Positions 1-64,000 of a stretch of 64,000 nt of DNA are shown here, in pieces. The stretch is from Escherichia phage APECc02. The stretch lies in sequence record NC_041869.1. The stretch is one strand, 5' to 3'. How positions within the stretch are numbered: position 1 is the first letter of the stretch; every line of letters starts with the position of its first letter. The notes below the pieces were generated by a model that worked only from the letters and a program-made list of their open reading frames with translations, was not told the origin of the DNA and did not search any database. The position numbers were made by a program, and so were the translations under genes.

Positions 1-404
1 TCAGTTTTCTTTATAAACTCCTGCATGTAGGACTCAATAGCCTCATGCTTGGTGCACTCTGGATTAATGACAAGATTGAGATCTGATTCTGCTCGTGCAA
101 TGATCGTAGCTTTAGAGCATCTCCTCAAGAACTTTGTCATATCATCTCTGTAGTTTTTGTGGAGCGGGAAGTCGCTGTAGTCTTTCTCCAAATAGTCAGC
201 CATCCGGCGCAACGCCTCTGATAAACTGCAATCTGTATACTCGTTACAGTATTTCATCCAGTATTTAAGCACATACCCCTCAAAGGTATTAGTGCATTGT
301 GACAAAACACCCCTGCAACGACCAGTCAGATGGTCATGATCCAAACAAGGCTTACGAAGTGGCTCGCACAAGATCGGATCAAGACCATCCTGCTCCTCTG
401 ACAA
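1..404 (-). CDS. HNH / endonuclease VII-like nuclease, partial (C-terminus beyond window start; start codon unresolved)
   Basis: Minus-strand frame is open from 552 to the window edge and is not in the ORF track (no in-frame ATG upstream of the motif). My translation contains CEPLRKPCLDHDHLTGRCRGVLSQCTN, matching the DHDHxTGxxRGxLCxxCN signature of the intron ORF at 15837-16427. Possible TTG start at 402-404 or 528-530. Confidence 0.4.
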   Translation of the reverse strand, partial: MSEEQDGLDPILCEPLRKPCLDHDHLTGRCRGVLSQCTNTFEGYVLKYWMKYCNEYTDCSLSEALRRMADYLEKDYSDFPLHKNYRDDMTKFLRRCSKATIIARAESDLNLVINPECTKHEAIESYMQEFIKKT

Positions 405-481
405 TTCTTTTCGAAAGTTGGCTATGTCCTTAGAATCTTTTAACCACCCGTTATGAACGGGGGCTTTGACAGCTTTCTTTC

Positions 482-1111
482 TTATTTTACGCTTTGCGAT
501 AATCCCTCCAGATGCGCCCTGCCTATCCAATAAGCATCTGCGAGATCGGCCTTACCTTGTACCAAATTGATCCCATCTAGGAACCCAGGTTCAGATACTT
601 CGCAGGCCTTAACCATCAACTTTTTATCCATCGTAACAGGTTTCTTCACAGTATGCTCTTTACCTGTCTTTTTGTCAAGCTTTTTCTTCTCCTCGAAAGC
701 AAGTTCCTCAGGAAGATGACTACGAGCAAACTTTTTGGCAGTTGTTGGTGTCACTGTGTGGACCTTAAACAGGCCGTCATTTTCACAATCGGCTAAGGCA
801 TCCCAAAGCATAACTTCAAGACCGTAAAACAACCCAGCCAGTTCACGTGTGGCATCCCCGCGTGATCCAAAGGAAAGCCCTTCCATAACTACGGTGTCAA
901 CGCCGTGCGTGTGGATATAATATCTGACCTGTTTGCAGATCCAGTCAATACGCTCAGCAGCTGTTGCAAAAGAAACCGTCCCTGGTTTCTTCTCTTTTGC
1001 AGATGAGCTTTGAGTTCGTAACACAACCTTATGAACAGGCTTTCCATCGTCCCATACAACGCAAGCTGTGTGCGTCAACGACTGGTCTATGGATAATAGA
1101 CGCTCTCTCAT
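482..1111 (-). CDS. putative RuvC-like Holliday junction resolvase
   Basis: 209 aa; N-terminal LLSIDQS...ACVVWDDG and later TVVMEGL resemble the RuvC/RNase H-like catalytic acidic motifs; basic C-terminus. Motif-level only. Confidence 0.4.
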   Translation of the reverse strand: MRERLLSIDQSLTHTACVVWDDGKPVHKVVLRTQSSSAKEKKPGTVSFATAAERIDWICKQVRYYIHTHGVDTVVMEGLSFGSRGDATRELAGLFYGLEVMLWDALADCENDGLFKVHTVTPTTAKKFARSHLPEELAFEEKKKLDKKTGKEHTVKKPVTMDKKLMVKACEVSEPGFLDGINLVQGKADLADAYWIGRAHLEGLSQSVK

Positions 1112-1443
1112 GCTTCTTCGTCCTCCTCTCCTTCATCAGGAGCGTAAGCCTTATCTTTGAACAAGACGAGAGAGCAAAGCTTAACATCTGTTTCCACACT
1201 GGTGAACATGCATAACCGCTCGCCCTCAATCAGCTCACAATCCTCTTTTAAAACAGCAGACCATACACGGTCATCTGCGTAATCATCCGTGTACAGGATG
1301 TATGAAATGGTGTCATCTTCATACAACCGCCACATACCTGTGGCAACAACGAATGTATTTTTTGTTTTAAGTGTCCCTGTTGTGTGATCATCCTCAAAAA
1401 CAGCTTCCATAATTGCGTTATCTACAGAATTTTTAGTCATCAA
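1108..1443 (-). CDS. hypothetical protein
   Basis: 111-aa ORF, stop overlaps the downstream gene start (operon-like packing); no recognisable motif. Confidence 0.45.
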   Translation of the reverse strand: MMTKNSVDNAIMEAVFEDDHTTGTLKTKNTFVVATGMWRLYEDDTISYILYTDDYADDRVWSAVLKEDCELIEGERLCMFTSVETDVKLCSLVLFKDKAYAPDEGEEDEEA

Positions 1444-2579
1444 ATTGCTCCAACATTTCTAAGAACGTTAACAAGTTTTGTTTGATCATTGAATGTTCGC
1501 TTCATATACAAACAGTCAAAAATTATACTCATCCATTGACCTACGGAAATTCTACGATCAATACCATTGAAGTCAGTATACTTAACAACACCTTTCGGGA
1601 ACCACTTCTTGTACTGATCAATAATAGCCATCCACATCTCCTTTGGAGTGCTGCACTGAGACAGTAGGTAGAATGCTGAGGCATCTCCGAACTTACCCTT
1701 ACCGATAAGTCCCTGATACGGCTTGATGTTGTCAGCAGAGTCACCACACAGCATTTGGTATCCGAAGAACAGCATTCCGTAACCACCAACCTCTCCATTA
1801 GGCTTCATGAAGATGTTCCCCATACCGTTATCGATCAGCATAGGGGTTTCCCTTACAAAATCTCCCTTATCGTTTCGCATGGGATCGAACACAAGCCCCG
1901 GTAGTGTTCTTTGGTCCTTATCAATAGAGATAATAAACTTGTTGAACTTACCTGTTTTTTGGTAGTGGTTCCAACCTTCAAATTGCTGGATAGCTAACCA
2001 GTCATCAGCCTCGATACCGTTGATCACTTGAGCATTATACTGCTTTTGGAGATACTGTCTTGCATCTCCAAGCAGCAGTGGTCGAAGAGTATTGTTACGG
2101 TTGGCTTTGTATCTTTCCGGCATTGGAAGATCTAGTCTGAAGTTACCTGTGCCTCCCAACACCCCGACACATCGCTCTTCCGGAATACCAAGATAGTTAA
2201 GAACTGCATTTGCCTTACATTTTATTGTGTGCAAGCAGTTCTCTACAGGGTCAGGTGTTTGGATATCCAAGACATCAAAATCTTCACGTGTCCACGGAAT
2301 AAACTCCTTACCAGACTTTTTACATGCGGCTTCACGGTTGGTATTCTCAGCTTTTAGCCAACCACCAACGGTGTTCTTCTGACGCCCCCAGAACTCTGTT
2401 CGTGTTTTAAACATCTTCTTACGTCCGGAGGCTTTGTGTGTTACCTCAATTGTCCTTTTTTCACAACTTGCTGCAGCTTGATATGCAACCTGATCGAAGT
2501 CATAATAAACTATAGCGTCAGGTTCAAGAAGATCAGCCAGACAATCTATGGACTCAATAAGTGGATATTCTCTACTCAA
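1440..2579 (-). CDS. 5'-3' exonuclease / flap endonuclease (FEN-like)
   Basis: 379 aa; YKANR and INGIEADDWLAI motifs match the conserved YKAxR and G-[YF]-EADD motifs of PolI-type 5' nucleases. Confidence 0.7.
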   Translation of the reverse strand: MSREYPLIESIDCLADLLEPDAIVYYDFDQVAYQAAASCEKRTIEVTHKASGRKKMFKTRTEFWGRQKNTVGGWLKAENTNREAACKKSGKEFIPWTREDFDVLDIQTPDPVENCLHTIKCKANAVLNYLGIPEERCVGVLGGTGNFRLDLPMPERYKANRNNTLRPLLLGDARQYLQKQYNAQVINGIEADDWLAIQQFEGWNHYQKTGKFNKFIISIDKDQRTLPGLVFDPMRNDKGDFVRETPMLIDNGMGNIFMKPNGEVGGYGMLFFGYQMLCGDSADNIKPYQGLIGKGKFGDASAFYLLSQCSTPKEMWMAIIDQYKKWFPKGVVKYTDFNGIDRRISVGQWMSIIFDCLYMKRTFNDQTKLVNVLRNVGAI

Positions 2580-2880
2580 AGACCCTCCTGTTAGTTATTC
2601 TGCAAGATGGTTGGATGCTGTAATGGAATGCATCATCACTCTCTGCAATAAGTGACTCAACATCCCAATACTTTTCAAAAAGGAACGGATTAGACCCCCA
2701 GTGGTGGGTTATTTTCATCAAGGAGTCTGGTATCATATAACCACAGATCTTAATTACATCGCCAGGTTGAATTGTGTTTTCATGAAGGTTGCTTGCCTTC
2801 TTCAGAATCATACCTTTATGATTCTCGTTTGCATACAACTGGACAATATCTTTATCTTCAACAATAAAAATTTTAAGCAT
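2572..2880 (-). CDS. hypothetical protein
   Basis: 102-aa ORF in the co-directional early block. Confidence 0.45.
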   Translation of the reverse strand: MLKIFIVEDKDIVQLYANENHKGMILKKASNLHENTIQPGDVIKICGYMIPDSLMKITHHWGSNPFLFEKYWDVESLIAESDDAFHYSIQPSCRITNRRVFE

Positions 2881-2939
2881 ACCTAGTTCTCCTAGTTTAT
2901 AGATATCTGACCGATAATATCAGATTAATAACACTTTTG

Positions 2940-3233
2940 TCAAGACTTTTTAGTCTTTCTTGGAGAGCTTTTTGTTGATCTTTTCCTTTTGTGGTAGATT
3001 CCAAGTGCAGCGTTTTCTTGGGCGCACGTTTTAACAGTTCTCAGACAAGAGCTTTCAGCTTTAGGCAGGTTTAACTCCCACCAACCAAGCCAGTAAAGTT
3101 CTGATTCAGACAACTGCTCAGATTCAGCCTTCCGATACAAGGCTTGCATACCTCTGATGATATCGTCCAGAGGTGTATCGAATACAAAAGCTGTCTTATC
3201 GAATTTCTCTTTTACAGATCTCTTAGCCATCAA
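2940..3233 (-). CDS. hypothetical protein
   Basis: 97-aa ORF with a basic Lys/Arg-rich C-terminus. Confidence 0.45.
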   Translation of the reverse strand: MMAKRSVKEKFDKTAFVFDTPLDDIIRGMQALYRKAESEQLSESELYWLGWWELNLPKAESSCLRTVKTCAQENAALGIYHKRKRSTKSSPRKTKKS

Positions 3234-3687
3234 GGTAACCCTCTATCCACGAAAAGTCAGTCTTCCATTCTGGAACTTTACTAAGCTCGCGCCACTCTGC
3301 AAAGCAGTCTCGGTAATACGCCTCTGCCATACCTCTGGTGATCTTATTCACCTTAGCCAACTGATTAACTGCCTGAGCATACTTTCCACGGATATTTGCT
3401 AATCCAGGATGTACCGATGTGTGACAATCTGGGCACAACGCTATCAGTCCGACAAGCCGGATCACTCCCTCTTCGAAAGTGTAAAGTTCATGACACTCCA
3501 CTGGATGTTTGCTGCCTTTACCGCCGCACACCTCGCAAGTGTAGTTTGCCTCTCTGTAGCACTTCTTACGGATCTTATCCCACTCACTCTTCTTCACAGC
3601 GTTTCGGAGGTTATTATACCAAGCTGTTTCTGGGATCAGTTGCACAATAAGCCTGCGTTCAGACCTCATTAAACGTCCGTCTTCCAC
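3223..3687 (-). CDS. Cys/His-rich zinc-binding protein (possible HNH-like)
   Basis: 154 aa; CEVCGG...ECHE...CPDCHTSVH arrangement (CxxC ... H ... CxxCH). Confidence 0.4.
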   Translation of the reverse strand: MEDGRLMRSERRLIVQLIPETAWYNNLRNAVKKSEWDKIRKKCYREANYTCEVCGGKGSKHPVECHELYTFEEGVIRLVGLIALCPDCHTSVHPGLANIRGKYAQAVNQLAKVNKITRGMAEAYYRDCFAEWRELSKVPEWKTDFSWIEGYLDG

Positions 3688-3696
3688 GTATCCCCC

Positions 3697-3918
3697 TTAT
3701 TCAAAGAAATGGGTGCGAGGGCAGGAACCTGCCTCGCCTTGTTTCACAAGCTCGTAGAGCTCACCTTGGCTTGTCTCATAAAGGCAAATACGTTTACCAT
3801 TGTCCCGATACACATCGACAAGATACGCTGTTTCACCTGCAAACACGACACCACAGGCCAGACATGCTGCCATGAACAAAATTGCCAACAGAAAATCTTT
3901 CATGGTTAAACACTCCAT
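3697..3918 (-). CDS. small membrane or secreted protein
   Basis: 73 aa; hydrophobic N-terminal segment (FLLAILFMAACLACGVVFAG), Cys-containing C-terminal part; immediately downstream of the endolysin on the same strand (holin-like position, unproven). Confidence 0.4.
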   Translation of the reverse strand: MECLTMKDFLLAILFMAACLACGVVFAGETAYLVDVYRDNGKRICLYETSQGELYELVKQGEAGSCPRTHFFE

Positions 3919-3966
3919 AACATTTTATGAGGTAACAATACCACGTCCGTGTGGTTATGTCAATGA

Positions 3967-4437
3967 TCAATCCAGGACAATGCCGCCTGCCTTTTTAAAC
4001 ACCTCGATCAACTTCTCGATCTTCTGTTCATGCTGACCATATCCCGCGCCGGGTAACGAAGCCCAGCGGGAACGGCATTTGCGGATAGCTTCGTGGATAC
4101 GCCCTTCGTCAATGTCGGCGAGAGCCTTGCACTCACGGATCAGTTGCAACGCAATCTTGTCCTGACTGGCAGGGCCAAAATCTGGTAATCCTAACTGTTT
4201 CATGTAGTGTTTAGCAAACTTCTCCAAAACCTGGTAACGACCAGCAGCGGAGGAGGTAAGTTTAGCATTTAGCTTAACGTAAACACCTGGATGCTTGCTG
4301 TAATCGCTGAACAGCTTGCCGCCGACTATGACATCGTACCCCCGATCCTTGGTAGGTTGTCTACCATTATCTGTTCCTTCCGAATATGCGATCATATCCA
4401 AGAAAGCTTTTCGTTGAACATTTTTATCAAGTTTCAT
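3967..4437 (-). CDS. endolysin, lambda R-like lytic transglycosylase
   Basis: 156 aa; QRKAFLDMIAYSEGTDNGRQ...GYDVIVGG...AGRYQ...WASLPGAGYGQ closely parallels phage lambda R along its whole length. Confidence 0.85.
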   Translation of the reverse strand: MKLDKNVQRKAFLDMIAYSEGTDNGRQPTKDRGYDVIVGGKLFSDYSKHPGVYVKLNAKLTSSAAGRYQVLEKFAKHYMKQLGLPDFGPASQDKIALQLIRECKALADIDEGRIHEAIRKCRSRWASLPGAGYGQHEQKIEKLIEVFKKAGGIVLD

Positions 4438-4561
4438 TTTTCATACTCTCCAGTTTGCTCATAACTAACCCGATCAACAACACTGCATAGTGTGGTTATG
4501 TAGGTGCCAATTGAAAAACCATCATTCAATTGGCTACCGTTACCTACTAAACCATCCTACA

Positions 4562-5845
4562 TCATTCCAGAACCTCCCAAGTATCTGGGTTAACATTTCG
4601 GACGCAGATACCGACAGGGAATTGGTAGTTGTTGTCTTCTGTCCTTGCTTGATATTTGAAGGTGACAAACTTGCCGATCATTTCCTGCATCCTGTCATAG
4701 CTACGCTCCTCGTGCGTGCCTTTCATCTTCATTTTAACAACAACACCTTCCTTGTCAACACAGATAAGAACACCTTCATCATTCTTATCTTTCTCAACGT
4801 CAATAACTTTCACCTCTGCGTCGTTGAACTTTTTCCATTTCAATGCTTCAGATGTTCGCTGACCATACTCATATTTACCACAGAAGTTACGCATAATGGT
4901 ACCTTCATATCCTTCAGACATAAATATACCAACAGACTCTTCGCACCGATCAACCGTATATGCAAGCTCTGCATCAACAACCTTAATATGATCAAGCATC
5001 AAAGAAGTAATAGCACCGTTTGCCTCCATAAGATCCTTACAGCGACCAGACTCTGTTTCAGGATCCCACCACACCTTATCGCTAGGAATATCGAAAATAT
5101 GATACTCTAAGTCGTAGCTGCAGTACCCTCCGTAACGCAAATCATCACGAACAGGCTCAACATCAACAGGAATGTCCACCTTGTTGAAGTTTTTGTATGT
5201 TGCTAAACCTGCTTTAATCGCAGCCTGACGGCGTTTTTTATCTGCCTTGTAGTCTTTATCGATCTCGGCCTGAATTTCTTCCTGTGTGCGCCACCGTTTA
5301 GCAAGAGACACTATTTTCTGCAGAGGCAGACCATGAATATAGAGCTCTCCGTCGAGCTGTTTAATCCCGGTGGTTAGGTGGAAAGAGCGAAGTTGCTCCA
5401 GAAGCTTTCCTTGAATAGGGTAGGACTTATTACCACGGGAAATAAATTTAGGCTCACCATTCTGGAAAACAACAAGTAGACGAAGGCCATCTAACTTACG
5501 CAAGATCCAGCAAGGTAATTTAAGTGCCTTGCCACGCTTCAGGTAGTCATGCACCAACATGGGTAAAAGATCAACACCTTGCTCACAATCTTCCATACTC
5601 TCCACGTACCCGAGTCGGACCTGTTTTTCCCACTTACTGATCGCTTCCAGCTCGGCCTGTTGCTCAGCTGTAGTTTCATTGGCGCGACCCACGTTCTTAG
5701 GTGTGCAGATCGTCTCTTTGTATTGCAGTTTACCATCAAGCTTGCCAAACTCTACGATAACCTTATCACCATCCGTGAATACTTTCCACTGTTGGTAGCT
5801 GCCATCTTTGTTCAGTGCGTACAGTGTTGTTTTGATTTGATGCAT
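4562..5845 (-). CDS. ATP-dependent DNA ligase
   Basis: 427 aa; nucleotidyltransferase motif I KLDGLR (adenylated Lys), motif IV EGTIMR, motif V LKWKK. Confidence 0.85.
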   Translation of the reverse strand: MHQIKTTLYALNKDGSYQQWKVFTDGDKVIVEFGKLDGKLQYKETICTPKNVGRANETTAEQQAELEAISKWEKQVRLGYVESMEDCEQGVDLLPMLVHDYLKRGKALKLPCWILRKLDGLRLLVVFQNGEPKFISRGNKSYPIQGKLLEQLRSFHLTTGIKQLDGELYIHGLPLQKIVSLAKRWRTQEEIQAEIDKDYKADKKRRQAAIKAGLATYKNFNKVDIPVDVEPVRDDLRYGGYCSYDLEYHIFDIPSDKVWWDPETESGRCKDLMEANGAITSLMLDHIKVVDAELAYTVDRCEESVGIFMSEGYEGTIMRNFCGKYEYGQRTSEALKWKKFNDAEVKVIDVEKDKNDEGVLICVDKEGVVVKMKMKGTHEERSYDRMQEMIGKFVTFKYQARTEDNNYQFPVGICVRNVNPDTWEVLE

Positions 5846-6114
5846 TACTCGGCCTCTTCCTTAAAAATTTTAAACATCTCTTCTTTACTCATTACCAACC
5901 AGTCCCCCATAAAATCAACAAGCCAATCACCCTGGTACAAGACTAGGTTACCAAACGGCTCTACAAGCTCACACATGCGACGAAGATCTCTGGTCCGAAC
6001 AGGTGACGATGTAAACACACCTGTATCAATCCACCGTTGCAGATCAGATACTGATGAAGAGCTTCCGTCAAACTGGTGTGCTTCTACAGGTTTAGCAAGA
6101 TTAAATAACGGCAT
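5845..6114 (-). CDS. hypothetical protein
   Basis: 89-aa ORF, abuts the ligase gene. Confidence 0.45.
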   Translation of the reverse strand: MPLFNLAKPVEAHQFDGSSSSVSDLQRWIDTGVFTSSPVRTRDLRRMCELVEPFGNLVLYQGDWLVDFMGDWLVMSKEEMFKIFKEEAE

Positions 6115-6439
6115 TGCAGTCCTCCTTATCTAATAGATCTTTTATTGGGTAAACAAGCAGGTGTGGATCGTAATAATTTATAGTTTTATTCTGCCACACT
6201 ATGAACTTAATTACAACTAAATTTACCACATCTTTATCTCCATGTAGTCCAACACACAGATTTGTCCATATTTTGTGGTTGAATACTTTGCTGTCGATGT
6301 AGATCTTAGTGTCAAACTTATCCTCTATCCTGCCTATAAGTTTAACCAACTCTTTCATCTGATCCCCAAACACAGCATCGTTTTCAAGATCTCTAGAGTG
6401 CTTGTACATAACTATCTGCCTCACTTGCATACTTTCCAC
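6101..6439 (-). CDS. hypothetical protein
   Basis: 112-aa ORF, overlaps its neighbour by 14 nt. Confidence 0.45.
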   Translation of the reverse strand: MESMQVRQIVMYKHSRDLENDAVFGDQMKELVKLIGRIEDKFDTKIYIDSKVFNHKIWTNLCVGLHGDKDVVNLVVIKFIVWQNKTINYYDPHLLVYPIKDLLDKEDCNAVI

Positions 6440-6472
6440 AACAAGTAAAGCCGGGTAATCCCGGCCATGTTG

Positions 6473-7186
6473 TTAAATATACTCTGCTACATCCTTGAAG
6501 CTCGAAGGCTTCATGATCTTACCTTTACTGTCAAGGAATATGATAACTTTATTACCGTTGTAGAATTCTTCCTTAGCAACAAAACCTTCATATCGACCAT
6601 CAAAGCGTCGCTCAAGATCTTTAATCTCCAACTCTATGAGTTGTTCAGCAGGCATATCTGCACTGGCACCGTGTGAATACCGTAGATGGTTGACCCGTGC
6701 AAACTTGCTGTCATTCGATTTGAGAACCTTACGCATCATCCCGCACACATCGCCGCGAAGCTGGAACAGCAAAGCTGTTGACAACTCCGCTAAACGGTAA
6801 GCTGACGCTCTTTGCTTGGATGTGTTTTTCGCAGCGATCAGTGTGTCATAGAACTCACCGATCTTGAACTTAAGACCTTGTGGATTATCAAACAGGTTTG
6901 ACCACTTTTCGTGATTGTCATTAACAAGATAAGCTGCATAACTTGTGACAACGTGAAGATCGCAGGCCTCCTTTAGCAGGTGATCTCCACCATCACCTTT
7001 CTCCAGCTCTTCCAAAACTTCATTGAACTCTTCCTCAATGAAGCTAAGCTGTAATTCGAATGGTGTGTATGATTTTTTCACTTTAGCTGCCACACGGTTC
7101 CAGTTTTCCACCCAGTTGGCAGACCAAAGGTAGTTTTCAGGTTGGGATAGTTTTTCCAGGTTGTCAATTAATTTAGTATTCAGCAT
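6473..7186 (-). CDS. hypothetical protein, possible MazG-like all-alpha NTP pyrophosphohydrolase
   Basis: 237 aa; EEEFNEVLEELEKGDGGDHLLKEACDLH resembles the EExxE...E..D metal-binding helix pattern of MazG/HisE-type enzymes. Weak. Confidence 0.4.
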   Translation of the reverse strand: MLNTKLIDNLEKLSQPENYLWSANWVENWNRVAAKVKKSYTPFELQLSFIEEEFNEVLEELEKGDGGDHLLKEACDLHVVTSYAAYLVNDNHEKWSNLFDNPQGLKFKIGEFYDTLIAAKNTSKQRASAYRLAELSTALLFQLRGDVCGMMRKVLKSNDSKFARVNHLRYSHGASADMPAEQLIELEIKDLERRFDGRYEGFVAKEEFYNGNKVIIFLDSKGKIMKPSSFKDVAEYI

Positions 7187-7199
7187 TAAAGGTCTCCTT

Positions 7200-7961
7200 T
7201 TAAAGTTCCATAAAGTTTTCTACAGTCTCAATGAATGTTTTATCAGAGAAGGCATCAACCGCACCGTTAAACCAAACTGGGATGCCGCGATCCTCATACT
7301 GGTAAATATCACTACGTGAAATGCCATTCTCCTCTAGATGCTGTGAGTCGTATTTATTAACGATCAGTAGTTTGGTTCCCTTATTGCAGGCAGGGAATAG
7401 CTCCCAGTTAAAATTGATAACTGTGTTGGAGCACCCTACAAGGATAACCATATCATTGCTCGTAAGAGAAGTCAACAGGTCATACATGTCTGTATACTTC
7501 GGAGCTACTTCTCCGAAGAACACCACATTAGGCTTAACCCAGGTATACTTTCCTGCGTCTACCTCAGAGTATCCAATGTCCTTAATGACGTCACTTCCTT
7601 CATCGTCCTCATAGACTATTTCTGGCAAATACCCGTGGACATGTAAAATATCTTCATGTTTTACACCAGCACGCTCCAGCAAATCATCTACATTGGTGGT
7701 AAGGTTGATCACACGACCAGACCAGCGGGAATACCACTCAGCGATCCGAAGATGTGCAAGGTTAGGCTCAACACTGCCTAAAGCTACACGACGTGCATTG
7801 TAAAAGTCATGCACCTTATAGTAGTTCTTGGCAAAGGTGTGGATGTTGCACACCTCATCGATGCTGAAATTCTCCCACATTGCAGTGCTACCAGATCGGA
7901 AAGTGGGAATACCAGATTCAGCGCTCAAACCAGCACCGGAGATAATAATCAGTCGTCGCAT
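7200..7961 (-). CDS. Sir2-family (sirtuin-like) NAD-dependent deacetylase / ADP-ribosyltransferase
   Basis: 253 aa; the three sirtuin hallmark motifs are present: ISGAGLSAESGIPTFRS (GAGxSxxSGIPxFR), TTNVDDL (TQNID-like) and HVHGY (catalytic His-Gly). Confidence 0.8.
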   Translation of the reverse strand: MRRLIIISGAGLSAESGIPTFRSGSTAMWENFSIDEVCNIHTFAKNYYKVHDFYNARRVALGSVEPNLAHLRIAEWYSRWSGRVINLTTNVDDLLERAGVKHEDILHVHGYLPEIVYEDDEGSDVIKDIGYSEVDAGKYTWVKPNVVFFGEVAPKYTDMYDLLTSLTSNDMVILVGCSNTVINFNWELFPACNKGTKLLIVNKYDSQHLEENGISRSDIYQYEDRGIPVWFNGAVDAFSDKTFIETVENFMEL

Positions 7962-7969
7962 AAGTGTCC

Positions 7970-8320
7970 TCAGTAGATGTTTTGTTTAATCTCTATTCCA
8001 AACTTTTTAAACGAGTCAGCTGCAAGCATGAATTTACGAGCCGCTGATGGGTTAGAAGTATGCACGAAAATCTTCACGTTGTCAACTACAGGAGGCTTAC
8101 CAAATACAAATTTTTCCTCTAGGATGCAGAAGCAATCGTATCCTTCAAAAATTTCTCCCAAGTCGCTGTCAAAATGCCACTCAGAAACTCGTCTATAAAG
8201 CTTTCTCTTGTCATTGATGAAATCCATAAACTCAGAAGAGTTCTTCAGCCAAAGAGCATCTTGGAGCCCGTAATTTGACGGATCTCTCAAGTCATCCAGC
8301 CACACAATCAACTTCTTCAT
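7970..8320 (-). CDS. hypothetical protein
   Basis: 116-aa ORF packed between the Sir2 gene and the RNA-ligase-like gene. Confidence 0.45.
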   Translation of the reverse strand: MKKLIVWLDDLRDPSNYGLQDALWLKNSSEFMDFINDKRKLYRRVSEWHFDSDLGEIFEGYDCFCILEEKFVFGKPPVVDNVKIFVHTSNPSAARKFMLAADSFKKFGIEIKQNIY

Positions 8321-9252
8321 TGCATATAGTCCTCGTTGTGGAAATAGTAGTCAAGTATCTCGCGGCGTTCCTGCTCAAGGAGACAGTTCCACACATCTTC
8401 TGTGTAATTGCTACGAATGAAGTTTACCATGCCGTAAAACTCTTCGTCAACACGTTTAAAGATATCCTCATCCCAAATCTTCCAAGCTTTACCTCTCATT
8501 ACGGCCTTCCGTGCCAAATAGTACGGAGACTTGATCTTCAGCTGCAGATCATAAGGGTAGTAAGGCTTACGAATCATATACCCTTCACCTCTTGTTTCTG
8601 CAGCTAATTCTTTTGCATAACTGAACGGAATTTCACGCACAGTGTGAGGACGTTTTGCACCAAGGTATTTGGCAATCCCATCTAAAGCTGCCTCTGGTAG
8701 CATTATTCCAGAATCATTATATCTGCAACCTATCAAATATGCGCCATGATCTTCCTGAACAATATGCGGATCTGAAGGGTGACAAATTTCAAACATGAAT
8801 GTCATGTTTTCATTGCCCATAACCTTCTTGATAAGATCTAAATTACCACATTGCTCCTGGATGGTTTCCTTTGCGAGGTTACAATATGGAGAATCAAGAG
8901 ATCCGGTTGTTGAGAACAATAGTTCACCTTTATGAGAGGATACCACACCAAGGAATCCGTTCTTTTTCTCTACCGCCGTCACAAGCTTATTGTCAGGCAG
9001 GTTGGTGGAGTTTTCTCCCAAGTTAAACACTTTTGTGAAGGGCCATGCCACAACATTTCCTTCATTACCGACAACAATGCCTCGGCACTCCAGTAAACGA
9101 GGGGACAAATGCCATAAATTGTTGTAAAATACTTTTCTGGCATATTTATAGATCTTTAACCCAAGATCCGGGTAATATCTACTGGTTACAAGACCTTTGT
9201 CAACTAGGTCGTCTGCATTAAAATACTTCATCATACGTTCCTCATTTGTCAT
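8317..9252 (-). CDS. putative RNA ligase (covalent nucleotidyltransferase)
   Basis: 311 aa; motif I KKNGF (Kx[DN]G), motif IV EGYMIRK, motif V LKIK; a separate DNA ligase already exists at 4562-5845 and a PNK-like kinase lies next door. Confidence 0.6.
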   Translation of the reverse strand: MTNEERMMKYFNADDLVDKGLVTSRYYPDLGLKIYKYARKVFYNNLWHLSPRLLECRGIVVGNEGNVVAWPFTKVFNLGENSTNLPDNKLVTAVEKKNGFLGVVSSHKGELLFSTTGSLDSPYCNLAKETIQEQCGNLDLIKKVMGNENMTFMFEICHPSDPHIVQEDHGAYLIGCRYNDSGIMLPEAALDGIAKYLGAKRPHTVREIPFSYAKELAAETRGEGYMIRKPYYPYDLQLKIKSPYYLARKAVMRGKAWKIWDEDIFKRVDEEFYGMVNFIRSNYTEDVWNCLLEQERREILDYYFHNEDYMQ

Positions 9253-9295
9253 TTTGTCAGTCTATCCTGCCACACAAATAACCTAGTGTCAACAC

Positions 9296-9324
9296 TTGAA
9301 ATTAACAAAACAGTTAGGTATACT
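9296..9324 (+). promoter_or_regulatory. sigma70-like promoter (TTGAAA-N17-TATACT)
   Basis: Hexamers with 17-nt spacing in the divergent intergenic region upstream of the kinase gene. Confidence 0.5.
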
Positions 9325-9352
9325 ATCGTTGAAATTAAAACGGAGTATTACT

Positions 9353-9763
9353 ATGTCTAAAATGCTATATATCGTGCGTGGTCTACCAGGGTCTGGCAAA
9401 TCAACACTGGCAAATGCGCTATCTTTAGAAGGTCTGTATCCACATTTTGAGAACGACATGTTCTGGTACGACGATGATGGAAATTACAACTGGGATGCAA
9501 GTAAAGTAACACTTGCAGCAAAATGGTGCAAAGATAACGTAGAAGATATGATGCGTATGGGATACGACCGTATCGTGGTAAGTAATACGTTTACAAAAGA
9601 AAAATATGTGCAAGAATATATTGACATGGCGATCAGTCATGGGTATAGTTATACCGTGATCGTGGTTGAAAACCGCCATGGTAATAAAAGCATTCATGAT
9701 GTTCCAGACAGGGTTGTGGATCGTATGGAACGCCAGCTTAAAAATTGCATTAAACTTAAATGA
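9353..9763 (+). CDS. polynucleotide 5'-kinase (P-loop, T4 Pnk kinase-domain-like)
   Basis: Start moved to the ATG at 9353 (GGAG RBS upstream). Walker A GLPGSGKST and IVVSNTFT resemble the T4 Pnk N-terminal kinase domain. Confidence 0.7.
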   Translation: MSKMLYIVRGLPGSGKSTLANALSLEGLYPHFENDMFWYDDDGNYNWDASKVTLAAKWCKDNVEDMMRMGYDRIVVSNTFTKEKYVQEYIDMAISHGYSYTVIVVENRHGNKSIHDVPDRVVDRMERQLKNCIKLK

Positions 9764-9770
9764 GGAATGT

Positions 9771-10325
9771 ATGAAATACTTTGTAACAAGCGACACACAC
9801 TTTCTCCACCAGCGGGTCATGGAGTTCGACTCATGTCAAAAACACAGATCTCAGTATGATCACAATCTTGACAGTATGAATGCGGGAATCATCACCGAGT
9901 GGAACTCTGTTGTGTCACCTGCAGACACTGTGTTCCACCTGGGAGATATTGCGTGCACTAATGATAAGAATATCAACAAATTGCTCCCAGATGTTCTAAA
10001 TATGTTGAACGGACATATTATTCTTGTTCGTGGTAACCATGACACAAGGACGACTGTCAGAATTATGAAAGAGTTCGGTCATGAGGTTGTAGATTATTAC
10101 GAGCTTCGCCACAACAAGAATTTGATCTGTATGAGCCATTACCAGTTTGCAAAGTGGAACAGAAAGCCTCACGGATCAGTCCAACTGTTCGGTCATGCTC
10201 ACGGAACCACACAGCAGTTGTTTGGCAGGCAGTTTGATGTCGGTTGGGATGTGTGGGGGAGACTCTTACCATTAGAAGAGGCATACCGTATTGCAATGAG
10301 TCTTGCTATTGACAGCGGGGAGTAA
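9771..10325 (+). CDS. calcineurin-like metallophosphoesterase
   Basis: Start at the ATG at 9771 (GAGGA RBS). Metallophosphatase motifs SDTHF, GDIA, GNHD and GHAHG. Confidence 0.75.
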   Translation: MKYFVTSDTHFLHQRVMEFDSCQKHRSQYDHNLDSMNAGIITEWNSVVSPADTVFHLGDIACTNDKNINKLLPDVLNMLNGHIILVRGNHDTRTTVRIMKEFGHEVVDYYELRHNKNLICMSHYQFAKWNRKPHGSVQLFGHAHGTTQQLFGRQFDVGWDVWGRLLPLEEAYRIAMSLAIDSGE

Positions 10326-10372
10326 TCCCTGCTATTTTAAAGAAAATTGCCACACAAGGAGAATCAGGAGAT

Positions 10373-10723
10373 ATGAAAGATGGGGATAAGCTGCTATATC
10401 TTAAAGTCCCCCTTGAAATACTGTCTATGTCAAAAGTTTTGAATGACACAACTGGGGAGGTTGTTGTTCTTGACTTGTATGACAAGATCGTATACTGCTA
10501 CCTGCACAACTGGTATAAGCTTGGAGGAAGTTCACGCTTCACACCCAGCACAAGGAAAATTGCAGCAGATGTTGGGATAAAGAAAACAAAAGCAGCAGCG
10601 TGCGTTAAAACTTTAGAATGTGCAGGAGTGGTTGAAATATCCACACAAGGGAGAGGTAAAAGATGCACATTTTCCAAAGTTTTGCCACCAGAAGAGGTTA
10701 TTCGAATGTCAACAACTGGTTAG
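10373..10723 (+). CDS. putative DNA-binding protein (helix-turn-helix-like)
   Basis: 116 aa; segment STRKIAADVGIKKTKAAACVKTLECAGVVEI looks like an HTH/winged helix; gene ends 75 bp upstream of the palindromic repeat array. Confidence 0.4.
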   Translation: MKDGDKLLYLKVPLEILSMSKVLNDTTGEVVVLDLYDKIVYCYLHNWYKLGGSSRFTPSTRKIAADVGIKKTKAAACVKTLECAGVVEISTQGRGKRCTFSKVLPPEEVIRMSTTG

Positions 10724-10798
10724 ACCAGTAAAAACTTAAATATCTGTACTATAAGGATTCGTATGTTTTATGTTCGCTCTGGAACAGAGGTTAGTAAC

Positions 10799-10879
10799 TG
10801 TCCGTGATACGGACACTACTGTCCGTCACGCGGACACATCTGCCCGTAATACGGACACTAACTGTCCGTGATACGGACA
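10799..10879. repeat. array of four 17-bp palindromes TGTCCG-N5-CGGACA at 21-22 bp spacing
   Basis: Copies at 10799, 10820, 10841 and 10863; copies 1 and 4 are identical (tgtccgtgatacggaca), copy 3 has one arm mismatch. Confidence 0.8.
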
Positions 10880-10921
10880 CATAAAGAATATAACTAAAAT
10901 AACTAAATAATAAAAAATAAA

Positions 10922-10981
10922 AGATCTAGTACTTATGGTACTAAGTACATATACTTAACTTATGTAGAATATACTAGATCC
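10922..10981. repeat. AT-rich region with nested inverted repeats
   Basis: agatctagta ... tactagatc flanking inverted repeat, plus internal palindromes agtacttatggtact and gtactaagtac; immediately downstream of the repeat array. Confidence 0.4.
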
Positions 10982-11383
10982 TAAGTACCATGTTTTAAAT
11001 TTATTACTTACTATGGGTAGTGTCGGCCCTTCATTGGCACTCGCCTACGAGGGGCGAGATGCCGGGCCTCCCTGGTGCACACAATAACAGAAGTGCATAC
11101 ATGCAGGTCTGTTAACATGTGTGGGAGCGAAGCGATAGCGCAGGCCAAAGGCCGAGCACTGATGTGGACCACCGACGAAAGCTTGCCAGCGCCGTAAGGA
11201 GTCGGTTGAGAGTCTCCCGCGCGAGCTTGGATGAAGTTTATGTGTGGAAACGGACAAGAAGGCCCCTAAATCGCTCCACAGCTATATAAACTATACCAGG
11301 TAAGGCAATCGCACCAGTTTGATAGAAAAGCTCGTTACAAAGCGATACAGTGAGTTTTTCTATAACTTGAAGAGGAGGTAGTT

Positions 11384-11962
11384 ATGAGTCCACGCAAAGA
11401 TGACCGTGAAAAGATTGCAAAACGTTATCAGAATGAAGAACAGATGGAGAAAACTTTCAAGTGGAAGCCAGGTTTCCAGCGTAATCATTCTAACGCTCGT
11501 GATCGTAAGCATCCGGATAAGTGGTTAACACCGCCAAATGATGGCATTCAGGTTGGTGATGAGAAGGAGCTGTCACCTGGAAAAGATGGCAACTACATTC
11601 GAACTAAGGAAGCAGGTCCAAAGGATGACAGCTATCTTGTAGATAAGGTTCTTGACGGTGTTGATGTAGGTGTTGACACTGTACGAAACCTTTTTCTTGG
11701 TTGGTATCGCACAGGGTTTTTCGACATCAAGGCTATTCGTCGTGTTTGTGATATTAAAAAGTCTGCCTACGATGATGATTCCCTACATCGCACTCTGAGA
11801 CAATACTCAGAGAGATACGGTCATCCAGTTATCACTCTTGACGATATTAACGAAGTTATGTATCATGTAGAGGTTGTTGCAGGTAGGTTCGGTGATGCAT
11901 ATCTCGGTATTCTCTCTGCAAAGGATGAGGTAATGTTAAATAAGATTTACTATGAACGCTGA
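11384..11962 (+). CDS. hypothetical protein
   Basis: 192-aa ORF with GAGGAGG RBS upstream; first gene after the noncoding block. Confidence 0.5.
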   Translation: MSPRKDDREKIAKRYQNEEQMEKTFKWKPGFQRNHSNARDRKHPDKWLTPPNDGIQVGDEKELSPGKDGNYIRTKEAGPKDDSYLVDKVLDGVDVGVDTVRNLFLGWYRTGFFDIKAIRRVCDIKKSAYDDDSLHRTLRQYSERYGHPVITLDDINEVMYHVEVVAGRFGDAYLGILSAKDEVMLNKIYYER

Positions 11963-11971
11963 GGGGCGATT

Positions 11972-12161
11972 AATGAACAATCCGGTAGCAAAGAACTGTA
12001 ATAAATTCAACAAGTCTGCGATTCACACTGACAGGAAAAAGAGTTGGTTTCCTGACATTGACGAGGAGCTTGAGAGTTACTTTGAAGATTTAGTCACCAA
12101 TGCAGAGGAGGTTGCGATTAAAGAATACGCAGACAGGAGGGATAAGGCCGGAATCTGTTGA
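11972..12161 (+). CDS. hypothetical small protein
   Basis: About 63 aa from the ATG at 11972 (GAGGGG RBS); ORF track starts 20 nt earlier. Confidence 0.35.
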
Positions 12162-12186
12162 CAAAAATAATGTTACCTGATAAGAT
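12158..12186 (+). promoter_or_regulatory. sigma70-like promoter (TTGACA-N17-TAAGAT)
   Basis: Perfect -35 hexamer, 17-nt spacer; upstream of ORF 12238-12480. Confidence 0.5.
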
Positions 12187-12237
12187 CTGCAATATGATGT
12201 GATACAATTTTAACTTACGAGGTCTACAGGTAATGCT

Positions 12238-12480
12238 ATGTTTAAGGTTAAGCTCGTTTTTCGTTCCATGAATGAGGATTATTTAGAAGATGAAGGTGAA
12301 TTTCGTGCACTGGATGATGCAATAGATTTTGCCAACGACTTAGCTTGTATGAATACGGGTTATGGGCTATGCTGTTGGGATGGTGGTGTTCAGATCGGTG
12401 ATAGCAAGATCTTCTACTTCTACCCTGAGCCCGATAACAAACAAATTAAGTATGTTTTATTTATTTGTGCTTTACAATGA
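12238..12480 (+). CDS. hypothetical protein
   Basis: 80-aa acidic ORF downstream of a consensus promoter. Confidence 0.5.
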   Translation: MFKVKLVFRSMNEDYLEDEGEFRALDDAIDFANDLACMNTGYGLCCWDGGVQIGDSKIFYFYPEPDNKQIKYVLFICALQ

Positions 12481-12767
12481 GGTTGTTTTCGTGTATCATG
12501 ATGAATATCCAATTTAAAGATGAATTTGATGGCTTTATCTCCGGATGCTTTGAAACAGGGTTCGGAGAAGGCTGAGTTACCCTTAGAGGGCTTGATAGTG
12601 CACCACACTTAAAATGGTAGGGGCAGCCAGCACATGACGATGTGACCCCAGCCAACCTGTAATAAGGTCGAGCCAAAGCGCGGTAATGGGCTCTGGTAAC
12701 CCACTTGTTGGGTCTTGCTGGTCCAGGACGCTGGACAAGTCGCAGGGAATACCACCCTGCGGCGAAC

Positions 12768-12796
12768 TTGACAATCAGTATTTGCTATGATAAAAT
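12768..12796 (+). promoter_or_regulatory. sigma70-like promoter (TTGACA-N17-TAAAAT)
   Basis: Perfect -35 and near-consensus -10 about 30 nt upstream of the ATG at 12826. Confidence 0.55.
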
Positions 12797-12825
12797 CCAC
12801 CTATCACGTGATAATGGAGGAAACA

Positions 12826-13163
12826 TGGCGGATACAACTAAAAAGCGTCGCCGTAGAGGCAGACCTCTGAAAGAGGAGTCCAACGCCATTCAGCTAGAGA
12901 AGAACATCCTTGATATGAAGGAATCTTTTATAGCGATGGTTCCAGAAGCTCACAAAGTTTTAAGAGAGCTGATGTTGGACCCGAAAACCAAACAAAATAT
13001 TCGTCAAAGCATTGCAGAGTATGTTCTTGATAAGGCAGACCGAATGCAGGAAGAATATGATGAGATGTTTGGTGAAGAGGAAGAGGTGGTAGTAGAAGAG
13101 GCTGAAAAACCAGCACCTTTTATGCCATTTACCACAGAAATACAGCCTGTTGGCAATAGTTAA
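12826..13163 (+). CDS. hypothetical protein with basic N-terminus and acidic C-terminus
   Basis: Start moved to the ATG at 12826 (GGAGG RBS); KKRRRRGRP N-terminus, EEEEVVVEE tail. The track's 12705 start would run through the promoter. Confidence 0.5.
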
Positions 13164-13172
13164 AATATTTTC

Positions 13173-13201
13173 TTGACAAACTTTGCTTAACAGTGTAATA
13201 T
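13173..13201 (+). promoter_or_regulatory. sigma70 promoter (TTGACA-N17-TAATAT) for the tRNA cluster
   Basis: Consensus hexamers about 60 nt upstream of the first tRNA. Confidence 0.6.
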
Positions 13202-13259
13202 TGTAAACATGGTCTCCCACCTTTTCTGGCGGCTAAGGTGTAAAAGAAAGCCACCCAGT

Positions 13260-13334
13260 GCCCTGTTAGCTTAGTGGATAAAGCAGCGGCCTTCTAAGCC
13301 GTTGACACTGGTTCGAGTCCAGTACGGGGTGCCA
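13260..13334 (+). tRNA. tRNA-Arg (anticodon TCT)
   Basis: Hand-folded cloverleaf: acceptor gccctgt/acggggt (two G-U pairs), D stem gctt/aagc, anticodon loop cttctaa, T arm actgg-ttcgagt-ccagt, encoded CCA. Confidence 0.75.
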
Positions 13335-13338
13335 AATT

Positions 13339-13425
13339 GGGGAGTTATCCCGTAGAGGTAGCGGTGTAGACTGTAAATCTATTGTCATTGCGACTCGGGT
13401 GGTTCGACTCCACCACTCCCCACCA
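13339..13425 (+). tRNA. tRNA-Tyr (anticodon GTA), long variable arm
   Basis: Acceptor ggggagt/actcccc, anticodon loop ctgtaaa, T arm ggtgg-ttcgact-ccacc, encoded CCA; 87 nt type II. Confidence 0.75.
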
Positions 13426-13539
13426 AATTTACATTTTTAAATGCATAAATCATACAGATAATGGCATTGATATTTATCGTCGTTTATACTAGTCACTAAC
13501 TGCTCGAAAATCAGTGTCATTATCAGTATTGTTTATAAA

Positions 13540-13630
13540 TGAGGGTAGGGAGCAATGGTGCTCAAGCGGTCTTGAAAACCGTCCCGTTGAGGATGACTCG
13601 ATGATGGTTCGATTCCATTACCCTCAGCCA
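13540..13630 (+). tRNA. tRNA-Ser (anticodon TGA), long variable arm
   Basis: Acceptor tgagggt/accctca, anticodon stem-loop gcggt-cttgaaa-accgt, T loop ttcgatt, encoded CCA; 91 nt. Confidence 0.7.
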
Positions 13631-13728
13631 TATTGTTGACCTTGTAATTAAGCGAAAGCCGGAAGCAGAACCGGATTATCAAATGTTACAGTCGTCATCG
13701 CCGACTAGCAACATGGTCAACATACTGA

Positions 13729-13825
13729 GCTAGGTAAGCCCTTTGGCAAGGGCGAGGATTTTTAATCCTGAAAATAGACGAGGTAGTCGTTGAATACATA
13801 GGTGGTTCGATTCCATCACCTAGCA
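13729..13825 (+). tRNA. tRNA-like gene, identity ambiguous (anticodon possibly TTT, Lys)
   Basis: Perfect acceptor gctaggt/acctagc, D stem gccc/gggc, T arm ggtgg-ttcgatt-ccatc, but about 30 nt between anticodon arm and T arm, no position-26 spacer, no encoded CCA. Confidence 0.4.
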
Positions 13826-13832
13826 CCTTTTT

Positions 13833-13908
13833 GCTGATGTAGCACAATTGGTAGTGCAATTGATTTGTAATCAATAGGTTGCAGGTTCGAGTCCTGCTAT
13901 CAGCACCA
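13833..13908 (+). tRNA. tRNA-Thr (anticodon TGT)
   Basis: Acceptor gctgatg/tatcagc, D stem gcac/gtgc, anticodon arm attga-tttgtaa-tcaat, T arm gcagg-ttcgagt-cctgc, CCA; 76 nt. Confidence 0.8.
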
Positions 13909-13909
13909 T

Positions 13910-13984
13910 GGCCCTGTAGCTGGAAGGTTCAAGCAAGCGACTCATAATCGCCAGACGGTGGTTCAATTCCACCCAGGGCCACCA
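13910..13984 (+). tRNA. tRNA with CAT anticodon (Met, or Ile2 read via lysidine)
   Basis: Acceptor ggccctg/cagggcc, anticodon loop ctcataa, T arm ggtgg-ttcaatt-ccacc, CCA. The anticodon arm gcgactcataatcgc resembles bacterial tRNA-Ile2 as I recall it. Confidence 0.7.
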
Positions 13985-13995
13985 AATAATAAATA

Positions 13996-14072
13996 CTCCG
14001 CGTAGCTCAGCTTGGTAGAGCGCCTGATTTGGGATCAGGAGGTCGAGTGTTCGAATCACTCCGTGGAGACCA
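13996..14072 (+). tRNA. tRNA-Pro (anticodon TGG)
   Basis: Acceptor ctccgcg/cgtggag with C1-G72, D arm gctc-agcttggta-gagc, anticodon arm cctga-tttggga-tcagg, T arm gagtg-ttcgaat-cactc, CCA. Confidence 0.8.
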
Positions 14073-14118
14073 CTTTCAGTTATACTTTAAACATATACAA
14101 ACAAAAGGAACCTTTAAA

Positions 14119-14388
14119 ATGTATACACTTAAAATTGTAGAGCGTGTAAATCCAACCCATACTGTAGATTTTCGTGACGATTTCAATCCTCTGGCTGTAA
14201 ATCTTCGAGAGTCATATCATGAACTCAGCTGCGATGCAGTGGTGGTCTTTTTTGAAGACAACTCTGAAGGGGCAGTAGCTTGTGTTGTTGATAGTGAGCA
14301 GAAGTTTTATATTTACAGAGATGTAGATGCATACTTGATGAATGAAAATGCAGTTACTGTTAGAATCATCCACCGAGTGCCTCGATAA
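14119..14388 (+). CDS. hypothetical protein
   Basis: Start moved to the ATG at 14119 (AAGGAA RBS); the track start at 14029 lies inside tRNA-Pro. 89 aa. Confidence 0.45.
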   Translation: MYTLKIVERVNPTHTVDFRDDFNPLAVNLRESYHELSCDAVVVFFEDNSEGAVACVVDSEQKFYIYRDVDAYLMNENAVTVRIIHRVPR

Positions 14389-14440
14389 GTATTAGTCTCC
14401 TTTTAGTTAGTTTCGATCTATTTAGGTTACTCAATTTTAA

Positions 14441-14485
14441 CCCGCCCCGTTAGCTGTATAGCTGTATAGCTGCGGGGTTTTTTCG
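14441..14485 (+). terminator. putative rho-independent terminator
   Basis: GC stem cccgc/gcggg with a large loop holding a gctgtatagctgtatagctg tandem, then a 7-T run. Confidence 0.5.
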
Positions 14486-14501
14486 TTTCTGGAGCCTTAA
14501 A

Positions 14502-14900
14502 ATGATTTCAGTTTTAACATGGCTGAGTAGGTATAGAGGGATCATAAAAGGTTTAGTTTTTGCAGCTGCGCTAGGTACAGCTTATCTTGGGGCCGTATAT
14601 TGGTTTAACTCTAAGCTTAATGAAGCCTACCAAGAGGGTGTGTCAGCAACAGAGTTAAAGTGGGAACGGATCCTTGATCAGCAACAAAAGCAGGCCGACA
14701 AAATTAAAATGGGCCACGCAGAGGAGGTTAAAAACCTTGAAAAATCCCTTTCTGATCTGCAGGATAAATTAAATATGGCTGAGAAGGCAGGTAAAGAAAA
14801 GCAGATTATCTACCTCCAGTCACCTGAAGGCAAGAAGTCAACACTTCCTGATCAGCTTATAGATATTTATAATGAGAGTATCAATCAGGAGGATCAATGA
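14502..14900 (+). CDS. putative i-spanin (Rz-like)
   Basis: 132 aa; single N-terminal transmembrane segment (GLVFAAALGTAYLGAVYWF) then charged coiled-coil-like sequence; overlaps the next gene by 4 nt. Confidence 0.55.
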   Translation: MISVLTWLSRYRGIIKGLVFAAALGTAYLGAVYWFNSKLNEAYQEGVSATELKWERILDQQQKQADKIKMGHAEEVKNLEKSLSDLQDKLNMAEKAGKEKQIIYLQSPEGKKSTLPDQLIDIYNESINQEDQ

Positions 14901-15184
14901 GAGTTGCTACACTGTTTATTGCGTGCTTGTTATTATGTGGGTGTGCAACCAGCGTTGAGAGAGAATACAAGATTGACCCTCCGGATGTAGGAAGGTTGAT
15001 TGTTAAACCCCCGGAAGGTGCCATGAAACCACCTGCTAAAGCTATGCCTTTGAAGAAAGGTGCTCCAGATGCAGTAAATTCTGGCATTATGAGGGATAAT
15101 AATTTGTCTTGTAGCAATGATAGAGCTAAATTGATCATTTTGCAAGACTATATTAGAACACTGTTTCCAAAGGAGAGAGGTTAA
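14897..15184 (+). CDS. putative o-spanin (Rz1-like lipoprotein)
   Basis: 95 aa; signal peptide ending in a lipobox-like LLCGC, proline-rich mature part; stop overlaps the terminase start codon. Confidence 0.55.
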   Translation: MRVATLFIACLLLCGCATSVEREYKIDPPDVGRLIVKPPEGAMKPPAKAMPLKKGAPDAVNSGIMRDNNLSCSNDRAKLIILQDYIRTLFPKERG

Positions 15185-15618
15185 TGTCTAAGATTTCTAA
15201 GATTTACGGACCGTGTTCTGAAAAGCAGAAGATGATCCTCGAAAACGATGCAGATATTTTGGTAATCGGCGGTGCCGCAGGGTCTGGCAAGTCGTTCCTC
15301 TTGCAGTTGATGCCGCTTAAAATTATTGATGACCCACACAGCTCTGTGGTTATGTTCCGAAGAACAACCCCGCAGTTGGAAGGTGAGGGTGGACTATGGC
15401 CTAAAGCAGTAGCTATTTATAGTGATCTGCCTGAAAACATTAAGCCAAAGTTTAGAGAGAAGGATCATAAGTTCATTTTTCCACGGTTTGATCCGAGCAC
15501 TGGCAAGTGGGATAGAAGCAAAAAGGGAGCTGTTGTAAAATACTGCCACATGGAGTATGTACAAGATAAGCTTAACCATCAGGGGCTTGAGTACACCATG
15601 GTTTGCTTCGATGAGGGT
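15184..15618 (+). CDS. terminase large subunit, exon 1 (ATPase N-terminal part)
   Basis: Walker A VIGGAAGSGKSF; ORF stops immediately after the Walker B-like MVCFDEG, with the rest of the protein in another frame about 0.9 kb downstream. Confidence 0.75.
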
Positions 15619-16501
15619 TAATTTGTAGCTCTCGTAAAACCTCCCTAATTGCGGGGAAATCTTTATTATTGACACCACCAACCTGTTATGGTAACATAAT
15701 AGAGGCTTCGAAGAGAGATCGAAGGTATGGTAACAGTGTGTTAATTTAGATAATCCGCAGCGAAGCATCCGAGAGGATGAACGTTCAACGACTAGTCGAA
15801 AGACGTAGAATCAAGCGATTCGAAACGGGAGGGTGAATGTGTAATACTAAAAAATGTATGGATTGCCAAAGAGTTCTGCCTATTGATGATTTCTTTTTAT
15901 CATCTAAGAGCAAGGATGGATACTCAGGTACATGCAAGGAATGCTATATGTACTACAGGAAGGGTGGATCTCGTAAAAACAAAAATATGGTTAAGAGAGA
16001 TGACGCAGCATTGTTTATTCAAGACTTGCTGAAGAAAGGTGAACTTTTTGAATGCAAATCTTGTCATGAAAGTATGCTCGCTGATAGTTTTTACACAAAA
16101 CGTGACTATGGTAAAGTATATCTGGTTACGAACAGGTGTAAGATGTGTGAAAAGTTTTATCAGATTGAGAAGAAATTTCACATAACAAAAGATGAATACT
16201 ATCGTCTACTCTCAGATCAAGATCATAAGTGTGCCATTTGTAGAATATCTCTTAATGAGTATAGGACGCAAGGGTACAGAGATTTCTTTTGTGTTGATCA
16301 TGACCATAAAACTGGTGCTGTAAGAGGGTTGCTTTGTGATAAATGCAACAGAGCTTTAGGTTTCTTCCAAGAAGATGAGGAAACTATTCTTAGAGCGGCA
16401 GAGTATTTACACATTCATAAGATATAGTCTGGTCTGCATGGAGACATGCAGCTGCCTGAAAATGGCGGGGCAAGACTAGCGACCTTGCCCGAACATAAAC
16501 G
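15619..16501 (+). mobile_element. putative group I intron carrying an HNH homing endonuclease
   Basis: Intervening 883 nt between the two terminase parts; proposed 5' exon ends in T (15618) and intervening sequence ends in G (16501); free-standing HNH ORF inside; boundaries approximate. Confidence 0.55.
15837..16427 (+). CDS. HNH homing endonuclease (endonuclease VII-like motif)
   Basis: 196 aa; Cys-rich N-terminal zinc-finger-like region and CVDHDHKTGAVRGLLCDKCNRALG motif. Confidence 0.8.
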   Translation: MCNTKKCMDCQRVLPIDDFFLSSKSKDGYSGTCKECYMYYRKGGSRKNKNMVKRDDAALFIQDLLKKGELFECKSCHESMLADSFYTKRDYGKVYLVTNRCKMCEKFYQIEKKFHITKDEYYRLLSDQDHKCAICRISLNEYRTQGYRDFFCVDHDHKTGAVRGLLCDKCNRALGFFQEDEETILRAAEYLHIHKI

Positions 16502-17623
16502 ACACAGTTCGAATGGGAGCAGATAGACTATCTGATGTCTCGTCTGCGATCTCAGTCAAAGTATCCATCAAGAATGGTTATCAGCTGTAACCCTGATTCA
16601 GAACACATGCTTGCCAAACTGGTTAGGTGGTGGTTGGACGATGAAGGGTATCCAGATCCGGAGAAATGTGGTAAGAAAAGGTATTTTATCAGGCGTGACG
16701 GTGAATTTATCTGGGGAGACTCTAAAGAGGAGTTGATAGAGAAATACACCACGGTTAACGGACTGGGTGTGGAGATCAAGCCAAGACCGTTGTCATTCTC
16801 GTTTATAGGCGCAACAATATTCGATAATCCTGTCTGCTTGAGAGACAACCCAGAATACCTTGCTTTCCTTGAAGGTCTGCCTGAGCTTGAAAAAGCCCAG
16901 CTTCTTCATGGTAACTGGTTTGCAAAGCCTGAGGGTGCAAACTATTTTCAAAGATCTTTCCTTCGTGATGCCGATAGAGTACCTCTTGGATCAGTGTCTT
17001 GCAGGGCATGGGATAAAGCAGGAACCGAGAGAACTTCCGGTAATAAATTTCCTGACTTTACCGCCAGTGTCAAGGTAAGTAAAGATAGCGACGGCTTTTA
17101 TTACCTGTCCGGGGATTATTGTCCTGAGAACGTGGATGACGGGAGGTATTCCACAGGTCTGGAAGGCAAGTTCTGTAAAAAGGCTGGTGAACGAGATGTG
17201 ATCATCAGGAAACAGGCGCAGTTTGATGGTGATGATTGTATAATCGTATTCTCTGTGGACCCCGGTCAGGCAGGTAAGAGTGAGTTCTTAACCTCCTCCA
17301 GATCCTTGCTTGCCGAAGGGTTTAGGGTTGAAGAAGACCCAATGCCTTCCAACAAATCTAAACTGACAAGGTTCTCACCTTTTGCCAATCTTGCCCAACA
17401 AGGAATGGTGAGGATTGTAAAATCCAGTTTCCATCCTGATACTCTGGAAGCATTTCTGACTGAACTTGAAAAATTCAACGGGGAAAGATCAACATTTAAC
17501 AGAAAAGACGACTGGGCCGACTGTGTAGCTTCTGCGATTAATTTCCTGGAGAAAGAGGAGGTAGCACTTCCTTGTGTGATTCCATCAATCTCATCACCTT
17601 CTATGTTCAAGCGTTTTATCTAA
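16502..17623 (+). CDS. terminase large subunit, exon 2 (rest of ATPase plus nuclease domain)
   Basis: Frame open from 16499; RMVISCNP motif right after the junction, C-terminal DDWADCVASAINFL typical of terminase nuclease domains; the first ATG is only at 16535. Confidence 0.75.
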   Translation, partial: TQFEWEQIDYLMSRLRSQSKYPSRMVISCNPDSEHMLAKLVRWWLDDEGYPDPEKCGKKRYFIRRDGEFIWGDSKEELIEKYTTVNGLGVEIKPRPLSFSFIGATIFDNPVCLRDNPEYLAFLEGLPELEKAQLLHGNWFAKPEGANYFQRSFLRDADRVPLGSVSCRAWDKAGTERTSGNKFPDFTASVKVSKDSDGFYYLSGDYCPENVDDGRYSTGLEGKFCKKAGERDVIIRKQAQFDGDDCIIVFSVDPGQAGKSEFLTSSRSLLAEGFRVEEDPMPSNKSKLTRFSPFANLAQQGMVRIVKSSFHPDTLEAFLTELEKFNGERSTFNRKDDWADCVASAINFLEKEEVALPCVIPSISSPSMFKRFI

Positions 17624-17672
17624 GTGTTGCCAATCTTAATTAGATGTGGTAGAATAGAGTAATCGGAGATAC

Positions 17673-17700
17673 TAGCCCTCTAACACGAGGGCTATTTTGT
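17673..17700 (+). terminator. possible terminator or attenuator hairpin
   Basis: Stem tagccctc/gagggcta with a 6-nt loop, then TTTTGTT; sits between terminase and portal. Confidence 0.4.
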
Positions 17701-17725
17701 TATACTGTTTTGAGGGGTAAAGCTT

Positions 17726-19282
17726 GTGTCCAAAAAGAACCGCAGGAAACACAACGCCACAGCCAAAACTGTGAATAAATCTGGGAACGCAGGCGCACCA
17801 ACTCATAATGTTCGTATGAGTGAGATCGGTTCTGGCGCACTTTCCCAAATTATGGCAGAATCGCAATCTATGATGGTTGAGGAATTGCGTTGGCCTCAGC
17901 TGATTGCCACCGTGGAGACTATGAAATGTGATTCCACAGTTGCTACTGCCTTAGATACAAAATATGTTTTCATCACGAAAGCATTCAATGATTTTAAGAT
18001 CCTCTATAATGTTAAAAGTGAAGACTCTAAGAAAGCTGCCGAGCTTATAGAGTATTCTTTGCGTAATTTGGCAAACCAACAAACTCTTCGAGATATTGCA
18101 AGAAGCGCAGCTACCTTTAACGAGTATGGTTTTTCACTGTTTGAGAAAGTATACCGCAGAGAGAAAGAAGGTAAATATGCCGGGATGCTTCTTATTGATA
18201 AAATTGCATTCCGACCTCAGGCCAGTTTGTCCAGATCAGAGCCGTTTGTCTTTGACAAGAATAGTAGAACACTGACAGGTATTTATCAATCACCTAATGC
18301 ATTTCTAAACACTCAGAATGCACGCTGGGCTGGACCTCTTGCTGCAATGCCTTCAAAAGGCTTTAATGAGCCTGAAATTTTCATCCCTGCTAAAAAGCTT
18401 ATGCTCATGACCCTGTCAGGAACAGAATCTAACCCTGCAGGTGTGTCACCGATGATAGGTTGCTACAGATCTTTCCGTGAGAAAGTTCTGATTGAAAACC
18501 TTGAGGTTGTTGGCTGTTCCAAAGACCTTGGTGGTGTGCTTGAGCTGAAAATTCCTTCCAATATTTTGAACAAGGCCAGCATTGACCCGAATTCAATGGA
18601 AGGGAGAATGGTTGCAGACCTTATGCTTGACGCAGCAAACGCCCATAGTGGTGAGCAAAGTTTCTTTATACTTCCGTCTGATAGAGATAAGTCTGGTAAA
18701 GAGCTTTACTCCATGACCCTGAAGGGGGTTGACGGTATGGGTAAGCAGTATTCCACTAAAGATTTGATTGATGCCCGTAAGAAGGCGATTCTTGACCGTT
18801 TCGGTGCTGGCTTTATTAACCTCGGTAACGATAACGTTGGATCCTTCTCTCTGTCTGAGTCAAAACAGTCTATCCATGGTCATTTTGTTCAGCGTGATAT
18901 AGATATTATCACTGAGGCCTTCAATAAAGATCTTATTCCACAGCTTCTGGCATTGAATGGTATCATCCTTGAAGATGATGATATGCCTAAACTGAAACCT
19001 GGTCTGATTGAAGAAGTGGATATGGAGAGCTTCTCCAAGTTTGTCCAGAGGATCGGTGCTGTAGGTTACTTGCCAAAAACTCCTGCAGTAATTAATAAGA
19101 TTCTTGAAGTTGGCGGGTTTGATGAAAGATTTGACGAGGACATGGATCAGGAAGAGCTGATGAAGCTCTTGGGCCAGGACATTAGTAGGGCTGGTGATGG
19201 AATGGCTGCAGGATCCACTGGCAACGGCACTTCTAAGATGTCATCAACCAGAGATAATTCCATATCCAACATGGAAAATTAA
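17726..19282 (+). CDS. putative portal protein
   Basis: 518 aa, GTG start with GAGGGG RBS; size and position directly after the terminase, acidic C-terminus. Positional call. Confidence 0.6.
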   Translation: MSKKNRRKHNATAKTVNKSGNAGAPTHNVRMSEIGSGALSQIMAESQSMMVEELRWPQLIATVETMKCDSTVATALDTKYVFITKAFNDFKILYNVKSEDSKKAAELIEYSLRNLANQQTLRDIARSAATFNEYGFSLFEKVYRREKEGKYAGMLLIDKIAFRPQASLSRSEPFVFDKNSRTLTGIYQSPNAFLNTQNARWAGPLAAMPSKGFNEPEIFIPAKKLMLMTLSGTESNPAGVSPMIGCYRSFREKVLIENLEVVGCSKDLGGVLELKIPSNILNKASIDPNSMEGRMVADLMLDAANAHSGEQSFFILPSDRDKSGKELYSMTLKGVDGMGKQYSTKDLIDARKKAILDRFGAGFINLGNDNVGSFSLSESKQSIHGHFVQRDIDIITEAFNKDLIPQLLALNGIILEDDDMPKLKPGLIEEVDMESFSKFVQRIGAVGYLPKTPAVINKILEVGGFDERFDEDMDQEELMKLLGQDISRAGDGMAAGSTGNGTSKMSSTRDNSISNMEN

Positions 19283-19349
19283 AAATTATCAACACAGGGG
19301 GTTGCAAAACCTCCTTTGGCGTGATAAAATAATCCACATGGGGAATAAG

Positions 19350-19769
19350 ATGCCACAGGAAGAAATGATTTCCTACGAAATCATCTACGAACCTGACACT
19401 AAAGATGCTCACGGTGAGTGGATGAGTAAAGACACCATCAAAAAGGCTAAAGATAACTGGGACGCAGCATACGCCGCAGGCCTAGTTTCTGAAAACCTTT
19501 TTCACTTGACCTCTACAGATGCTTTCACTATTGAAAAGACGTGGATTCAAGAAGAGTTTGATGTTGTAGTAATTGGCACTGAGCAGGTCATCAAGGCTGG
19601 CTCTTGGGTTGCTAAAGTTAAATACAATAATCCTGAATTATGGGAAGCTAAGAAGGCTGGCATTGTTGGTGGCCTAAGCATTCAGGCAACAGGTAATGTT
19701 GATGAAGAAACTGGTGAAATTACCAACGTAAACTTCGGGATCAGTGTTGTAGAAGAGGGCAATGAATAA
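19350..19769 (+). CDS. hypothetical head assembly protein (possible prohead protease)
   Basis: About 139 aa from the ATG at 19350 (GGGGA RBS); lies between portal and scaffold; no catalytic motif recognised. Confidence 0.35.
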   Translation: MPQEEMISYEIIYEPDTKDAHGEWMSKDTIKKAKDNWDAAYAAGLVSENLFHLTSTDAFTIEKTWIQEEFDVVVIGTEQVIKAGSWVAKVKYNNPELWEAKKAGIVGGLSIQATGNVDEETGEITNVNFGISVVEEGNE

Positions 19770-20746
19770 TGTCTGAAAAAACGATTACTATTAAAGAGAA
19801 GGGGATTGCCCTGTGCCATAAGGCGCAAGGCTATAGCGCTAACAACAGACCTGTATCTCTTTTGATGAAGAGTGATCTTAAGCCTGAGCAGTTAACAGAC
19901 GATATTGTTAAGGCACTTCGCCAAGTTACTGTGGAGCTTAGTTTTGAAGAATACCTGCGTCGTTTCTTCGATATGTGGTATGATGATGCTAAAGCACTTG
20001 CACACATGCTCGGTTTTGAGATTGAAGAGGAGGCTTGGGCTAAAGAGCATCCTGATTGGGAATGGGCGCAAGCTGACGCAGAGTCTTGTATTGCATGGCT
20101 GGAAGAGCGTTGTGATAACGTGACCATTCATAAAGCTGCAAAAGAAGGTAAGCAGCTTAGCGTGGTAGATCAGTACAGCCTGTTAAAAACACAACAGATT
20201 TTTGAACAAGTAACCGCTGATCTCTTCGATAAAGAAGGGAACCTGATCAAGGCGGTACAGGAACCCGCTGAGGTGGATAAAACTGCCGAGGTGGATGATG
20301 TTGCAAAATCCGCAAATACCGAGGAGAATCCGGTGGACGTAACCAAAACTAAAGAGTATCTGGATCTGCTGAAGCAAGTAGAAGAGCTGAAAGCAACCCA
20401 GAGTAAAGCTGAAGAAATCATCAAGGCCCAGGTTGAAGTTGAAAAAGCTAAAATGCTGACTAAGGCTCAAGCTTTAAGCTTTGTTGGTGAAGAAGATCAT
20501 GCAACCCTGGTTGACTTCATGCTGGAAAAAGCTAACGAACCTATCGTAGCTATGCTGGAGAAAGCTCAAGCAAAAATTGAAGAGCTGGAAGCAGAGGTGC
20601 ATAAAACCAAAGAAGAGTTTGCCACCACTGAACATGGTAATGATGGCGAACCTGTTGTGGATGATATTGCGAAATCCGCAGAAGAAATTCTTGCTGAAAA
20701 CGTTGCAAAAGCACTTGCTCGTGCACGTGCAGAATCTACCAAATAA
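19769..20746 (+). CDS. putative scaffolding protein
   Basis: 325 aa, highly acidic with long Glu/Lys/Ala-rich helical stretches, immediately upstream of decoration and capsid genes. Confidence 0.6.
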   Translation: MSEKTITIKEKGIALCHKAQGYSANNRPVSLLMKSDLKPEQLTDDIVKALRQVTVELSFEEYLRRFFDMWYDDAKALAHMLGFEIEEEAWAKEHPDWEWAQADAESCIAWLEERCDNVTIHKAAKEGKQLSVVDQYSLLKTQQIFEQVTADLFDKEGNLIKAVQEPAEVDKTAEVDDVAKSANTEENPVDVTKTKEYLDLLKQVEELKATQSKAEEIIKAQVEVEKAKMLTKAQALSFVGEEDHATLVDFMLEKANEPIVAMLEKAQAKIEELEAEVHKTKEEFATTEHGNDGEPVVDDIAKSAEEILAENVAKALARARAESTK

Positions 20747-20765
20747 GACATTAACGGGGAAATAA

Positions 20766-21155
20766 ATGATTACCGCTCAATATTCTGATATCGTGCTCGG
20801 CAAAGTTGATTCTAGCGATGCTGGCTACAATTTTAAAGAGATGGAAATTACACTGACAGAGCACCATCATGCTGGTACTGTTGTAACAGAAACTGGCACT
20901 ATCGCTAACGATGATGGCTCAGACGTTTATGGTGTTCTTGTAGACCGAGCTCTGGTAAAAGATGCAGGAAAAGTTCATCTCGCTGAGCCTCTGCAAACAG
21001 GTCAGAAATATAAACTGGTTGTTGCAGTTCACGGTGTTACCTTTGCAAAAGATAAGCTGCTAGGGTCTAACGGTGAAGCAGCTAAGCAGGCTGTTCTTGA
21101 AAAGCTGGAAGCTCTGGGTAACAAAGTTCACGTCCAGACTCTTGGTGAAGAGTAA
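20766..21155 (+). CDS. putative head decoration protein
   Basis: 129 aa, directly upstream of the major capsid gene (lambda D/E-like arrangement). Positional. Confidence 0.4.
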   Translation: MITAQYSDIVLGKVDSSDAGYNFKEMEITLTEHHHAGTVVTETGTIANDDGSDVYGVLVDRALVKDAGKVHLAEPLQTGQKYKLVVAVHGVTFAKDKLLGSNGEAAKQAVLEKLEALGNKVHVQTLGEE

Positions 21156-21203
21156 GCCCTAAATTGTTCGGGAAAATATTTAAGTTTTACTTTGGAGAAA
21201 TAA

Positions 21204-22211
21204 ATGATTACTCGTAAAGATGAATTTGGCATTGTTGATTTAGGTGCTACTCTGGACCTTGTTCCGCGTCAATTCCGACTGATTACTGGTATGGATCTGT
21301 TCGAAACCCGTCTCGGCACCTCAACAATTGCTCAGATTGAGCGTGTTGATGAAGTTGTAACCGACATTCCGGCACGCCGTCGTGGTGGTGAGCGTAACTA
21401 CGTTGGTAGTGAACGTGCTCAGGTTAAAAACCTGAACATCCCGTTCTTCCCTCTGGACAAAGGCATCACCGCAGCAGATGTTCAGAACTTCCGTCGTTAC
21501 TTCACCCCTGATGCTCCGAAAACTGTTCAGGACGTAGTAACCCGCGTTGTTCGCCGTATCCGTGTTTCTCATGAAGCACTGCGTGAGAAAGCGCTGTTCC
21601 AGGCTATTCTGGGTAAATCCTATGCACCTGGTGACACAACCTGTCAGTATGACTACTACACTCTGTGGGGTGTGTCTCAGAAGTCTGTTGAGATTGACCC
21701 TGCAAAAGCAGATCAGGATCCGATGGAGGTTCTGGAAGAAGCTCGTCTGCACATCGCGCTGCAAGCTGGCGATAACGCAGCTGGCTATCGTATTGTAGCC
21801 CTGTGCTCACCAGAGTTCTTCAGTGCTATTACCCATCACCCTCTGGTAGAACTGGCATACACCTATTACGGCTCTGCTCAGGAACCTCTGCGTCGCCGTC
21901 TGGGTGCTGGCGGTCAAGACAGCGTATACCGTGTGTTTGAGCATAAAGGTATCACCTTTATCGAAGATATCTCTGGCAATATTCCTAAGAAAGAAGCTCG
22001 CATTCTGCCGATGGGTATTGATCAGATGTTCCAGCTGCACTTTGCTCCGGCAGACGATGTTAACGAAGCAAACACTCCAGCACAGGAACTGTACATGTGG
22101 TATAAACACTCTGCATACCTGCGTGAAGAGAAGATTGAATCTGAAACTTCCATGCTGGCAGTTAACACCCGCCCAGAGCTGGTTGTTAAAGTAACTCTGA
22201 AAAGTGAATAA
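21204..22211 (+). CDS. major capsid protein
   Basis: 335 aa; strongly biased high-expression codon usage (ctg, cgt, ggt), follows the scaffold, ends at a strong terminator. Confidence 0.7.
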   Translation: MITRKDEFGIVDLGATLDLVPRQFRLITGMDLFETRLGTSTIAQIERVDEVVTDIPARRRGGERNYVGSERAQVKNLNIPFFPLDKGITAADVQNFRRYFTPDAPKTVQDVVTRVVRRIRVSHEALREKALFQAILGKSYAPGDTTCQYDYYTLWGVSQKSVEIDPAKADQDPMEVLEEARLHIALQAGDNAAGYRIVALCSPEFFSAITHHPLVELAYTYYGSAQEPLRRRLGAGGQDSVYRVFEHKGITFIEDISGNIPKKEARILPMGIDQMFQLHFAPADDVNEANTPAQELYMWYKHSAYLREEKIESETSMLAVNTRPELVVKVTLKSE

Positions 22212-22236
22212 TCACTAAGGTGATTCATCCCATATG

Positions 22237-22266
22237 GGGAGGGGGTTCTCCCCTCCCCTTTTTATT
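22237..22266 (+). terminator. rho-independent terminator
   Basis: ggggaggggg-ttct-cccctcccc stem-loop followed by a T run. Confidence 0.8.
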
Positions 22267-22290
22267 TATTAGGGTTTACCAGGAGTGTCC

Positions 22291-23137
22291 CGTGAAGAGA
22301 GCTGTATATCCAGTTGAGTATGATCCTCTATTAAGAGTTTTCAACAATCAGTTAAGTTTTTATCAATTTTTAGCACAATATAATCCAGAAATCAATGTTG
22401 GTTTATCAGCCCTGCTGCCACCAACAGAATTCGTTATCGGCAGTGTTCACTATCCATGTAGAACGATTGTAGACTTCTTCGAGAAGATTGCAAAACATAC
22501 AGGCCTGCCAATTGATACTGGTATTTCAACTATCCGTATGGGTGTTATTCTTCTGTTCTTCACAGAGAACCTTGATGAAAGCACTTTAACACTGCAAAGC
22601 GGGGATGTCAATATCACACTCACCCCGTCAGTGTTTAAAGAGGTAGATGCGGCTTTCCAAGTTTCCGTGGCAGAGGGCCATCTATGGGACCCTGTAGGGA
22701 TGCCTAAAAAAGTGACCATAAACGATGAGCAATGCAACATTGTTTATGAAGAAGATACCCAAACTTTCACCATTGAGTGGCCTAAGAAACGTTCTCAGGT
22801 TGTAAATCTTGGGCTGGTTTCTACGATAGCTCCACCGCCTGAACCAGAGCCTGAGCCGCCTGTAGGCCCTACTGAACCCAGTGGTGACGGTGAAGAATCT
22901 CCAGATCCGGCTGCACCGGAAGGCACTGAGCAGGATCCTGAACAGGCACAAGAATCAAGATCTTCTCGCAGTGATGTTGATGCCCTACTACAGCAGGCCG
23001 CAGCTCTTAACAACGAAGATGACAAAAGTGGTTCAAAAGATGCACTCCAAACCTTCGCCAAAGAGTACGGTGTTACCTTAAGTAAGGCAAAAACTTTCCA
23101 AAATATGATGAAAGATTTTGAGGCTGCACTGGCATAA
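22291..23137 (+). CDS. hypothetical structural protein with Pro/Glu-rich low-complexity segment
   Basis: GTG start at 22291 with AGGAG RBS; contains APPPEPEPEPPVGPTEPSGDGEESPDPAAPEG. Confidence 0.45.
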
Positions 23138-23147
23138 TTTTGTTAAG

Positions 23148-23180
23148 GCCCCTTCCAAATCAGGAATGGGGCTTTATTTT
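23148..23180 (+). terminator. putative terminator
   Basis: gcccc/ggggc stem followed by TTTATTTT. Confidence 0.5.
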
Positions 23181-23196
23181 TACGAGGTATTTTCAA

Positions 23197-23817
23197 ATGG
23201 CATGGTATGAAGATGAAGAGATTATCACGTCCCCGCCTAACCATGATGGTGTAGTTGATACCCCAGAAGAACCACCAAAAGAAGATCCTGTACCTCCGGA
23301 ACCTGATCCAGACCAACCTCTTATTAATATTATGAGGTTGTTGCTTGGCAATGTTGATGAGGAAACCCTCCCTGACGAGGTAATTAAAACATTCCTTGAC
23401 ATGGAGAAGCTGAAACTAAATTATCCGGCAGACCCTGATAAGCTACCTCTGCTTAAGTACAATGTGCTTGTGCAGCTTGTGCGGTGGCTGATGATGCAGG
23501 AAGTGTCCAGCGGTAATGCAAGTATAACTTCCCGTCTGGAAAAAATAGGTGATGAGACCATAGAGATTCGTGGTGGATCTTCCTACGCCCAATGGAAAGA
23601 CTTTCTTGATTGGCTGCTGGCACACCCTGACTATGTAGATTCTGAGCTGGATGCTTACAGCAGAATGATTATCATTGGTGGTGTTCGTGTAGACGAAGGA
23701 ATTCGGGTTAAATTTAATGAAAACAGCAACGGACCGTTCGATGTCCAGGGGATTACACCTATCAGTGGTCTAAATAACCAACCTCCTCGCCACCCAAGAC
23801 GCAAACGCAGTTTTTAA
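23197..23817 (+). CDS. hypothetical structural protein with Pro/Glu/Asp-rich N-terminal linker
   Basis: ATG at 23197 (GAGG RBS); PPNHDGVVDTPEEPPKEDPVPPEPDPDQP segment. Confidence 0.45.
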   Translation: MAWYEDEEIITSPPNHDGVVDTPEEPPKEDPVPPEPDPDQPLINIMRLLLGNVDEETLPDEVIKTFLDMEKLKLNYPADPDKLPLLKYNVLVQLVRWLMMQEVSSGNASITSRLEKIGDETIEIRGGSSYAQWKDFLDWLLAHPDYVDSELDAYSRMIIIGGVRVDEGIRVKFNENSNGPFDVQGITPISGLNNQPPRHPRRKRSF

Positions 23818-23823
23818 AAATTG

Positions 23824-23852
23824 TTGCTTTTGATGTATCTTTGTGGTAAAAT
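23824..23852 (+). promoter_or_regulatory. putative promoter (TTGCTT-N17-TAAAAT, TGG upstream of -10)
   Basis: Shares the tggtaaaata -10 context seen at several other intergenic sites. Confidence 0.45.
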
Positions 23853-23870
23853 ACATTAGTGAGGGATATA

Positions 23871-24329
23871 ATGCTAAAGGTTAAATGTCAAACAAGGTTC
23901 AACCTAAAGCGCTTAGATCGCTTCTACAAAGACCTTGTGAGACTTGAAAGTAAAACAATAACCTACGGCTTTTATGACGAACCTCACCCGTCAGGCTTAA
24001 ATATGGCAACATTGGCAGCCATTCACAACTTCGGTTGGAACGGGCTGCCTGTTCGCAATTTCATGGAGACAGCCTTTGCATTTCATAGTGCTCAACTGCA
24101 GACTTTGACAGAAAAATTGTTGAGAGCTATGGCTAGAGGATCAAGTGCAGAGGCTATTCTTAAGCAGATGGGGGACACAGGGGCCAAAGCTATCCAGTTT
24201 GTTATTGAGGCTGGGCAGTTTAGTAATCCTACTGTTAGTGAGCAGTGGGCACAAGAAAAGGGCTTCAACGAGGCTATGCGGCATTACGATGTGCTGCTTG
24301 AATCTGCAACCTTTAAAATCGGACAGTAA
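23871..24329 (+). CDS. hypothetical protein (head-tail region)
   Basis: ATG at 23871 with GAGGGA RBS; about 152 aa. Confidence 0.45.
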   Translation: MLKVKCQTRFNLKRLDRFYKDLVRLESKTITYGFYDEPHPSGLNMATLAAIHNFGWNGLPVRNFMETAFAFHSAQLQTLTEKLLRAMARGSSAEAILKQMGDTGAKAIQFVIEAGQFSNPTVSEQWAQEKGFNEAMRHYDVLLESATFKIGQ

Positions 24330-24344
24330 AAATAAGGGGGTTGA

Positions 24345-24770
24345 GTGGCAGCAGGTTATAAGCTGATAGGAAAGAACAGACTAATACCTCGTAAAACATT
24401 CAAAGGTCGCCACAGAGTGTATAACAAAACAGTTGGTGGCCCTTTTGCCAACGAGGGGTTAGAACTTGAGTATGAAGAGTTCGATGTCTTAGAGTGCGTT
24501 GTGCAGCCGTTGACAGGAAGGGCAGCTAAAGATTACTCCTCTCAAATAAACCCTGAAGGTGACAGACAGTACGAGGCTTTTACAGTTTACTCCTCAACCA
24601 AGTTGTATAGTCCGGATGAAGGAACATATGCAATGGCTGACCAAATTCAGCTGCCCGACATCCGTGGTGACTTGAAATGGTTTACTGTTTTAAAATGCGA
24701 TGCATATGTTACCTCTGGTGGTGGGAGATATAGATTTTTTGTGGTAGAAGAGCCTGAAGGAGAAAACTGA
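24345..24770 (+). CDS. hypothetical protein (head-tail region)
   Basis: 141-aa ORF; stop overlaps the next start. Confidence 0.45.
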   Translation: MAAGYKLIGKNRLIPRKTFKGRHRVYNKTVGGPFANEGLELEYEEFDVLECVVQPLTGRAAKDYSSQINPEGDRQYEAFTVYSSTKLYSPDEGTYAMADQIQLPDIRGDLKWFTVLKCDAYVTSGGGRYRFFVVEEPEGEN

Positions 24771-25321
24771 TGGAAGCTTTCGAAAAAGTTTTTTCTGATC
24801 TTGAAACAACCATTGCTAAGCTCGTCAAGGTTGCCACAGGAAGAACTGTAGTTCTGGCAGAAAGCTTTACCATACCTAAGCCGGAAGGTGAGTTTGTACT
24901 TTTACAAACCTTGGCGATCAATCCAACCACTTGGGAAGATAATGAGTTTCAAGACGCGGAGGGTAATGCCTACGTCACCCACAGTTACACTGTTACTTAT
25001 CTGTTAACAGCTTATCGTGGCAGGGCATATGCTGCACTTAGCAGAGTATTGCAAGCAATAAACCTTCCGATGTTTTATGACAAGTATTTCCCTCTGGGAT
25101 CGTGCTTTGCCTACTCTAACAATTCAACAATCTCACCTCAAAGAGTGCCGTTGAATAAGCAGACGTATGAAAATAGAGCCACTGTGATGCTGACATTTAA
25201 CGTAAGGTTTGTTGAAACAGACATTGGGGCTTTTGAGGATCTTCAGGGAATTAAGGCTGAAATAACCACACACTTCCCTTCACCCAATTCTGGTAAAGCG
25301 GTTACAGACAGTGGTCAGTAA
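24770..25321 (+). CDS. hypothetical protein (head-tail region)
   Basis: 183-aa ORF between capsid and tail genes. Confidence 0.45.
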   Translation: MEAFEKVFSDLETTIAKLVKVATGRTVVLAESFTIPKPEGEFVLLQTLAINPTTWEDNEFQDAEGNAYVTHSYTVTYLLTAYRGRAYAALSRVLQAINLPMFYDKYFPLGSCFAYSNNSTISPQRVPLNKQTYENRATVMLTFNVRFVETDIGAFEDLQGIKAEITTHFPSPNSGKAVTDSGQ

Positions 25322-25393
25322 TCGTTATAATTGTGTAGTGTAATGATTACACTGCGTGTTTGATATCCGTGCACAGATATTAAGAGGAAACAA

Positions 25394-26770
25394 ATGCCAT
25401 ATTTAGATAAAGTGGTAGATGTTACAGTTAACCTCGGAACCCAGCCTATTGACACTGTAGGTTTCGAAACTCCCCTGTTCATCGCTATCCACAACAACTT
25501 TACTGAGCGAGCTCGCGTATACGCTGAGCTGGATCAGATGGTGGAAGATGGTTTCGCACAAGGCTCTGCAGCGTATGAGTTTGCAGCAAAAGCTTTTGGT
25601 GGTGTATTCCCTCCACAATACGTTATGATCGGCAGACAGGCCAAAGAAAAGACCACTGTAGATTTTAAAGGTATTGCTGCCGCAGCTGATACCGATGTCG
25701 TAATGACTATTGCAAAAGGTAGCTACAATACTTCTTTGATAGTGCCTATCTCTGGTGGAACAGGTGCAACTCAGATTGCAGAGTCAATGAAGACTAAAAT
25801 TGAAGCAGATGATAGCTTGAACGATATCACTGTAGAGGCTGCTGAAGGTGTTCTCACCATCACGGGTGATTGTACTGTTGGTTATCATACTGGCAACTAT
25901 ACAATCAAAAATATCGCCAATGCTGAAAAACCTTCTACAGTAGTTGATAAGATCAATGCTGAGCGTGACAATTGGTACTTCCTGTGCCATGAAGACCACA
26001 CCGACATTGAAGCATGTGCTAAGTGGGCTCAGGCTAACTACAAGCTGCATGTCTACTCTACTGCAGAAGATGTGACTGGTAAAGATAATAACATCGCCAC
26101 CAAACTGATGGCTGCACAATATGACAGTGTTGGCATGTACGATCCTCGTGCTGATAAAGATTTTCCAGAGGGTGGTATCGTAGGCGCTATGGCATCCAAC
26201 GATCCGTCTTACGGTGACAGCTTGCACTTAAAACAGATGCCGGGTGTGATTGCACCATCTCTGACTTTAACTCAGCGTATGGCGATTTGGGAAAACCACG
26301 TTAACTTCTACAGGATGATTAACGGTGTCGGTGCTTTCTGGGAAGGCAAGTGTGCTTCAGGTCAGTATGCAGACGCTATTCGTTTTGCACACTGGATCAA
26401 GTTCAGATCTGAAGAATCCATGTTTGGGTACATGCATCGTCGCTCCAATATGGGTTTAAGCATGAAGATGTCTGATGATGATCTTCCGGTTATCAAGTCT
26501 GTCCTGATGAACAACCCAATCAACACTGGCATTAAGAATGGTGCGATCCTGACAGGTTTCGACGAAGACAATAATGTATTCTACGACCCGATCATCACAG
26601 TTCCTAAACGTGCAGAAATCCCAACCAATCAGTTGGCTGCTCGTGTTCTGGAAGGTGTGAAAGTAGAACTGGTGTATAACAACGCCCTGCACTTCGTTCG
26701 TATCCGGATCAATGTCCTTCTGGACAAAGTTGGTTCTAAATCCACCAATGCTGTTGCAATGACTGAATAA
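25394..26770 (+). CDS. putative tail sheath protein (alternative: large major tail protein)
   Basis: 458 aa, followed by a 157-aa tube-sized gene, a strong terminator, the chaperone pair and the tape measure gene. Order-based. Confidence 0.5.
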   Translation: MPYLDKVVDVTVNLGTQPIDTVGFETPLFIAIHNNFTERARVYAELDQMVEDGFAQGSAAYEFAAKAFGGVFPPQYVMIGRQAKEKTTVDFKGIAAAADTDVVMTIAKGSYNTSLIVPISGGTGATQIAESMKTKIEADDSLNDITVEAAEGVLTITGDCTVGYHTGNYTIKNIANAEKPSTVVDKINAERDNWYFLCHEDHTDIEACAKWAQANYKLHVYSTAEDVTGKDNNIATKLMAAQYDSVGMYDPRADKDFPEGGIVGAMASNDPSYGDSLHLKQMPGVIAPSLTLTQRMAIWENHVNFYRMINGVGAFWEGKCASGQYADAIRFAHWIKFRSEESMFGYMHRRSNMGLSMKMSDDDLPVIKSVLMNNPINTGIKNGAILTGFDEDNNVFYDPIITVPKRAEIPTNQLAARVLEGVKVELVYNNALHFVRIRINVLLDKVGSKSTNAVAMTE

Positions 26771-26780
26771 GGAAGCCTAG

Positions 26781-27254
26781 ATGGAAACTCAAATTTTAAC
26801 TCCTTATGCGTATGACCCTAAAAAGGTCAAACTGTATCTGATGCAGCAGCGTGTCACTGGCTTCGCTGCTGACACCAAGATTGTTGTTTCAAGAAACGAA
26901 GACAACATTTACCCTCACGTCGGTGTGGATGGTGAAATGTCTGCGGCTCTGTCTCGTAACCAATCTGGTGTTATGACCGTGTCTTTGCAGAACACTTCTG
27001 TATGGAACGCTTACCTTTCTGACTGGCAGAAACAGGCATCGATTACTGGTCTGGTATTCTTCCCAGTTCTGCTGGAAGGTAGCCAGGGTCCTGGTATTTC
27101 CACAATTGGTTGGATCCAGAAACAGCCTGACCTGACTTACGGAACCGAAGTAGGTCAACTGGACTGGGATATCGGTATTCTGGATGCATGGCTCAACCGT
27201 GATAACATCACTGGTGCTCTTACTGGCCTCGCAGGTCTTGCAGGTATTATCTAA
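26781..27254 (+). CDS. putative tail tube protein
   Basis: 157 aa immediately after the sheath-like gene, terminator downstream. Confidence 0.45.
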   Translation: METQILTPYAYDPKKVKLYLMQQRVTGFAADTKIVVSRNEDNIYPHVGVDGEMSAALSRNQSGVMTVSLQNTSVWNAYLSDWQKQASITGLVFFPVLLEGSQGPGISTIGWIQKQPDLTYGTEVGQLDWDIGILDAWLNRDNITGALTGLAGLAGII

Positions 27255-27272
27255 GGGCACACTTTAGCATAA

Positions 27273-27300
27273 GCCTCACCTTCGGGTGGGGCTTTTTGCT
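27273..27300 (+). terminator. rho-independent terminator
   Basis: gcctcacc-ttcg-ggtggggc hairpin plus TTTTT. Confidence 0.8.
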
Positions 27301-27344
27301 TTTATGGTTTTGACACACGTTCTTGAATTGCTTGGAAGGTTAAA

Positions 27345-27373
27345 TTGACAATGCACCATAATCATGGTAAAAT
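27345..27373 (+). promoter_or_regulatory. sigma70-like promoter (TTGACA-N17-TAAAAT)
   Basis: Perfect -35, 17-nt spacer, TGG immediately upstream of the -10. Confidence 0.6.
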
Positions 27374-27416
27374 ACACAAATATGGTGCACAACATGACTA
27401 ATAAGGATGCTATAAA

Positions 27417-27890
27417 ATGGCTATAAACTTTAGACCTACAACAGAGATTGATTTAGCAGGGCACAACTTTGTGATCACCCACTGGGGACCGATGAAAGCA
27501 ATGAAAAACATGCCTAAAATCGGTAAGATTGTGGCTGTCCCGCTAGGTGCTATCGGTGGATCTATTATCTCAGGCGGTCAGAACATGGCAGAGGTCCTTC
27601 CTACAGCTCTGGCTTACCTGTTCCAAGAACTTGATGATAACTCTATCGAAGAGTTATTTAAAATTTTGTTCGAAGATATTACCGTAGATGGTGTGGATAA
27701 GCTTAACCCGGATGTTGTGTTTGCAGGGCATCTGCTGGAGATGATTAAGCTGGCAGGTAAGGTTCTGGAGGTTAACTACGGCTGTTTTTTCACACAAGAC
27801 GGTTTAGGAAGCCTTCTGGAGATGTTACAGCAGATGGGTATGATTCAGCAGGTGAACAACCTGGATCAGACTCCGGAAGAGCAGGAATAA
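27417..27890 (+). CDS. tail assembly chaperone (G-like)
   Basis: 157 aa, acidic C-terminus, immediately upstream of the tape measure gene, with a slippery heptamer near its 3' end. Confidence 0.6.
   Translation: MAINFRPTTEIDLAGHNFVITHWGPMKAMKNMPKIGKIVAVPLGAIGGSIISGGQNMAEVLPTALAYLFQELDDNSIEELFKILFEDITVDGVDKLNPDVVFAGHLLEMIKLAGKVLEVNYGCFFTQDGLGSLLEMLQQMGMIQQVNNLDQTPEEQE
27785..27791 (+). promoter_or_regulatory. -1 programmed frameshift slippery heptamer T TTT TTC
   Basis: Canonical X XXY YYZ heptamer in the zero frame of the chaperone ORF; the -1 frame is open from 27776 to 28150. Confidence 0.6.
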
Positions 27891-28150
27891 GCAAGGTTGT
27901 TGTGAGGGCCAGTGAGTGGGCAGCCAAGAACAGTTCACTCAACTGGTTCGACTTTCTTTGGTGTAGGGTGCTCAAGAATTTCAAAGGGGAAAATTTTGAA
28001 TCGCTAAATCTTGCAGATATGGCGTATTTCCTGAAGCTCTGTGAGTATCTTGATATCGAAGAATTCCTAGATACCGTCCAAAACAGGGAAATGGAGCGGG
28101 AGCAGAAGGCTGCCGCAGCTGCTGCGAAAGCTAAGCGCAGGAGAGGATAA
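27788..28150 (+). CDS. frameshift extension of the tail assembly chaperone (GT-like fusion C-terminal part)
   Basis: -1 frame ORF overlapping the chaperone 3' end; Ala/Lys/Arg-rich basic C-terminus (AAAAAAKAKRRRG); the track lists only the 27902-28150 part. Confidence 0.5.
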   Translation, partial: FHTRRFRKPSGDVTADGYDSAGEQPGSDSGRAGISKVVVRASEWAAKNSSLNWFDFLWCRVLKNFKGENFESLNLADMAYFLKLCEYLDIEEFLDTVQNREMEREQKAAAAAAKAKRRRG

Positions 28151-28155
28151 TCTAA

Positions 28156-28190
28156 GGGCCGGATTCCTTTTCTGGGATCTGGCCCTTTTT
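28156..28190 (+). terminator. putative terminator
   Basis: gggcc...ggccc hairpin followed by TTTTT. Confidence 0.6.
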
Positions 28191-28204
28191 ATTATGAGGA
28201 AACC

Positions 28205-30541
28205 ATGGCTACAAACAAAATAGTTGCCACAACAGTCAACAAGATTGGCTTTGAGATAGAGAACTCCTCCTACAAAAAAGCTGTAGAGAAAATTCGCAGT
28301 ATTGGGAGGGAGTTCAGGAAACTGGGCGAGGATTTTAACTCAGCCAACCCCATGAGTAGATGGCAGGCGGTAGCTGTTAAAACCCAGCAGACAATGCAGC
28401 GGGTTGCCAGACAGCAATCTCAGGCAAATGCTAAACTGCACAGAGAGAGCGTAGCACAGGCCAAGAAAGAGGCTGCAGTAAGGGCTGCAATAGAACGTAG
28501 GGAGAATGCGAGACGTAAACAAGCTGTAGGTAATCTTACCGCTAAAAATCCAGAAATGGCTAGGATGCGTAAGTTCTACCAGCAGCAAGCTAAAGAGGCC
28601 AAAAAGGCTGCCAAATCTGCACCAGTGTCTTACGGTGGTTATAAGGCACCTAAGGCAAGAGTTTTGGCTAATGCCAAATCTTTCAAATATATCCCAGGTA
28701 ACCCTAATATGGGTGGTGTGGCTTCCGACCCTAACCTTGTGAAAGCTCAGACAGCCGCTATGAATCGTTATCATAGACAGCTAAGAAGAGACAGTAAAGC
28801 TGGTATGGATAATAGGCTTATGTCGGATCGTGAGGCAAGGAGAACCCACCTCTACAACTCCGCGATAAGACTTTCTGCCAAGTATGGGGCCGGATTCCGT
28901 GGAAGCTTGCCAGGATACTCAGAGTTAGAGTCCAGGTTTGCTCGCGGGGAGATGAAGAAGTCAACCTTTAACGCCCACCTGTCAGCGCTGCAGTCTGGGT
29001 TTAAAAGCGCCACCAGCCAAACGCTTACACTAGGCGATGCCATGAGAGACTTACGTAGATCTGTTATTAATGCAACAGCTGCGTATACAGCTTTTTCTGG
29101 ATTTGCTGCGGTTAACAGATCCGGTCACATGATGGAGGGGGCAAGTGCTGCTCTTACTGCTGTCACTGGAGATCCAAACAAAGCCAACAGTGAGGTTGCG
29201 TTTGTCCAGCAAGAGGCTATGCGTCTTGGTTTTGATCTCAAATCTGGTCTTCAAGGTTACGCCCAGATGTCGGTAAACGCCAAAAACCAGATGACAAATC
29301 AGGAAGTGCATGAGCTGTTTTCTGCATACTCCCAGTATGCTGCTGCTTATGGTGCCGATGAGGTAAAATACCAGCGCGGTATTATGGCTATCCAACAGAT
29401 GCTTGGCAAGGGACAAGTAATGTCCGAAGAACTGAAGCAACAACTTGCTGAAGCATTGCCTGGTGCATACGAACCTTTTATCAAGGCCACCAAAGAGGCT
29501 TTTGGTCTTTCTGAACTCTCCATGGATCAGTTCATGGACATGATGAAGAAAGGTGAGGTTAAAACAGCCAAGATCATGAAGTATGTGGCTAAGTACATGA
29601 ACGAGGCATCTGCAGCTGGTTATGAAAGAATGCAGAAGTCTAACGTGCTGGCAGAAAACAGACTGAAAACCTTCATCGAACTGACTCGTCAGAAACTGTT
29701 CACCCGTTGGTCTGACGAACTAACAGAGTTCTATTATACACTAATCCGCACTGGTGAGACTCTGCAATTTGTGTGGGATGCCTCTGGTGATTTTGTTAGC
29801 GGGTTTGTGAGAGGCCTTAACTGGGTAGTTGGTGAACTAAACAACACTATAGTCAAGATCCGCATGTTTTTCCTTGAATGGGGGATTAAATGGGGATTCA
29901 TAACAGCTAAGACGAAGGAATATTCTGAAGAGCTTCATGACACCTTTAGCTATGCTAAATGGGCAGGGTTTGCTGCTGCCATCATGCTGGTAGTCAACGC
30001 CCTAACAAAAGGTTTTGTCATGGCATCCATGCTTGTAAAAACCTTTAAATTCCTTAACTCTCTAAGGGGTGCAGCTGGAGCAGCGGGTGCCGCTACTACA
30101 GAAGGATCTGGTGGTGGAGCTCCGGCAGGAAAAGGTGGGGGTGGCCTCAAGACACCTGGTGGCAAAGTTGGTCTGCTCGGTAAGCTGGGCATTATCGGTA
30201 CAATACTAAGCGCCGGGGAATTATTTAATGACCGTTACAACCCACTAAGTGAAAGAAATCAGCAGCTAGATACTATCAGCGATATGATTCGCAAAGATAT
30301 CATATCGGGAGGTAACGGGTTTGTTAATCCTTTGGACACCTTACCTGGCGGGACTCTTCCGTTGCCGGGTGGCCCTGGTTTTGCTTCTCAATTAAGAACT
30401 ATGGAAATGCTACCTTTAGAGATCAGTGATGGGAAAATCACGATTTCAATAGATGAGGGTGAGTTTAACAAAATATTTGATGCAAAACTTGAGTGGGAGA
30501 ACAATAAAGATATCAACTTCATGTCTACCGACCTTTGGTAA
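28205..30541 (+). CDS. tape measure protein
   Basis: 778 aa, long Ala/Gln/Lys-rich helical regions, Gly-rich segment near the C-terminus, follows the chaperone pair. Confidence 0.7.
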   Translation: MATNKIVATTVNKIGFEIENSSYKKAVEKIRSIGREFRKLGEDFNSANPMSRWQAVAVKTQQTMQRVARQQSQANAKLHRESVAQAKKEAAVRAAIERRENARRKQAVGNLTAKNPEMARMRKFYQQQAKEAKKAAKSAPVSYGGYKAPKARVLANAKSFKYIPGNPNMGGVASDPNLVKAQTAAMNRYHRQLRRDSKAGMDNRLMSDREARRTHLYNSAIRLSAKYGAGFRGSLPGYSELESRFARGEMKKSTFNAHLSALQSGFKSATSQTLTLGDAMRDLRRSVINATAAYTAFSGFAAVNRSGHMMEGASAALTAVTGDPNKANSEVAFVQQEAMRLGFDLKSGLQGYAQMSVNAKNQMTNQEVHELFSAYSQYAAAYGADEVKYQRGIMAIQQMLGKGQVMSEELKQQLAEALPGAYEPFIKATKEAFGLSELSMDQFMDMMKKGEVKTAKIMKYVAKYMNEASAAGYERMQKSNVLAENRLKTFIELTRQKLFTRWSDELTEFYYTLIRTGETLQFVWDASGDFVSGFVRGLNWVVGELNNTIVKIRMFFLEWGIKWGFITAKTKEYSEELHDTFSYAKWAGFAAAIMLVVNALTKGFVMASMLVKTFKFLNSLRGAAGAAGAATTEGSGGGAPAGKGGGGLKTPGGKVGLLGKLGIIGTILSAGELFNDRYNPLSERNQQLDTISDMIRKDIISGGNGFVNPLDTLPGGTLPLPGGPGFASQLRTMEMLPLEISDGKITISIDEGEFNKIFDAKLEWENNKDINFMSTDLW

Positions 30542-30553
30542 TAAACTGTGCAA

Positions 30554-30578
30554 GGGGGCTCCGGCCCCCTTTATTTTA
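30554..30578 (+). terminator. rho-independent terminator
   Basis: gggggc-tccg-gccccc hairpin plus T run. Confidence 0.8.
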
Positions 30579-30584
30579 TCGGTG

Positions 30585-30613
30585 TTGTAAAAACGGCTAT
30601 TTTATGATACAAT
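30585..30613 (+). promoter_or_regulatory. putative promoter (TTGTAA-N17-TACAAT)
   Basis: Hexamers with 17-nt spacing right after the terminator. Confidence 0.45.
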
Positions 30614-30646
30614 ATCTAGATGGTATCGGAGTGTCCTGGAGAGGTT

Positions 30647-31531
30647 ATGCCAAGCAATATAGTTGATGAAAAAGACCTGTACAAGCCTCAAGAGGTTAAA
30701 TCTCCAAAGGCTGAAAAGGCAGAGCAGCAAACTGAAAGCGATGTAAAGTACACTATGTTTGTCAGCGGTCTTAACTATGGCGGTCGCAATACGGGGATGA
30801 AGGGTAAAAACTTTACTAACGATCTTGCCATTATCTTCGATCAGGTTGAGAATTACTCTTTCAAACATTCTGTTGATAAGACTGGGTTTGCGGTGGAAGA
30901 TAAATCTACCCTGTCAGACCACGCCGTAATTAAAGATGGTGTATTTTCTTTTACTGGTAGGGTAAATACATCCCCACACATAATCTATGAGCAAAACTAC
31001 ATTGATAGGAATACTGACTCTAAAAACCCTGCAGCATCTATGCGACCAGGCGCTGCATTGGAGGCTTTGACTGAGATTATCAATAAGCGACAGTTGGTTT
31101 CTTTGGTTACCGAGGAGAGACTTCTTGAGAACTACATCATAACCAGTCTTTCTGCCAACAAGTCTGTTGGTGAAGGCGCTGCAATGGTGTTTGATGTAGA
31201 ACTTACAGAGTTCCGCACATTCTACTTGAATAAGGTTGTTAATGCAACTGTATACAGCAATCCTAAGAAAGTAGGCAAGACCCAACAAAAAGGCGCTGTC
31301 AACGACTGTAAGAATGGTAGTAACGTAGGTAACAAGAGGGACACAGGAGCATTCGCAGACACTGCATCCACAAACGCTGCAGAGGAGTGGCAGCCATACA
31401 AATCTATGATGTGGACAGATGAAAACGGTGTTACCCAATCGGCTGCGGATTGGTATTATCAGGAATATGGAAGACCTTCTACCATAGTCCCATCTGAGCA
31501 GGGAAACTACAACAAAGTTAACGGGAAATAA
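30647..31531 (+). CDS. hypothetical baseplate or distal tail protein
   Basis: ATG at 30647 with GGAGAGG RBS; first gene after the tape measure. Confidence 0.45.
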   Translation: MPSNIVDEKDLYKPQEVKSPKAEKAEQQTESDVKYTMFVSGLNYGGRNTGMKGKNFTNDLAIIFDQVENYSFKHSVDKTGFAVEDKSTLSDHAVIKDGVFSFTGRVNTSPHIIYEQNYIDRNTDSKNPAASMRPGAALEALTEIINKRQLVSLVTEERLLENYIITSLSANKSVGEGAAMVFDVELTEFRTFYLNKVVNATVYSNPKKVGKTQQKGAVNDCKNGSNVGNKRDTGAFADTASTNAAEEWQPYKSMMWTDENGVTQSAADWYYQEYGRPSTIVPSEQGNYNKVNGK

Positions 31532-31543
31532 GGGGAGCGTATA

Positions 31544-31924
31544 ATGGAGCTTAAAGATTGGTGCATAATCACCTTTGTGTGGGACATTGACGGCTTTCCT
31601 GACCAAACCATGCGTGTTGTTTTAGACAATGAAACGTATGAAATGCGTATGCAATGGAATGAGAGGGATGAGTCCTGGTGGTTATCTCTTGGTCCAGTAG
31701 GTGATAGCCCTTTAGTAACCAGAAAAGTAACAGCTTGTCAAGATATTTTAGACGGGCTGCATTACAGAGATGATTTACCGAAAGGAAGACTGATGGTGCT
31801 GTCGTTTAAAGACGATCAATATTGGGGTAGAGTTGGAAGATATAACCTTGGGGCGAGATCTGAGCTACAACTTGTATACGGCACCCCGGTTGATCTTTAC
31901 AAGGAACAGCAAGGGTTAGAATAA
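31544..31924 (+). CDS. hypothetical tail protein
   Basis: 126-aa ORF; stop overlaps the next start. Confidence 0.45.
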   Translation: MELKDWCIITFVWDIDGFPDQTMRVVLDNETYEMRMQWNERDESWWLSLGPVGDSPLVTRKVTACQDILDGLHYRDDLPKGRLMVLSFKDDQYWGRVGRYNLGARSELQLVYGTPVDLYKEQQGLE

Positions 31925-32928
31925 TGGCAGAGTACAGACGTAGAACATGGCGATTATTGTTTGGTCGTCCTGTAGAACATGGCGGCAAATCAAAAACCAA
32001 TATCCCAAAATCTGTTGAAAAGAAAGGGGAGAGTGATTCCGGAGTTTATGAAGTTAGCTCGGACACTGGTGCTGCCAATATAGAGTTTGACATACAAAAG
32101 GACAATACCAAAGAGCCAAACAAAGGTTATGTGACAGTTTACAACCTGTCTGACGATACAGTTAACTATCTGGACATGCATCAGGCTGATGCCCTTGCAG
32201 TTATGTTTGAAGCTGGCTATGATGATGAGAACCAGTTAATATTCTCCGGAACTGTGGAGTTTGTTGAAGACAGATGGGAAGGTCCGACCAGAAAAACTAA
32301 GTTCATCTTCGGGGATGGCACTGAGAACATCATTAAGTGCCAAAGCACAAGATCTTATCAGAAAGGCACACCTCTGAACTCTGTGCTTAATGACCTGCTG
32401 AAGGATATGAACTTGCCAAAAGGTAGGGTTGTTGGTTTTGGAAACCAGACTTTGCAATACTCTATGGCTTTCTCTGGAAACACTGCAGAGAACCTCCGCA
32501 GGTTTGCAAGGCTGACCAACTCCACATTTAGCGTTCAGGATGGGGCTTTGTATTGGACCAAGGTTGGAAAAAGGTTCAAAGACTCTGTGTTTGAAATAAG
32601 TGCAGAGTCTGGGATGCACGGATCTCCTACCCCTAAAAACCCAGAACCTGCTAAAAAACGAAAAGCTAAAGCTGCTGCCAAAGGTGGTTCGACATCTAAA
32701 AAGAAAAAGAAAAACCCGAGAGAGGATGTTGGCCTTACTGTAACCACATGCCTTAACGGAGCTATCCTCCCAGAGTCCACTATTTATCTTAAAAGCAAGC
32801 AATATACAGGCTTCTATAAGGTGATCACGGTGCATCATAAGGGCACCATAGAAGGTGGTGATTACACTACAGAGCTTGGCCTTGGGGAAACAGTGGGTGG
32901 AGTTGTTGACAAAACTGAGGAGGTATAA
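31924..32928 (+). CDS. hypothetical baseplate protein
   Basis: 334 aa with an internal Lys-rich low-complexity stretch (KKRKAKAAAKGGSTSKKKKKNPRE). Confidence 0.45.
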   Translation: MAEYRRRTWRLLFGRPVEHGGKSKTNIPKSVEKKGESDSGVYEVSSDTGAANIEFDIQKDNTKEPNKGYVTVYNLSDDTVNYLDMHQADALAVMFEAGYDDENQLIFSGTVEFVEDRWEGPTRKTKFIFGDGTENIIKCQSTRSYQKGTPLNSVLNDLLKDMNLPKGRVVGFGNQTLQYSMAFSGNTAENLRRFARLTNSTFSVQDGALYWTKVGKRFKDSVFEISAESGMHGSPTPKNPEPAKKRKAKAAAKGGSTSKKKKKNPREDVGLTVTTCLNGAILPESTIYLKSKQYTGFYKVITVHHKGTIEGGDYTTELGLGETVGGVVDKTEEV

Positions 32929-33605
32929 TGGCAATAAATAGGAAAGATGCTGCTGTAAGATCCTTTATAGAAAAAATAATGAGGGACTACCACACCAGTA
33001 TCAGGGCCAGAGTTGTCAGTGTAGACTACAGTATCCCTTCTGCAGCCGTGCAGCCAATTGCTGAAACCACGTTTGATGACGGGGATGTAGAGAGATACCC
33101 TCTTATCTATGACGTTCCAATTCAGGTGATGTCTGCAAACAGCGGAAAGGCAAGGTTAACACTCCCTATTAAGGCTGGAGATGTTGTAGGATTGCAGTTT
33201 TCAGAGAGAAATGAAAACAATAACGACGATCAACAAACTCACGGTCTGTTTCCGGGGTGGGCAATAACCTCTGTTCATTCAGACTCAAACGCTTTACAGA
33301 TCGATCCTGATAACGTAGAGTTATGGAATGATAGGGTTTATTTTAAACTGACACCTTCTGGAGATTTTGAGCTTCAAACACCCGGTGGGACATTACGGTG
33401 CGACAGCAGCGGGGAGTTTTCTTTCACTAACGGGGCTGCCAATTTGCGAGCTGCTGTGGATGGGAATATCAGAATGAATGGTGCTACAATAGACCCATCT
33501 GGTAGAATTATAACTGCTGCTGGCGTGGATTTGGATTCATTCTATGCAGAATATAAAGGTCATACCCACTCTTGCCCTGATGGCGAGACAAGTGGACCAC
33601 ACTAA
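32928..33605 (+). CDS. hypothetical baseplate protein
   Basis: 225-aa ORF, start overlaps the previous stop. Confidence 0.45.
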   Translation: MAINRKDAAVRSFIEKIMRDYHTSIRARVVSVDYSIPSAAVQPIAETTFDDGDVERYPLIYDVPIQVMSANSGKARLTLPIKAGDVVGLQFSERNENNNDDQQTHGLFPGWAITSVHSDSNALQIDPDNVELWNDRVYFKLTPSGDFELQTPGGTLRCDSSGEFSFTNGAANLRAAVDGNIRMNGATIDPSGRIITAAGVDLDSFYAEYKGHTHSCPDGETSGPH

Positions 33606-33617
33606 TAGAGGGCTTTA

Positions 33618-34334
33618 ATGGCTACGCTTTATAGTGATATATTGATGGACCCACAGACAGGCGATTTGGCGATAGACAAAGGTCTTGAGTTGATAGATTC
33701 AAACCAGGTAAGTCTGCGCCAGCGCTTGTGGATGAGGTTTAATACGTGGAAGGGGAGCTGGTACTTTGACGAACTGTTTGGCTTCCCTTATATGGACTTT
33801 CTCAGTAAGAAGGTCATGAAGACTGTTCTTGATAACAAGATCATGGAAGTGGCAAGACAAGAGCCGGATGTGCTAAACATCATAAACTTCCAGTCTACCA
33901 TGGACCGAAGATCGAGAACATACCAAGCGTTCTTTGAGGTTGTTACCAAAGAGAACGAGATTGTAAGGCTGGCTTTCGTAGGTCTTGATCAGTTCACCTA
34001 CCCACAACCTGATTCTGGGACAACCTCTCTCTGTGATGATGAGGGTTGGATTAAGTGGGCTAATAAACTGTACTACCTGATCAACTTCAGATTACCTAGA
34101 ACCGGAGATGCCACATGGTGGAACCAGTATGCTGGTCCTGAGATGGAAAACCCGATCCCTGTAGGCTCTCTGTTGACTCAGGATAAAGATCTGCTGATGA
34201 CTGAGGCAGAACAAACCATTAACCGCAATACCTGGACGCTTGCTCCAGATGAGCGCGAATACTCTGGTGTTATTGCTACCTCCAATGATGAGGCTATTGC
34301 CAACCAGTCTGGTCGTGCTATTGATGTTAACTAA
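33618..34334 (+). CDS. hypothetical baseplate protein
   Basis: 238-aa ORF in the co-directional tail block. Confidence 0.45.
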   Translation: MATLYSDILMDPQTGDLAIDKGLELIDSNQVSLRQRLWMRFNTWKGSWYFDELFGFPYMDFLSKKVMKTVLDNKIMEVARQEPDVLNIINFQSTMDRRSRTYQAFFEVVTKENEIVRLAFVGLDQFTYPQPDSGTTSLCDDEGWIKWANKLYYLINFRLPRTGDATWWNQYAGPEMENPIPVGSLLTQDKDLLMTEAEQTINRNTWTLAPDEREYSGVIATSNDEAIANQSGRAIDVN

Positions 34335-34343
34335 GGAGAAATC

Positions 34344-35012
34344 ATGGCTGTAGCTTATCCTACAATACCAATTCCAGATCTTGAAGATGCAGAAACAGTC
34401 CTGAGTGATGACTTCTTGGTTGTCAACCAGACTGATGGGACAAGAAAGGCTAAGATTGACGATGTTGTCAACGATCTTAGCATTACTAAGATAGTCTATT
34501 TCACAGAAGGTGGTTATCTTAAGAGCAAGAAGGACTTTGCTTATGACCCAGAGACTAAGCGCTACTACACGTGGAACGGGGATTATCCTAAAATAATCCT
34601 ACCAGACTCCACTGTAGAGGGTGCTGGGGGCGTGTCTGCAAATGCCTGGTCTGTTTTTGGTGAGCTTGCTGCAACTTCTTCTGGCAGAATAGTTGATTAC
34701 GGATCTATCGGTGGTCAGCTTGATATGGATCTTGAAGTTGCGGATACCTTTAAGGTTCGACTAACTTCAAATACTACAATCTCTTTTGAAAATCAAACAG
34801 AAGGTCTTGAAGGGGTGGCGAGAACTATAACCGTATGCATTACTCAGACCTCTGGCGGCAACAAAGTCTATTGGCCTGGTAATGTTAAATGGTCCTACGG
34901 AAGAGATCCTATCCTAACATTTACAGCTGGTGCAACAGATATTTTCAAGTTGGAAACCTACGACAACGGGTTAACTTGGTACGGGGCACTGATTATCGCA
35001 GGAGCTATCTAA
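34344..35012 (+). CDS. short fibre or anchor-domain protein
   Basis: 222 aa; first ~110 aa parallel the N-terminus of the 1479-aa fibre (shared DDFLVV.Q.DGTR.AKI.DVV ... EGG ... AY ... W.G..P ... GG ... AW pattern). Confidence 0.5.
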   Translation: MAVAYPTIPIPDLEDAETVLSDDFLVVNQTDGTRKAKIDDVVNDLSITKIVYFTEGGYLKSKKDFAYDPETKRYYTWNGDYPKIILPDSTVEGAGGVSANAWSVFGELAATSSGRIVDYGSIGGQLDMDLEVADTFKVRLTSNTTISFENQTEGLEGVARTITVCITQTSGGNKVYWPGNVKWSYGRDPILTFTAGATDIFKLETYDNGLTWYGALIIAGAI

Positions 35013-35013
35013 G

Positions 35014-37611
35014 ATGCGTATTCAACATAACATTGATAACGTATTTCAGATGATTGAGGGGCACAGGAAGTGCCTCGATAACAACACAGGTATTACCAAC
35101 ACCCCTACACAAAATAAGCTAGTAAACCCTGATGGTCTTATAGCTGCAGGGTGGGCAGGTAATAAGATAAATAATGATTGGGCAATGCATGAGTCCCAAG
35201 CTGTGTTGATTCTGGGATACATTGAAGCATACAGGGCATCGAAAAGCGATTTCTATCTGGATAGGGCAAAAGATGCTTGGGAAGCTTACAATAGCCATCT
35301 TCTGGGTGCATATGCAGTAGAAAGTAAAATGCAAAGATTGTCCCACTACCCTCTATCCACAGATGGGGTTCCATCACATGGTGGGTTTAAAGATGTGGTG
35401 GTGTCTTTTACCAACGGTAGAGGAAAAATCCCAGCTGGATCTCCGACATGGGGGGAATACCTTGACAAGGCATTCCAAGCGTATAACGGTGTGTTAGGAA
35501 GAAACACTGTAGACTCTGATGTTTACGGTGGCACAGATGCTAACCCAGATTGGACAACATCCGGATTAAGTTGGTGGGTTGAGTGGTACATAGCATGGGA
35601 TGGTAACCGCTATTGGGCTAACGGTAGCATAGCCGACAGTGGTCATACGTCTGTAGAGTTCGGCACAATCCAATTACAAGATAAGGGTGTTACAGGAAGC
35701 CACAAGGTAACCTATTGTGTGAGATTACCTCAAGAGCAAGGTGGATCGGTGATACCTGCAGGATCCCCTGTAATTGTAAATCCCATAAACGTGGTTGCAG
35801 ATAATCAGGCCCCAGAGTTGGACGGGGAAGAAATGTGGTGTGACGCTTGTTATCAACTCTACACCTTGACAGGTGAGGAAAAGTATTACACCGCGTTTAA
35901 ACAGTCTTACAACAAATTGCTTAATTTCAGTGATATAAACGCCTACGACAAACTGTTTAGGAAGACCACGTTGATTAAGGCACCGTTTACAGATGGTACT
36001 TGTCTTGTTGCAGGAACAGTTCCTGTCATGAGCAGGGACAGTGACGGGTATATCAATTTTAGAATGAACGCACGCCAGCCTTGCGAAATAATTCAAAAAG
36101 GGACTACATACAAAATAGGCAGAGATGCTGAAATTGTTATGAATTTCGGAGGAGAAGGGGTTCTGTTCCAGCCACATTTCATCCTTAATGATGGCAACAA
36201 TAACAAAAAACAGTACAGGATAGGGGTTCCTTTTGGAGGGGCAGGGGTAACAGAAATAGTTGCCAAGGTTACTGATTTCGTAGAGGTAGTTGGTAAAGAC
36301 GGTAATCCGTATCTCTTACCTAAAGAGGAAAACATTGCCGTAAGCGGTGGTGCTGGTGTTAGTATGCAGTATGATACCGACATCTACAACCACTCTGACA
36401 ACTTCACCCGTTGTAATATAGCAAGAGGTAAAGTAACTTTCAATTTTGGAAGAGAGATTTCTTTAAACTCAGTAACTTATCGATCAGATGATGAGATGGT
36501 AAGGGTCAAATTTCTTGACAAAGATAGGTGGTTATGGTATGCTGATCTATATGCCACTAATGGACAATGGATAACAGAAACTCTTACTCTAGGAGACTTC
36601 AAACTAGATCCGACACAACCTCATCACACCGAAGAAGAGATTAAACCTTTCTTTGCTAATCCTAAGGGGCTCACCTCTGTAGATTTCAGCCTAAGCGACA
36701 GACAGATAGGTAATGGCTTGTTTGATCTATATTGCGTCAACACACTGCCGCAATTTTATATTGCAGATAGGGATGCTTATCTAATCTGGTTTAGCGTATG
36801 GATGGCAAGCAAGACAGAATCAACCGCTAAGGTTGGCGATTGCTATGTCAGAAACTACAAGCAAGGTGCATACAGGCACACACCAGGTGTGTTCCCTGCC
36901 GGAAAGGTGATAGATAAGGAAAACTATCTCTTAGAGGAAAAGCCAAATTGGCCCTACCCTGGCATGCAATACCCAGCAGTATACTGCATGGGTGCAGAAA
37001 ACATAGATCGCCATAGATTGTCAAATACAATAGGCTTTCTGTATGACGCTCAAGTCTGGTATAATAATACATTTAAGACAGAGGGTCCAGTTGCCTCGCG
37101 TTATGTATGGCAGAGAGGTAATGAAGGGCTGACTGGTTGGTGGGAGATGGTAGATAACTCTAAGCTCCAGTCAAGATCTTTTGTTGCTGCGTGCCGCACA
37201 ATCTATGAGCTCAAGAAACATAAAGAACCTGTTGATGAAAGATTATTCCTGTTCTGCCAGAAATGGGCATGGTTCCTCAACAGATTCCAGTCATCTCATT
37301 CAGGAAATCTACCTACAGACTTTAACACCTCTGGGGGATATTCTTATCAGGACAGAGGAGACAGGATGTGGGTGGTAGGTGAATGGCTTGCAGGTTGCTG
37401 CTGGCTAGGTCTGTGCGGGTATTCAGAGACAATACCTCAAATAGATATTGTTGTAGAGGCCTGTGTGAAGCTACTGCAAAAGCACCACTTCATTAATGGG
37501 GATAATGTTTTAAACGGCTGCTGGGCAGTTTCTGATCCGGTTGGCTATCACTCTGGCGAAATCCTTCGCGGTCTGGGCCTTTATGCTCAATACCGTGGAT
37601 TGTACCTTTAA
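35014..37611 (+). CDS. large hypothetical tail protein
   Basis: 865-aa ORF, Trp/Tyr/Gly-rich, followed by a GC hairpin. Confidence 0.45.
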   Translation: MRIQHNIDNVFQMIEGHRKCLDNNTGITNTPTQNKLVNPDGLIAAGWAGNKINNDWAMHESQAVLILGYIEAYRASKSDFYLDRAKDAWEAYNSHLLGAYAVESKMQRLSHYPLSTDGVPSHGGFKDVVVSFTNGRGKIPAGSPTWGEYLDKAFQAYNGVLGRNTVDSDVYGGTDANPDWTTSGLSWWVEWYIAWDGNRYWANGSIADSGHTSVEFGTIQLQDKGVTGSHKVTYCVRLPQEQGGSVIPAGSPVIVNPINVVADNQAPELDGEEMWCDACYQLYTLTGEEKYYTAFKQSYNKLLNFSDINAYDKLFRKTTLIKAPFTDGTCLVAGTVPVMSRDSDGYINFRMNARQPCEIIQKGTTYKIGRDAEIVMNFGGEGVLFQPHFILNDGNNNKKQYRIGVPFGGAGVTEIVAKVTDFVEVVGKDGNPYLLPKEENIAVSGGAGVSMQYDTDIYNHSDNFTRCNIARGKVTFNFGREISLNSVTYRSDDEMVRVKFLDKDRWLWYADLYATNGQWITETLTLGDFKLDPTQPHHTEEEIKPFFANPKGLTSVDFSLSDRQIGNGLFDLYCVNTLPQFYIADRDAYLIWFSVWMASKTESTAKVGDCYVRNYKQGAYRHTPGVFPAGKVIDKENYLLEEKPNWPYPGMQYPAVYCMGAENIDRHRLSNTIGFLYDAQVWYNNTFKTEGPVASRYVWQRGNEGLTGWWEMVDNSKLQSRSFVAACRTIYELKKHKEPVDERLFLFCQKWAWFLNRFQSSHSGNLPTDFNTSGGYSYQDRGDRMWVVGEWLAGCCWLGLCGYSETIPQIDIVVEACVKLLQKHHFINGDNVLNGCWAVSDPVGYHSGEILRGLGLYAQYRGLYL

Positions 37612-37646
37612 CATAGGGGGCTGTTTGCCCCCTTTCAGGAGAAAGA

Positions 37647-40600
37647 ATGGCTGATATTAAAGTTGTCAGAATCGAATCTCTTCCTGCCACTACCGCAGTG
37701 ACAGAGGATGATTACCTGGTTGTTCAACAACCAGACCTGACCCGTCGTGTAAAAATTGGCGATGTTGTCCATGTGGATGGGACTGTTTCTCATGTAATCT
37801 CCTTTAAGGAAGGTGGTAAGTTAAACGGCCCAATGGATTTTGCCTACTTCGAAGAGGAAGACCTCTACCTGCGTTGGAAAGGCGAATTTCCACACACTGT
37901 TCCTGCACTATCTTCACCGTACTCCGATGGTGGGATTACTGACGCTGCATGGATGGTATATACAGATCCGTCCTTAAGGGAGGAGCTGGAATCTACCATT
38001 GGCGCATCTATGATCATGACAGCCGAAGGGCAGTCTGTCCAGGATGTAATGGATGTTACTGTTCAAACAGCTAACGATGCTAAAGCACTTGCACAGCGTG
38101 TGGATTTTGGTACAGTGCACACTGTAGGTGATGTTATTCACCTTGATAACTTTGTAGGTCCTGCAGTTATTGAAGAGGGAAGAACCACCAACTACCCTTC
38201 TGTAGCAGCTGGTGAAAAATTTCTGAACGGTGTGGTATCTCGTCGTGATACTACAACTGTTGATGGTATTTTCCGTGGCGCTACCTCCGGGGCCATGTAT
38301 ACCATTGCAGTAACCAATGGTGTAGCAACAACAAAAAGAATAGCACTTCGTGATGAATTTAAACGCCTGGAGGCAAACAGCCCAACAAGAACAGTTATCC
38401 GTGCTGGAGATGATTTAAACACGGCAGGGTACTTGCAGCTTGATGCAACAGGCCGCTGGGGTATGTGGAACCAACAAACAGCCTCGTGGCAACCTCTTGC
38501 TATAGAGCAAGGCGGTACAGGAGCCAGGGATGCCGCAGGTGCACGTATTAACTTAGGGGCTTTCTATAAGCAACGTGCAGCCCTTGAGCCAAATTTCAAT
38601 ATCAATAACTTGACTGGTAATCAGGATGGTGTATACTACCAGCCGATGACTGCTTATGCAACCGAGGCAAATGGTTACCCTGCAGGTTCTGGTGCTGGTC
38701 ACTTGATTGTTTGGCAGAACAATGCTAACGGCGGTACAGGTTGTCGTCAGGAATACTATCCATTCTCTAACGTAGATGTTTGGTATTTGAGAACCTATCA
38801 AGCCAACACAAACCAGTGGACTGCATGGCAGCCGATGGTCAGACCTCGTAACGATGATACCTTTAGATCGCACATCGGTCTCGGGTCTAGAAATTCCCCT
38901 ACCTTCGGGCACCTTTACCTGTCTCAAAGTTCTGCTGATGTTAAGTCAGCATCAGGTATTGTTAACGGGGACAAATACAGCGCTGACGGTGTCCTTGAGC
39001 ATGGTTATAGGATCTACTCTGAGGTAAGAAACGACAATAAGGCTTGGTTGACAATCCACCTGCACAAAGGTGCAAAAGGATCTGAAACCCATAGATATTT
39101 AGGTTTCCGCGAAGACGGTGTATTAGACTGCCCTAAATACATGCAGGTTGGGGATCTTACTGGTCAGCTGACAAACTGGGGACTTGGAGAGTGGATACGT
39201 AGTTCAGGAGCAGAAAGAGGCTTCTGGGGATCTAAGAAAGCCGCCAAGATGGTTATCTGGGATGGCGGGATGGACGAATCCGGTAACGGCACTCTGGAAT
39301 GGGGTGTTTATAACAACCGGAAGGCCAAGTGGGAACCTCTACCTCAAGCCGCAGGTGGCACCGGGGCTACAACTCTAGTAGATGCTCAGAATCTGTTCAA
39401 AGTTCCTATAGCAGCAGGTGTGAAAGACTTCTTAACACTGCCAAGAACCGCAGGGATGGAAGATGGGAAATACTACCCGATCATCGTTAGAACAGATCCG
39501 TACTATGCTCCAGCAACTGGTACTGATATTACCATAGTTACCAGATCGTCATCTGGAAATGACCCTATGAACTGTGCTACCTTACAGTGTCACTATAGAA
39601 CTGGTGGTTGGACAGACAGAGGAGACTCTTTCTACGGGGTAGTAAATTTCTACCAGAATGAAAAAGCAATTCTTGGGATGGTTGCTCCAACAAGGGGTAA
39701 ACAAGAATATGTTGCTTTCTATGCAGAGGCGCGTGCTTTCCCTGTCAGCATATACGCAAGTAGAAATGTTGTCGAGGTGTTTACCAGGGAGCAAGATTAC
39801 CAGGTTGGCTCTGTAACAGACAATCAGGACGGTGTTAAGTTCGTTGCACCTCTCCAGTCAGCAGATTTGAATCTTGCTGTTCTTGGAGATAATAATACCA
39901 ACACCAGACCTATTGTTGACTTCAAAGGGACTTCAGGGTTCTACACTGGTGGCGGCACACAGTGGCACTATATAGGCACTGCTGAACGCTATGCTGTGAT
40001 GAGCAAAATGAATATGCCAAAAGTCGAGCTATGGGCAGACGGTCTTGACTATTTGTGCTACGGCAGTCCTAGAAAGGCGTTATTCTCTAATGCAGGCTTC
40101 CAGTGTGCATCAGATGGGACAGAGGATCTGACTAACGGTACGTTTACCTCTAAATGCGGTAATGGTGCTGGTCTCAAAGGTCAGGCAGAGTTCAGATCTA
40201 CTCCAGAGGCTGGTCAAGTTATTGTTCGTGATGTTGTAGGTTCTGCTCACAGATTCTACAACTTCAACAAAGATGGCACTTTCTCAGCTCCTGGTGGTTT
40301 TGTATGCCACACAGGTGCAGACTGGAACAACCAGTTCGGGAATAACAACCCTTCTAAAATAATGGCTGGTAACGTCAACGGACCTGAAGGTTCCATGGTT
40401 GTAGCAGGGTTGTCGGTTGGTTTTTCTGGAAACTACGCTTTCCAGATGGCAGGTCGTTTAGACCAGCTGTATACTCGTTCCATAGAGCAGGGAAACCACA
40501 GAGCGTGGAACAAAGTTATTCAGCACCGTGGTCAAGGGTTGGGAACTAATGACCTTAACGACTACAAGGCAGATCGTGAAGGGATTTACCATCAAGAGGC

Positions 40601-42086
40601 AAATGCCAACGCCACAGCGGAAAGAAATTACCCACCAGGACAGCAGATGGCTGGTACGCTGATCGTTCTTAGAAACTCCGCTAACGAAGGAACAGGTTGT
40701 ATCCAGATATATAAAATGTATCTTGGTGGAACATGGGAAAGGTATTACAATAACCTTGGCAGCGGAATGGCTTGGAGTCCTTGGAAGAGAACAAGCTTCC
40801 CAGAAAACACAACTGCTCCAGTTATGCCTGACTTGTGGTTGCCTTTAACCTCTAACCTAAAACCTGCATTGGGTGAAGGTGAGATGGTCTTCTCCAGACC
40901 TTCCACAGCAACCTATTTCACTAAGCGGGGTGTTATGGCTGTTGCACAAGCAAACCAACCACGTTTTGAAAGAGATGGGTTGCTTATCGAGGGGCAAAGG
41001 ACAAACCTCATGCTCAACAGTGAGGACCCAAGCAAGTGGGGTGCACAGCAAGCGATTACTGTCGGTAGCACTGTAACAAATACTAACGGCACAAAAGGCG
41101 CAAGATTTACAGTAAACACCACATCCGGTGTAGAAACAACAGCGTTAAACCTTGCCACTGTTCCAGCCACTAGGGGTGCCGATGTGACAGGTGCTGAGAA
41201 ATTCTGTACTGGGTCTATTATTGCAAGGGGAGGTAAAGCGAACCAGAGATTACGTGTAAGATTCGACATGTATGACGGATCCACCACAGTATTCCAAGGT
41301 GACGCTTATGTTAACCTGTCAACACTTGAAGTTAAAACAACAGGGGATGCAGCTGGGAGAATTAAAGTAAAAGCTGAGAGATGGCAAACAGCCGGACCTG
41401 CTTGGGTAAGGATTGCCGCTACGTTTGAGGCAGCGGCCTCTGACAAGAATATCGGTTGCCAGTTCCAGATTGCCCCGCCGGAGAGTTCTCAACATGCCGT
41501 AGGGGATTGGGTTGACGTTGCAATACCTCAGTTTGAGTTGGGATCTTGTGAGTCCTCGTTTATCCCTACAGGGTCTTCACCTGTAACCAGGGCGGCAGAT
41601 CTTTGTAAATTTCCAATGACGGATAACCTAGCGCCCAGACCGTTCACTATCGCCGCTACGGTTGATGCCAACTGGAGAGGCTGGGGCAAAGCTCCTAACG
41701 CAGCTCCTAGGGTTATTGATACAGAAGGTCATCAATCCGGTGCTGCATTTATCATGGGGTTTGGCTCTGCAACAAATATTGCAGATGATGGTTATCCATA
41801 CTGCGATATTGGTGGGTCAACCAGACGTGTCTATGAGATGGCTAAAGCGCGTAAATTGAAGATTGGGTTCAGGATAAAAGGGGACGGTAAAACATGCTCT
41901 TTTGCTAATGGATTGGTAAGTACGGAAACACAGTCTTCTTGGGAGTTCCTGGCAGGAGGCGCTTTCCTCCGCATTGGTGGTAAAACGGCGACAGGTGAAA
42001 GACACCTATTTGGTCATATTAAGGACATAAGAGTTTGGAACTCTGCGTTGACAGATACTCAACTCATGATGGGGAGTGTTGAATAA
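37647..42086 (+). CDS. large tail fibre protein
   Basis: 1479 aa; N-terminal anchor shared with 34344-35012; two copies of the fibre collar-like motif (WQPLAIEQGGTGARDAAGARINLG and WEPLPQAAGGTGATTLVDAQNLF); internal duplicated ~70-aa segment. Confidence 0.65.
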   Translation: MADIKVVRIESLPATTAVTEDDYLVVQQPDLTRRVKIGDVVHVDGTVSHVISFKEGGKLNGPMDFAYFEEEDLYLRWKGEFPHTVPALSSPYSDGGITDAAWMVYTDPSLREELESTIGASMIMTAEGQSVQDVMDVTVQTANDAKALAQRVDFGTVHTVGDVIHLDNFVGPAVIEEGRTTNYPSVAAGEKFLNGVVSRRDTTTVDGIFRGATSGAMYTIAVTNGVATTKRIALRDEFKRLEANSPTRTVIRAGDDLNTAGYLQLDATGRWGMWNQQTASWQPLAIEQGGTGARDAAGARINLGAFYKQRAALEPNFNINNLTGNQDGVYYQPMTAYATEANGYPAGSGAGHLIVWQNNANGGTGCRQEYYPFSNVDVWYLRTYQANTNQWTAWQPMVRPRNDDTFRSHIGLGSRNSPTFGHLYLSQSSADVKSASGIVNGDKYSADGVLEHGYRIYSEVRNDNKAWLTIHLHKGAKGSETHRYLGFREDGVLDCPKYMQVGDLTGQLTNWGLGEWIRSSGAERGFWGSKKAAKMVIWDGGMDESGNGTLEWGVYNNRKAKWEPLPQAAGGTGATTLVDAQNLFKVPIAAGVKDFLTLPRTAGMEDGKYYPIIVRTDPYYAPATGTDITIVTRSSSGNDPMNCATLQCHYRTGGWTDRGDSFYGVVNFYQNEKAILGMVAPTRGKQEYVAFYAEARAFPVSIYASRNVVEVFTREQDYQVGSVTDNQDGVKFVAPLQSADLNLAVLGDNNTNTRPIVDFKGTSGFYTGGGTQWHYIGTAERYAVMSKMNMPKVELWADGLDYLCYGSPRKALFSNAGFQCASDGTEDLTNGTFTSKCGNGAGLKGQAEFRSTPEAGQVIVRDVVGSAHRFYNFNKDGTFSAPGGFVCHTGADWNNQFGNNNPSKIMAGNVNGPEGSMVVAGLSVGFSGNYAFQMAGRLDQLYTRSIEQGNHRAWNKVIQHRGQGLGTNDLNDYKADREGIYHQEANANATAERNYPPGQQMAGTLIVLRNSANEGTGCIQIYKMYLGGTWERYYNNLGSGMAWSPWKRTSFPENTTAPVMPDLWLPLTSNLKPALGEGEMVFSRPSTATYFTKRGVMAVAQANQPRFERDGLLIEGQRTNLMLNSEDPSKWGAQQAITVGSTVTNTNGTKGARFTVNTTSGVETTALNLATVPATRGADVTGAEKFCTGSIIARGGKANQRLRVRFDMYDGSTTVFQGDAYVNLSTLEVKTTGDAAGRIKVKAERWQTAGPAWVRIAATFEAAASDKNIGCQFQIAPPESSQHAVGDWVDVAIPQFELGSCESSFIPTGSSPVTRAADLCKFPMTDNLAPRPFTIAATVDANWRGWGKAPNAAPRVIDTEGHQSGAAFIMGFGSATNIADDGYPYCDIGGSTRRVYEMAKARKLKIGFRIKGDGKTCSFANGLVSTETQSSWEFLAGGAFLRIGGKTATGERHLFGHIKDIRVWNSALTDTQLMMGSVE

Positions 42087-42418
42087 TGAATATTTTTACC
42101 CTTGGATTCACTGACAGGGAGGACTTTAACGGTTTCATGGATGAAATCGGCTTTTATGAGAATGAGGTGTTGCAAAACACCCTTCTTGTAGAGGTTGTCG
42201 GGTTCATTTACACAGAGACTGGAGACACTTATGAGGCCGAAGATGAATTTGGCAACATGGTTGTCTACCCGGTTTGCGAGAAAAGTGAATTGTTTTATGT
42301 TAACGTTCTGGCTCTGGACGAGGATGCAGAAAACATCGTCTCTAAAAGCGGAAAAGTTGTAGATCCGATAAGGTTGAACATGTTCGACCCATCAGTATCC
42401 ACCTTGGAAGCACTTTAA
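42086..42418 (+). CDS. hypothetical protein (possible fibre-associated)
   Basis: 110-aa acidic ORF overlapping the fibre stop, followed by a terminator. Confidence 0.4.
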   Translation: MNIFTLGFTDREDFNGFMDEIGFYENEVLQNTLLVEVVGFIYTETGDTYEAEDEFGNMVVYPVCEKSELFYVNVLALDEDAENIVSKSGKVVDPIRLNMFDPSVSTLEAL

Positions 42419-42425
42419 AGTATTG

Positions 42426-42450
42426 CCCTCGCTTCGGCGGGGGTTTTTTG
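42426..42450 (+). terminator. rho-independent terminator
   Basis: ccctcgc-ttcg-gcggggg hairpin plus TTTTTT. Confidence 0.8.
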
Positions 42451-42456
42451 TTTGTA

Positions 42457-42485
42457 TTGCGTATTAACTTAAAATCTGGTAAAAT
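42457..42485 (+). promoter_or_regulatory. putative promoter (TTGCGT-N17-TAAAAT, TGG upstream)
   Basis: Same tggtaaaata -10 context as the other late-region promoters. Confidence 0.45.
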
Positions 42486-42516
42486 AACTATCATAATTGT
42501 TTAACCTGGAGGCATA

Positions 42517-43107
42517 ATGTTTTTATGGGAAAGGCCTAGATACCTTCCAGATATTAGATTAGAGTTGCTGGCAGATATTGTCACGTTTAAAAGTCCGTTT
42601 ACAGGTAAAACGCAAAAAGTAACCTATGCCACGCCTAACTGGAAAGGCACTTTGACGGTCTCCAATATCAGCGAGTCACAGTTACTAGAGCTTAAGAGCT
42701 TTGTTGATCAGGTGTATAAAGATGGGAACATCTTTCTTATTAAAACTTACGGTCACTCGGTAACAGCTAACGAGCCAATCGCCCTTGGGCCTACTGGTAA
42801 CGACGATTTTTTGAAGACTGTTGGGTGGGAGCCAAACAGAGACATAGCCAGAGCCGGGGATAAAATATCTGTCAATGATGAATTGAAAGTGGTAACAGCT
42901 CCAGTGCGTAGCGATGGTGTTGGGTCTGCTGTTATAGGCATATCTCCAAGACTTAGAAAACCTATTGCCGCAGGGGACACCATGAAGATAATAACTCAAT
43001 CTCCGAAGGGTAGGTTTCATATCAGAGATATTTATAAAATTAAGCAAAAAGTCGATGCTATGCAAAAAGGTGATAATATAGTTATCAACTTCTTTGAGGA
43101 TTTCTAA
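42517..43107 (+). CDS. hypothetical distal tail protein
   Basis: 196-aa ORF, first of four tightly overlapping genes before the 1199-aa protein. Confidence 0.4.
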   Translation: MFLWERPRYLPDIRLELLADIVTFKSPFTGKTQKVTYATPNWKGTLTVSNISESQLLELKSFVDQVYKDGNIFLIKTYGHSVTANEPIALGPTGNDDFLKTVGWEPNRDIARAGDKISVNDELKVVTAPVRSDGVGSAVIGISPRLRKPIAAGDTMKIITQSPKGRFHIRDIYKIKQKVDAMQKGDNIVINFFEDF

Positions 43108-43660
43108 GATGATCAGAGCGCCATTAGATAATTTATTTCTTGAAAAGCTGGAGCTTGATGGTGTTGAGATCTTAATTGCTGCAAAGCTGGAGCTACCGAC
43201 AGGAACTGTCAGGGTGTGCTCAGGCACTGGTGTTGTAGTAATTGAGGGGCAACATTTTATAGGGATAGGTGGATCAGCAACATTAACCGCTGTGTCTGAG
43301 AAAGATGCCACCAACTTCGGATCTGTGGTAGCGACATTGAACGGGTTTGATCCTAAGTATGTGGGTGATCTGCTAAAGACTGAGTATTCTGGTTGTCGTG
43401 CCACGTTGTACATTACCGCTATGGAGAATGGTCTGCCTGTTACAACTAATGGCTTGTTTGACGGCCTTATAACAGATATGGCTATTCAGACAGGTGAGAA
43501 TAGCGCTTTGTCCATATCCATCTCTTCCATCTTTAACAGTTGGTTAAGAGGTTTTCCTTATCGGTACACGGAGGAAAGCCACAGCTCAAGAAACGATAAT
43601 GACAGATTTTTTAAATATGTGGATCAGGTGGCGAGCCGCCCGATCATTTGGGAGGTTTAA
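43094..43660 (+). CDS. hypothetical distal tail protein
   Basis: 188-aa ORF overlapping both neighbours. Confidence 0.4.
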   Translation: MRISKMIRAPLDNLFLEKLELDGVEILIAAKLELPTGTVRVCSGTGVVVIEGQHFIGIGGSATLTAVSEKDATNFGSVVATLNGFDPKYVGDLLKTEYSGCRATLYITAMENGLPVTTNGLFDGLITDMAIQTGENSALSISISSIFNSWLRGFPYRYTEESHSSRNDNDRFFKYVDQVASRPIIWEV

Positions 43661-44085
43661 TGAGCACACACCCTCGTTTAGTGGATTGGCAAGAAAGATT
43701 GTGGAAAGTGTTTGACGAAGAGGCCACCATACCTTTTGAATGGGGATTCCACGATTGTTGCACCTTTGCAGCTAAGTGTGTTGATGCCCAATACGGAACA
43801 GATTTTCTTTCTAACTTCGAAGGAACGTATAAAACAGAGTTGGAAAGCAAAAGATGGTGCATGCTTCGTTTCAAAACTACACACCTGCCTACTATTTTTG
43901 ATCTCTTTATGACTCGACTGGATACTCCTAAACAGGTTCAGCGTGGCGATATTGTTATTTTCGAAGGTCTGAACGGGCTCACCGCTGGTGTGTTCTGGAA
44001 CAACCAGATTTGGGCGAAAGGTGATAAAGGGGTCTTTATGTTCGACATGAAAGATTCTATCGTTGTTGATGTCTGGAGGTATTAA
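43660..44085 (+). CDS. hypothetical protein, possible NlpC/P60-like cysteine peptidase
   Basis: ATG at 43660 with GGGAGG RBS; FHDCCTFAAKC could carry a papain-like catalytic Cys. Weak. Confidence 0.35.
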   Translation: MSTHPRLVDWQERLWKVFDEEATIPFEWGFHDCCTFAAKCVDAQYGTDFLSNFEGTYKTELESKRWCMLRFKTTHLPTIFDLFMTRLDTPKQVQRGDIVIFEGLNGLTAGVFWNNQIWAKGDKGVFMFDMKDSIVVDVWRY

Positions 44086-47000
44086 TGCCAATTGCAATGA
44101 TTGATAACATCGTTGCTTCTGCAAGATCTTCAAGTTATGACTGGAACGCATCCAAGGCAGCTCTGGCTGACAGCCTGAACACTGTGACCACCAGAACTTT
44201 GGATAAGATTTTTGAGGGCAACAAATCTTACAGAAGTCAGCAAGATAGACAAAAGCTTCTCAGATCTTCTGCTGCACCTTGCTCTGTAGTGTATGGAAAG
44301 ACACGCACATCTGGATTGCTTGCGTTTTTGGAGCAGGATAGCGACAGAACCCTCCATTGTGCTATTGTTCTTGCCAATCACCCTCTGGAAGGTATAGAAG
44401 ATATACTTATCGACGGTAATCCTATTTCCTCGTATGGAGATCTGGTATCGTGGGAGCTACATAACGACAGAAAAACATCTGATCCTTTCATGGGTACACA
44501 CTGCCCATCATGGTCACCTGACATGATAGGTAGAGGGATCAGTTGGCTACGTGCCAGCTTCAGGTTTGACCCTAACAAGTTTCCTTTTGGGTTGCCAAAC
44601 GTTACACTCGTTAAGGTTGGTAAAAAATGCTATGATCCTCGCATCAGTAAAGAGGTGTATACCAATAACGCGGCCTTGGTGATTCTAGACTATTTAAGAA
44701 CGTACCTTAAATGTCCTGACGAAACCATCAACTGGGAGTCCTTCAAGGAGGCTGCTAACATATGCGACGAGGCGGTAAAAAACGCAGACGGAACCAGTGA
44801 GCGCCGATACACCATTAATGGCGAGTTTGACATGGACGAGGCTCCGGCAAGCATTATGGCAGAAATGCTGAAAGCTTGTGGCGCAGATCTCAGCTATGTA
44901 GCTGGTAAGTATGGTTTGCTGGTTGGTGCATACTATGGCCCGGCAACAATGACGCTGAGTGAGGATTGTGTCTGTGGTGAGGTCAAGATCTATCCGGAAG
45001 CCTCATTTGACAAAAGATCCAACACAATAACTGGCAGATTCACTAGTCCGACCAAAGGGTATTCTGAAACAGATTTTCCATCAGTGTTTGTCCCAGAGTG
45101 GATAGAGAAGGATGGAGAAAGAAAGATAATCGATATAGACTATCGCTTTGTTACCAGTCCTTATCAAGCTCAGCGTGTTTCTGCAATCTTCCTAAGACGT
45201 GCCAGAGCTGGCAGGATTATTGAAGTCACCTGCAATATGCGAGGTTTCAAATTTAAACCTGGTCGTTACGTTACAATGGACCTCCCAAGTATTGGTATAG
45301 TGGGCCAAGAAATGAGAGTTCTTGAATGGGAGTTTACCAAAAAGGGTGGTGTCAAGGTAAAACTTCGTCAAGATGCTAAAGAGTGGAATGATGCCACAGG
45401 ACAACTTCCGGATTCTGGCGATGTAGATATTCCAATATCTCCATCTGGTGTAGCTCAACCGCAAAACTTCAGATATTCCGTTCTCCAAGCTGGAGAAGTA
45501 ACTCACGGTGTTTTGGCTTGGGACAACGTTGGGACCTACGCTCAAAATATTGTGCAGGTAAGAAAGAACGGAGAGATTGTTTGGACAGCACAAACAGTTG
45601 AGCAGTTTGTCCGAGTAGAAGGCTTGACCAAAGGGTCATACACAGCAACCGTGGTTGCAACATCTTATAAAGGTGGCGTATCTCCGGAAGCATATTGTGA
45701 GTTCAACATTCAGGCACCTGAAGCTCCTGTTTCTGTGGAGGTTAAACAGGGATACTTTGCTATTACCCTGATCCCGCACAGCAGAGACTTGGCTAGTGTA
45801 AGCACCCAGTACGACTTTTGGACATCTGGGATGACAAGATTGCCAGATACCAGTGATGCAACCGTTACTTCAAAAGCCACTCGTATGGGTGTTGGTTCAA
45901 CTTGGACATCTGAAGGTCTGCAGAACGATAAGATTTATTACTGGTATATCAGGACAACAAATGCTTTTGGTTCATCTGCTTTTGTGGAGTGTGCAGCCCA
46001 CTGTTACACATCCATAGAAGATCTTATGCCACAGATTGATGCTGAGTTCAAAAAGACAGAGACTTATAAAGAGCTTACCGCCAATCTTGATAATGCAGTC
46101 AAGGAAATGGATAAAAATGTTGGTGCAGTCAATGACCGTGTTACTAGCATTTTTGAAGAGCTTGGGGATACAATAGAGGGTGTTGTCAGAGAGACGACAG
46201 AAAAATTTACAGGGGTTAATGGAGAAATTTCTGCCCTTAACAGTAAGCTGGTAGCAGCTCAGCAATCCTTTGACGATAAACTTGCAGCAGAGTCTGGTAG
46301 GCTTGGGTCACTAATCGAGACAACAAATAGATCAACCGTTGATCTTGTTAATCGTAAAACTCAAGCATTGAGTGAGCAAATAACTGCAACGCAAGGTACT
46401 CTGCGGGAAGAGTTGAAGAACACTGAGAGCAAACTTAACTCCTCTATTCAAGAAACCAACAAGGCAACAACCGATCTGCTAAATAAGACAACGGAAGCTA
46501 TTAAGCAGGATCTGGTGGCAGCTACAGGGAAGATCACCAAGCTGGAAGATGATGTGCAGAAAGAGGTTGCCAATCTGCAAGCATCTATTCAAGAAACTAA
46601 TAGTACAACAGTTGATCTTGTTAATAATACAGCCACAGCGATCCGTCAAGAACTTACCTCTGCAAAACAAGAAATTGTTGACGAAATGGGTAATATTGAT
46701 GAGCTCAGGGCTACAGTATCTAATACCTCTAAAGCTGTAACAACACTTGAGGGTAAAATAGATGCTCAGTGGGGAGCTAAGATTCAGGTAGACTCCGCAG
46801 GGAATAAATATGTTGCAGGTATCCAGCTGGGGATGGAAGGATCTGGGGGCCAAGTTCAATCCTACTTCATGGTTAGTGCAAACAATTTTGCGGTATACAA
46901 CCCCGGAAATGGAACAGCAACCCTTGCTTTCGCAATCAAGAACAACCAAGCGTTCTTGAAAGACGCTTTTATAGAGAATGGCACGATCTCCTCTGCCAAG

Positions 47001-47684
47001 ATCGCACAAGAAATTTCGTCAAACAACTACGACGGCAACGGGTACCATAAATACGGTTGGTATATTAACAAGAACGGGCACGCCCAATTCATGGATGTGT
47101 GGGTGAAAGGCAACATCAACGCCAGTTCTGGTAACTTCACAGGGGCAGTTAACGCCACTAGTGGTACCTTCCGTGGGGATGTTTATGCCAATAATGGTAG
47201 CTTTAGAGGCACCATAGATGCAACCGGAGGTACCTTCCGTGGTCGTGTAGAGGCTTCTGTTATCCGCGCTAACCAGTTCGAAGGTGCAATTGTTGCACAC
47301 AGGACTTACGGGGATTGTGCCCCAGTATATAACTCCCAGCAAAGGGTTTGCCGTTGGAGGTGGAGATACGTAGATAACGTTTCAGGTCAGGGTAAGAACG
47401 TAACATTCTTCTTTAAACTGAATGGTACTCTTGCCAGCTCCCAACTGAATGCATGGATAGCTGGTCATCAGATCCTTGCTGGCAAGAAGTATTTTAACGA
47501 CAACAACGGCATGTGTGCGGTAGGGATAACAGGTCTGGGTGAACAAACTATAGACATTGTTATCGAGATTTACACACCGTGGTCAACGTCGAGCGTGACA
47601 GGTGTCACAATCTCCTGTCCTACTGTGATAGTAAGTCGTTCAAACTCTAGCTTCCAGGGACCTTGGAACGAGTCTCACGACTAA
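44085..47684 (+). CDS. large tail tip / host-specificity-like protein
   Basis: 1199 aa; three tandem repeats (ETTNRSTVDLVNRKT, QETNKATTDLLNKTT, QETNSTTVDLVNNTA) in a coiled-coil-like region and C-terminal GNFTGAVNATSGTFRGDV...GGTFRGRV repeats. Confidence 0.55.
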   Translation: MPIAMIDNIVASARSSSYDWNASKAALADSLNTVTTRTLDKIFEGNKSYRSQQDRQKLLRSSAAPCSVVYGKTRTSGLLAFLEQDSDRTLHCAIVLANHPLEGIEDILIDGNPISSYGDLVSWELHNDRKTSDPFMGTHCPSWSPDMIGRGISWLRASFRFDPNKFPFGLPNVTLVKVGKKCYDPRISKEVYTNNAALVILDYLRTYLKCPDETINWESFKEAANICDEAVKNADGTSERRYTINGEFDMDEAPASIMAEMLKACGADLSYVAGKYGLLVGAYYGPATMTLSEDCVCGEVKIYPEASFDKRSNTITGRFTSPTKGYSETDFPSVFVPEWIEKDGERKIIDIDYRFVTSPYQAQRVSAIFLRRARAGRIIEVTCNMRGFKFKPGRYVTMDLPSIGIVGQEMRVLEWEFTKKGGVKVKLRQDAKEWNDATGQLPDSGDVDIPISPSGVAQPQNFRYSVLQAGEVTHGVLAWDNVGTYAQNIVQVRKNGEIVWTAQTVEQFVRVEGLTKGSYTATVVATSYKGGVSPEAYCEFNIQAPEAPVSVEVKQGYFAITLIPHSRDLASVSTQYDFWTSGMTRLPDTSDATVTSKATRMGVGSTWTSEGLQNDKIYYWYIRTTNAFGSSAFVECAAHCYTSIEDLMPQIDAEFKKTETYKELTANLDNAVKEMDKNVGAVNDRVTSIFEELGDTIEGVVRETTEKFTGVNGEISALNSKLVAAQQSFDDKLAAESGRLGSLIETTNRSTVDLVNRKTQALSEQITATQGTLREELKNTESKLNSSIQETNKATTDLLNKTTEAIKQDLVAATGKITKLEDDVQKEVANLQASIQETNSTTVDLVNNTATAIRQELTSAKQEIVDEMGNIDELRATVSNTSKAVTTLEGKIDAQWGAKIQVDSAGNKYVAGIQLGMEGSGGQVQSYFMVSANNFAVYNPGNGTATLAFAIKNNQAFLKDAFIENGTISSAKIAQEISSNNYDGNGYHKYGWYINKNGHAQFMDVWVKGNINASSGNFTGAVNATSGTFRGDVYANNGSFRGTIDATGGTFRGRVEASVIRANQFEGAIVAHRTYGDCAPVYNSQQRVCRWRWRYVDNVSGQGKNVTFFFKLNGTLASSQLNAWIAGHQILAGKKYFNDNNGMCAVGITGLGEQTIDIVIEIYTPWSTSSVTGVTISCPTVIVSRSNSSFQGPWNESHD

Positions 47685-47692
47685 CCTTTAAA

Positions 47693-47720
47693 GCCCCGCT
47701 TCGGCGGGGTTTATTTTTAT
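47693..47720 (+). terminator. rho-independent terminator
   Basis: gccccgc-ttcg-gcggggt hairpin plus T-rich run. Confidence 0.8.
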
Positions 47721-47727
47721 GCTCAGA

Positions 47728-47756
47728 TTGACTATTGTTACAAAATTTGGTAAAAT
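47728..47756 (+). promoter_or_regulatory. sigma70-like promoter (TTGACT-N17-TAAAAT)
   Basis: Near-consensus hexamers with TGG upstream of the -10. Confidence 0.55.
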
Positions 47757-47789
47757 ACCTTGTAGAGATTTTCATACCGGAGGAGTGAC

Positions 47790-49280
47790 GTGGCTAAGTA
47801 TGGATTGACAGAGGCTGGTTTCGTTATACCAACCCTAAATGACCTAATCGTTGAAACTAAGCAAAGCCTGATCCGTGCTTTTGGCGAAAACTTCAACGTA
47901 CAGAGTAACTCCGTTGCAGATAAGCTGACCACTATCTTCAACGAGCGAGAGTATCAACTTATTCTTATGGCAGCATCTGTATACGCATCACAGACGCTGT
48001 ATGGGGCAGAAGGTATTTATCTGGATGAGCTTCTTGGAAGACAGGGTATTTACCGAAGAGGCCGTTCTAAATCATCAGGTACCTGCCAGTTGACGATCAA
48101 CACAACTGTGCCGTACAATATGATTTATGATTCCAAAACTTATACGCTGGATAGTGGCAACTTTGTTCTTAGCAATGATGTGCAAGTGGCAGGGAATCTT
48201 ATTGCTCACAGAATAAATGCTCCAGACCTGAGGATTGGTAAATACAACTTTCAAATTACCAACCAGACAGATGGAAGTATCAAAACAAAAAGTTTGGTTT
48301 TAACAGATAAGGCTCTGGACTCTTCTGATCTGCCAAGCTTTTACGGAGAGATTAAGCAATTCATTGTCGATAATACAACCCTGTTGAACGACGATTTGAT
48401 TCAGATCGATATGTTGACAGGAACGTTGTGGATAGGGTACAATTCGAATCTTGATCAAGTTGGACTTAATAGTAGGGTAGATTTCAGAGTATCCCCGATT
48501 GTAGGGGAAAGAACTATCACCCTGGATGTTATCGCTAACGAGGCTGGTGAGCTGTCAAGAGAGGCAGAAACCGTGACAACAATGTCACCTACTCCCAGTG
48601 GATTTATCAAGCTTACCAACAGAGAAAGATTCAATGAGGGCAGGGATGTTGAGAAAGACTCAGAGTATCGCTTAAGAGCTTCCAGCACAAAACAGTTAAC
48701 ATCTAAGGCTACCCGTCCTGCAATCCTTAGCGCTGTAAGCGAGGTGAAAGGTGTTGAGAAAGTGAGAGTGTTCTCTAACAATACCGATAAAACTGATGCT
48801 AAAGGTATACCTCCTTACAAGTTCCAAGTGGTTGTGTTTGGTGGTGCAACGGAGGACATTTGCCAAGCACTTTACCAAACTATAGCCTGTACGAACAGGA
48901 CTTATGGTAATATTTTCTACGATGTCACTACATCTGACGGTCAAACTGAAAGAATTTATTACTCCAAGGCAAATACCTACCGCTTGGATGTAAGAATTAC
49001 CTACTCCGGTGCTGCGCTTTCCACAACCGAAAAAGATGCCATTGTAGAGGCTCTTTTGCAGGTTGTTAACGGACTGGATGTTGCAGATACGTTATACAAT
49101 ATCCAATTGGTCGGTGCTGCATCCGCTGCTGTGTCAATAGGCAGATTTAATAGACTGGTAATTCAAGTTAAATCCGTAGGAGCTTCTGATGAAGCTTACA
49201 CTACAAACGATATTGTTGCGAACATGACCGAGGTGTTTGACCTCGACGAAAGTAATATAACTTTCCAACAAACTATTTAA
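47790..49280 (+). CDS. hypothetical baseplate wedge protein (possibly J-like)
   Basis: 496 aa, GTG start with GGAGG RBS; assignment from size and position upstream of the fibre genes only. Confidence 0.4.
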   Translation: MAKYGLTEAGFVIPTLNDLIVETKQSLIRAFGENFNVQSNSVADKLTTIFNEREYQLILMAASVYASQTLYGAEGIYLDELLGRQGIYRRGRSKSSGTCQLTINTTVPYNMIYDSKTYTLDSGNFVLSNDVQVAGNLIAHRINAPDLRIGKYNFQITNQTDGSIKTKSLVLTDKALDSSDLPSFYGEIKQFIVDNTTLLNDDLIQIDMLTGTLWIGYNSNLDQVGLNSRVDFRVSPIVGERTITLDVIANEAGELSREAETVTTMSPTPSGFIKLTNRERFNEGRDVEKDSEYRLRASSTKQLTSKATRPAILSAVSEVKGVEKVRVFSNNTDKTDAKGIPPYKFQVVVFGGATEDICQALYQTIACTNRTYGNIFYDVTTSDGQTERIYYSKANTYRLDVRITYSGAALSTTEKDAIVEALLQVVNGLDVADTLYNIQLVGAASAAVSIGRFNRLVIQVKSVGASDEAYTTNDIVANMTEVFDLDESNITFQQTI

Positions 49281-49291
49281 GGCGGCGAGAT

Positions 49292-49978
49292 ATGGCAGAG
49301 ATTAAGTCGGATGTTAACCACATCCACACTCTGCCAGATTTTGTTCAGGGGGGTCTTGACTACCTGCCTGGAGATTTTCTGGCTGAGAAGGTTAATTTAG
49401 TCACATTCTTAACCGTATACCTTAAAAGGTTGGAGGATGTTGATAAGATGCTGGTAGGTTTGGCTGAAGGAAGATTGCTTAACAATGCCAGCGGAAGATA
49501 CCTTGACGAAGTTGGTAATCAACTTGGTATTCTTAGGAATGGACTTTCAGATGCTGATTTTCGTGCCACACTAATTATTCAGCAGGCCGCAGCATCAAGG
49601 GGCGGGACTCGCGAAGATGTCATCTCCACCTTGCGACAATTGTTCGGAAGAGACAATTTCGATACGTGGAAAGGAGACAACTTCAGGTTTGACATAAATA
49701 TTAGAAAAACTTGCTTTGACATATTGCAGTCTATAGATCAGATCTTAGATATGCTACCATTGCCTTGTCATTTGCGTCTTACAGAATCGCAAGGGCAAGC
49801 TTTTGGTTTTGAAGGGGACTCTACAGCTCTTGGCTTCGGATCAGTGTGGGAAGAAAACCAATTCGGAGTTGGTGGGCTGGCTACTTTGCTATATGTTCCT
49901 GACGTAAGACCTGATTGGGACACCACAACCATTTATTGTGAAAGTATTACAGTAAACGCAACTAGACAGGAGGGTTAA
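49292..49978 (+). CDS. hypothetical baseplate protein
   Basis: 228-aa ORF; stop overlaps the next start. Confidence 0.4.
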   Translation: MAEIKSDVNHIHTLPDFVQGGLDYLPGDFLAEKVNLVTFLTVYLKRLEDVDKMLVGLAEGRLLNNASGRYLDEVGNQLGILRNGLSDADFRATLIIQQAAASRGGTREDVISTLRQLFGRDNFDTWKGDNFRFDINIRKTCFDILQSIDQILDMLPLPCHLRLTESQGQAFGFEGDSTALGFGSVWEENQFGVGGLATLLYVPDVRPDWDTTTIYCESITVNATRQEG

Positions 49979-52050
49979 TGGCAACAGCTGTTTTTAAACC
50001 TTACCGTGATTACTCTACAATGGCTGCACAGTTTCACTACCGAACAGTTCAGGATACTGCCGTTCCTGGTAGGGATTATAATCATGTTGAGGGCGATGTA
50101 ACTATCCCAATTGGGGCAACCAGTATTGAGATCCCCGTGGAAATTGTTGACAAATTACCCAACAGGTTACCAAGAAGCTTCTTTATGGAGTTTTCATCAA
50201 AATCTCAAGGGGTGATGATTGGGACACAAAGGGCGAAATGTACAATAGTTTCAGATGAGAATCTTGACAGGATATCCTGGGATACTGTTGAGGAGAGAAT
50301 GTTTCACCCAAGATATTGGGTTACAACCACTCAGCAGACTGAAAGTACCTGTATTGTTGCAGATGACAACTGTTGTATTAACCGTTTAGTGTCAAGAACA
50401 TATGGAGGTATGGCTGGGTGCATTTGGGAAACAGTTGACAAGTATGACCATTTCGGTATTGGGTTTGATGATCACTATGAGATGAGAAACACCAAGCTTT
50501 GGTTCAGAATGTCAATAACCAATGCCAGCAACTTCTCCACTCCTGAAAAGATGATTATGACTGTAGACCTTGTTGATGGCACAATCATCTATGTTCCTTT
50601 AGCTCAATATGCTGTCAGCATCTCAGAGGATAAGAATGTTGCAGAGATTCATATTGATTTCGAGGACTGCGTCGGGATGGATCAGAACAACAACATGATG
50701 GGTGTTGATCCTCGGCAGGTGAGAAGGATTTTAATACCGCTTATGCCTAAAGACTGGGTAAGTAATAGCACAGACCCGAGAACGGAAAATGTAGAGTGTG
50801 AGTTGCGCCTAGATCTGCTTCAGCCAGACACGGGCTGGAAAATGATGCAACTTAACAATATTCAGGTTAAAGAGCACGACGTCGGGATCTGCACCGCATA
50901 TGACGATATGTGGAACGTATCTCCTTTAAGGGTGTTGAACAATATCAAGCGTCTGGGCTATACCGGAACCATAAACCACTATGTTGGTATGAGTCATTAT
51001 TATGACTACACATGGTCAGGAACCCAATGGTCTATAAACAGAACAGGGGCGCTAAACGCTGCAGCTTATAAATGGCATGATGATTTTATGTACAATGCCA
51101 AACGACACAACTTCGACGTTATGCAGTCTGTAAGTTTTGAGCTTTACAGCGATGCCTGTCCGTTGGAATGGACCCAAAGAGACTGGAACGATAACTACGC
51201 TAAAACAGGGTATACACCTTGTAGCTACCTCCTGTCTCCAACCATTGAAGAGGGTATGAATTTCCTTACGGCAGTATTTAAGAATTTTGCATCAGCCGCT
51301 ATGAGAAACAACCTGCCAGTGATTATGCAGGTTGGTGAACCGTGGTGGTGGTTCAATACCGATACTCGTAGACCTTGTATTTATGATTACCCTACAAAAC
51401 AGGCGTTTTATGATGAGACAGGTGAGTATGCATTAGATATTGGGACTATTGACGATCCTAAAACTGGCGGTGTTTACGACAAGTATGTAGCATTTTGTCG
51501 TGGTAAGCTTGGCGCTCGTATTGCGGCTATTTCAAAGGCAATAAAGGCACACGCTGCATCAGCTCAGATGACAGCTTTACTGTTTTTCCCAACTATTATG
51601 GAAACCGAGCTTACGCAAAAGCTGAACCTTGCCGACCAATATAAAAAAGAAGCAGGTGCTCTTGATTTCTTCTGCACCGAGTGCTACGATTGGGTGATGC
51701 AGGGAGGTATTGAAAAGGCAAAAGAGTCTGTAAACATACCTATCGTTAAGTTAGGTTGGCAACCGTCTGAAATACAATACCTTGCAGGGTTCGTTCCTAG
51801 TAAAGAGCTTGCTCCGGTATATGGCTACGACCCAACCAGGAATTACCAAGAATTTTTATGGAGATGTATTTGCGGAAACATGGCAACTATAGAGTATAGA
51901 TATCCTGAGGTAAAACAGTATGTGTGGGCATACCCGCAAGTAATGTCTGACAGCATCACTGTTACCGCTAGAGATTCTACCGTGCTTCATATGGGGCAGG
52001 TTGCTCTGAAAGGGTATGTAGAAGATGTTGTCCCGCCAGACTTCTCATAA
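49978..52050 (+). CDS. large tail protein, possible glycoside-hydrolase-like domain
   Basis: 690 aa; Trp-rich segment MQVGEPWWWFNTD reminiscent of TIM-barrel glycosidase active-site regions. Speculative. Confidence 0.4.
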   Translation: MATAVFKPYRDYSTMAAQFHYRTVQDTAVPGRDYNHVEGDVTIPIGATSIEIPVEIVDKLPNRLPRSFFMEFSSKSQGVMIGTQRAKCTIVSDENLDRISWDTVEERMFHPRYWVTTTQQTESTCIVADDNCCINRLVSRTYGGMAGCIWETVDKYDHFGIGFDDHYEMRNTKLWFRMSITNASNFSTPEKMIMTVDLVDGTIIYVPLAQYAVSISEDKNVAEIHIDFEDCVGMDQNNNMMGVDPRQVRRILIPLMPKDWVSNSTDPRTENVECELRLDLLQPDTGWKMMQLNNIQVKEHDVGICTAYDDMWNVSPLRVLNNIKRLGYTGTINHYVGMSHYYDYTWSGTQWSINRTGALNAAAYKWHDDFMYNAKRHNFDVMQSVSFELYSDACPLEWTQRDWNDNYAKTGYTPCSYLLSPTIEEGMNFLTAVFKNFASAAMRNNLPVIMQVGEPWWWFNTDTRRPCIYDYPTKQAFYDETGEYALDIGTIDDPKTGGVYDKYVAFCRGKLGARIAAISKAIKAHAASAQMTALLFFPTIMETELTQKLNLADQYKKEAGALDFFCTECYDWVMQGGIEKAKESVNIPIVKLGWQPSEIQYLAGFVPSKELAPVYGYDPTRNYQEFLWRCICGNMATIEYRYPEVKQYVWAYPQVMSDSITVTARDSTVLHMGQVALKGYVEDVVPPDFS

Positions 52051-52062
52051 TCAGGAGATAAA

Positions 52063-53103
52063 ATGTCAAAACCTAGTTTTCCATTAGAGATTTGGGCAGA
52101 GGAGGATCAGGTTCTGCCTAACACCCACAGACAGAACAGGCTACGCCCGATTGATGATTTGTGGAGAAAAGGTTGGGATCTTGGTCAAAAGCCCTCATGT
52201 GAAGAACTTAACTATATTTTCAATATGCTCGGGACTTGGGCAAAATACATTGCTGACGAGCAGATCCCCGCTCAAGAAGGCCGTTATCTGGTACGTGATA
52301 ATAACTTGAGCGATCTTTTGAACATCCCTGTTGCCCGTAGAAACCTTGGGATTATCACTAAGGAAGAGGCAGACGCCAGGTATGTAAAAGTTACAGGTGA
52401 TACAATGACAGGCCCCTTGGGGTTGCAACGTATCAACTTTAAAGCTGCCGAGACAGATAAGGCTTGGATAGAGACAACTATTGGCCCAGATAAGACAACT
52501 CTCGACTTTGGGTTAAGTGATAATACCGGGTCGTTTGATGATGGTGGTACATCTACAGTGGATGCGTTCCGTTGGAGATTCCAGCCAACTCAGCCGGATA
52601 TTAATCCAGAGTTCACTTTGATGTACCTTAACGCGATCACGGCTAACCGTGCGCTGTTGAAAGTGGTAGGCAATGTTGAAGTTGTCGATAACATGAGGTG
52701 CAATAACCTTACTATCAGCAATACAGCGACATTCACCAACTGTAATGTGGCTAGTCAGTTGACGGCTGGGTCAGTGTATGTTAATGGTGGTGCAAGTTGT
52801 GACAGTATGGTTGTAAGAAGCCAGCACTGTGTTGTCGGTAACAGAAATGTGGTTCGCTCTGTGAACGGAGTGACGGCTAACGGTAACGGTGATGTAACGA
52901 TCACTATCCCGCAGACAGGTGTGCAAGACATCAGAATCGGTGCAAGACTTGTGGACGGAGTTTCTGAATCTCCAATCCGCAACGGCTACGTTGTCACAGG
53001 CTGGCATTTCGGTGACAAAAAAGAGATGCGTGGTTCAACCTACTGGGCAGGACCTTTACAAAAACTTGTAAATGGTCAATGGATCACTGTTAATTATGCA
53101 TAG
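52063..53103 (+). CDS. tail fibre protein (paralogue 1)
   Basis: 346 aa; collar-like motif ARRNLGI...EADARYV...GDTMTGPL; C-terminus YWAGPLQKLVNGQWITVNYA; followed by a Tfa-type chaperone gene. Confidence 0.7.
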   Translation: MSKPSFPLEIWAEEDQVLPNTHRQNRLRPIDDLWRKGWDLGQKPSCEELNYIFNMLGTWAKYIADEQIPAQEGRYLVRDNNLSDLLNIPVARRNLGIITKEEADARYVKVTGDTMTGPLGLQRINFKAAETDKAWIETTIGPDKTTLDFGLSDNTGSFDDGGTSTVDAFRWRFQPTQPDINPEFTLMYLNAITANRALLKVVGNVEVVDNMRCNNLTISNTATFTNCNVASQLTAGSVYVNGGASCDSMVVRSQHCVVGNRNVVRSVNGVTANGNGDVTITIPQTGVQDIRIGARLVDGVSESPIRNGYVVTGWHFGDKKEMRGSTYWAGPLQKLVNGQWITVNYA

Positions 53104-53117
53104 ATCGGAGGACTAGC

Positions 53118-53702
53118 ATGAAAATACTTCAAGAGTTTAAACTTTACCAACCGGGATCTGGCGAATACCGCACCAACAAGGAAACCAAGGAGCTGACCCC
53201 TCAAGAGGTTGAGGATTACACAGCATACACTGGGTATTTTTTACGTAATGATGATGGCGATTGGTATGTGCAGTCACGAACATTGCGACAAGAAAATCCG
53301 GGTTGTATCTTCCTACTTGTTGACGAGAAGGGAATTCTTAAGACATCTACAGAAGAACCTGATGCCTTATGGCCTGCTCCAGGTCTTCGTGTGGTTATCG
53401 CCAAAAAAGAAGAGGTACCAGAAAACATTATGCTTCACCACGACGCTTTGCGTTTAGTTGGTGATGAATTTGTCACAGATAATGAATTCTTTGTTCAACA
53501 GGCAGAGGGTGTCATAGAGACAGAACTTGCTTGGGCTACTGCTAGAATTGGTGCCTATCAAGACGTGATTGACCTTGAATATGATCTTACTGATGACCAG
53601 AAACGTAACATCAGAGATTTGAAAATGTACAGGGTAAAACTTCTTGAAATAGATACATCTAAAGCCCCTGACATTTTCTTCCCGGAGCGACCTACCCTCT
53701 AA
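53118..53702 (+). CDS. tail fibre assembly chaperone (Tfa-like)
   Basis: 194 aa; C-terminal LAWATARIGAYQDVIDLEYDLTDDQKRNIRDLKMYRVKLLEIDTSKAPDIFFPERP matches the conserved Tfa C-terminal domain pattern. Confidence 0.7.
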   Translation: MKILQEFKLYQPGSGEYRTNKETKELTPQEVEDYTAYTGYFLRNDDGDWYVQSRTLRQENPGCIFLLVDEKGILKTSTEEPDALWPAPGLRVVIAKKEEVPENIMLHHDALRLVGDEFVTDNEFFVQQAEGVIETELAWATARIGAYQDVIDLEYDLTDDQKRNIRDLKMYRVKLLEIDTSKAPDIFFPERPTL

Positions 53703-53713
53703 GAGGAGGTGTT

Positions 53714-54028
53714 GTGGAGTTGGATTTGGCGGCATTGTACGGTATCTGCATGGGTACCGTTGTCCCGATCTGTGTATGGGCTTTCAACCAGTGGCACACC
53801 AAATGGAAAGGCATTTCCAAGAGGTTGGATGAACTGGAGAAAGACCTCATCTTAGTGAAAAACAGTATGGTTACAAAAGATAAACTTGATTCCGTTATCG
53901 AGACCCGGTTAAGCAAGCTAGAGGCCGATATTAACGACCTTAAGCAGGATGTCAGGACAGATGTCTCCGGTATCCGAGCTGATGTACAAAAGATTTTGCA
54001 CATGCTCGTAGAGCATAGTAAAAGGTAA
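53714..54028 (+). CDS. small membrane protein with coiled-coil
   Basis: 104 aa; N-terminal hydrophobic segment (LAALYGICMGTVVPICVWAF) then heptad-like charged sequence. Confidence 0.45.
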   Translation: MELDLAALYGICMGTVVPICVWAFNQWHTKWKGISKRLDELEKDLILVKNSMVTKDKLDSVIETRLSKLEADINDLKQDVRTDVSGIRADVQKILHMLVEHSKR

Positions 54029-54038
54029 ACAAAGGTCA

Positions 54039-54068
54039 GAACGGAAAGGACTCCGTTCTTGCATTTTG
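54039..54068 (+). terminator. putative terminator
   Basis: gaacgga/tccgttc hairpin followed by a T-rich stretch. Confidence 0.55.
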
Positions 54069-54087
54069 TTCTCTAAAGTGTTAAAAT
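54059..54087 (+). promoter_or_regulatory. putative promoter (TTGCAT-N17-TAAAAT)
   Basis: Overlaps the terminator tail; upstream of the second fibre paralogue. Confidence 0.45.
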
Positions 54088-54117
54088 AGTCCTAAGGAAT
54101 TTTCTCAGGAGAACGCG

Positions 54118-55161
54118 ATGACTAAACCAGTTATCCCTCTTGATATTTGGGCCAATCAGGATGTTGTGCTTGAAAATACGGGAGAGTTGAATAAGTCTCA
54201 ACCAAAAAAAGAAGAGAGATTGAAAGGTTGGGATATGGCACAAAGAGTGGCATGTGAAGTTGTTAACTTTGAACTTCACATGCTTTCTGCGTGGTTAAAG
54301 CATCTAACAGAAGATGTTGTCCCAGGATGGGATAATAGATTCTTAAGGGTCACTAATAATCTAGCAGACGTTCCAGACAAAGCTGCTGCACGTCAAGTTC
54401 TCAATGTATACTCGCCTGAAGAAATGGACGATTTGTATGTTGACAAGTCTGGAGACATAATGACTCAGACTCAAACTTTAGGTCTTCAAAGAATCGAGTT
54501 TGCATCTGCGTCAACAGACAATGCGGCAATATATACCACCATAACTCCAGACAAGACGACGATGGATTTCTGGATTATGGACAACATCGGTGGTGCTGAC
54601 GGCACAGACCTTGATGATCCTTCTCACCAAATAGACGGGTTCCGTTGGAGATTTCAACCTTCTGGTGGGCAGCCTGTGTTTTCGGCTATGAAGCTCAATG
54701 CTATAACTGCCAACCGTGCAAGACTGGCCATCCAAGGAAATCTTGAATGCAACGATGCAAAAAGTTCCTCTGCAAATGCCAATGCGGTCACGATACCAAG
54801 AGCCACTGTTAACGGACAACAATCCTGCGGAAGCGCTCAAATAGGTGGAAGAGTTGATTGTAACGATGAAACAGTCAGGGGTCAATATGCAACAGTTGGT
54901 GGAAGAAACGTGGTCCGCAGGGTAAATGGTAACGGCGCAGACAGTAGTGGTAACCTTACTATCCCTATGCCCAGCAGAGGGGTTGATGATGTAAGGATAG
55001 CAAACCGTTTCAAAACCACCTACAGAGAGTCAAGAGTCTACCCTGGACATGTGATGTGCTCTGGTAACTACGCTTATAAACACCCTTATCAAGGTGATTA
55101 CTGGACAGGTGCTATCCAAAAACTTGTAAATGGTCAATGGATCACTATATCTTATGCTTAA
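54118..55161 (+). CDS. tail fibre protein (paralogue 2)
   Basis: 347 aa; N-terminus and C-terminus (YWTGAIQKLVNGQWITISYA) parallel 52063-53103, central region diverged. Confidence 0.7.
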   Translation: MTKPVIPLDIWANQDVVLENTGELNKSQPKKEERLKGWDMAQRVACEVVNFELHMLSAWLKHLTEDVVPGWDNRFLRVTNNLADVPDKAAARQVLNVYSPEEMDDLYVDKSGDIMTQTQTLGLQRIEFASASTDNAAIYTTITPDKTTMDFWIMDNIGGADGTDLDDPSHQIDGFRWRFQPSGGQPVFSAMKLNAITANRARLAIQGNLECNDAKSSSANANAVTIPRATVNGQQSCGSAQIGGRVDCNDETVRGQYATVGGRNVVRRVNGNGADSSGNLTIPMPSRGVDDVRIANRFKTTYRESRVYPGHVMCSGNYAYKHPYQGDYWTGAIQKLVNGQWITISYA

Positions 55162-55172
55162 AAAGAGGGTAA

Positions 55173-55439
55173 ATGAAACTAACTCAGTTTTTATGGGGAC
55201 TGGTTGCGGCATCTGATGACCCTACGAAAGTGTCCCAAACTAAGCTATGGTCGAACATAGGCATGGCGGTGATGACTGGGGTGTTTATTCATATGGGGTA
55301 TAATGATACGCTTCCTGAATGGTATGCGTGGATATACGCGCCTTCAGTAGCTTGCCCCCAGCTTATTAGCAAATTCATCTCGCTCCGGTGGGGTTGCCAG
55401 CACCCTGACCACGTTAAAAACGAAGAGCAAAAAGCTTAA
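55173..55439 (+). CDS. small hydrophobic protein
   Basis: 88 aa with two hydrophobic stretches (FLWGLVAA; IGMAVMTGVFIHMG). Confidence 0.4.
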   Translation: MKLTQFLWGLVAASDDPTKVSQTKLWSNIGMAVMTGVFIHMGYNDTLPEWYAWIYAPSVACPQLISKFISLRWGCQHPDHVKNEEQKA

Positions 55440-55448
55440 GGAGAAATC

Positions 55449-57209
55449 ATGGCGCAAGACATGACAAGCTTTGAGCAGGCGGTAGATCAAGTAATTGTTG
55501 ATTCTGAACGTTTGCACTTGGTTGTCAACGGTAACGCTGTGGATGAAGTTGTCGTAGAGGATGGGACCACCATCCCTACGGTACGAAAAGCCATGCTTGA
55601 CAACCTTTATTTTAAAACGCCACCGATCCCTTGGGCGTATGGTGCATCCACAACAGTTTTTAACCAGCTGTACGAGTTTAAAGGGGACACAGGCCCTCAG
55701 TGGTGGTACGCTCCCGCAGCATCAAAATCTAACCCGGTTAGAATGCCAGCAGATCCTTCACAATCTCCAAACTGGAGATTATATACCGACTCTGCAGTAA
55801 TGGCAAAATACTACGCAAAACTTAACAGCCCGAGGTTCGAAGGTGACCCACGAGTACCTACACCTCCAATGGACGATAAGTCAGAGTCCATAGCAAACAC
55901 AGAGTTTGTTGTTGACTATGTTGATAGCATATTTAAAGCCATGGAGGGGATGAAAGTTACTGTAGGGTCTTTGGTGGTAAAAGGTCTTACAGAACTCGCT
56001 AACACTATAGTTGGTGGCACCCTTACCTTACATGGACCTGTTAATGGGGCAGATTCTACTGCACGCTTTAGGAATCTAATCCTCACGGCAAATACTTCTA
56101 CACTTACTTTTGCGTGGAGCGATCCTAAGCATGCAGACTGGAGAAGTACAGAGCTGCAACCTCATGAAGTGTCCACCCACAGGGTTATAGCTGACAGGGT
56201 TATAGCTGACACTATAACTTCTGGGAAACCAGTGGCTAATAATAACGATGTGCATTTTGATGGTCTGGGTAATAACTTTTTTGACTACGTGTACATTCGT
56301 GGTAATGCCATGAAGGCAGCAACCGAACCGACATTGCAGGTCGATGGGACCACCAGGGTTAAGAACCTTGAGGTGACAGGTACCGTTACAGGGATAACAT
56401 ACTCTGTCGATGGCACCATGATCTACCCTAGCTATATTGAAAGCACGGGTGATGCATTGATAAATGGCGATTTGGAGGTTGGCGGGTCTGTAGTTATTCG
56501 AGGTACAGCCTCTATCCAAAATATAGCTCTGAATACTCTAAGAGTCAATGAGCGTGCAACTTTTGAAGGAGAAGGGCTTACAGCCAATAAAGGTACAATT
56601 ACCGAGCTAACCACCACCACTTTAACTGCAACAACTGCAAACTCTGAAAACTGCAACATTACCAGAAACTTGCAGGTAAATGGAGATGTTAGTTTAAACG
56701 CCGCAGGGACTGGCACCACCCACCTTCACAACCTTGAAATATCCGGCACAGTGACCGGGTGGCTGCCAGACTTCTCTAATGTCAACTTTGTCTGTAATGG
56801 CATTAACTCCAGTGGTAAGATAACCACCTCTCAAGAAATTGAGGCGGGTAAAACCATTACTGCCCCTACTTTCCACGCAGGAAAGGTAGATTTTGACTTA
56901 GAGGAGGTTGACGCGTCCAGTGGGACATGGACACCTAACGGGCAGGCCAGCATGTATGTTGTCCACGCGAAAGGGGATTTTACAATAGGACAGTGGCCTG
57001 GGACATCAGCGGAAGATAAACCTTATCCATTCACTGCAGTTATCTATGTCATTCAGGATGCTGTAGGTCACAACGTGACTTTGCACGATAAGTATGCTAT
57101 CCTGTCGGCAACACCTGTTATTAACAACAAGGCTAACAGTGTTACCTTGCTGCAATTAACGTATTGTGGTGTTGGTGATATTGTAGACGTAGTAATTGCA
57201 CAACGTTAA
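55449..57209 (+). CDS. tail fibre / tailspike-like protein
   Basis: 586 aa; N-terminal motif SPRFEGDPRVPTPPMDDKSESIANTEFV, repetitive Thr/Gly/Asn-rich beta-type segments. Confidence 0.55.
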   Translation: MAQDMTSFEQAVDQVIVDSERLHLVVNGNAVDEVVVEDGTTIPTVRKAMLDNLYFKTPPIPWAYGASTTVFNQLYEFKGDTGPQWWYAPAASKSNPVRMPADPSQSPNWRLYTDSAVMAKYYAKLNSPRFEGDPRVPTPPMDDKSESIANTEFVVDYVDSIFKAMEGMKVTVGSLVVKGLTELANTIVGGTLTLHGPVNGADSTARFRNLILTANTSTLTFAWSDPKHADWRSTELQPHEVSTHRVIADRVIADTITSGKPVANNNDVHFDGLGNNFFDYVYIRGNAMKAATEPTLQVDGTTRVKNLEVTGTVTGITYSVDGTMIYPSYIESTGDALINGDLEVGGSVVIRGTASIQNIALNTLRVNERATFEGEGLTANKGTITELTTTTLTATTANSENCNITRNLQVNGDVSLNAAGTGTTHLHNLEISGTVTGWLPDFSNVNFVCNGINSSGKITTSQEIEAGKTITAPTFHAGKVDFDLEEVDASSGTWTPNGQASMYVVHAKGDFTIGQWPGTSAEDKPYPFTAVIYVIQDAVGHNVTLHDKYAILSATPVINNKANSVTLLQLTYCGVGDIVDVVIAQR

Positions 57210-57218
57210 TATATCTAA

Positions 57219-57243
57219 CCGCTCCTGACGGGGCGGTTTTCTT
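57219..57243 (+). terminator. rho-independent terminator
   Basis: ccgctcc-tgac-ggggcgg hairpin plus TTTT. Confidence 0.65.
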
Positions 57244-57257
57244 ATCTGGAGAACACA

Positions 57258-58623
57258 ATGCTTCCAATCCCTTTGCTAAAACTTGGTCGTCATTTCCTCG
57301 ATAAGAGGGGTGGAATTAAGGAACTTGCTGTTCTGTCATACCCAATAGACAACAGTGATGGTACAAGCAACACAGTATCCTATGTAAATAGCTTAGCTAT
57401 ACTTTTTGATGATGGTCAGCTTAATATTACTGGCTATAATAGGTTCGGAGAGTGTCGGACTGGAGATCTTGATACAATAAACTATCCTAATGAGGCAGCT
57501 TGGAACGTAGACCATGTTTGGAGAGCTGACCGTGCATTTGTAATCCGCACATTCGATAATAAATTTTTCTATATTGGTTGCACAGCTGGTCTTATCGGGA
57601 TCGGAGGCAGCAGGTGGAAACGATGTTTGTGTCAGAGAGTGGGCACCTTTGCCGGAACAGATCGTAACAGGGTTGCATTTGGACACCCATCCTGAGAGAC
57701 TTGTTGAAGTAATGGGTGGCGTAAACAATACAGTGTGGGTAATTGCTGCACCAGAGGCTGATGGTATGCTTCACCTGTACGGCTCTGGCAATAATACTTA
57801 CGGCTCTCTTCATGTTGACAAAAGTCAACACGCTACTCCAGTTAAGATCGGTGAAACATCTGAAAGTCCAGAGACAGGTCCTTGGAAAAATCCAAGAATT
57901 AATTGTGAAGTTCATGACAACTCGGTTATTTTTGGTGGTCCTAACGGATTCTGGATTGCAGGTTACGATTTCTTAAGAAATAACAGCAAAAACACACTAG
58001 TTTATCCAGCCGAGCATGTGACTCTTGACCAGTTTAAAGGCATCCCGGTGGGCGAGACATGGAAAGGGTTCATGTGTGGACCTAATGGTGCAATTATAGC
58101 CACAGAAAGGATGCACAAACCTGATGACCAACAGCTTGTTAATGTGTTTTATGGTCAGGATGTTTGGGGTGACGACACGTGGAGAAGCCTTAACATCACC
58201 TATACCCATGAAGTAATTATGGCTCGCGGGTACGGGACTAGTGGAATTTTCTTCAATAATGGTACAAAACAGTACCGTGGTTTCTCCAGAAACCTGTGTA
58301 ACGATATTGGTGCTCAATCTGCTAATAATAGTCCTAGGGCCAATTTTATTCATTACAGAGCGCTGGCAACAGCTAAGTTTGTTGAACAGACAGAGCCAGT
58401 AAGCTGGACAGAAAGCGTTTATTTTCAAGGGATCCACAGGGAAGGTTTCTTAGGCACATTCTGTGTGGTAAATGGAAAGCTTTGGTGGTCAGGAATACCA
58501 CGTGGTAGTTTTTCAGGATCTAATAACCTCTTTAGCGGCAGACTTAACAGCCAAGGGTTGCTAAAGTTTTCTCAGGTATTAAATGGAATCTACCTGTCCA
58601 AAGTATTTCATGGAAGCAAATAG
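57258..58623 (+). pseudogene. RCC1-like repeat protein gene, reading frame disrupted by a +1 change near 57606-57620
   Basis: ATG 57258 with GGAG RBS. Frame 0 carries repeat-like GYNRFGECRTGD and FFYIGCTAGLIGIGG then stops at 57695; frame +1 is open from 57562 and continues the same repeat type (LHLYGSGNNTYGSLHV) to 58623. Confidence 0.45.
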
Positions 58624-58739
58624 GTGATAACAAGCTGCTGGTTACCCCTGCCTGTCAGTTCAACGCAACTCTTAACGTTGATCCTGCTGTTGCGGCAAAC
58701 TCAGCTAAAGCTTCTGACTTCTCTGTGTCTAACACTGCT

Positions 58740-59930
58740 ATGGCAGATGTGAGGAAGATTGACACGCTGAACGCCAGAATTACCTGTAAAAACACTTATG
58801 GCACATTCCAAATCATCAACAACTTCACAGATGCTGATTCTAAGGTAGTGAGGACAGCAAGCCAGACTCTGAGTTTAGGGACTCTGGCCTATGCGGCCCT
58901 GATCACCGAACAGTCGGCAACACTCCAAGGAGGCGGTGTAGGCAAGTCCATTGCAACACCTGTGTGGAAGCCGAATGAGTGGGTTGTGTTTGATTTGACT
59001 GTGGACTTCTCCAGTGATAATAACTGGACATGGGTAAGGAATTGTTTGTCACAGTTGATGGGCGGTCCAAGCTCCGTTAGTGATAGTCACGACTCTACTG
59101 ACCCGAGTGTGTTCCAGGTAGGTAAAACTCACCCAGAGACTGGAGAAACGTTGCCTGACAGGAAGTATGCGTTGGTTTGCATCTCTTACGGGAAGGCAGA
59201 TGTCACCTTCTCAGGGACACACACTTATAACGGAACCTACAATTTCTCAAGGAAGTATAGTCTCAAAGCAGGGAACATTATAGACGAGGTTGGTGCACTG
59301 TATAATCCTGGCAACGGCATAGGGATTGTGGGTGGTCAACTGCAGATGCAGGAACCTTCTATTACCCCTTCCAACGTATCTGGGATTAGAAAGACTTGGG
59401 AAAGTAGCAATACCAACATTGCAACAGTGGATGCTACCACAGGACTGGTAACATTTAAAGCTACTGGGAATGTCACCATAAAGTTTGTAGTTACAGATGA
59501 TGCAGGCCGCAAAACGTCCTCAACATCATTCACTGTCAAACAGATGGCACCTCAGTGGTTTATTTGGGAAGGAAATCCTCTTGACGGGGCCTACCCTAGA
59601 CCTGCAGGAACGTCTAATATGAGGGTCTTTACCGGTCCGGTAATGAACAATCCGACCACAACCACCAACCCTACATTTTTTGGTGCTTACATACCTGAAA
59701 TTATTGGCCTACCAAGGAACCAGATACAACTGCTTTTCGGAGCAGGTGTTGATGGTCTAGCCACTTTTGGGTACAGTGACAACATTGATGCAGCCAGAAG
59801 CTCGGGTTGGATTGGATTTAAGTTTCAGTGGAACCCTGGTGGTAGAACATTAGGTCTTGCAAGCATAGGTGTTATGCTACCTGGTAACCAGCAATACCAT
59901 CTCGAAGCTTATACAAACTTCCCTAGTTAA
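58740..59930 (+). CDS. Ig-like domain-containing protein (possible fibre or decoration protein)
   Basis: ATG at 58740 (GTG at 58725 is an alternative); ATGNVTIKFVVTDDAGRKTSSTSFTV resembles a bacterial Ig-like (BIG2-type) strand pattern; frame is open upstream into the previous gene. Confidence 0.5.
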   Translation: MADVRKIDTLNARITCKNTYGTFQIINNFTDADSKVVRTASQTLSLGTLAYAALITEQSATLQGGGVGKSIATPVWKPNEWVVFDLTVDFSSDNNWTWVRNCLSQLMGGPSSVSDSHDSTDPSVFQVGKTHPETGETLPDRKYALVCISYGKADVTFSGTHTYNGTYNFSRKYSLKAGNIIDEVGALYNPGNGIGIVGGQLQMQEPSITPSNVSGIRKTWESSNTNIATVDATTGLVTFKATGNVTIKFVVTDDAGRKTSSTSFTVKQMAPQWFIWEGNPLDGAYPRPAGTSNMRVFTGPVMNNPTTTTNPTFFGAYIPEIIGLPRNQIQLLFGAGVDGLATFGYSDNIDAARSSGWIGFKFQWNPGGRTLGLASIGVMLPGNQQYHLEAYTNFPS

Positions 59931-59946
59931 CAGGAGGAAAATAAAA

Positions 59947-59972
59947 AGGGGCCAAACGGCCCCTTTCTTTTT
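59947..59972. terminator. bidirectional rho-independent terminator
   Basis: ggggcc-aaac-ggcccc hairpin flanked by an A run upstream and a T run downstream; separates convergent gene blocks. Confidence 0.8.
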
Positions 59973-59976
59973 ATAA

Positions 59977-60177
59977 TTAGTAATATTCCCAACACGACCC
60001 ATCTTCAGACGGCTGGACACGCTTACCTTCATGATCGACATAGGTGTAACCACAGCCTTCACAGATAACAGGTGCCGCATAACCTTCCTTCCACTGCTTC
60101 TCCGTGATCAATCCTTTCAGATCTCCGCAGTCACGACCAAACAACTCTTCAGAACAGTCTTTACAAAAATCAGCCAT
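59977..60177 (-). CDS. small zinc-ribbon-like protein
   Basis: 66 aa with CKDC ... CEGC pairs. Confidence 0.45.
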   Translation of the reverse strand: MADFCKDCSEELFGRDCGDLKGLITEKQWKEGYAAPVICEGCGYTYVDHEGKRVQPSEDGSCWEYY

Positions 60178-60243
60178 CTCTATCAGTCTCCATATTTAAC
60201 CAATCTATATTACATATTGCCGAAGAAACAGTATTTCATTTCA

Positions 60244-60462
60244 TCACAGATCTCCAACAACTTCCCAAATACCCCAGTGAGCATCTATATCCTTGATAAA
60301 GTATCTTTCTCCACGGTTTGTCCACACACCTATCCCAACTTTACCATCTATCCCATTGTATACATCTGCCTCATACTCTTTGCCCGGTGTAAAGTGTACA
60401 CCCATCATAAGGGCTGTTATTCCGTTAGGATTTTTAAATTTAACAAATTTTACTTTGCTCAT
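60244..60462 (-). CDS. hypothetical protein
   Basis: 72-aa ORF; stop adjacent to the next gene. Confidence 0.4.
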   Translation of the reverse strand: MSKVKFVKFKNPNGITALMMGVHFTPGKEYEADVYNGIDGKVGIGVWTNRGERYFIKDIDAHWGIWEVVGDL

Positions 60463-60463
60463 A

Positions 60464-60793
60464 TTACTTAATCCTTGCAGTTACAGTAGCGCTATACCCC
60501 ATGTAGTTATGAGACATAAAGAATGTAAGCCCTTTAAGTTCAGGATTCTTTCTAAGAAATCGTTTCAATTTTCGAATGCAATTAACACCATGATCATAGT
60601 TTGAGAAATTAAATTTAATACCCTGCTCCATCATAGTGCACACTTCTTCATGGGTATGCCATTGTCTATCGTGGTCACAAAACCAGTAACCAATACCTTC
60701 TTTTTCTTGGATATGCAATCCCCAAAATACTTTATGCATTGGATATTTTGGTTTTCTACCATGATAATGTAGTTTAATATTCACATGTGCCAT
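60464..60793 (-). CDS. hypothetical protein
   Basis: 109-aa His/Trp-rich ORF. Confidence 0.4.
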   Translation of the reverse strand: MAHVNIKLHYHGRKPKYPMHKVFWGLHIQEKEGIGYWFCDHDRQWHTHEEVCTMMEQGIKFNFSNYDHGVNCIRKLKRFLRKNPELKGLTFFMSHNYMGYSATVTARIK

Positions 60794-60962
60794 TTTTTGT
60801 TACTCCGTTCTGTATCTGTGATAATGAGAATAGCAAACTGGGGTGTGTGCTGTCAACAACATTTTTTAAGCGTTTTGGGGAAGTTTTTTGAAAGGTGGGT
60901 GTAATCACAAGAGAGGGTGGAGTTATTGAAGGCACAGGCCTCTTTTGAGGCCTTAAAATCGA

Positions 60963-61343
60963 TTATGACACTTTGACGTAGCGCTCTGACAGAGCTGGAA
61001 AGCCAAAAGCAGTACCTACACTGCCGTACGCTATCCACCATTGAAGTTCATCGTGACACCATTTTCCGATCAGAAAGGTGCTTGGGTAGCGGGTCAGTAT
61101 TTTGGCATAAGCTTTAGGGTCTGCATCCTCTGGGATAATGATGCTTGGAACATCTTTGTTATGACCACAGCAGCAGTTTAGAGTTTTCAATCCTGCCGCC
61201 CATAGACTCATGATAGGCTTAGCCATGCACTTATCAAGGCACACACGTTTTTTGCCGTCTCGAAGTTTTTTAGGCACATCGACGATAACATTTGGATGCT
61301 TGGCACCTTTCACTTTCCAATTATAGGATTTACACTTGCACAT
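60963..61343 (-). CDS. hypothetical Cys-rich protein
   Basis: 126 aa with clustered cysteines (MCKCK, NCCCGH). Confidence 0.4.
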   Translation of the reverse strand: MCKCKSYNWKVKGAKHPNVIVDVPKKLRDGKKRVCLDKCMAKPIMSLWAAGLKTLNCCCGHNKDVPSIIIPEDADPKAYAKILTRYPSTFLIGKWCHDELQWWIAYGSVGTAFGFPALSERYVKVS

Positions 61344-61550
61344 TTAATCAGTCTCCGTCTAGAAAGCAATACTTTACTTAAAATCTTTGTCACCTATTAC
61401 GATTGCACGAATCCACTCATTGTGATGTTCAATGGCGGTAAGGTGTAACATAATGCAGTGATTGTCATTACTAAACACGGTGCGGTAAGCTTTGGCAGCA
61501 CCATGATATAACTTCCACATCAGGTAATGATATCTTCGCCTCATGACTCT

Positions 61551-62021
61551 TTACTCCGGTTCAGGGTCTGGGTAATCTTCAATAATAAAGGGCCATCCGT
61601 TCCGCTTAGCCTCAGACTTATACTCAATCTCCTTCATTGCAAACTCTAACTGATTCTTAGCCGGAATACATGCCGGAGAATCATCAATCCAGATATCTGG
61701 GTAGATATCAAACTGCGCCAGATAGGCTGCCTTCTGAACACCACCAGTATAAAACACACCAACATCAAGCTCCTTGCGCCAATACTCAATGTCTACATTG
61801 TCTTGAGTAATGAATCGGAAAGTCACAAGGTAGACTGTCCACCCCTCCTTCTTCAGATCCCTGGTCAGGCGGGAGAAGATGAAAGGGCTCGCATTAAACG
61901 TTCCATCAAAGTCAATGGCAATGATGTGCGTGCCGTGGCGAGTCTCATATGGATTGCTCGTGGTAAGATTGCTGTAATTAAAAGGGACTTCTTCCCCGCA
62001 GTAGCTGTAGTCCATATTCAC
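61551..62021 (-). CDS. hypothetical protein, possible HAD-like phosphatase
   Basis: 156 aa; IIAIDFDGTF resembles HAD motif I (DxDGT). Weak. Confidence 0.35.
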   Translation of the reverse strand: MNMDYSYCGEEVPFNYSNLTTSNPYETRHGTHIIAIDFDGTFNASPFIFSRLTRDLKKEGWTVYLVTFRFITQDNVDIEYWRKELDVGVFYTGGVQKAAYLAQFDIYPDIWIDDSPACIPAKNQLEFAMKEIEYKSEAKRNGWPFIIEDYPDPEPE

Positions 62022-62293
62022 ACCTTCTCGTTGATAAATTTACGGGCGGTTTGGTGAGTTGTTTCTGCTGTCTTCAGAATGATATTAATTTTATTGTCAA
62101 GATCATTCATCTCTGCAGTTAATTCAGGAATCTCTCCGGCATGCATGGTAAAATCATACATAGACATGCCCAGAATCTCATTGATGCGGCGGTTGCATTC
62201 TGCAGCACGCTGGTTCATTTTCCAAGCTAACACCAAAGCCTCCTGCGTAGCCTCTAGTGCAAAATCTAATACGTCGGCCTCTTCTTTCGTCAT
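62018..62293 (-). CDS. hypothetical protein
   Basis: 91-aa helical ORF overlapping its neighbour by 4 nt. Confidence 0.4.
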   Translation of the reverse strand: MTKEEADVLDFALEATQEALVLAWKMNQRAAECNRRINEILGMSMYDFTMHAGEIPELTAEMNDLDNKINIILKTAETTHQTARKFINEKV

Positions 62294-62352
62294 CTCAGTC
62301 TCTCCTGTTGTATTGTTGTTGGTAGGTGCATGAATACCTTATAACTCACCTT

Positions 62353-62919
62353 TTATTCAAACTGTAATAGCAAGTCCACTACCGCGCTAGGTCTGTCAAC
62401 AAATTCCCCAGGTCCACATGCCCACAGAGGGTATCCGTCTACATACCGCCAAATCCAACCTGCGGTGTGGAGTTCGAGCAGGGCAGTGCCGTCCTTACTG
62501 TCAACCACTCTTTCCCACAGTGTTGGGCAGCGAAGCTTGAGAATCGGATCACCCCCCTTATACCCGTCCATGTAGATACCCATTGCAAAGTTCAGCATCA
62601 TCTTTTTGTGCACTGATCTCTTACTGAGGGTGCTCATCACTTCCTCTTTGTGAATGTTTGTAAGCTTCTCTTTGGCTACCCGCAGATCGTTGCAACCATT
62701 GTTCAGCAGATCTTCCAAACACTTAATCCGAAGGTCGTGAATGTCTTTGTCGTGTACCGTTGGCACAGGGTCGTAGCGGTATAGCACTGTTGATACGAGG
62801 TTGCTCGGGTGTGGGTCTGACAGCAACCCATAGCCCCAATACTCTTCTGTATCTGAAAGGACAAGACACCCAATGTCTCTGTCAAGCTTTCCTGTGTTGT
62901 AAGCCACATTGACCGCCAT
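62353..62919 (-). CDS. hypothetical protein
   Basis: 188-aa ORF. Confidence 0.45.
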   Translation of the reverse strand: MAVNVAYNTGKLDRDIGCLVLSDTEEYWGYGLLSDPHPSNLVSTVLYRYDPVPTVHDKDIHDLRIKCLEDLLNNGCNDLRVAKEKLTNIHKEEVMSTLSKRSVHKKMMLNFAMGIYMDGYKGGDPILKLRCPTLWERVVDSKDGTALLELHTAGWIWRYVDGYPLWACGPGEFVDRPSAVVDLLLQFE

Positions 62920-62921
62920 GA

Positions 62922-63167
62922 CTATAGCTCCACTAGCAAAGTGCTTTCAAAGTGACGTTCATGCAGACCGTTGTAAGGGACCACTTCCACAACGCCATCA
63001 CGGACATATGGGGCCATCATGGTGGTATAATCTCCAAACGGGTTGGTATTGTCACTAACCACAACCACCTTCTGCCCTTCCTTGGCAGAGTGCCAAATAG
63101 ATCTGCACTTCATCAGGTGTTCGAGAGCCCCAGGTAAAATTTTGTTACGTTCTTTACGGGTCTTCAT
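62922..63167 (-). CDS. hypothetical protein
   Basis: 81-aa ORF tightly packed with neighbours. Confidence 0.4.
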   Translation of the reverse strand: MKTRKERNKILPGALEHLMKCRSIWHSAKEGQKVVVVSDNTNPFGDYTTMMAPYVRDGVVEVVPYNGLHERHFESTLLVEL

Positions 63168-63613
63168 AACAGGTATAGCTCCTTATGAAAGTGATCTTTT
63201 AATTTCTCACTGAGAAACTTCTTGATACCTTCCTCTAAAGTGTTTTCGATGTAGTCCAGCTTAACTGCTTCGATGGACATATCATAGATCGCCAGCTCTA
63301 AGCTGTCAAGTCCCATCATAGCATGAACCATAAGATTTTCATCTTCAGATACATTCAGGGGACTTCCTATGACATCTGGAGGCAGAATAGTTTCCCAATT
63401 ATTCTGGGTGGTAGTTCTCCCTCCCTCTGCTTTACGGCGCAGTTCGAATGTGTTCTTAGTGTAGAACACTTCATAAGAAACGATACGACTGTCGCTCTCA
63501 TAATAAACGAAGTTCAGGTAGGAGCCTAGCCGCAGTCGGCAAACTTCCACCCCAAACCATTGTTTCTTATAAGAATTTAGGCTAATGCTGTCGCATTCAC
63601 GTTTGCTCAACAC
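63164..63613 (-). CDS. hypothetical protein
   Basis: 149-aa ORF overlapping the previous gene by 4 nt. Confidence 0.45.
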   Translation of the reverse strand: MLSKRECDSISLNSYKKQWFGVEVCRLRLGSYLNFVYYESDSRIVSYEVFYTKNTFELRRKAEGGRTTTQNNWETILPPDVIGSPLNVSEDENLMVHAMMGLDSLELAIYDMSIEAVKLDYIENTLEEGIKKFLSEKLKDHFHKELYLL

Positions 63614-63629
63614 GGCTCTCTCCTTTTTG

Positions 63630-63863
63630 TTAATCTTCGTAAATCAAGATTTCTGCTTTAGGTTTTCGTGCTTTCAGGTCCAGCTCTATCCAGTGCACCA
63701 TAGCTGTTTCAAGAAAAACAGCTTGGATGCATCCGTCCTCAGCGTGCCCTACCAACATAACAAGATCTTCACCTTCGTCATCTGCATCACGAACATAAAG
63801 AATCTCTCCAGATTCAAAGTCTTTCACAACCTGATTGTTGGATAATTTACGAATTTTTGCCAT
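63630..63863 (-). CDS. hypothetical protein
   Basis: 77-aa acidic ORF. Confidence 0.4.
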   Translation of the reverse strand: MAKIRKLSNNQVVKDFESGEILYVRDADDEGEDLVMLVGHAEDGCIQAVFLETAMVHWIELDLKARKPKAEILIYED

Positions 63864-63864
63864 A

Positions 63865-64000
63865 TCAGAAACCCTCTAAAAAGCTCTTGTAGAAAACAAT
63901 CTCAGTATCCACACCAGTCACGATCTTGTCGTTCCTGATTTCATCGGTAAGATAGGTGTCAAAACGCAGAACCTGTGTGGTGTTGTCACACATCCACTCT
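63865..64000 (-). CDS. hypothetical protein, partial (N-terminus beyond window end)
   Basis: Minus-strand frame open from the window end to a stop at 63865-63867; protein-like translation (...VTGVDTEIVFYKSFLEGF). Confidence 0.35.
   Translation of the reverse strand, partial: EWMCDNTTQVLRFDTYLTDEIRNDKIVTGVDTEIVFYKSFLEGF

Follow-up and report, generated by a model that had tools for sequence, protein, structure and literature searches.

A DUF2644-related protein as a candidate holin in the dispersed lysis system of the rV5-like phage APECc02

The lysis genes of the large virulent myophage T4, e, t and the spanin genes pseT.3 and pseT.2, are unlinked. The holin gene t is the last small gene of a tail-fibre late operon, where it follows a fibre assembly gene, and the spanin genes are separate reading frames whose stop and start overlap. 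T4 also has the lysis regulators rI and rIII, and rIIA is present in rV5. A separated arrangement of lysis genes has been explicitly described for rV5, PVP-SE1 and CB7, and the papers on rV5, LL12, Gotham and CB7 state that the lysis genes are scattered and that no holin was identified. For CB7, the proposed holin is a protein of 65 aa that is specific to Certrevirus and encoded next to a SleB-like hydrolase. Phage Mu encodes a SAR endolysin and has been shown experimentally to lyse its host without a holin.

Here, we analysed a stretch of 64,000 nucleotides of Escherichia phage APECc02 (NC_041869.1), referred to below as the window, which derives from a Vequintavirus, an rV5-like myophage, and is 96-98.6% identical at the nucleotide level to inoa, slur16 and rV5. 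The lysis genes of the window are dispersed in the manner of T4, and we put it at about an even chance that the open reading frame at 55173-55439 provides the missing holin. The dispersal of lysis genes in rV5-like phages is real but was published before, as was the statement that their holin is missing; what is new here is the proposed link, based on profile matches, between 55173-55439, the homologue of rV5 ORF29, and a family found in the endolysin/spanin cassettes of Mu-like phages. The annotations of rV5, LL12, Murica, Gotham, CB7 and PVP-SE1 show identical genes in an identical layout, with spanins next to TerL and no classic cassette, but assign no role to ORF29 or ORF31, and none of the records of rV5-like relatives annotates a holin. 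A first-pass annotation of the window, whose open reading frames are all present at the coordinates given, had called the non-clustered lysis system unusual. This was overstated: T4 provides the textbook example of lysis genes that are not linked, and the genes are likewise unlinked in rV5, PVP-SE1 and CB7. The lysis genes described here have no sequence relation to those of T4, the endolysin being of the lambda R type rather than the E type, and the spanin genes abut the terminase gene.

The endolysin (rV5 ORF89; 3967-4437, minus strand) is a protein of 156 aa that matches lambda lysozyme (PDB 1am7/3d3d) over residues 4-154 with E = 1.5e-56 and the PHROG_90 endolysin family with 4.7e-56. The catalytic SEGT motif of lambda lysozyme is aligned in the protein ('ysegt' versus 'wsegt'), and the homologues in related phages are annotated as lysin or lysozyme. 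Its neighbours code for a DNA ligase, Sir2, an RNA ligase and an exonuclease. These matches and gene positions confirm that the endolysin is lambda R-like and encoded apart from the spanins, and show that this predicted soluble lytic transglycosylase lies amid replication and nucleotide-metabolism genes. A Kyte-Doolittle scan, which weak SAR domains may escape, detected no hydrophobic, signal or SAR-like segment in the endolysin, and its N-terminal residues align with those of lambda R, which is soluble. The enzyme is thus predicted to be cytoplasmic and to depend on a holin, since a soluble endolysin needs a hole-forming protein. Could lysis nevertheless proceed without a holin? Such lysis has been demonstrated for Mu, and more than 10 years have passed without a recognised holin in the rV5-like group. 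However, it is the SAR nature of its endolysin that allows Mu to dispense with a holin. The enzyme described here has neither a hydrophobic stretch nor a signal sequence at its N-terminus, and its alignment with the cytoplasmic lambda R runs over the full length. We therefore regard holin-less lysis as extremely improbable.

The spanin pair is located on the plus strand directly upstream of the terminase gene, as had been noted from the first reading. The i-spanin (rV5 ORF67; 14502-14900) matches the Rz-like spanin family phrog_4297 with E = 7.5e-50 and is predicted to have an N-in topology, with a single N-terminal transmembrane domain (TMD; residues 14-32, N-flank charge +3) and a charged, helical periplasmic domain. 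The o-spanin (rV5 ORF66; 14897-15184) matches phrog_1267, also an Rz-like spanin family, with E = 1.8e-22. A lipobox of the PROSITE type, LLCG|C, is present at Cys16, followed by Ala and not Asp at position +2, and the protein is predicted to be an outer-membrane lipoprotein, proline-rich (9.5% Pro) and with a mature length of 80 aa. Two-component spanins require at least one periplasmic cysteine for a homotypic disulfide; in this pair, Cys72 of the o-spanin is such a residue and the i-spanin has none. The records of inoa and A51.2 annotate the pair as i-/o-spanin, and a spanin census lists an rv5 i-spanin family. As read from the sequence, the two genes share an ATGA overlap at 14897-14900, and in the sequence TAATG the stop codon of the o-spanin gene and the start codon of TerL overlap. 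Taken together, these features show a two-component spanin whose genes open the packaging/structural operon and are translationally coupled to the large terminase. Spanins adjoining the terminase have also been seen in SP6 and VP4.

Inspection of the endolysin and spanin loci bore out that neither is adjoined by a canonical holin gene, and the Pfam holin families gave no match to any of the holin candidates. Three small hydrophobic open reading frames had been put forward as candidates, of which 55173-55439 has gained comparative support and 3697-3918 proved the least holin-like. The latter, the homologue of rV5 ORF90, most likely starts at an ATG at position 3903, preceded by GGAG, and not at 3918, giving a protein of 68 aa (3697-3903, minus strand). 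It is small, lies directly downstream of the endolysin gene and has a single, very hydrophobic N-terminal segment, and an identical 12-mer, ACATAACCACAC, occurs upstream of both genes (3949-3960 and 4490-4501, minus strand), the second copy lying about 50 nt before the endolysin start; one might thus imagine a minimal two-gene cassette with a holin or antiholin. This seems very improbable to us. The N-terminus suits a signal peptide with a lipobox (FMAA|C, Cys14), and the remaining 45-55 aa are acidic with an extra cysteine, which predicts a periplasmic location; the protein has no basic cytoplasmic tail. In addition, the gene is preceded by its own strong sigma-70 promoter-like site (TTGACA-17-TATTGT), within which the first 12-mer copy lies, and a GGAG ribosome-binding site (RBS), suggesting early expression; a promoter, P90, is annotated here in the rV5 record. 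The protein falls into phrog_4641 (function unknown), its homologues are limited to Vequintavirus (118 records), and neither a related Pfam family nor a relative in the PDB was found. The protein is probably an early exported lipoprotein, involved for instance in superinfection exclusion, and not a holin.

The protein encoded at 55173-55439 (plus strand; rV5 ORF29, 88 aa) contains two hydrophobic stretches, separated by an acidic loop and followed by a hydrophilic C-terminal tail, with a predicted N-in/C-in topology. Both TMDs are weakly hydrophobic and fall under the 1.5 Kyte-Doolittle threshold, and the tail has a net charge of 0, while the charged tails of homologues vary. ORF29 resembles class II holins such as S21 of phage 21 in its size, in its two putative TMDs, one of them weakly hydrophobic, in its predicted topology and in its hydrophilic C-terminus. 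It differs from them in that its sequence is similar to none of the Pfam holin families. S21 is moreover a pinholin that acts together with a SAR endolysin, while soluble endolysins accompany the ORF29 family. The T4 holin T is built differently, having a single TMD and a large domain in the periplasm; ORF29 has almost no periplasmic loop. The gene lies in the late tail-fibre operon, with a strong RBS and tight packing, and no sigma-70-like promoter was seen near it on its strand. It is about 51 kb from the endolysin gene and about 40 kb from the spanin genes and is thus not linked to lysis genes in this genome.

The case for ORF29 comes from its relatives. ORF29 matches phrog_1322, a family of 70 representatives, with 1.1e-32, and BLASTP aligned it to lysis-cassette members of Mu-like phages with E = 7e-9 and 2e-9. 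A profile HMM built solely from six Mu-like cassette members found ORF29 with E = 6.7e-14 as its sole match among the 627 open reading frames of the window. With the cutoff relaxed to E ≤ 10, ORF29 itself still matched neither Pfam DUF2644 (PF10841) nor a Pfam holin family; DUF2644 is carried by 5 of 71 ORF29 relatives, with many precomputed matches in existence, and no Pfam holin family was detected among 70 relatives. The Mu-like cassette proteins P0163 and P0179 and a protein of Bise match phrog_1322 at 1e-19 to 1e-24. In four independent Mu-like contexts, the gene order runs from Mor to a soluble M15 endolysin, a family member with a 4-nt overlap and an Rz spanin, and the endolysins of these contexts contain no TMD. 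A survey of 80 IMG/VR loci, yielding 38 non-redundant upstream and 47 downstream neighbours, gave the same picture. Of the 38 upstream neighbours, 35 lack a TMD and about 28 are peptidoglycan hydrolases, which between them represent at least five catalytic families (VanY/M15_4, 14; Amidase_2, 7; M15_3, 4; GH108, GH19 and CHAP, 1 each). Downstream, at least 19 of the 47 neighbours match one Rz-like spanin PHROG, many others match further spanin PHROGs, and 30 have the single N-terminal TMD of an i-spanin. The family also varies as holins do, its members having two or three TMDs and charged C-terminal tails that differ from one another. Phage Mu itself has no phrog_1322 member, and no holin has been identified in carriers such as Vequintavirus, KPP-1 (Vequintavirinae) and Menderavirus Ps15. 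On these comparisons, we consider ORF29 a likely holin of this phage, with the odds for and against evenly poised. The Mu-like cassette member could, instead of a holin, be an antiholin or another accessory. It also speaks against ORF29 that its homologues in LL12, Murica and Mydo are given as hypothetical proteins by the Center for Phage Technology, whose annotators treat lysis genes with care.

The position of ORF29 among fibre genes would also be accounted for by a role in the tail-fibre module or in receptor or superinfection functions. Together with ORF31, it might be an inner-membrane accessory for fibre assembly or export, or serve receptor masking or superinfection immunity, and the holin would then lie elsewhere or be unrecognisable. 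In all Vequintavirinae, the two genes are found amid short-tail-fibre paralogues, a tail-fibre assembly gene and a distal fibre gene. PHROG places phrog_1322 in the category "moron/host takeover: membrane protein", and ORF31 is annotated as a tail fibre protein in some records. Receptor-blocking lipoproteins are commonly encoded beside receptor-binding genes in phages, as with T5 llp and cor. However, the family is also present in endolysin-spanin cassettes of Mu-like phages, which are unrelated by their tail fibres, and, in T4-like phages, occurs singly next to the gene for DNA polymerase; therefore, it does not travel with tail fibres. Furthermore, T4 sets a precedent for a holin gene residing in a fibre operon. 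We find a fibre or receptor role for the pair rather unlikely, though worth keeping in mind.

The third of the proposed candidates, 53714-54028 (plus strand; rV5 ORF31, 104 aa), is predicted to be a membrane-tethered coiled-coil protein with an N-terminal TMD (residues 5-23, flank charges -2/+4) and an N-out/C-in orientation. It belongs to phrog_5345 (function unknown), and its family is conserved next to the ORF29 family throughout Vequintavirinae, with a syntenic A-B-C trio of membrane proteins in Seunavirus, Certrevirus, Henunavirus and Mydovirus. Its TMD and flank charges agree with the description of the Mu releasin gp25 (DUF2730), which has an N-terminal TMD, N-out/C-in topology and about 100 aa that form a helical domain in the cytoplasm. 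An N-out/C-in protein with the same TMD-plus-coiled-coil architecture is found in the Mu-like cassettes (endolysin, DUF2644, Rz/Rz1, DUF2730), which also contain the ORF29 homologue. The Mu-like genes are packed into a compact cassette that follows Mor. In the non-transposable phage studied here, ORF29 and ORF31 are located in the tail-fibre operon, a long way from the endolysin and spanin genes. No homology of ORF31 to DUF2730 was detected, and the likeness is one of architecture and not of sequence or profile. PF10805 had no match at E ≤ 10 in 11 members of the ORF31 family, hhalign of the family against DUF2730 gave probabilities of 0.7-1.9%, the best E value of the ORF31 family HMM in Mu-like loci was 0.12, and BLASTP aligned ORF31 to gp25 with 24% identity over 78 aa (E = 0.04). 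ORF31 is a possible, putative lysis partner.

Another reading places the holin outside the window, in the homologue of rV5 ORF129, and leaves ORF29 and ORF31 unrelated to lysis. The rV5 genome paper proposed ORF129 from TMHMM and Phobius predictions, and the 78-aa protein, encoded about 22 kb beyond the endolysin gene, indeed has two strongly hydrophobic TMDs and a charged, Lys/Arg-rich C-terminus and is kept in 114 Vequintavirus records. However, the basis of that proposal is topology only, and even the topology is ambiguous, as the loop (RRKVK) and the tail are both basic. ORF129 belongs to phrog_10061 (function unknown), matches no holin family, occurs in one genus only, where it is unusually divergent (54-100% identity), and is associated with lysis genes nowhere. 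It lies in a small-gene block throughout which sigma-70-type promoters are annotated. We judge it unlikely to be the holin.

Based on the preferred reading of ORF29 as the holin, we propose that ORF29 would be transcribed late together with the tail-fibre genes, as T4 t is after gene 38, and would build up in the inner membrane before being triggered to form holes. The endolysin would pass through these holes to the murein, and the spanin would next disrupt the outer membrane. ORF31 might modulate the holin step as an antiholin-like or releasin-like partner; this is the weakest link of the model. More broadly, and more tentatively, we speculate that phrog_1322/DUF2644 might be an unrecognised, widespread holin family, which in Vequintavirinae may work with an ORF31-family partner, either a releasin analogue or a very remote homologue; we hold this to be somewhat less than an even prospect. 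If this is true, DUF2644 would fill the missing holin of the Vequintavirinae, that is rV5, PVP-SE1, CR3 and the phi92/phAPEC8-like phages, and would also be the holin of T4-like Menderavirus and Busanvirus phages and of those Mu-like phages whose endolysins are cytoplasmic.

A nucleotide search with window bases 3000-16000 matched 748 phage records, 110 of which cover more than 80% of the query; the best matches were Vequintavirus phages: the Escherichia phages inoa (97.9%), slur16 (98.6%) and Gotham, and isolates of the rV5 type. Few coliphages are isolated more often than phages of this rV5-like type, which also go into therapy and biocontrol cocktails. The window is collinear with rV5 (NC_011041) in reversed orientation: the minus strand at 1-9300 codes for replication and nucleotide metabolism (exonuclease, DNA ligase, Sir2, RNA ligase), and the plus strand, between about 9300 and 60000, contains a regulator gene, a stretch without coding sequence, tRNA genes in a cluster, the spanin genes, the terminase gene with its intron/HNH split, and the head, tail and tail-fibre genes. 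In the non-coding part (10724-11383), a region of about 660 bp without ORFs at the point of divergent transcription and of the turn in cumulative GC skew, four tandem 21-22-nt repeats at 10795-10880 each contain the palindrome GTCCGTnnnnCGGAC. These repeats look like iterons or operators, possibly an origin or a regulator-binding array; in phage inoa the only annotation of the region is repeat_region. The seven-gene tRNA cluster (13260-14072) includes a 99-nt tRNA-like gene (13729-13827), to which ARAGORN assigns a four-base anticodon (atcc); it is labelled 'tRNA-OTHER' in inoa, is missing from the rV5 tRNA list and may be a tRNA with an intron, one that resembles frameshift suppressors, or a degenerate tRNA. 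The stretch 57258-59930, 3' of the 586-aa tail-fibre gene, is unlike rV5, which has one 1878-aa Ig-like protein there. It holds the overlapping ORFs 57258-57695 and 57574-58623, possibly a frameshift or split gene, and a 401-aa ORF, and the difference fits the allelic variation of distal fibre genes noted in Vequintavirinae.

The product of the minus-strand gene at 3967-4437 (ORF89, 156 aa) aligns along its whole length to the lysozyme of lambda (1am7, 3d3d; E about 1e-56) and keeps the catalytic SEGT, which upholds its description as a lambda R-like endolysin in the first-pass annotation and shows it to be a soluble transglycosylase. Since a hydropathy scan found no hydrophobic N-terminus, the enzyme should be cytoplasmic and depend on a holin. 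Its identity came from the PDB search; the Pfam scan, unexpectedly, left it unmatched. An exact 12-mer, ACATAACCACAC, occurs twice on the minus strand (3949-3960 and 4490-4501), with no other exact copy in the window. The copy at 4490-4501 lies in a promoter-like region before the endolysin gene and that at 3949-3960 in the promoter before the neighbouring ORF90, so that the endolysin gene is bracketed; the pair could be a common regulatory element or a trace left when a cassette inserted. Beside rIIA, rV5-like phages have another gene for a cell-wall hydrolase, of the SleB-like kind (rV5 NC_011041 1980-2480, outside the window); its product, according to the CB7 paper, has a signal peptide and is toxic when expressed. 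It may give a second route of murein degradation, which any lysis model should weigh.

The plus-strand genes at 14502-14900 and 14897-15184 match Rz-like spanin PHROGs at 7.5e-50 and 1.8e-22, respectively. The i-spanin has a single N-terminal TMD with a basic N-flank, and the o-spanin has the lipobox LLCG↓C (Cys16) with Ala at +2, followed by a proline-rich mature part with one more periplasmic cysteine. On pattern-based prediction both the lipoprotein signal and the TMD are thus present, and the assignment of an i-/o-spanin pair upstream of the terminase stands. The two genes overlap by ATGA, the o-spanin stop overlaps the terminase ATG, and together they encode a two-component spanin that is co-translated with TerL. 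About 20 nt before the i-spanin start, at 14441-14484, a GC-rich hairpin is followed by a T-run (CCGCCCCG...CGGGGTTTTTT); because this structure resembles an intrinsic terminator, the spanin-terminase operon would need read-through or a start just after it. The large terminase gene (15184-17623) is itself in pieces, 15184-15621 and 16535-17623, with an HNH homing-endonuclease ORF (15837-16427) inserted, which agrees with the introns described in rV5 and LL12; in phage A51.2 the gene is unbroken at 1548 nt.

That the lysis genes are dispersed and come without an identified holin is accurate, though ordinary and published before. The rV5 genome paper did not find a holin homologue, the Gotham announcement likewise did not identify one, and specialist annotators have repeatedly reported the holin of rV5-like phages as unidentifiable. 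According to the CB7 paper, the spanin pair of CB7, rV5 and PVP-SE1 lies beside the large terminase gene, outside a classic cassette, as in SP6 and VP4, and this position makes the holin hard to find. The spanin census lists the rv5 i- and o-spanin families and remarks that the T4 spanin genes are not close to t and e; in T4, t closes the 34-35-36-37-38 tail-fibre operon. Given the published rV5-like layouts and the T4 precedent, the claim that a non-clustered lysis system is unusual is untenable for large virulent myophages, and the dispersed layout adds nothing by itself. What would matter is a holin assignment. The rV5 genome paper proposed ORF129 for this role, a reading that we count among the two main rivals of our own and regard as rather unlikely; its gene (rV5 94058-94294) lies about 22 kb past the endolysin gene and outside the window.

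No canonical holin adjoins the endolysin gene, whose sole neighbour is ORF90 (3697-3903, minus strand; 68 aa from the annotated start), with a GGAG ribosome-binding site and a near-consensus TTGACA-17-TATTGT promoter upstream. Its very hydrophobic N-terminus fits a lipobox of the PROSITE type (FMAA↓C), and the other 45-55 residues are acidic and include two or three cysteines. ORF90 is distributed in Vequintavirus only, and no family or structural relatives were found in Pfam, PHROG function or the PDB. A comparison with solved structures, e.g. T4 Spackle, gave no match at E<=10. The sequence predicts an exported or lipid-anchored periplasmic protein made early, and we judge from the signal/lipobox N-terminus and acidic remainder that the candidate at 3697-3918 is not a holin. 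We consider ORF90 an early exported lipoprotein, for which we infer a possible role in superinfection exclusion.

A better candidate is ORF29 (55173-55439, plus strand), with an 88-aa product in which an acidic loop of six residues joins two weakly hydrophobic helices and the tail is hydrophilic. The gene has a strong ribosome-binding site and is separated from the tail-fibre genes on both sides by 10-12 nt; no sigma-70-like promoter was found near it on its strand. Pfam scans of all holin candidates left the holin families unmatched. ORF29 matches phrog_1322 at 1.1e-32, and 70 relatives emerged when 1.8 billion representatives were searched with a profile; all are in phrog_1322, and some reach Pfam DUF2644, on which a literature search returned no papers. 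Common to the family is the motif SHTKxWSN...T..F / YLGVV....SKFxSLxYG, with a charged tail after it that varies between members, and some members have an additional N-terminal TMD; this 2-TMD/3-TMD variation is a pattern typical of holin families.

The link to lysis comes from the genomic contexts of this family. In the isolate Pseudomonas phage Bise (OR683401, 6321-6563) and in three metagenomic lineages, the family gene has a Mu-like context, right after Mor and directly between an M15-peptidase endolysin without a TMD and an Rz i-spanin; in Bise the cassette is compact. With a Mu-like sub-alignment of the family we retrieved 80 IMG/VR loci. Of their 38 non-redundant upstream neighbours, about 28 have domains for peptidoglycan hydrolysis, of at least five catalytic types (VanY/M15_4, Amidase_2, M15_3, GH108, GH19, CHAP), and 35 lack a TMD. 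The downstream neighbours match many Rz-like spanin PHROGs, the commonest alone accounting for 19 of 47, and 30 of the 47 have a single N-terminal TMD. An HMM built from six Mu-like cassette members only had ORF29 as its sole significant match among 627 window ORFs (E=6.7e-14; next 0.6), and pairwise BLASTP aligned ORF29 with cassette members at 35-36% identity, spanning both helices without internal gaps. Phage Mu has a SAR endolysin and is holin-less by experiment; it has no family member, which fits a protein needed only with a cytoplasmic endolysin. Mu gp19, gp20 and gp25 were considered as family members and were unmatched; a match would have imported the negative holin result of Mu.

In T4-like phages of the Menderavirus/Busanvirus type (non-Tevenvirinae), the family gene is solitary: it is read from the opposite strand and has the DNA polymerase gene on one side and regA/dut on the other. 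A paper on this group reports no identifiable holin. The gene is unannotated in Stenotrophomonas phage Moby (L007, 6001-6321), where an ORF of the other strand takes its place in the record and a terminator is annotated at the 3' end of the family gene; the lone-gene arrangement recurs at loci L008 and L021-L027. The gp43-adjacent position suggested T4 Imm as a relative of ORF29; sequence similarity and a shared motif were both absent, and the idea was dropped.

In the third context, that of all Vequintavirinae, the family gene lies 3' of the tail-fibre assembly gene. In Seunavirus, Certrevirus, Henunavirus and Mydovirus, homologues of ORF31 and ORF29 flank a polytopic membrane protein, phrog_7451 (128-157 aa, 4-5 TMDs; L016 1812-2285, L017 1908-2294, L018-L020, L005 6209-6610), as a three-gene block after that gene. 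In the window, the phrog_7451 position is taken by a second (duplicated) short-tail-fibre paralogue (54118-55161). This neighbourhood would suit a tail-fibre or immunity role of ORF29 and ORF31, which we regard as rather unlikely, the Mu-like cassettes pointing to lysis. ORF31 (53714-54028, plus strand) begins with its single TMD, whose flanks carry charges of -2 and +4, continues with about 80 residues of predicted coiled coil, and is predicted to be a membrane-tethered cytoplasmic protein, N-out/C-in. Mu-like cassettes contain a TMD-plus-coiled-coil protein of the same N-out/C-in topology, in or near DUF2730, the Mu gp25 releasin family. As a DUF2730 homologue ORF31 gave negative or at best marginal results, none of them significant, with Pfam, hhalign and BLASTP and when 4156 Mu-like-locus ORFs were searched by HMM; the architectural parallel is striking and is kept as an analogy only.

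Of the three holin candidates in the first-pass annotation, ORF29 is therefore tied to lysis cassettes elsewhere, ORF90 drops out and ORF31 is connected by analogy. We put at about even the chances that ORF29 acts as the holin or, failing that, as an inner-membrane factor essential for lysis. ORF29 would be made late with the tail fibres and accumulate in the inner membrane, N-in/C-in, where its triggering would form holes and release the endolysin; once the murein is degraded, the spanin would fuse or disrupt the outer membrane, and ORF31 might tune the timing. The CRISPRi-ART paper contains no lysis data for EdH4, its targets there being the major capsid and rII genes only.

What is new here is a specific candidate holin, whose family has no lysis-related annotation in any source. 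Its link to the endolysin-spanin cassettes of unrelated phages makes the holin gap of rV5-like phages experimentally tractable. If confirmed, the assignment would carry over at a stroke to several hundred phage genomes, and the known holins would gain a family in which both 2-TMD and 3-TMD forms occur.

Follow-up and report, generated by a model that had tools for sequence, protein, structure and literature searches.

The window, a 64,000-nt stretch of Escherichia phage APECc02 (NC_041869.1), contains a computationally predicted RNA-repair gene cluster of rV5-like phages that is centered on a sirtuin. From its gene context and predicted chemistry, we tentatively propose that this sirtuin removes 2′-phosphates from RNA. 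The cluster is real but not new, as about 1,000 phage genomes carry an annotated member of this zinc-less sirtuin family and RNA repair has already been predicted computationally for the rV5-like group. Iyer, Burroughs, Anantharaman and Aravind (2022; Viruses 14:1977; PMC9503650, section 3.7.3) use phage V5 as the prototype of a neighborhood combining a sirtuin with a T4-like RNA ligase, a cREC protein, a kinase and MazG, and predict that the sirtuin removes RNA 2′-phosphates using NAD+, in the manner of KptA/Tpt1. The window comes from an rV5-like coliphage (Vequintavirus) with 98% identity to phage slur16, and is an instance of their type 2 neighborhood (Escherichia phage V5, Proteus phage Mydo), from the same phage group and with no substantive difference; all six genes of that type, including the calcineurin-like phosphoesterase, are found at 6473-10325.

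A preliminary description of the window had presented the module as possibly undescribed and a phage copy of Sir2 as unexpected. The V5 prototype contradicts the former. Against the latter, Sir2/CobB is annotated in the records of phages such as KVP40 and T5 and has been in print since at least 2016, and homologs of the sirtuin, T5 gene T5.102 among them, turned up in about 1,009 phage records. Near-identical genomes in which this sirtuin is annotated number more than 100.

Table 1. Features of the sirtuin-centered region and its surroundings (positions within the window).
Feature	Position	Strand	Basis
ATP-dependent DNA ligase, 427 aa, at the end of the tight run	4562..5845	-	PF01068, PF14743, phrog_114 (E 2e-83)
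Small ORF, 89 aa	5845..6114	-	phrog_14585 (E 2e-63) and five weaker unknown PHROGs
Small ORF, 102 aa from ATG 6409 (112 aa from GTG 6439)	6101..6409	-	phrog_7684 (E 1e-49)
G+C-rich hairpin, GCCGGG-ATTA-CCCGGC, then TTTACTTGTTG	6449..6466	-	terminator-like element
All-alpha NTP pyrophosphohydrolase, 237 aa	6473..7186	-	MazG/HisE superfamily by sequence; dimeric-dUTPase-like by fold
Zinc-less class-III-like sirtuin, 253 aa	7200..7961	-	PF02146, AlphaFold2 model, Foldseek
cREC (cyclic-phosphate processing receiver-like) protein, 116 aa	7970..8320	-	PF20274
T4 Rnl1-type RNA ligase, 311 aa, at the head of the minus-strand run	8317..9252	-	PF09511, phrog_562
P-loop kinase, 136 aa, polynucleotide-kinase-like, divergently transcribed	9353..9763	+	AAA_33, phrog_2071, phrog_505
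Calcineurin-like metallophosphoesterase, 184 aa	9771..10325	+	PF12850, PF00149, phrog_547
Phage tRNA gene cluster	13260..14072	+	ARAGORN (7 genes), Rfam tRNA (6 matches)

The underlying observation, a Sir2-family protein with three hallmark motifs, is confirmed. The 253-aa protein matches PF02146 (SIR2) at E 3e-27 (96.2 bits against a cut-off of 24) and phrog_2162 at E 9e-110, which places the assignment far beyond chance. The motifs G9-A-G-L-S-A-E-S-G-I-P-T-F-R22, T88-T-N-V-D-D-L94 and H109-G110 are invariant in 31 homologs. In Foldseek searches, the AlphaFold2 model (pLDDT 89.5) matched CobB, human SIRT5 and Sir2Af at E 1e-18 to 1e-14, with the CobB structures 6rxq and 1s5p at E 1e-18 and TM 0.75-0.83; sequence identity to Escherichia coli CobB is 32%. 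The profile search and structure prediction advised in the preliminary description thus returned a sirtuin fold. The protein's NAD+ pocket is intact, its catalytic His is present, and it descends from CobB/SIRT5-type (class III) sirtuins within the classical PF02146 branch.

Across the 31 family members, the conserved catalytic set comprises G9-A-G, S16, G17, F21, R22, Y54, R57, N90, D92, H109 and an FFGE loop. Residues 53-58 (FYNARR) are identical to CobB 91-96 and align to FYHYRR of SIRT5; the anion-binding pair within them, Tyr54/Arg57, is invariant in the 31 sequences, and 14 of 15 diverse phage sequences retain it. The phage sirtuin thus resembles CobB/SIRT5 in fold, in all three motifs, in this Tyr/Arg pair and in the FGE loop. 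It differs in lacking the Cys4 zinc ribbon, in having VIN in place of the VYP peptide-binding loop, and in being phage-encoded in an RNA-repair context. Its only cysteines are at positions 38, 177 and 192, so the four zinc-binding cysteines are lost; a short cysteine-free hairpin stands in place of the ribbon, and the family's HG-to-KPN linker (27-33 aa) has no conserved cysteine. CxxC...CxxC is still present in distant jumbo-phage homologs and absent from T5/rV5-type proteins, so the small domain that shapes the substrate cleft has been remodeled. Invariant residues specific to the phage family are W29, C38, G130-Y131, N179 and W186.

The sirtuin's cluster is indeed compact and adjoins RNA-repair genes, as the preliminary description stated: the Rnl1-type RNA ligase, cREC, kinase and metallophosphoesterase all fall within 2.5 kb of the sirtuin gene. 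The RNA ligase matches PF09511 (E 6.4e-15, 56 bits against a cut-off of 28.3) and phrog_562 (E 4e-66), and motifs I, IV and V (K-x-N/D-G, EG[YF] and LK[IV]K) are kept in 13 homologs. Its score of 39.6 against the TIGR02308 cut-off of 242 makes it a member of the Rnl1 family rather than a T4 RnlA equivalog. The cREC ORF was one of three small ORFs initially listed as unknown; all three exist, but this one is a recognizable domain (PF20274, E 1.7e-13, 51.4 bits against a cut-off of 27), with the motifs WLDDLRDP, WHFDxDLGE and HTSNPSA, which include the receiver-like acidic residues (DD, FDxD), invariant in seven homologs. Its predicted role is opening 2′,3′-cyclic or ADP-ribose 1″-2″-cyclic phosphates (Iyer 2022, PMC9503650). 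The kinase, whose start we took from a relative's annotation, matches AAA_33 (E 5e-10), phrog_2071 (E 7e-59) and the polynucleotide kinase family phrog_505 (E 5e-10). The metallophosphoesterase matches PF12850, PF00149 and phrog_547 (E 5e-52), with weak NCBIfam matches to the PdeM and YfcE phosphoesterases. The sirtuin's neighbors appear catalytically intact. The phage tRNAs could be substrates or could stand in for damaged tRNAs.

Of 60 sirtuin loci compared, 45 have at least one RNA-end-processing neighbor within 5 kb. In rV5/Mydovirus-like phages the sirtuin is linked to Rnl1, cREC, kinase and phosphoesterase in shuffled order, and the same gene set recurs in 11-14 related loci; linkage within rV5-, Mydovirus- and related phages is weak evidence, since overall synteny is common to the group. 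Independent confirmation comes from T5-like phages and one jumbo-phage contig. Downstream of the sirtuin in 28 T5-like loci, at a distance of 16-463 nt, is the gene for a HAD_SAK_2 "Swiss-army-knife RNA repair" phosphatase (T5.105; PF18143, E 4e-20); in one more locus it is 2.4 kb away. One 607-kb jumbo-phage contig has an Rnl1 ligase (PF09511, E 3e-28) about 1.2 kb upstream of the sirtuin. The remaining 15 of the 60 loci, among them all nine Phapecoctavirus-like loci, have no RNA-repair neighbor, which counts against RNA repair.

In a predicted pathway that follows Iyer et al., host anticodon or other metal-independent RNases would cut tRNA or other RNA to leave a 2′,3′-cyclic phosphate and a 5′-OH. 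The cREC protein or the phosphoesterase would open the cyclic phosphate to a 2′-phosphate, the kinase would phosphorylate the 5′ end and the RNA ligase would seal the break. The sirtuin would then transfer the 2′-phosphate to NAD+, as KptA/Tpt1 does, yielding nicotinamide and ADP-ribose 1″-2″-cyclic phosphate. We hypothesize that sirtuin chemistry fits this last step: a substrate oxygen would attack C1″ of NAD+, and the His-activated ribose 2″-OH would then attack the substrate's electrophilic center, a two-step scheme formally the same as that of Tpt1. The conserved Tyr54/Arg57 pocket, which holds a carboxylate in SIRT5 and CobB, could hold the phosphate. We found no experimental study or assay of any member of the phage sirtuin family in the literature. 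We note that complete healing of cyclic ends by the phosphoesterase or the HAD enzymes would leave no 2′-phosphate to remove, a possibility that also counts against RNA repair.

The likeness to KptA/Tpt1 (PF01885) covers the proposed reaction, the NAD+ co-substrate, the partner enzymes (ligase, cyclic phosphodiesterase and kinase) and, formally, two-step chemistry through an ADP-ribosylated intermediate. The ART-like fold of KptA/Tpt1 is unrelated to the Rossmann sirtuin, whose 2′-phosphotransferase activity is only predicted, from gene context. PF01885 (PTS_2-RNA) is absent from the sirtuin's Pfam matches, while a genuine KptA from a phage matches it at 3e-43. The phages that carry KptA (98 records, against about 1,009 with the sirtuin) are another group, made up mostly of jumbo phages, and none of the Escherichia or Salmonella phage records yielded a KptA homolog, which speaks for RNA repair. 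That E. coli K-12 already encodes KptA speaks against it. The cluster also resembles the healing-and-sealing system of T4 (Pnkp and Rnl1) in its Rnl1-family ligase, 5′-kinase, 3′-end phosphoesterase and adjoining phage tRNA genes in a virulent coliphage. Here, however, kinase (AAA_33) and phosphoesterase (calcineurin-like) are separate proteins of different families, and the window adds cREC, sirtuin and NTPase genes, whereas T4 has no known NAD-dependent step.

A less likely but serious alternative is that the sirtuin acts on proteins, as a CobB-like NAD+-dependent lysine deacylase (deacetylase/desuccinylase) that resets host or phage protein acylation in infection, for example by activating acetyl-CoA synthetase, as proposed for a Vibrio phage Sir2/CobB; its place beside RNA-repair genes would then be mere co-location among early nucleic-acid-metabolism genes. 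This hypothesis is in print (Skliros et al. 2016), and CobB and SIRT5 are the nearest sequences and structures. The FYNARR segment shared with CobB contains the succinyl-lysine-binding Tyr/Arg, and conservation extends to His109 and the FFGE loop; that all residues for ordinary lysine deacylation are kept counts against RNA repair. The protein is also acidic (pI 4.8; family median 5.1), unlike typical RNA-binding enzymes, which suits a protein substrate, and a macro-domain gene elsewhere in a close relative's genome could hydrolyze O-acyl-ADP-ribose. However, the zinc ribbon, which helps form the peptide cleft, is lost and the VYP loop has changed; the NCBIfam CobB equivalog and subfamily cut-offs are missed by far (NF040867, 103.5 against 320 bits; NF001753, 122.7 against 243 bits); and the host already has CobB. 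Deacylation also leaves the repeated, lineage-independent linkage to RNA-end-processing enzymes without explanation.

We consider it improbable that the sirtuin instead ADP-ribosylates a protein or nucleic acid (SirTM-type), or 5′/3′ RNA phosphates, to mark or protect RNA ends or to modify a host factor. Sirtuins can ADP-ribosylate, Iyer et al. (PMC9503650) treat viral sirtuins as ADP-ribosyltransferases, the NAD pocket is intact, and the macro-domain gene is again consistent with this activity. That gene is not adjacent to the sirtuin, unlike in SirTM operons; the class III catalytic set is retained; and nothing specific singles out a target.

The preliminary description had noted that Sir2 domains are better known as NAD-consuming effectors of anti-phage systems and had suggested, as inference, a counter-defense or host-takeover module. 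The protein shares the Sir2 superfamily and the NAD+ substrate with the defense NADases ThsA, DSR1/2, SIR2-HerA and SPARSA but is CobB/SIRT5-like and not related to those families; unlike them, it is a single domain with no fused sensor domain, lies in the classical PF02146 branch and has no significant match among PADLOC defense models (sole match PDC-S65, 13.6 bits, sub-significant). Direct action of the sirtuin and its MazG-like neighbor on the pool of NAD and ADP-ribose, whether as an NADase for host takeover or against NAD-depleting defense, is very improbable: although the sirtuin consumes NAD and a nucleotide pyrophosphohydrolase gene comes next, consuming NAD cannot rescue its depletion, the NAD-resynthesis genes NAMPT, NMNAT, Adps and Namat are not annotated in a close relative's genome, a terminator-like hairpin parts the sirtuin block from the small ORFs, and a housekeeping role for the pyrophosphohydrolase is at least as likely.

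The MazG-like label for that neighbor stands at the level of the all-alpha NTP pyrophosphohydrolase superfamily, while the Pfam match is sub-threshold (PRA-PH, E 0.095, 13.6 bits against a gathering score of 21.3); relatives reach E 4e-7 to 6e-7 in the same MazG/PRA-PH test. A PDB sequence search gave no match. The four-helix core carries the metal-binding motif EExxE ... E/DxxD, and the closest folds are dimeric dUTPases at about 15% identity (staphylococcal phage Dut 5myd, Campylobacter jejuni 1w2y and Leishmania major 2yay). The family is small (165 representatives) and differs from both dimeric dUTPases and MazG/HisE in a C-terminal beta-hairpin extension with an invariant GKIxKP (GKIMKP here). 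The genome carries ThyX and ribonucleotide reductase and no other annotated dUTPase, which, with the fold, makes a housekeeping dUTPase role at least as likely. In the RNA-repair pathway the protein's task may be to break down the ADP-ribose by-product; a simpler possibility is that it serves as the dUTPase of the phage.

The overlapping operon drawn in the preliminary description holds for the tight packing: the RNA ligase and cREC genes overlap by 4 nt, gaps of 8 and 13 nt flank the sirtuin gene on its cREC and NTPase sides, and the 102-aa ORF, the 89-aa ORF and the DNA ligase gene overlap successively by 14 and 1 nt. However, the hairpin, within the 63-nt gap 3′ of the NTPase gene, divides the run; in phage Gotham a terminator is annotated beneath the match. 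The first small ORF most likely starts at the ATG, judging by a GAGG ribosome-binding site upstream. It has no match in Pfam, NCBIfam or PADLOC, and in eight related loci its homologs are no more than 4 kb from the sirtuin. The 89-aa ORF has a strong AGGAGG ribosome-binding site, and its N-terminal domain recurs in proteins of 153-160 aa adjoining the DNA ligase in Mydovirus-like loci, where 3 nt separate the sirtuin from that ligase downstream.

Taken together, the initial interpretation is partly supported: the leading prediction in the literature (Iyer 2022) also gives the sirtuin a part in phage-host conflict at the NAD/ADP-ribose interface. Beyond that work, our analysis adds the loss of the zinc cysteines with retention of the Tyr/Arg pair, the dimeric-dUTPase-like fold of "MazG", the hairpin dividing the gene run, a pair of conserved small ORFs and a tightly linked ATP-dependent DNA ligase.

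The product of the 253-aa ORF is a real sirtuin and is probably active. It carries all three sirtuin motifs just as the preliminary description reported, and HMM searches assigned the ORF to Pfam SIR2 and to a PHROG (E values in the table). An AlphaFold2 model based on 31 homologues was confident (pLDDT 89.5) and adopted the sirtuin fold, with E. coli CobB as its best superposition, followed by SIRT5 and archaeal Sir2 (Foldseek E 1e-18, TM 0.75-0.83). By BLASTP, the protein shares 32% identity with the CobB of its host across 184 residues, and its score falls far under the CobB equivalog cut-offs. All NAD-binding and catalytic residues are kept in the family alignment, as are Tyr54 and Arg57. 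These two lie within a FYNARR motif that CobB shares exactly at residues 91-96 and that aligns with SIRT5 FYHYRR. In SIRT5 and CobB, this Tyr/Arg pair holds succinyl- or malonyl-lysine by the carboxylate. The PADLOC models of defence-system Sir2 proteins gave no significant match, and on this basis we rejected a reading of the protein as a defence-type NADase.

Unlike cellular sirtuins, the phage clade has a small domain without zinc-binding cysteines, the segment from HG to KPN being a cysteine-free hairpin of 27-33 residues. Two distant jumbo-phage homologues (loci L060 and L061, ~42% identity, each with the sirtuin ORF beginning at locus position 10001) still have CxxC...CxxC, so the loss of zinc cysteines is secondary; the L061 sirtuin lacks an Arg equivalent to R57. 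Zinc loss in phage Sir2/CobB proteins was previously pointed out (Skliros et al. 2016).

We identified 861 sirtuin homologues (E < 1e-5) in a large protein collection and, by tblastn, ~1,009 phage records with a homologue, spanning Vequintavirus, T5-like, Mydovirus, Phapecoctavirus-like, KVP40-like and jumbo phages. The T5 sirtuin, T5.102, is 58% identical to that of the window. Given this distribution, a sirtuin on a phage is ordinary, and not unexpected as had been supposed; annotations of the gene family are widespread, and this ORF is already labelled Sir2-like or NAD-dependent deacetylase in matching phage records. The window belongs to an rV5-like coliphage (genus Vequintavirus), and its region 5845-8320 has 98.1% identity to Escherichia phage slur16 and matched 119 phage records. 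We note that about 18-25 unannotated records named for Campylobacter (e.g., MG065652, MG065655, MG065635 and MG065676) share 93-100% identity with E. coli Vequintavirus in this region, and that the sirtuin of "Campylobacter phage C11" is 100% identical to the window sirtuin. The host attribution of these Vequintavirus-like records looks doubtful.

Features of the sirtuin region and its surroundings in the window
Feature	Coordinates	Strand	Remarks
RNA ligase	9252-8317	-	Rnl1-type
cREC protein	8320-7970	-	PF20274, E 1.7e-13
Sirtuin	7961-7200	-	Pfam SIR2 E 3e-27; PHROG E 9e-110
All-alpha NTP pyrophosphohydrolase	7186-6473	-	
Hairpin	6449-6466	-	perfect 6-bp G+C stem GCCGGG/CCCGGC, ATTA loop, T-rich tail
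102-aa ORF	6409-6101	-	
89-aa ORF	6114-5845	-	
ATP-dependent DNA ligase	5845-4562	-	
Endolysin		-	after DNA ligase in gene run
P-loop kinase	9353-9763		divergent from minus-strand run
Calcineurin-like phosphoesterase	9771-10325		divergent from minus-strand run
Phage tRNA gene cluster	13260-14072		
tRNA-like element	13729-13827	+	99 nt, within tRNA cluster

The genes of the minus-strand run are tightly packed, as first described: neighbours overlap by 4, 14 and 1 nt or are separated by 8 and 13 nt. However, the sole sizeable gap, 63 nt long and 3′ of the pyrophosphohydrolase gene, holds a G+C hairpin with a trailing T-rich tract, which divides ligase-cREC-sirtuin-pyrophosphohydrolase from the two small ORFs and the DNA ligase. 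The run therefore probably comprises two blocks, not a single seamless operon. Sigma-70-like matches were near background (24 vs 14.6 ± 4.2), and none was found on the minus strand of the intergenic region 9253-9352. Of the three small ORFs first listed as being of unknown function, one encodes the cREC protein.

The 89-aa product is the counterpart of the N-terminal domain of 153-160-aa proteins whose genes directly follow that of the DNA ligase in Mydovirus-like phages (e.g., L023 12060-12521 and L041 12324-12803). It matches six separate function-unknown PHROGs and thus represents a widespread small phage domain. Within the tRNA cluster, ARAGORN reported the tRNA-like element as "tRNA-???" with a four-base anticodon (atcc), and the Rfam tRNA score is just 35.5 bits; the tRNA may contain an intron, be frameshift-suppressor-like or be degenerate. 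The remainder of the window is a structural module.

For the 237-aa pyrophosphohydrolase, first described as possibly MazG-like, the window protein by itself is sub-threshold in Pfam; among its relatives, PRA-PH was matched in 26/45 and MazG in 11/45 (best E 4e-7 and 6e-7). The family is small (165 representatives among 1.84 billion proteins) and has seven invariant residues (E53, E56, D76, N158, K161, K223 and K226). PDB sequence searches with the profile of this family, the RNA ligase and cREC returned nothing useful. The genome of a close relative has annotated genes for ThyX, for ribonucleotide reductases and for a dNMP kinase but none for a dUTPase. The pyrophosphohydrolase is therefore at least as likely to have a housekeeping dUTPase-like role as to degrade an ADP-ribose by-product, and is at most a putative member of an "NAD module".

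We examined genomic context in 60 viral loci with a sirtuin homologue, clustering the neighbours and searching them with profiles from the window proteins and T5.105. The RNA ligase, cREC, kinase, phosphoesterase, pyrophosphohydrolase, DNA ligase and both small ORFs stay within ~4 kb of the sirtuin throughout the rV5-, Mydovirus- and related 145-153-kb phages, though their order is shuffled. Profile searches of the T5-like loci found none of these partner genes beside the sirtuin; there, 28 loci encode a HAD_SAK_2 "Swiss-army-knife RNA repair" phosphatase (PF18143, E 4e-20) at 16-463 nt downstream of the sirtuin, and one further locus has it 2.4 kb away. On a 607-kb jumbo-phage contig, an Rnl1 ligase lies ~1.2 kb upstream. 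Altogether, at least one RNA-end-processing neighbour accompanies the sirtuin in 45/60 loci, and no RNA-repair neighbour was detectable in the other 15, which include the nine Phapecoctavirus-like loci and a few others. The partner proteins of the window appear catalytically intact.

Several lineages showed further conserved arrangements. In seven Mydovirus-like loci (L023, L025, L026, L027, L030, L031 and L055), the ATP-dependent DNA ligase starts 3 nt from the sirtuin stop codon, which suggests that in this lineage the sirtuin is translationally coupled to the DNA ligase and not to the RNA ligase. Phapecoctavirus-like loci (L032-L040 and L050) carry a conserved uncharacterised gene set directly upstream of the sirtuin, with no RNA-repair gene detectable within 5 kb. 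This set includes a DUF7275/DUF7277 protein, two acidic proteins and a 227-aa protein with, by eye, cytosine-methyltransferase-like FDGSG and FPPC motifs and no Pfam match. In T5, the tandem DUF7415 proteins T5.106 and T5.107 (L062 9098-9928) are encoded 3′ of the sirtuin and HAD_SAK_2, and the pair is conserved in 31 T5-like loci.

Although the module was initially suspected to be undescribed, the neighbourhood has been reported in this same phage group, with its prototypes in Escherichia phage V5 and Proteus phage Mydo, as have the T5-like (SP15) HAD variant and the jumbo-phage variant (Iyer, Burroughs, Anantharaman and Aravind 2022, PMC9503650, section 3.7.3). The window module is a near-identical copy of it and no new instance of biology. 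Those authors proposed that the sirtuin strips 2′-phosphates from RNA like KptA/Tpt1, so Tpt1-like chemistry on RNA is a question already posed in print; the alternative proposal is deacetylation of host acetyl-CoA synthetase (Skliros et al. 2016). The literature we found on phage sirtuins comprised papers on defence Sir2 proteins, Skliros 2016 (in-silico and transcript work) and Iyer 2022, with no biochemical or genetic test of either proposal.

The mechanism we judge most likely, at somewhat under an even chance, is a four-step RNA repair. Family assignments suggest that metal-independent host RNases would cut RNA, that cREC or the phosphoesterase would open the cyclic phosphate, with the kinase also healing ends, and that the Rnl1-type ligase would seal the break. 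By context and chemical analogy, the sirtuin would then take off the residual 2′-phosphate with NAD+. In sirtuins and Tpt1 alike, a substrate oxygen is first joined to C1′′ of ADP-ribose, and the ribose 2′′-OH then attacks an electrophilic centre of the substrate. Both the kept anion pocket of Tyr/Arg and the remodelling of the small domain fit a switch from anionic acyl-lysine to phosphate.

Counting against this repair mechanism are the acidity of the protein (pI 4.8), the retention of all deacylase residues, the presence of full end-healing enzymes, a host-encoded KptA and the 15 loci without an RNA-repair neighbour. KptA homologues were found in just 98 phage records, mostly jumbo phages and none an Escherichia or Salmonella phage by name, a rarity weakly compatible with functional replacement by the sirtuin. 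Two phage KptA neighbourhoods inspected for the sirtuin's partner genes were almost wholly unannotated, Pfam yielding only a weak Macro_2 match. Separately, a close Vequintavirus relative encodes a stand-alone macro-domain protein (OR062943.1 125324-125692), unlinked to the sirtuin cluster, which could process O-acyl-ADP-ribose or ADP-ribose-1′′-phosphate made downstream of the sirtuin. We set aside takeover by NAD depletion paired with an ATP-dependent DNA ligase, since T5 carries the same sirtuin and uses an NAD-dependent DNA ligase.

We regard it as possible, if on balance doubtful, that the zinc-less sirtuin is a true RNA 2′-phosphotransferase and a non-homologous replacement for Tpt1/KptA. 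Its class-III Tyr54/Arg57 anion pocket would place the 2′-phosphate for attack on NAD+, and with this enzyme T5-like and rV5-like phages would have a complete yeast-like (Trl1 plus Tpt1-style) healing-and-sealing pathway. This idea is published as a prediction, and proof would be new. If true, it would be the first sirtuin to act on a nucleic-acid phosphate instead of acyl-lysine, extending sirtuin chemistry to such phosphates. Some 1,000 sequenced phages, T5-like and rV5-like ones among them, would then have a sirtuin-run, NAD+-dependent RNA-repair step, and phages would be able to reverse the cuts that host defence nucleases make in tRNA or mRNA.

Follow-up and report, generated by a model that had tools for sequence, protein, structure and literature searches.

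Organization of the locus

The window analysed here is a 64,000-nucleotide stretch of the genome of Escherichia phage APECc02 (NC_041869.1), which belongs to Vequintavirus and shows 97.7% identity to rV5 isolates. Three intact genes lie adjacent at 8317–10325, i.e., an RNA ligase gene on the minus strand and, diverging from it on the plus strand, the genes of a P-loop kinase and a metallophosphoesterase (MPE), which is the arrangement described in the original prediction for this DNA. The open reading frames span 8317–9252 (−), 9296–9763 (+), and 9666–10325 (+), and the likely true starts are at 9234 (ligase), 9353 (kinase), and 9771 (MPE), the same as in BASEL record MZ501102. The presence of this three-gene cluster is confirmed to be far beyond chance, and in public records the trio already bears the names RNA ligase, polynucleotide kinase, and phosphoesterase. 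The same strand carries, about 2.5 kb downstream from the RNA ligase, a separate gene annotated as an ATP-dependent DNA ligase. An NCBIfam search returned an equivalog for none of the three proteins, and the PADLOC defence models gave marginal P-loop matches only.

A tRNA cluster occupies 13260–14072 and starts 2.9 kb from position 10325, in agreement with the 3 kb first estimated. In 42 of 86 loci, tRNA genes were found at a distance of up to 10 kb, a count that has no background control, and tRNA co-location is therefore not used as evidence. A 99-nt tRNA was considered as a candidate for an intron that would need splicing by the ligase; this was rejected because the extra 26 nt form a variable-region arm and do not belong to the anticodon loop.

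The RNA ligase

The ligase reading frame (8317–9252, minus strand) encodes 311 residues, or 305 from the start at 9234, which has GAGGAA ahead of it. Its product matches Pfam RNA_lig_T4_1 (PF09511) with E = 6e-15 and 56 bits against a cut-off of 28.3, covering the full model (1–227), and PHROG 562 with E = 4e-66. Single-sequence phmmer searches of the PDB yielded nothing useful for either the ligase or the kinase, so that family profiles were required. The ligase family profile matched T4 Rnl1 (2C5U) with E = 2e-14 and a DNA ligase marginally (E = 0.013), and up to E = 1 none of its matches was a fungal Trl1 structure.

The nucleotidyltransferase motifs I (KxxG), III, IV (EG), and V (KxK) are all present and invariant, with KKNG (K96/N98/G99), GEGYMIRK (E223/G224), and LKIK (K239/K241) readily recognized. 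Residues K96, N98, G99, E155, E223, G224, K239, and K241 are conserved without exception in 20 homologues, and their spacing is that of T4 Rnl1 K99, E159, E227/G228, and K240/K242. The essential residues of T4 Rnl1, which we take to include R54, K75, F77, G102, K119, E227, G228, K240, and K242, align with invariant ligase residues in eight of the nine cases (R54, K75, F77, G102, E227, G228, K240, and K242). Among these, R54, K75, and F77 pair with the invariant R57, K74, and F76 of the APECc02 protein, and the position of T4 K119 is taken by Thr116 (STTG). The alignment to 2C5U stops at T4 residue 249, ahead of the C-terminal tRNA-specificity domain (residues about 255–374), and the APECc02 protein has a tail of about 65 residues after motif V. 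The level of the T4 RnlA equivalog (NCBIfam TIGR02308) is not reached by the ligase, which scores 39.7 bits vs. a cut-off of 242. The assignment of the 8317–9252 product as an Rnl1-like RNA ligase is supported by these comparisons, and the enzyme is predicted to seal RNA 3′-OH and 5′-phosphate ends at the expense of ATP.

The P-loop kinase

The kinase gene (9353–9763, plus strand) encodes a stand-alone, polynucleotide-kinase-like P-loop kinase of 136 residues, i.e., the kinase domain alone, from which the HAD 3′-phosphatase domain found in T4 Pnkp is absent. It carries the Walker A sequence GLPGSGKST, an ENRHG...H.VP motif, and a candidate catalytic Asp35, and it matches AAA_33 (E = 5e-10) and PHROG 2071 (E = 7e-59). 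A Foldseek search with its AlphaFold model (pLDDT 87) placed 4JST (the CthPnkp kinase), 1LY1/2IA5 (T4 Pnk), 4GP7, and 4XRP (Pnkp1) at the top with TMq 0.69–0.77, whereas gluconate, shikimate, and adenylate kinases reached TMq 0.45–0.60. The modelled kinase thus resembles polynucleotide kinases in fold more than it does small-molecule kinases. All 42 homologues share G10, G15, K16, T18, and D35, and a profile alignment pairs D35 with the catalytic D35 of T4 Pnk. Of the arginines with which T4 Pnk binds phosphate and nucleic acid (R38 and R126), R38 has no aligned residue, position 38 of the kinase being Trp, and R108 in the invariant ENRHG may correspond to the R122/R126 region of T4 Pnk.

The metallophosphoesterase

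The MPE gene (9771–10325, plus strand) encodes a binuclear metallophosphoesterase of 184 residues, which scores over the cut-off against both Metallophos_2 (E = 2e-6) and Metallophos (E = 8e-6) and matches PHROG 547 with E = 5e-52. The motifs SDTH, GDIA, and GNHD are all present, and all 43 homologues share D8, H10, G58, D59, G88, N89, H90, H123, G141, H142, and H144; every canonical metal ligand of the calcineurin-like superfamily (DxH, GD, GNH(D/E), H, GHxH) is thus kept. The original prediction had named an RNA-ligase-like nucleotidyltransferase, a T4 Pnk-like kinase, and a calcineurin-type metallophosphoesterase from their motifs, and the profile searches that it proposed (RNA_ligase, AAA_33/PNK, Metallophos) bear out all three families.

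The protein belongs to the clade of Aquifex aq_1665 (PDB 1XM7) and not to the phosphatase clade of bacterial Pnkp (CthPnkp/lambda-phosphatase-like). 1XM7 is its sole close structural relative, and as this structural-genomics protein has no assigned function, the match carries no functional information. The next structural neighbours are enzymes that act on lipids, nucleotides, proteins, or DNA, the weaker relatives including the phosphodiesterases YfcE, MJ0936, Rv0805, and GpdQ as well as Ap4A hydrolases. A match to the ligase-associated nuclease PdeM is weak (E = 2e-4, 20.6 bits, far under the cut-off of 150). We predict that the MPE is an end-healing enzyme for 2′,3′-cyclic-phosphate and 3′-phosphate ends.

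Operon neighbours and control signals

Downstream of the ligase on the minus strand lie three further genes. The first, joined to the ligase gene by an ATGA overlap indicative of translational coupling, encodes a cyclic-phosphate-processing receiver-like (cREC) protein of 116 residues (7970–8320; PF20274, E = 1.7e-13). Starting 8 nt downstream of it is the gene of a 253-residue Sir2-family protein (7200–7961; PF02146, E = 3e-27; PHROG 2162, E = 9e-110), which lacks a Zn-ribbon and for whose sirtuin clade a possible analogy to KptA has been discussed (Iyer et al. 2022, Viruses 14:1977). After a gap of 13 nt follows the gene of a 237-residue MazG-like nucleotide pyrophosphohydrolase (6473–7186; PHROG 671, E = 5e-22), the last minus-strand gene of the operon; a Pfam scan gave no match for this protein, and MazG is named in the published neighbourhood (Iyer et al. 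2022). The original prediction included neither the putatively co-transcribed cREC, Sir2, and MazG-like genes nor the published V5 neighbourhood. A scan of eight neighbouring proteins detected no methyltransferase domain that could represent a Hen1 partner.

Just downstream of the MazG-like gene, a consensus scan marks a GC-rich hairpin (6449–6466, minus strand) as a candidate operon terminator, which is weak evidence because the regional count of such sites is not above that of shuffles. The intergenic region 9253–9352, which separates the ligase operon from the kinase–MPE operon, is a putative divergent control region with promoter-like consensus matches only, i.e., TTGAAA-17-TATACT at 9296–9324 on the plus strand, followed by a GGAG Shine–Dalgarno sequence ahead of the ATG at 9353, and, ahead of the ligase gene, TTGACA on the minus strand. 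The kinase and MPE genes are translationally coupled. As consensus-like promoter sites occur inside genes too, we only infer the transcription units, including a tight operon that would begin with the ligase and continue with cREC, Sir2, and the MazG-like gene.

Conservation of the linkage

About 1,700 relatives of the ligase were detected, and the gene neighbourhoods were compared across 54 ligase lineages (80% identity clusters, 35–89% identity to the query ligase). A kinase lies within 10 kb of the ligase in 49 of the 54 (median distance 0 bp), an MPE in 48 (median 177 bp), and both in 45. The two genes mostly abut the ligase in varying order, both MPE–ligase–kinase and kinase–ligase–MPE being seen, and two lineages encode a kinase–ligase fusion protein. 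As a control, a DNA ligase homologue is near in 22 lineages, where the median separation is 1.9 kb and no case falls within 100 bp. The APECc02 phage is alone among the 54 in having the kinase and MPE genes divergent from the ligase.

Sir2, cREC, and MazG range from 6 to 8 of the 54 lineages, with Sir2 in seven and cREC in six; the Sir2 and cREC counts are lower bounds because they come from single-sequence searches with a 10-kb reach. The set of ligase, cREC, Sir2, and MazG-like genes recurs in relatives of about 145 kb (e.g., L007, L012, and L016), and Pfam assigned none of the small conserved reading frames embedded in related modules. The ligase, kinase, and MPE are a conserved core, whereas Sir2, cREC, and MazG occur in some lineages only. 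The original proposal that the three genes together supply end healing and sealing thus gains comparative support, as the kinase and MPE track the ligase in most lineages and fusions exist.

A proposed heal-and-seal pathway and its alternatives

Metal-independent host ribonucleases, e.g., anticodon nucleases, leave a 2′,3′-cyclic phosphate and a 5′-OH. We consider it likely that the ligase, kinase, and MPE of APECc02 constitute an RNA heal-and-seal pathway of separate proteins, a reading for which the observed basis is the family and fold assignments, the intact catalytic residues, the conserved linkage, and the fusion. The MPE (9771–10325) would leave a 3′-OH by stripping off the cyclic or 3′ phosphate, the P-loop kinase (9353–9763) would phosphorylate the RNA 5′-OH, and the Rnl1-like ligase (8317–9234), adenylylated at Lys96, would then join the 3′-OH to the 5′-phosphate. 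From these data we infer that the substrates are RNA ends and tRNA, that the steps follow this order, and that the pathway counters host defence. The RNAs rejoined would most likely be those cut by host defence nucleases, and they are probably tRNAs. In the rV5 lineage, the cREC, Sir2, and MazG-like proteins, whose genes are putatively co-transcribed with that of the ligase, would probably provide a second route for cyclic or 2′-phosphate ends or for NAD-derived by-products. The translational coupling of kinase to MPE and of ligase to cREC favours the heal-and-seal reading, as does an independent prediction in the literature for phage V5. Weighing against it are the functionally unassigned closest relative of the MPE, the Thr in place of T4 Rnl1 K119, the ligase alignment that stops short of the tRNA-specificity domain, the lack of an evident counterpart of T4 Pnk R38, and the divergent transcription seen in this phage alone. 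A literature search found no biochemical or genetic work on RNA repair in rV5 or Vequintavirinae, or on the phage MPE–kinase–ligase set.

A different main route, yeast-like and NAD-dependent rather than T4-like, has been proposed by Iyer et al. (2022). The cREC protein would open the cyclic phosphate to a 3′-OH/2′-phosphate, the kinase would act on the 5′-OH, and the ligase would leave a junction 2′-phosphate, which Sir2, acting like Tpt1/KptA, would move to NAD+, with the MPE and MazG-like protein clearing ADP-ribose cyclic phosphate. The tightness of the ligase–cREC–Sir2–MazG-like operon, with its ATGA overlap and short gaps, and the recurrence of this gene set in the 145-kb relatives favour such a route, as does PF09511, which includes the fungal Trl1 ligase domain as well. 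However, Sir2 and cREC are found, as lower bounds, in few lineages against the near-universal kinase and MPE, and the ligase profile retrieves T4 Rnl1 and no fungal Trl1 structure. Action on an RNA 2′-phosphate has been shown for no sirtuin, and cREC is uncharacterised (Iyer et al. 2022), and we regard this as an unlikely main route. It is tentatively possible, if rather doubtful, that the aq_1665-clade MPE is a dedicated RNA 2′,3′-cyclic-phosphodiesterase/3′-phosphatase, and/or that Sir2 and cREC perform an NAD-dependent 2′-phosphate removal step in rV5-like phages.

The kinase and MPE might instead act on small molecules, either nucleotide pools or defence signals that are cyclic nucleotides or derive from NAD, and lie next to the ligase merely through shared early expression. 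The phosphodiesterases and Ap4A hydrolases among the weak MPE relatives, the term "nucleotide kinase" used by Iyer et al. (2022), and the nucleotide/NAD chemistry suggested by the Sir2 and MazG-like neighbours point in this direction. Yet the adjacency to the RNA ligase, seen in 45 of 54 lineages, survives gene-order permutation, kinase–ligase fusions exist, and the fold search ranks polynucleotide kinases over small-molecule kinases, which makes a small-molecule role decidedly improbable. T4 Pnkp and CthPnkp work on DNA ends too, and the kinase and MPE could heal DNA ends in repair or replication together with the phage ATP-dependent DNA ligase, or the ligase-like protein could itself seal DNA; the nearby same-strand DNA ligase gene, its counterparts near 22 of the lineages, and the weak, far sub-threshold PdeM match would fit. 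However, it is the Rnl1-like gene that the kinase and MPE genes adjoin, in no case a DNA ligase gene; in the fusion proteins the partner of the kinase is the Rnl1-like domain, and the ligase matches RNA ligase 1 with at best a marginal DNA ligase match. A role on DNA is very unlikely. It is scarcely credible that the ligase-like protein serves mainly to attach tail fibres, as T4 gp63 does in its second activity, and has unrelated neighbours: PHROG 562 and several GenBank entries do carry the label "RNA ligase and tail fiber protein attachment catalyst", but these labels are inherited from T4 gp63, and the gene lies among nucleic-acid enzymes rather than tail genes, in conserved linkage with the kinase and MPE.

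If the MPE is indeed a dedicated RNA end-healing enzyme, it would represent a third, independently recruited type, after the HAD domain in T4 Pnkp and the lambda-phosphatase-like domain in its bacterial counterpart, and aq_1665, a structural-genomics orphan, would gain a function; with Sir2, if its proposed role is true, action on RNA would be shown for a sirtuin for the first time. The module is widespread, and its MPE clade has no known function. Systems of defence that cleave tRNA are now known to be common, which makes phage RNA repair a plausible and under-tested counter-defence. The module is carried by BASEL phage Bas52 and relatives, isolates that can be obtained and that grow on E. 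coli K-12, so that the prediction is directly testable.

Comparison with known systems

The fungal and plant Trl1 and Tpt1 pathway shares with the APECc02 module a PF09511 ligase, a polynucleotide kinase, and a cyclic-phosphate-opening enzyme. The NAD-using Sir2 protein is a possible, speculative counterpart of Tpt1 (Iyer et al. 2022); within the module, neither a 2H cyclic phosphodiesterase nor a homologue of Tpt1/KptA was found. The T4 Pnkp and Rnl1 pathway, which repairs tRNA-Lys to counter PrrC, resembles the APECc02 set in several respects. In both, the ligase is of the Rnl1 family and agrees in catalytic residues and their spacing, the P-loop kinase has the fold of a polynucleotide kinase and a catalytic Asp that aligns, and the genes belong to a phage genome that also has tRNA genes. 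However, T4 Pnkp has a HAD domain fused to its kinase, whereas APECc02 has a separate binuclear metallophosphoesterase as its predicted 3′-end healing enzyme, and T4 Rnl1 has a C-terminal tRNA-specificity domain, before which the alignment of the APECc02 ligase (305–311 residues) ends.

Bacterial Pnkp (Clostridium thermocellum Pnkp/Hen1) and Capnocytophaga Pnkp1–Rnl–Hen1 combine the same three chemistries, i.e., a P-loop 5′ kinase, a binuclear metallophosphoesterase, and an ATP-dependent ligase, and CthPnkp and Pnkp1 are top PDB matches of the APECc02 kinase model. The differences are the phosphoesterase, which belongs to another clade than the aq_1665-like MPE, and Hen1, which is absent among the eight APECc02 neighbours. 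The original prediction had stressed a separate metallophosphatase in place of the T4 HAD phosphatase; this holds for APECc02, but the replacement is not unprecedented, because bacterial Pnkp has a metallophosphoesterase.

The closest precedent is the sirtuin-centred phage RNA-repair neighbourhood of type 2, with Escherichia phage V5 and Proteus phage Mydo as prototypes, described by Iyer, Burroughs, Anantharaman, and Aravind (2022, Viruses 14:1977, section 3.7.3). It represents the same locus in the same genus and comprises a sirtuin, a T4-like tRNA ligase, cREC, a kinase, MazG, and a calcineurin-like phosphoesterase, all six of which are held by APECc02 at 6473–10325. Gene annotation at this locus and the idea of RNA repair are thus public already, as a prediction. 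We note no material difference; that paper, however, takes the sirtuin as its anchor and describes the phosphoesterase as "occasional", whereas anchoring on the ligase makes the MPE and kinase near-universal. What is added here to the published prediction is the core of ligase, kinase, and MPE, with a patchy distribution of Sir2, cREC, and MazG around it.

Gene Locus and Public Annotation

Three adjacent ORFs occupy 8317–10325 of the window, and together with their family matches they bear out the original prediction of an RNA ligase (8317–9252, minus strand), a small P-loop kinase (9296–9763, plus strand) and a metallophosphoesterase, MPE (9666–10325, plus strand). Ribosome-binding sites are better at the annotated starts, 9234, 9353 and 9771, respectively. 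All of the motifs quoted in that prediction are present, and the profile searches it had suggested matched the three proteins to RNA_lig_T4_1 (E = 6e-15, above cut-off), AAA_33 (5e-10) and both Metallophos and Metallophos_2 (above cut-off), and further to PHROG 562 (4e-66), PHROG 2071 (7e-59) and PHROG 547 (5e-52), respectively.

In a sequence search, the 4.4 kb around the three genes shares 97.7% identity with isolates of Escherichia phage rV5 and is matched by 120 Vequintavirus phage records. The BASEL-collection phage RudolfGeigy (MZ501102) labels the genes 'RNA ligase', 'polynucleotide kinase' and 'putative phosphoresterase'; elsewhere the labels are '3'-phosphatase, 5'-polynucleotide kinase' and 'phosphoesterase'. 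Among the matches are eighteen unannotated GenBank records that bear the name 'Campylobacter phage' (e.g., MG065655 and MG065652); their ~97% identity to this E. coli rV5-like stretch suggests host mis-assignment or contamination.

The Three Proteins

A PDB search with the single ligase sequence gave no match. However, a profile built from 20 homologues (42–49% identical) matched T4 RNA ligase 1 (2C5U) at E = 2e-14, with a DNA ligase second at only 0.013. The residues invariant among these homologues (K96/N98/G99, E155, E223/G224 and K239/K241) match T4 K99, E159, E227/G228 and K240/K242 both in their order and in their spacing, and T4 R54, K75 and F77 align with R57, K74 and F76, whereas the position of T4 K119 is a Thr in the phage ligase. 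The alignment stops near T4 residue 249, so that no counterpart of the C-terminal tRNA-specificity domain of T4 was detected in it, and the score falls far under the NCBIfam T4 RnlA equivalog cut-off. Taken together with the profile match, these features indicate that the ligase, as judged from its sequence, belongs to a distinct subfamily inside the Rnl1 family.

The kinase belongs to a very large group of stand-alone 'predicted kinases' of ~130 aa, in which the Walker A motif, D35, N78/T79 and an ENRH motif are among the invariant residues. Its profile matched Pnkp1 (6e-5), T4 Pnk (1e-4) and CthPnk (7e-4) in the PDB, with D35 aligned to the catalytic Asp35 of T4 Pnk; T4 R38, in contrast, has no evident equivalent. 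The folds closest to its AlphaFold model (pLDDT 87) are the C. thermocellum Pnkp kinase domain, T4 Pnk and Pnkp1 (TMq 0.69–0.77).

The canonical metal-ligand motifs of MPE are all invariant among 43 homologues, and its predicted chemistry suits end-healing, but it lies outside the clade known to heal RNA ends. Other superfamily members (LpxH, 11.4; lambda phosphatase, 10.7; YfcE, 10.3; MJ0936, 10.2; nuclease MPE, 10.2) all score well under its match to aq_1665, an Aquifex aeolicus metallophosphoesterase.

Conserved Linkage

Linkage was assessed in 80 viral-contig loci and four other contigs encoding ligase relatives (35–89% identity), whose ORFs were searched with the kinase and MPE profiles; clustering of the ligases at 80% identity gave 54 lineages. 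Within 10 kb of the ligase, the kinase occurs in 49 lineages (43 on the same strand within 1 kb; median distance 0 bp), MPE in 48 (43 on the same strand within 1.5 kb; median 177 bp) and both together in 45. As a control, DNA ligase was found in this range in 22/54, never within 100 bp (median 1.9 kb); the separate ATP-dependent DNA ligase of the window (427 aa; 4562–5845, minus strand) is encoded on the same strand as the RNA ligase, ~2.5 kb downstream. Two gene orders exist, MPE-ligase-kinase and kinase-ligase-MPE, and in two lineages the kinase is fused to the ligase N-terminus as a single protein, e.g., L054 9527–10825, with AAA_33 at residues 16–115 and RNA_lig_T4_1 at 184–367. Adjacency kept through rearrangement, along with fusion, is strong evidence that the kinase and MPE act jointly with the RNA ligase. 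Fusions of ~420–430 aa are encoded at L054, L041, L044–L047, L051, L053, L058 and L059; at none of these loci did the search find an aq_1665-type MPE in the 10-kb range.

The divergent arrangement noted in the original prediction holds in the window, where kinase and MPE share with the ligase a 100-bp intergenic region containing consensus-like promoters in a sequence scan; kinase and MPE lie opposite the ligase only in this clade (1/54 lineages). GC skew and coding strand both flip at ~9.3 kb (~9250–9350). Directly downstream of MPE, an HTH gene whose annotation is transcriptional regulator (10373–10723) matches PHROG 12838 'replication initiation protein'. The stretch between the divergent genes may serve as a major early-promoter or origin region.

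Several loci carry further ORFs between these genes. In L029, conserved small proteins of ~73 aa (MARITIDTEMKV...TLEQ; 3204–3425) and ~138 aa (MTIKMRLDT...; 4472–4921) lie in the MPE-ligase and ligase-kinase intervals, respectively, and similar ORFs occur in L004, L015, L020, L022, L027, L030, L031 and L036; a Pfam search found no family for either, DUF4197 being sub-threshold for the larger. A 135-aa ORF in the MPE-ligase interval of L040 (7859–8278, plus strand) has a HAD-like DxDxT motif (FDYDNTL) and no Pfam match, and may be an extra phosphatase.

NAD-Linked Neighbours

The original prediction missed the other neighbours of the ligase. The stop codon of the ligase and the start codon of cREC (PF20274, E = 1.7e-13) overlap as ATGA, a Sir2 gene lies 8 nt past cREC, and a MazG-like gene, followed by a 3' hairpin, lies 13 nt past Sir2. 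Iyer et al. (2022, Viruses 14:1977) described this set as a neighbourhood predicted to carry out NAD-utilising RNA repair; a 2021 paper from the same group, in which cREC was defined, noted that some phage repair systems include calcineurin-like phosphatases. Searches with single sequences, covering 10 kb around the ligase, found Sir2 in 7, cREC in 6 and MazG in 8 of the 54 lineages, all lower bounds. Thus, the conserved core is the ligase-kinase-MPE triad, with NAD-linked genes detected in some lineages only. Downstream of its ligase-kinase pair, L004 has NAPRTase (NAD salvage) and Macro-domain genes at a distance of 1–3 kb (6904–8823), and its MPE adjoins an HD-domain gene, a further tie of the module to NAD/ADP-ribose chemistry, without Sir2.

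A tRNA-Lys-like Gene

The predicted tRNA cluster comprises seven genes (13260–14072), beginning 2.9 kb away. Inside this span, a tRNA-like gene at 13729–13827 (plus strand; 99 nt) reads UUUUUAA in its anticodon loop (anticodon UUU, Lys), and its variable region contains an insertion of 26 nt that folds into an additional stem-loop (GACGA/UCGUU). It cannot be typed by ARAGORN and is named tRNA-Lys in the BASEL record; its Rfam tRNA score is 35.5 bits, its fold is a cloverleaf plus an extra arm (z −3.7), and RudolfGeigy and L006 have nearly identical copies. Since PrrC/PARIS classically target tRNA-Lys(UUU), this gene may provide a nuclease-resistant substitute.

Proposed Pathway and Known Systems

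A T4-like heal-and-seal pathway is the most parsimonious reading and, in our judgement, probably the correct one: MPE would turn ends that carry a 2',3'-cyclic phosphate or a 3'-phosphate into 3'-OH ends, the kinase would generate the 5'-phosphate, and the ligase would seal the healed ends. A published alternative is a Trl1/Tpt1-like core, in which cREC leaves a 2'-phosphate that Sir2 removes after ligation. This core is less likely, because Sir2 and cREC were not detected near most of the orthologous ligases and the ligase resembles T4 Rnl1 rather than Trl1; it could, however, be an added branch in rV5-like phages. Action of the kinase and MPE on small molecules is poorly supported, small-molecule kinases ranking behind polynucleotide kinases in the fold comparison, as are their action on DNA ends and a role of the ligase as a tail-fibre attachment catalyst.

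The three genes are already annotated publicly, and the repair hypothesis has been published for the same locus in the same phage genus. The repair set is therefore already known as a prediction, and no experimental study of it was found in the literature.

Follow-up and report, generated by a model that had tools for sequence, protein, structure and literature searches.

By computational comparison, we identified a region in an rV5-like Escherichia phage that is probably a self-contained iteron origin of replication of the lambda type, served by a shortened initiator. The region comprises positions 10336-11021 of the window, as we call the whole 64,000 nt stretch of Escherichia phage APECc02 (NC_041869.1) that was analyzed and that we assigned to an rV5-like Vequintavirus. 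An origin is favored by the sites, by their being unique and by the way they are conserved, by the predicted fold of the protein encoded next to them, by the reappearance of these palindromes in O-like genes and by a natural exchange in which protein and sites changed together.

Phages of the rV5 type are among the most often isolated E. coli phages and are part of the collections used for typing and therapy. In the searchable literature, no location has so far been given for their origin. The skew analysis in the rV5 genome paper gave only changes in the direction of transcription, and no origin was defined (PMC3606486). Our literature search for the motif TGTCCG-N5-CGGACA and for Vequintavirus origins returned nothing relevant. 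The following features were delineated:

10309-10338, plus strand: sigma-70-like promoter preceding the putative initiator gene (promoter scan; TTGACA, 18 nt, TATTTT, with TG)
10336-11021, no strand: exchangeable module of leader, putative initiator gene, iterons and AT-rich stretch (comparison with contig L077)
10373-10723, plus strand: gene of a 116-aa winged-helix protein, read as a RepA-N-terminal-domain-like or O-like origin-binding domain
10724-10798, no strand: 75 bp spacer from the stop codon to the first iteron, with 25 of 75 alignment columns varying
10799-10815, no strand: iteron 1, TGTCCGTGATACGGACA (motif scan and alignment of relatives)
10820-10836, no strand: iteron 2, TGTCCGTCACGCGGACA (motif scan and alignment of relatives)
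10841-10857, no strand: iteron 3, TGCCCGTAATACGGACA (TGCCCG arm with one mismatch, a C at arm position 3)
10863-10879, no strand: iteron 4, TGTCCGTGATACGGACA (motif scan and alignment of relatives)
10880-11019, no strand: AT-rich stretch, candidate DNA-unwinding element (genome-extreme A+T content and instability)
11022-11383, plus strand: non-coding element, conserved and rich in G+C (56-59%), that follows the AT-rich stretch outside the module and precedes the gene of a 192-aa protein

The closest relative is Escherichia phage AlexBoehm, 99.8% identical over positions 10300-11400, and more than 110 other Vequintavirus (rV5-like) genomes are 95-99% identical over the same interval. The genes upstream lie on the minus strand up to 9252, and from 9296 on the plus strand carries, in this order, a polynucleotide kinase gene, a phosphoesterase gene, the 116-aa ORF, a 660 bp gap, the 192-aa ORF, tRNA genes, the terminase gene and structural genes. 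Both this divergent junction and the minimum of the cumulative GC skew lie 1.5 kb from the locus; as the skew turns where the direction of transcription changes, it proves nothing alone. The promoter at 10309-10338 covers the same bases that are annotated as P76 in the rV5 GenBank record. No terminator was predicted between the 116-aa gene and position 11384, so transcripts probably cross the array.

Palindrome array and AT-rich stretch

All four copies of TGTCCG-N5-CGGACA that the original prediction had described at 21-22 bp intervals were located. This 17 bp consensus recurs with start-to-start spacings of 21, 21 and 22 bp and, allowing at most one mismatch, is found four times in the window against 0.09 expected, a number reached by none of 100 shuffled sequences. 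Tandem Repeats Finder ranked the array first, both within the window and against the rest of the genome. The genome-wide search that had been proposed yielded no further copies: in the complete AlexBoehm genome (135,345 bp) the four iterons are the sole ones at up to one mismatch. A few database records mark them as "repeat_region".

To describe conservation, we aligned 15 related loci with initiator proteins 85-100% identical. Variable columns numbered 3 of 48 in the palindrome arms, 0 of 13 in the linkers between the sites and 8 of 20 in the central N5. All three variable arm columns are T/C exchanges at arm position 3, the sole arm position varying among the relatives. The spacer upstream of the first iteron is the most variable segment of the region, and in the coding flanks 15-25% of the columns vary, mostly at third codon positions. 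Arms and linkers taken together differ from the N5 (Fisher test, p = 4e-4) and from the upstream spacer (p = 3e-5). Two phages have three sites, exactly one 21 bp unit being lost with the phasing kept. Judged from these alignments, conserved arms around variable centers fit the pattern that would be expected of a protein whose contacts with a palindrome are on the two arms and spare the center.

The AT-rich stretch reported to follow the palindromes is real, with 81% A+T at 10880-11010. It is the most AT-rich segment of the entire 135 kb genome at lengths of 60, 100 and 130 bp and contains its least stable 100 bp, with a summed dG of -102 compared to a mean of -133.7 (sd 5.7), about 5.5 sd off the genome mean. 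Within it lie two TAACTAAA repeats (10891 and 10900) and two GATC sites (10923 and 10977). The stretch is conserved among the 15 loci: 15 of its 140 columns vary, a smaller share than in the upstream spacer (25 of 75; p = 9e-5). A DnaA-box-like sequence was not found at up to one mismatch between 10701 and 11400, nor was an IHF consensus found at the locus.

Less could be made of the nested palindromes and the 10 bp inverted repeat, to which the original prediction had given weight. The AT-rich part holds a perfect 9 nt pair (10923-31/10972-80) and an 11 nt pair with 91% match (10935-45/10981-91), which cross and are not nested. Exact inverted repeats of at least 9 nt appear in 24% of composition-matched simulations, the DNA hairpin energy of the stretch is ordinary (z = -0.66), and the 11 nt pair is broken in relatives without compensation. 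With occurrence at chance level and no compensatory change, we rejected these inverted repeats as a cruciform or a second binding site.

The second most AT-rich 100 bp of the AlexBoehm genome lies outside the window, in a 2.5 kb segment without annotated genes at a convergent transcription junction (AlexBoehm 90469-92994, corresponding to 40469-42994 of our locus L008). This segment also contains short tandem repeats (L008 41368-41887).

The winged-helix protein and the exchanged module

The small HTH-like protein suggested at 10373-10723 is present as a winged helix-turn-helix protein of 116 aa and, more specifically, is an initiator-type DNA-binding domain. Its stop codon occupies 10721-10723, and the iterons begin 75 bp further on. 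It matches phrog_12838, "replication initiation protein", with an e-value of 8.5e-80, while weak PHROG links to O-like families run through relatives only. In Pfam, the top hit, DUF6945 (PF22182), reached 24.9 bits where the cut-off is 28, and HTH_36 followed with 22.8 bits, also just under its cut-off; neither RepA_N (PF06970) nor Phage_rep_O was hit at e-values up to 1. Two remote homologs exceed the DUF6945 cut-off (P0017 with 31.9 bits and P0018 with 47.7 bits). The best sequence match in the PDB was 4ro3 (e-value 7.4e-6, 27% identity), a fragment that itself scores 80.7 bits on DUF6945. This structure is the N-terminal domain of RepA from a Vibrio satellite (PLE), a protein that binds the origin repeats and drives replication according to EMSA and genetics, and that is structurally grouped with the RepA_N plasmid initiators (PMC7145576).

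An AlphaFold2 model of the protein (pLDDT 79) has a single winged-helix domain of the DnaD-N-like type, supplemented by strands at the N-terminus and a helix at the C-terminus. A Foldseek search of the PDB with this model again gave 4ro3 as the top match (TM 0.66, e-value 1e-5), followed by 4pql, 4pt7, 5kbj and 4pta. These initiator folds align over 107-118 columns, whereas ordinary repressors align over only the ~70-residue helix-turn-helix core. The solved relatives of the RepA-N-terminal-domain fold are dimers on iteron DNA, among them 5kbj, a staphylococcal RepA N-terminal domain solved on iteron DNA. Cooperative binding of dimers on one face of the helix would fit the palindromes, the 21-22 bp phasing and this predicted fold.

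The protein stops at residue 116, directly after the winged-helix domain, and has no C-terminal replisome-contacting or host-specific domain. Its close homologs are all 116 aa long too, and substitutions in the gene among relatives are biased toward third codon positions (13/15/60). An exhaustive HMMER search gave 14 hits among 1.8 billion representatives, hence the protein family is narrow. Searches seeded with words yielded nothing beyond near-identical proteins before a profile was applied, and a search of viral contigs with the family alignment confirmed no relatives. Gene labels are inconsistent across database records, GenBank giving "putative transcriptional regulator". Distant relatives of 182-217 aa carry C-terminal extensions.

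Longer relatives of 153-217 aa (P0010, P0016, P0017, P0023, P0025 and P0026) are encoded at the loci L010-L013. Several of the longer relatives end in an acidic tip, E/D-x-P-F, which resembles the C-terminal tail of SSB and is lacking in the window protein; by analogy, this tip suggests a possible motif for replisome contact. With only loose AGGTAC-type repeats, situated in a divergent intergenic region, the loci L010, L011 and L013 of distant homologs were not counted.

We obtained a natural exchange from L077, a divergent, Vequintavirus-like metagenomic contig of 107 kb (Logan ERR9710502). Its flanks are 87.7% identical to window positions 9761-10335 and 86% identical to 11022-12697. Between them, exactly the interval 10336-11021 is replaced by an unrelated sequence of 864 bp (L077 1771-2634). 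This cassette encodes a 143-aa remote homolog of the 116-aa protein (27% identity, e-value 5e-7; phrog_8102, replication initiation), which had no match among cultured phage records. After the gene follow five different palindromes of 18 bp, TGATACA-N4-TGTATCA, and an AT-rich stretch of its own. As protein and sites change together, the unit of exchange consists of the gene, the repeats and the AT-rich stretch. This joint change, like the conserved arms around variable centers, is compatible with binding of the repeats by the protein. The promoter at 10309-10338 sits in the flank that was kept, the boundary of homology lying at 10335. The two phages provide a ready-made specificity experiment in the form of this natural swap of protein and repeats. 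In L077, a KilA-N/ANT gene is also inserted between the kinase and the phosphoesterase genes.

The GC-rich element at 11022-11383 lies just beyond the module and is kept in L077, where its core of ~11125-11225 is nearly invariant as well. Its substitutions show no codon periodicity (9/10/8), and its RNA folds better than shuffled sequences (z = -3.15) with few compensatory pairs, one of them a clean exchange of C-G to G-C in L077. Rfam searches of 9000-15000 and 10700-11400 at permissive thresholds gave tRNAs and noise only, leaving repeats and GC-rich element unmatched. Either a structured RNA or a leader sequence for the following gene is conceivable here. Small ORFs within 11020-11290 (rV5 and BASEL annotation) were rejected as genes, for their substitutions lack codon-position bias.

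Iteron arrays in O-like genes and in known systems

We scanned viral contigs for an iteron pair of the form CGGACA-N3-6-TGYCCG-N5-CGGACA and obtained 49 loci, of which single matches can be due to chance. Many of these loci contain two to seven TGTCCG-N5-CGGACA palindromes spaced by 20-25 bp, in unrelated and mostly high-GC contigs. The examined arrays are part of ORFs, in which they fall at residues 108-296 (mostly 110-195); wherever Pfam recognizes an N-terminal winged helix of the HTH_36 or MarR-like kind, the array comes immediately behind it. Seven of ten array-bearing ORFs match PHROGs of the category "replication initiation / O-like". On the ORF-downstream side, the array is flanked by AT-enriched DNA in 11 of 12 cases, the same order as in the window. 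A profile comparison between the rV5 family and the O-like N-terminal domains gave a probability of 95% (e-value 4e-8), covering only the 35 columns of the helix-turn-helix core.

The O-like genes (in contigs L015, L027, L028, L029, L039, L048 and others) thus share with the window the palindrome arms, the N5, a 20-25 bp phasing, the AT-enriched flank on the same side and the N-terminal HTH_36 or MarR-like winged helix. They differ in that the array is translated, within an ORF of 225-532 aa that has a C-terminal domain, and they are known from sequence alone. Their nearest cultured relatives belong to siphophages of Rhodobacter capsulatus. The genes adjoining the array-bearing ORFs had no Pfam matches, so no lambda-P-like loader was demonstrable. 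The recurrence of TGTCCG-N5-CGGACA in O-like genes of unrelated contigs offers a simple signature for predicting origins in uncultured phages.

In ori-lambda, four palindromic iterons of ~18 bp are bound by one O dimer each, and an AT-rich stretch that unwinds adjoins them directly on one side. This origin lies inside gene O, in the order of the coding sequence for the DNA-binding domain, the iterons and the AT-rich DNA. The C-terminal domain of O binds P-DnaB and recruits the helicase loader, and among lambdoid phages the initiator specificity and the iterons are exchanged together. The window resembles lambda in its four palindromic iterons followed by AT-rich DNA, in their position after the gene of a DNA-binding domain and in the joint exchange of protein and iterons. 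However, its iterons lie 75 bp past the stop codon and outside any ORF, whereas those of lambda are inside O, and the ORFs after the AT-rich stretch have no coding signature, placing this origin candidate outside an initiator reading frame. The 116-aa protein also differs from O by the missing C-terminal domain and the missing Phage_rep_O match, the iteron sequence is a different one, and the phage is a virulent myovirus of 135 kb that encodes a helicase and a polymerase of its own.

RepA of PLE, the Vibrio cholerae satellite (4RO3), is the best match in both sequence and fold, in the same DUF6945 neighborhood as the window protein. It also binds semi-palindromic repeats in a non-coding region, as the window's palindromic repeats are putative sites of the 116-aa protein. 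PLE replication requires a phage SF1B helicase (PMC7145576), and rV5-like phages encode such an enzyme of the Pif1/RecD-like type. In contrast to the window protein, PLE RepA has a C-terminal domain, the identity is 27%, the PLE iterons consist of 13 bp inverted sub-repeats around a poly-A tract, and PLE is a satellite that parasitizes the replisome of another phage.

Over its full length (115-118 columns), the predicted fold aligns with the RepA_N initiators of the staphylococcal plasmids pSK41 and pTZ2162 (4pta, 4pt7, 4pql and 5kbj), whose N-terminal domains bind iterons as dimers. In these plasmids, the iterons lie inside repA and the C-terminal domain carries a host-specific function; the window has neither, and its protein lacks a Pfam RepA_N hit. 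The C-terminal domain of RepA_N initiators recruits a helicase loader or a primase. The origins of iteron plasmids such as RK2, F, P1 and pPS10 are further removed, with direct, non-palindromic iterons, a monomeric Rep of two winged helices and DnaA boxes nearby, whereas the window has palindromic sites, a single winged helix and no DnaA-box-like sequence at 10701-11400. Taken as an origin, the locus works like a lambda or RepA_N iteron origin and lacks two of the defining features, the C-terminal domain and the repeats inside the ORF.

Proposed model of initiation and alternative readings

For the 116-aa protein, we infer binding, melting and replisome loading in the following way. Judging from the promoter match alone, the host RNA polymerase would transcribe the gene early from 10309-10338. 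Dimers of the protein would bind the four 17 bp palindromes, making contact with the arms TGTCCG and CGGACA(C) but not with the 5 bp at the center. As 21-22 bp correspond to two helical turns, the four dimers would line up along the same side of the helix, where they could assemble with the DNA into a single bent complex. This complex would strain and open the adjoining 130 bp AT-rich stretch. The opened DNA would then be loaded with the phage's replication enzymes, whose genes lie elsewhere in the genome: a primase/helicase resembling T7 gp4, an SF1B helicase of the Pif1/Dda-like type and a polymerase of family A.

The largest gap in the origin model concerns recruitment of the replisome, for which lambda O and the RepA_N initiators use the C-terminal domain that the 116-aa protein lacks. 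It is quite unlikely, in our estimate, that this protein with nothing but a DNA-binding domain is a complete origin-specific initiator that melts the origin and hands over without a recruitment domain. If it did suffice, this would narrow the minimal duties of an origin-binding protein. Another idea is that the 192-aa protein of the downstream gene represents the detached C-terminal half of the initiator; it had no match in Pfam, NCBIfam or PDB, and a homolog with 51% identity was found in a different gene context. The 116-aa protein might also cooperate with a transcript of the GC-rich element at 11022-11383 acting as a primer or R-loop, in a hybrid of an iteron and a transcript-primed origin. 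Counting against a dedicated origin, large virulent phages can rely mainly on recombination- or transcript-primed replication.

Should the origin reading hold, the ~690 bp module is a target for marker-frequency mapping, for engineering and for studying how replication starts in a large virulent phage. Engineering uses include origin plasmids that are amplified upon infection and conditional replication mutants.

Of the three functions that had been left side by side, replication origin, partition site or operator, the first is favored and the other two are disfavored. In the operator or roadblock reading, a regulatory role falls to the 116-aa protein: by coating the four sites, it would control read-through from the early promoter, or an unrecognized phage promoter in the AT-rich DNA, and thereby the expression of the GC-rich element, of the 192-aa gene and of the tRNA and late genes that follow. 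The small winged-helix domain, devoid of an enzymatic or recruitment domain, is indeed like many repressors, GenBank labels the protein a transcriptional regulator, and the array is probably transcribed through. As a repressor/operator pair would be exchanged as a cassette too, the swap in L077 alone cannot separate an origin from a regulator. We nevertheless regard both forms of this regulation as unlikely. The sites follow the gene instead of lying on its own promoter, and no sigma-70-like promoter was predicted on either strand from 10338 to 11838, overlapping or after the sites, by a scan that leaves phage-specific promoter types aside. Furthermore, the full-length fold matches are N-terminal domains of initiators and repressors match over their core only, the same palindrome arrays occur within O-like initiator genes of other phages, and the swapped module includes the genome-extreme AT-rich stretch, which a roadblock does not need.

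It is very improbable that the array is a pac site, with the small protein as the DNA-recognition subunit resembling a small terminase. The large terminase gene lies ~4.3 kb downstream and no small terminase is annotated. In addition, three metagenomic contigs (L069, L070 and L071) and the start of a GenBank record (MG065672, A141) break within or just past the array. However, these ends are found at differing positions (within iteron 2/3, within iteron 4 and 10 nt past the array), which fits assembly breaks and not a defined cut; we therefore rejected them as physical genome ends, and most likely the repeats and the AT-rich DNA hampered assembly. The fold also matches initiator domains and not terminase subunits, and the iteron arrays of other phages reside in O-like initiator genes. 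A centromere-like partition site bound by an adaptor protein is hardly conceivable, even though plasmid centromeres likewise combine phased repeats with a small dimeric protein that binds them: the genes nearby encode polynucleotide kinase, metallophosphoesterase, RNA ligase and tRNAs and no ParA/ParB-, ParM- or TubZ-type protein, the phage has a virulent lifestyle and showed no genes of a plasmid-prophage, and the AT-rich element and the initiator homology would go unexplained.

Some further observations concern the records and the neighborhood of the locus. Eighteen "Campylobacter phage" records in GenBank (MG0656xx) are 91-99% identical here to rV5-like phages of E. coli; at least one is marked UNVERIFIED, and their host labels are doubtful. 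The tRNA cluster includes an unusually long tRNA-like gene of 99 nt (13729-13827), for which ARAGORN gives an odd 4-base anticodon (atcc) and Rfam a weak tRNA match of 35.5 bits, and which is annotated as tRNA-Lys or tRNA-OTHER in relatives. A possible RNA-repair cluster at 7970-10325 flanks the divergent junction and lies 3 kb from the phage tRNA cluster; its members are a T4-Rnl1-like RNA ligase, a protein with a cREC_REC domain, the polynucleotide kinase and the metallophosphoesterase.
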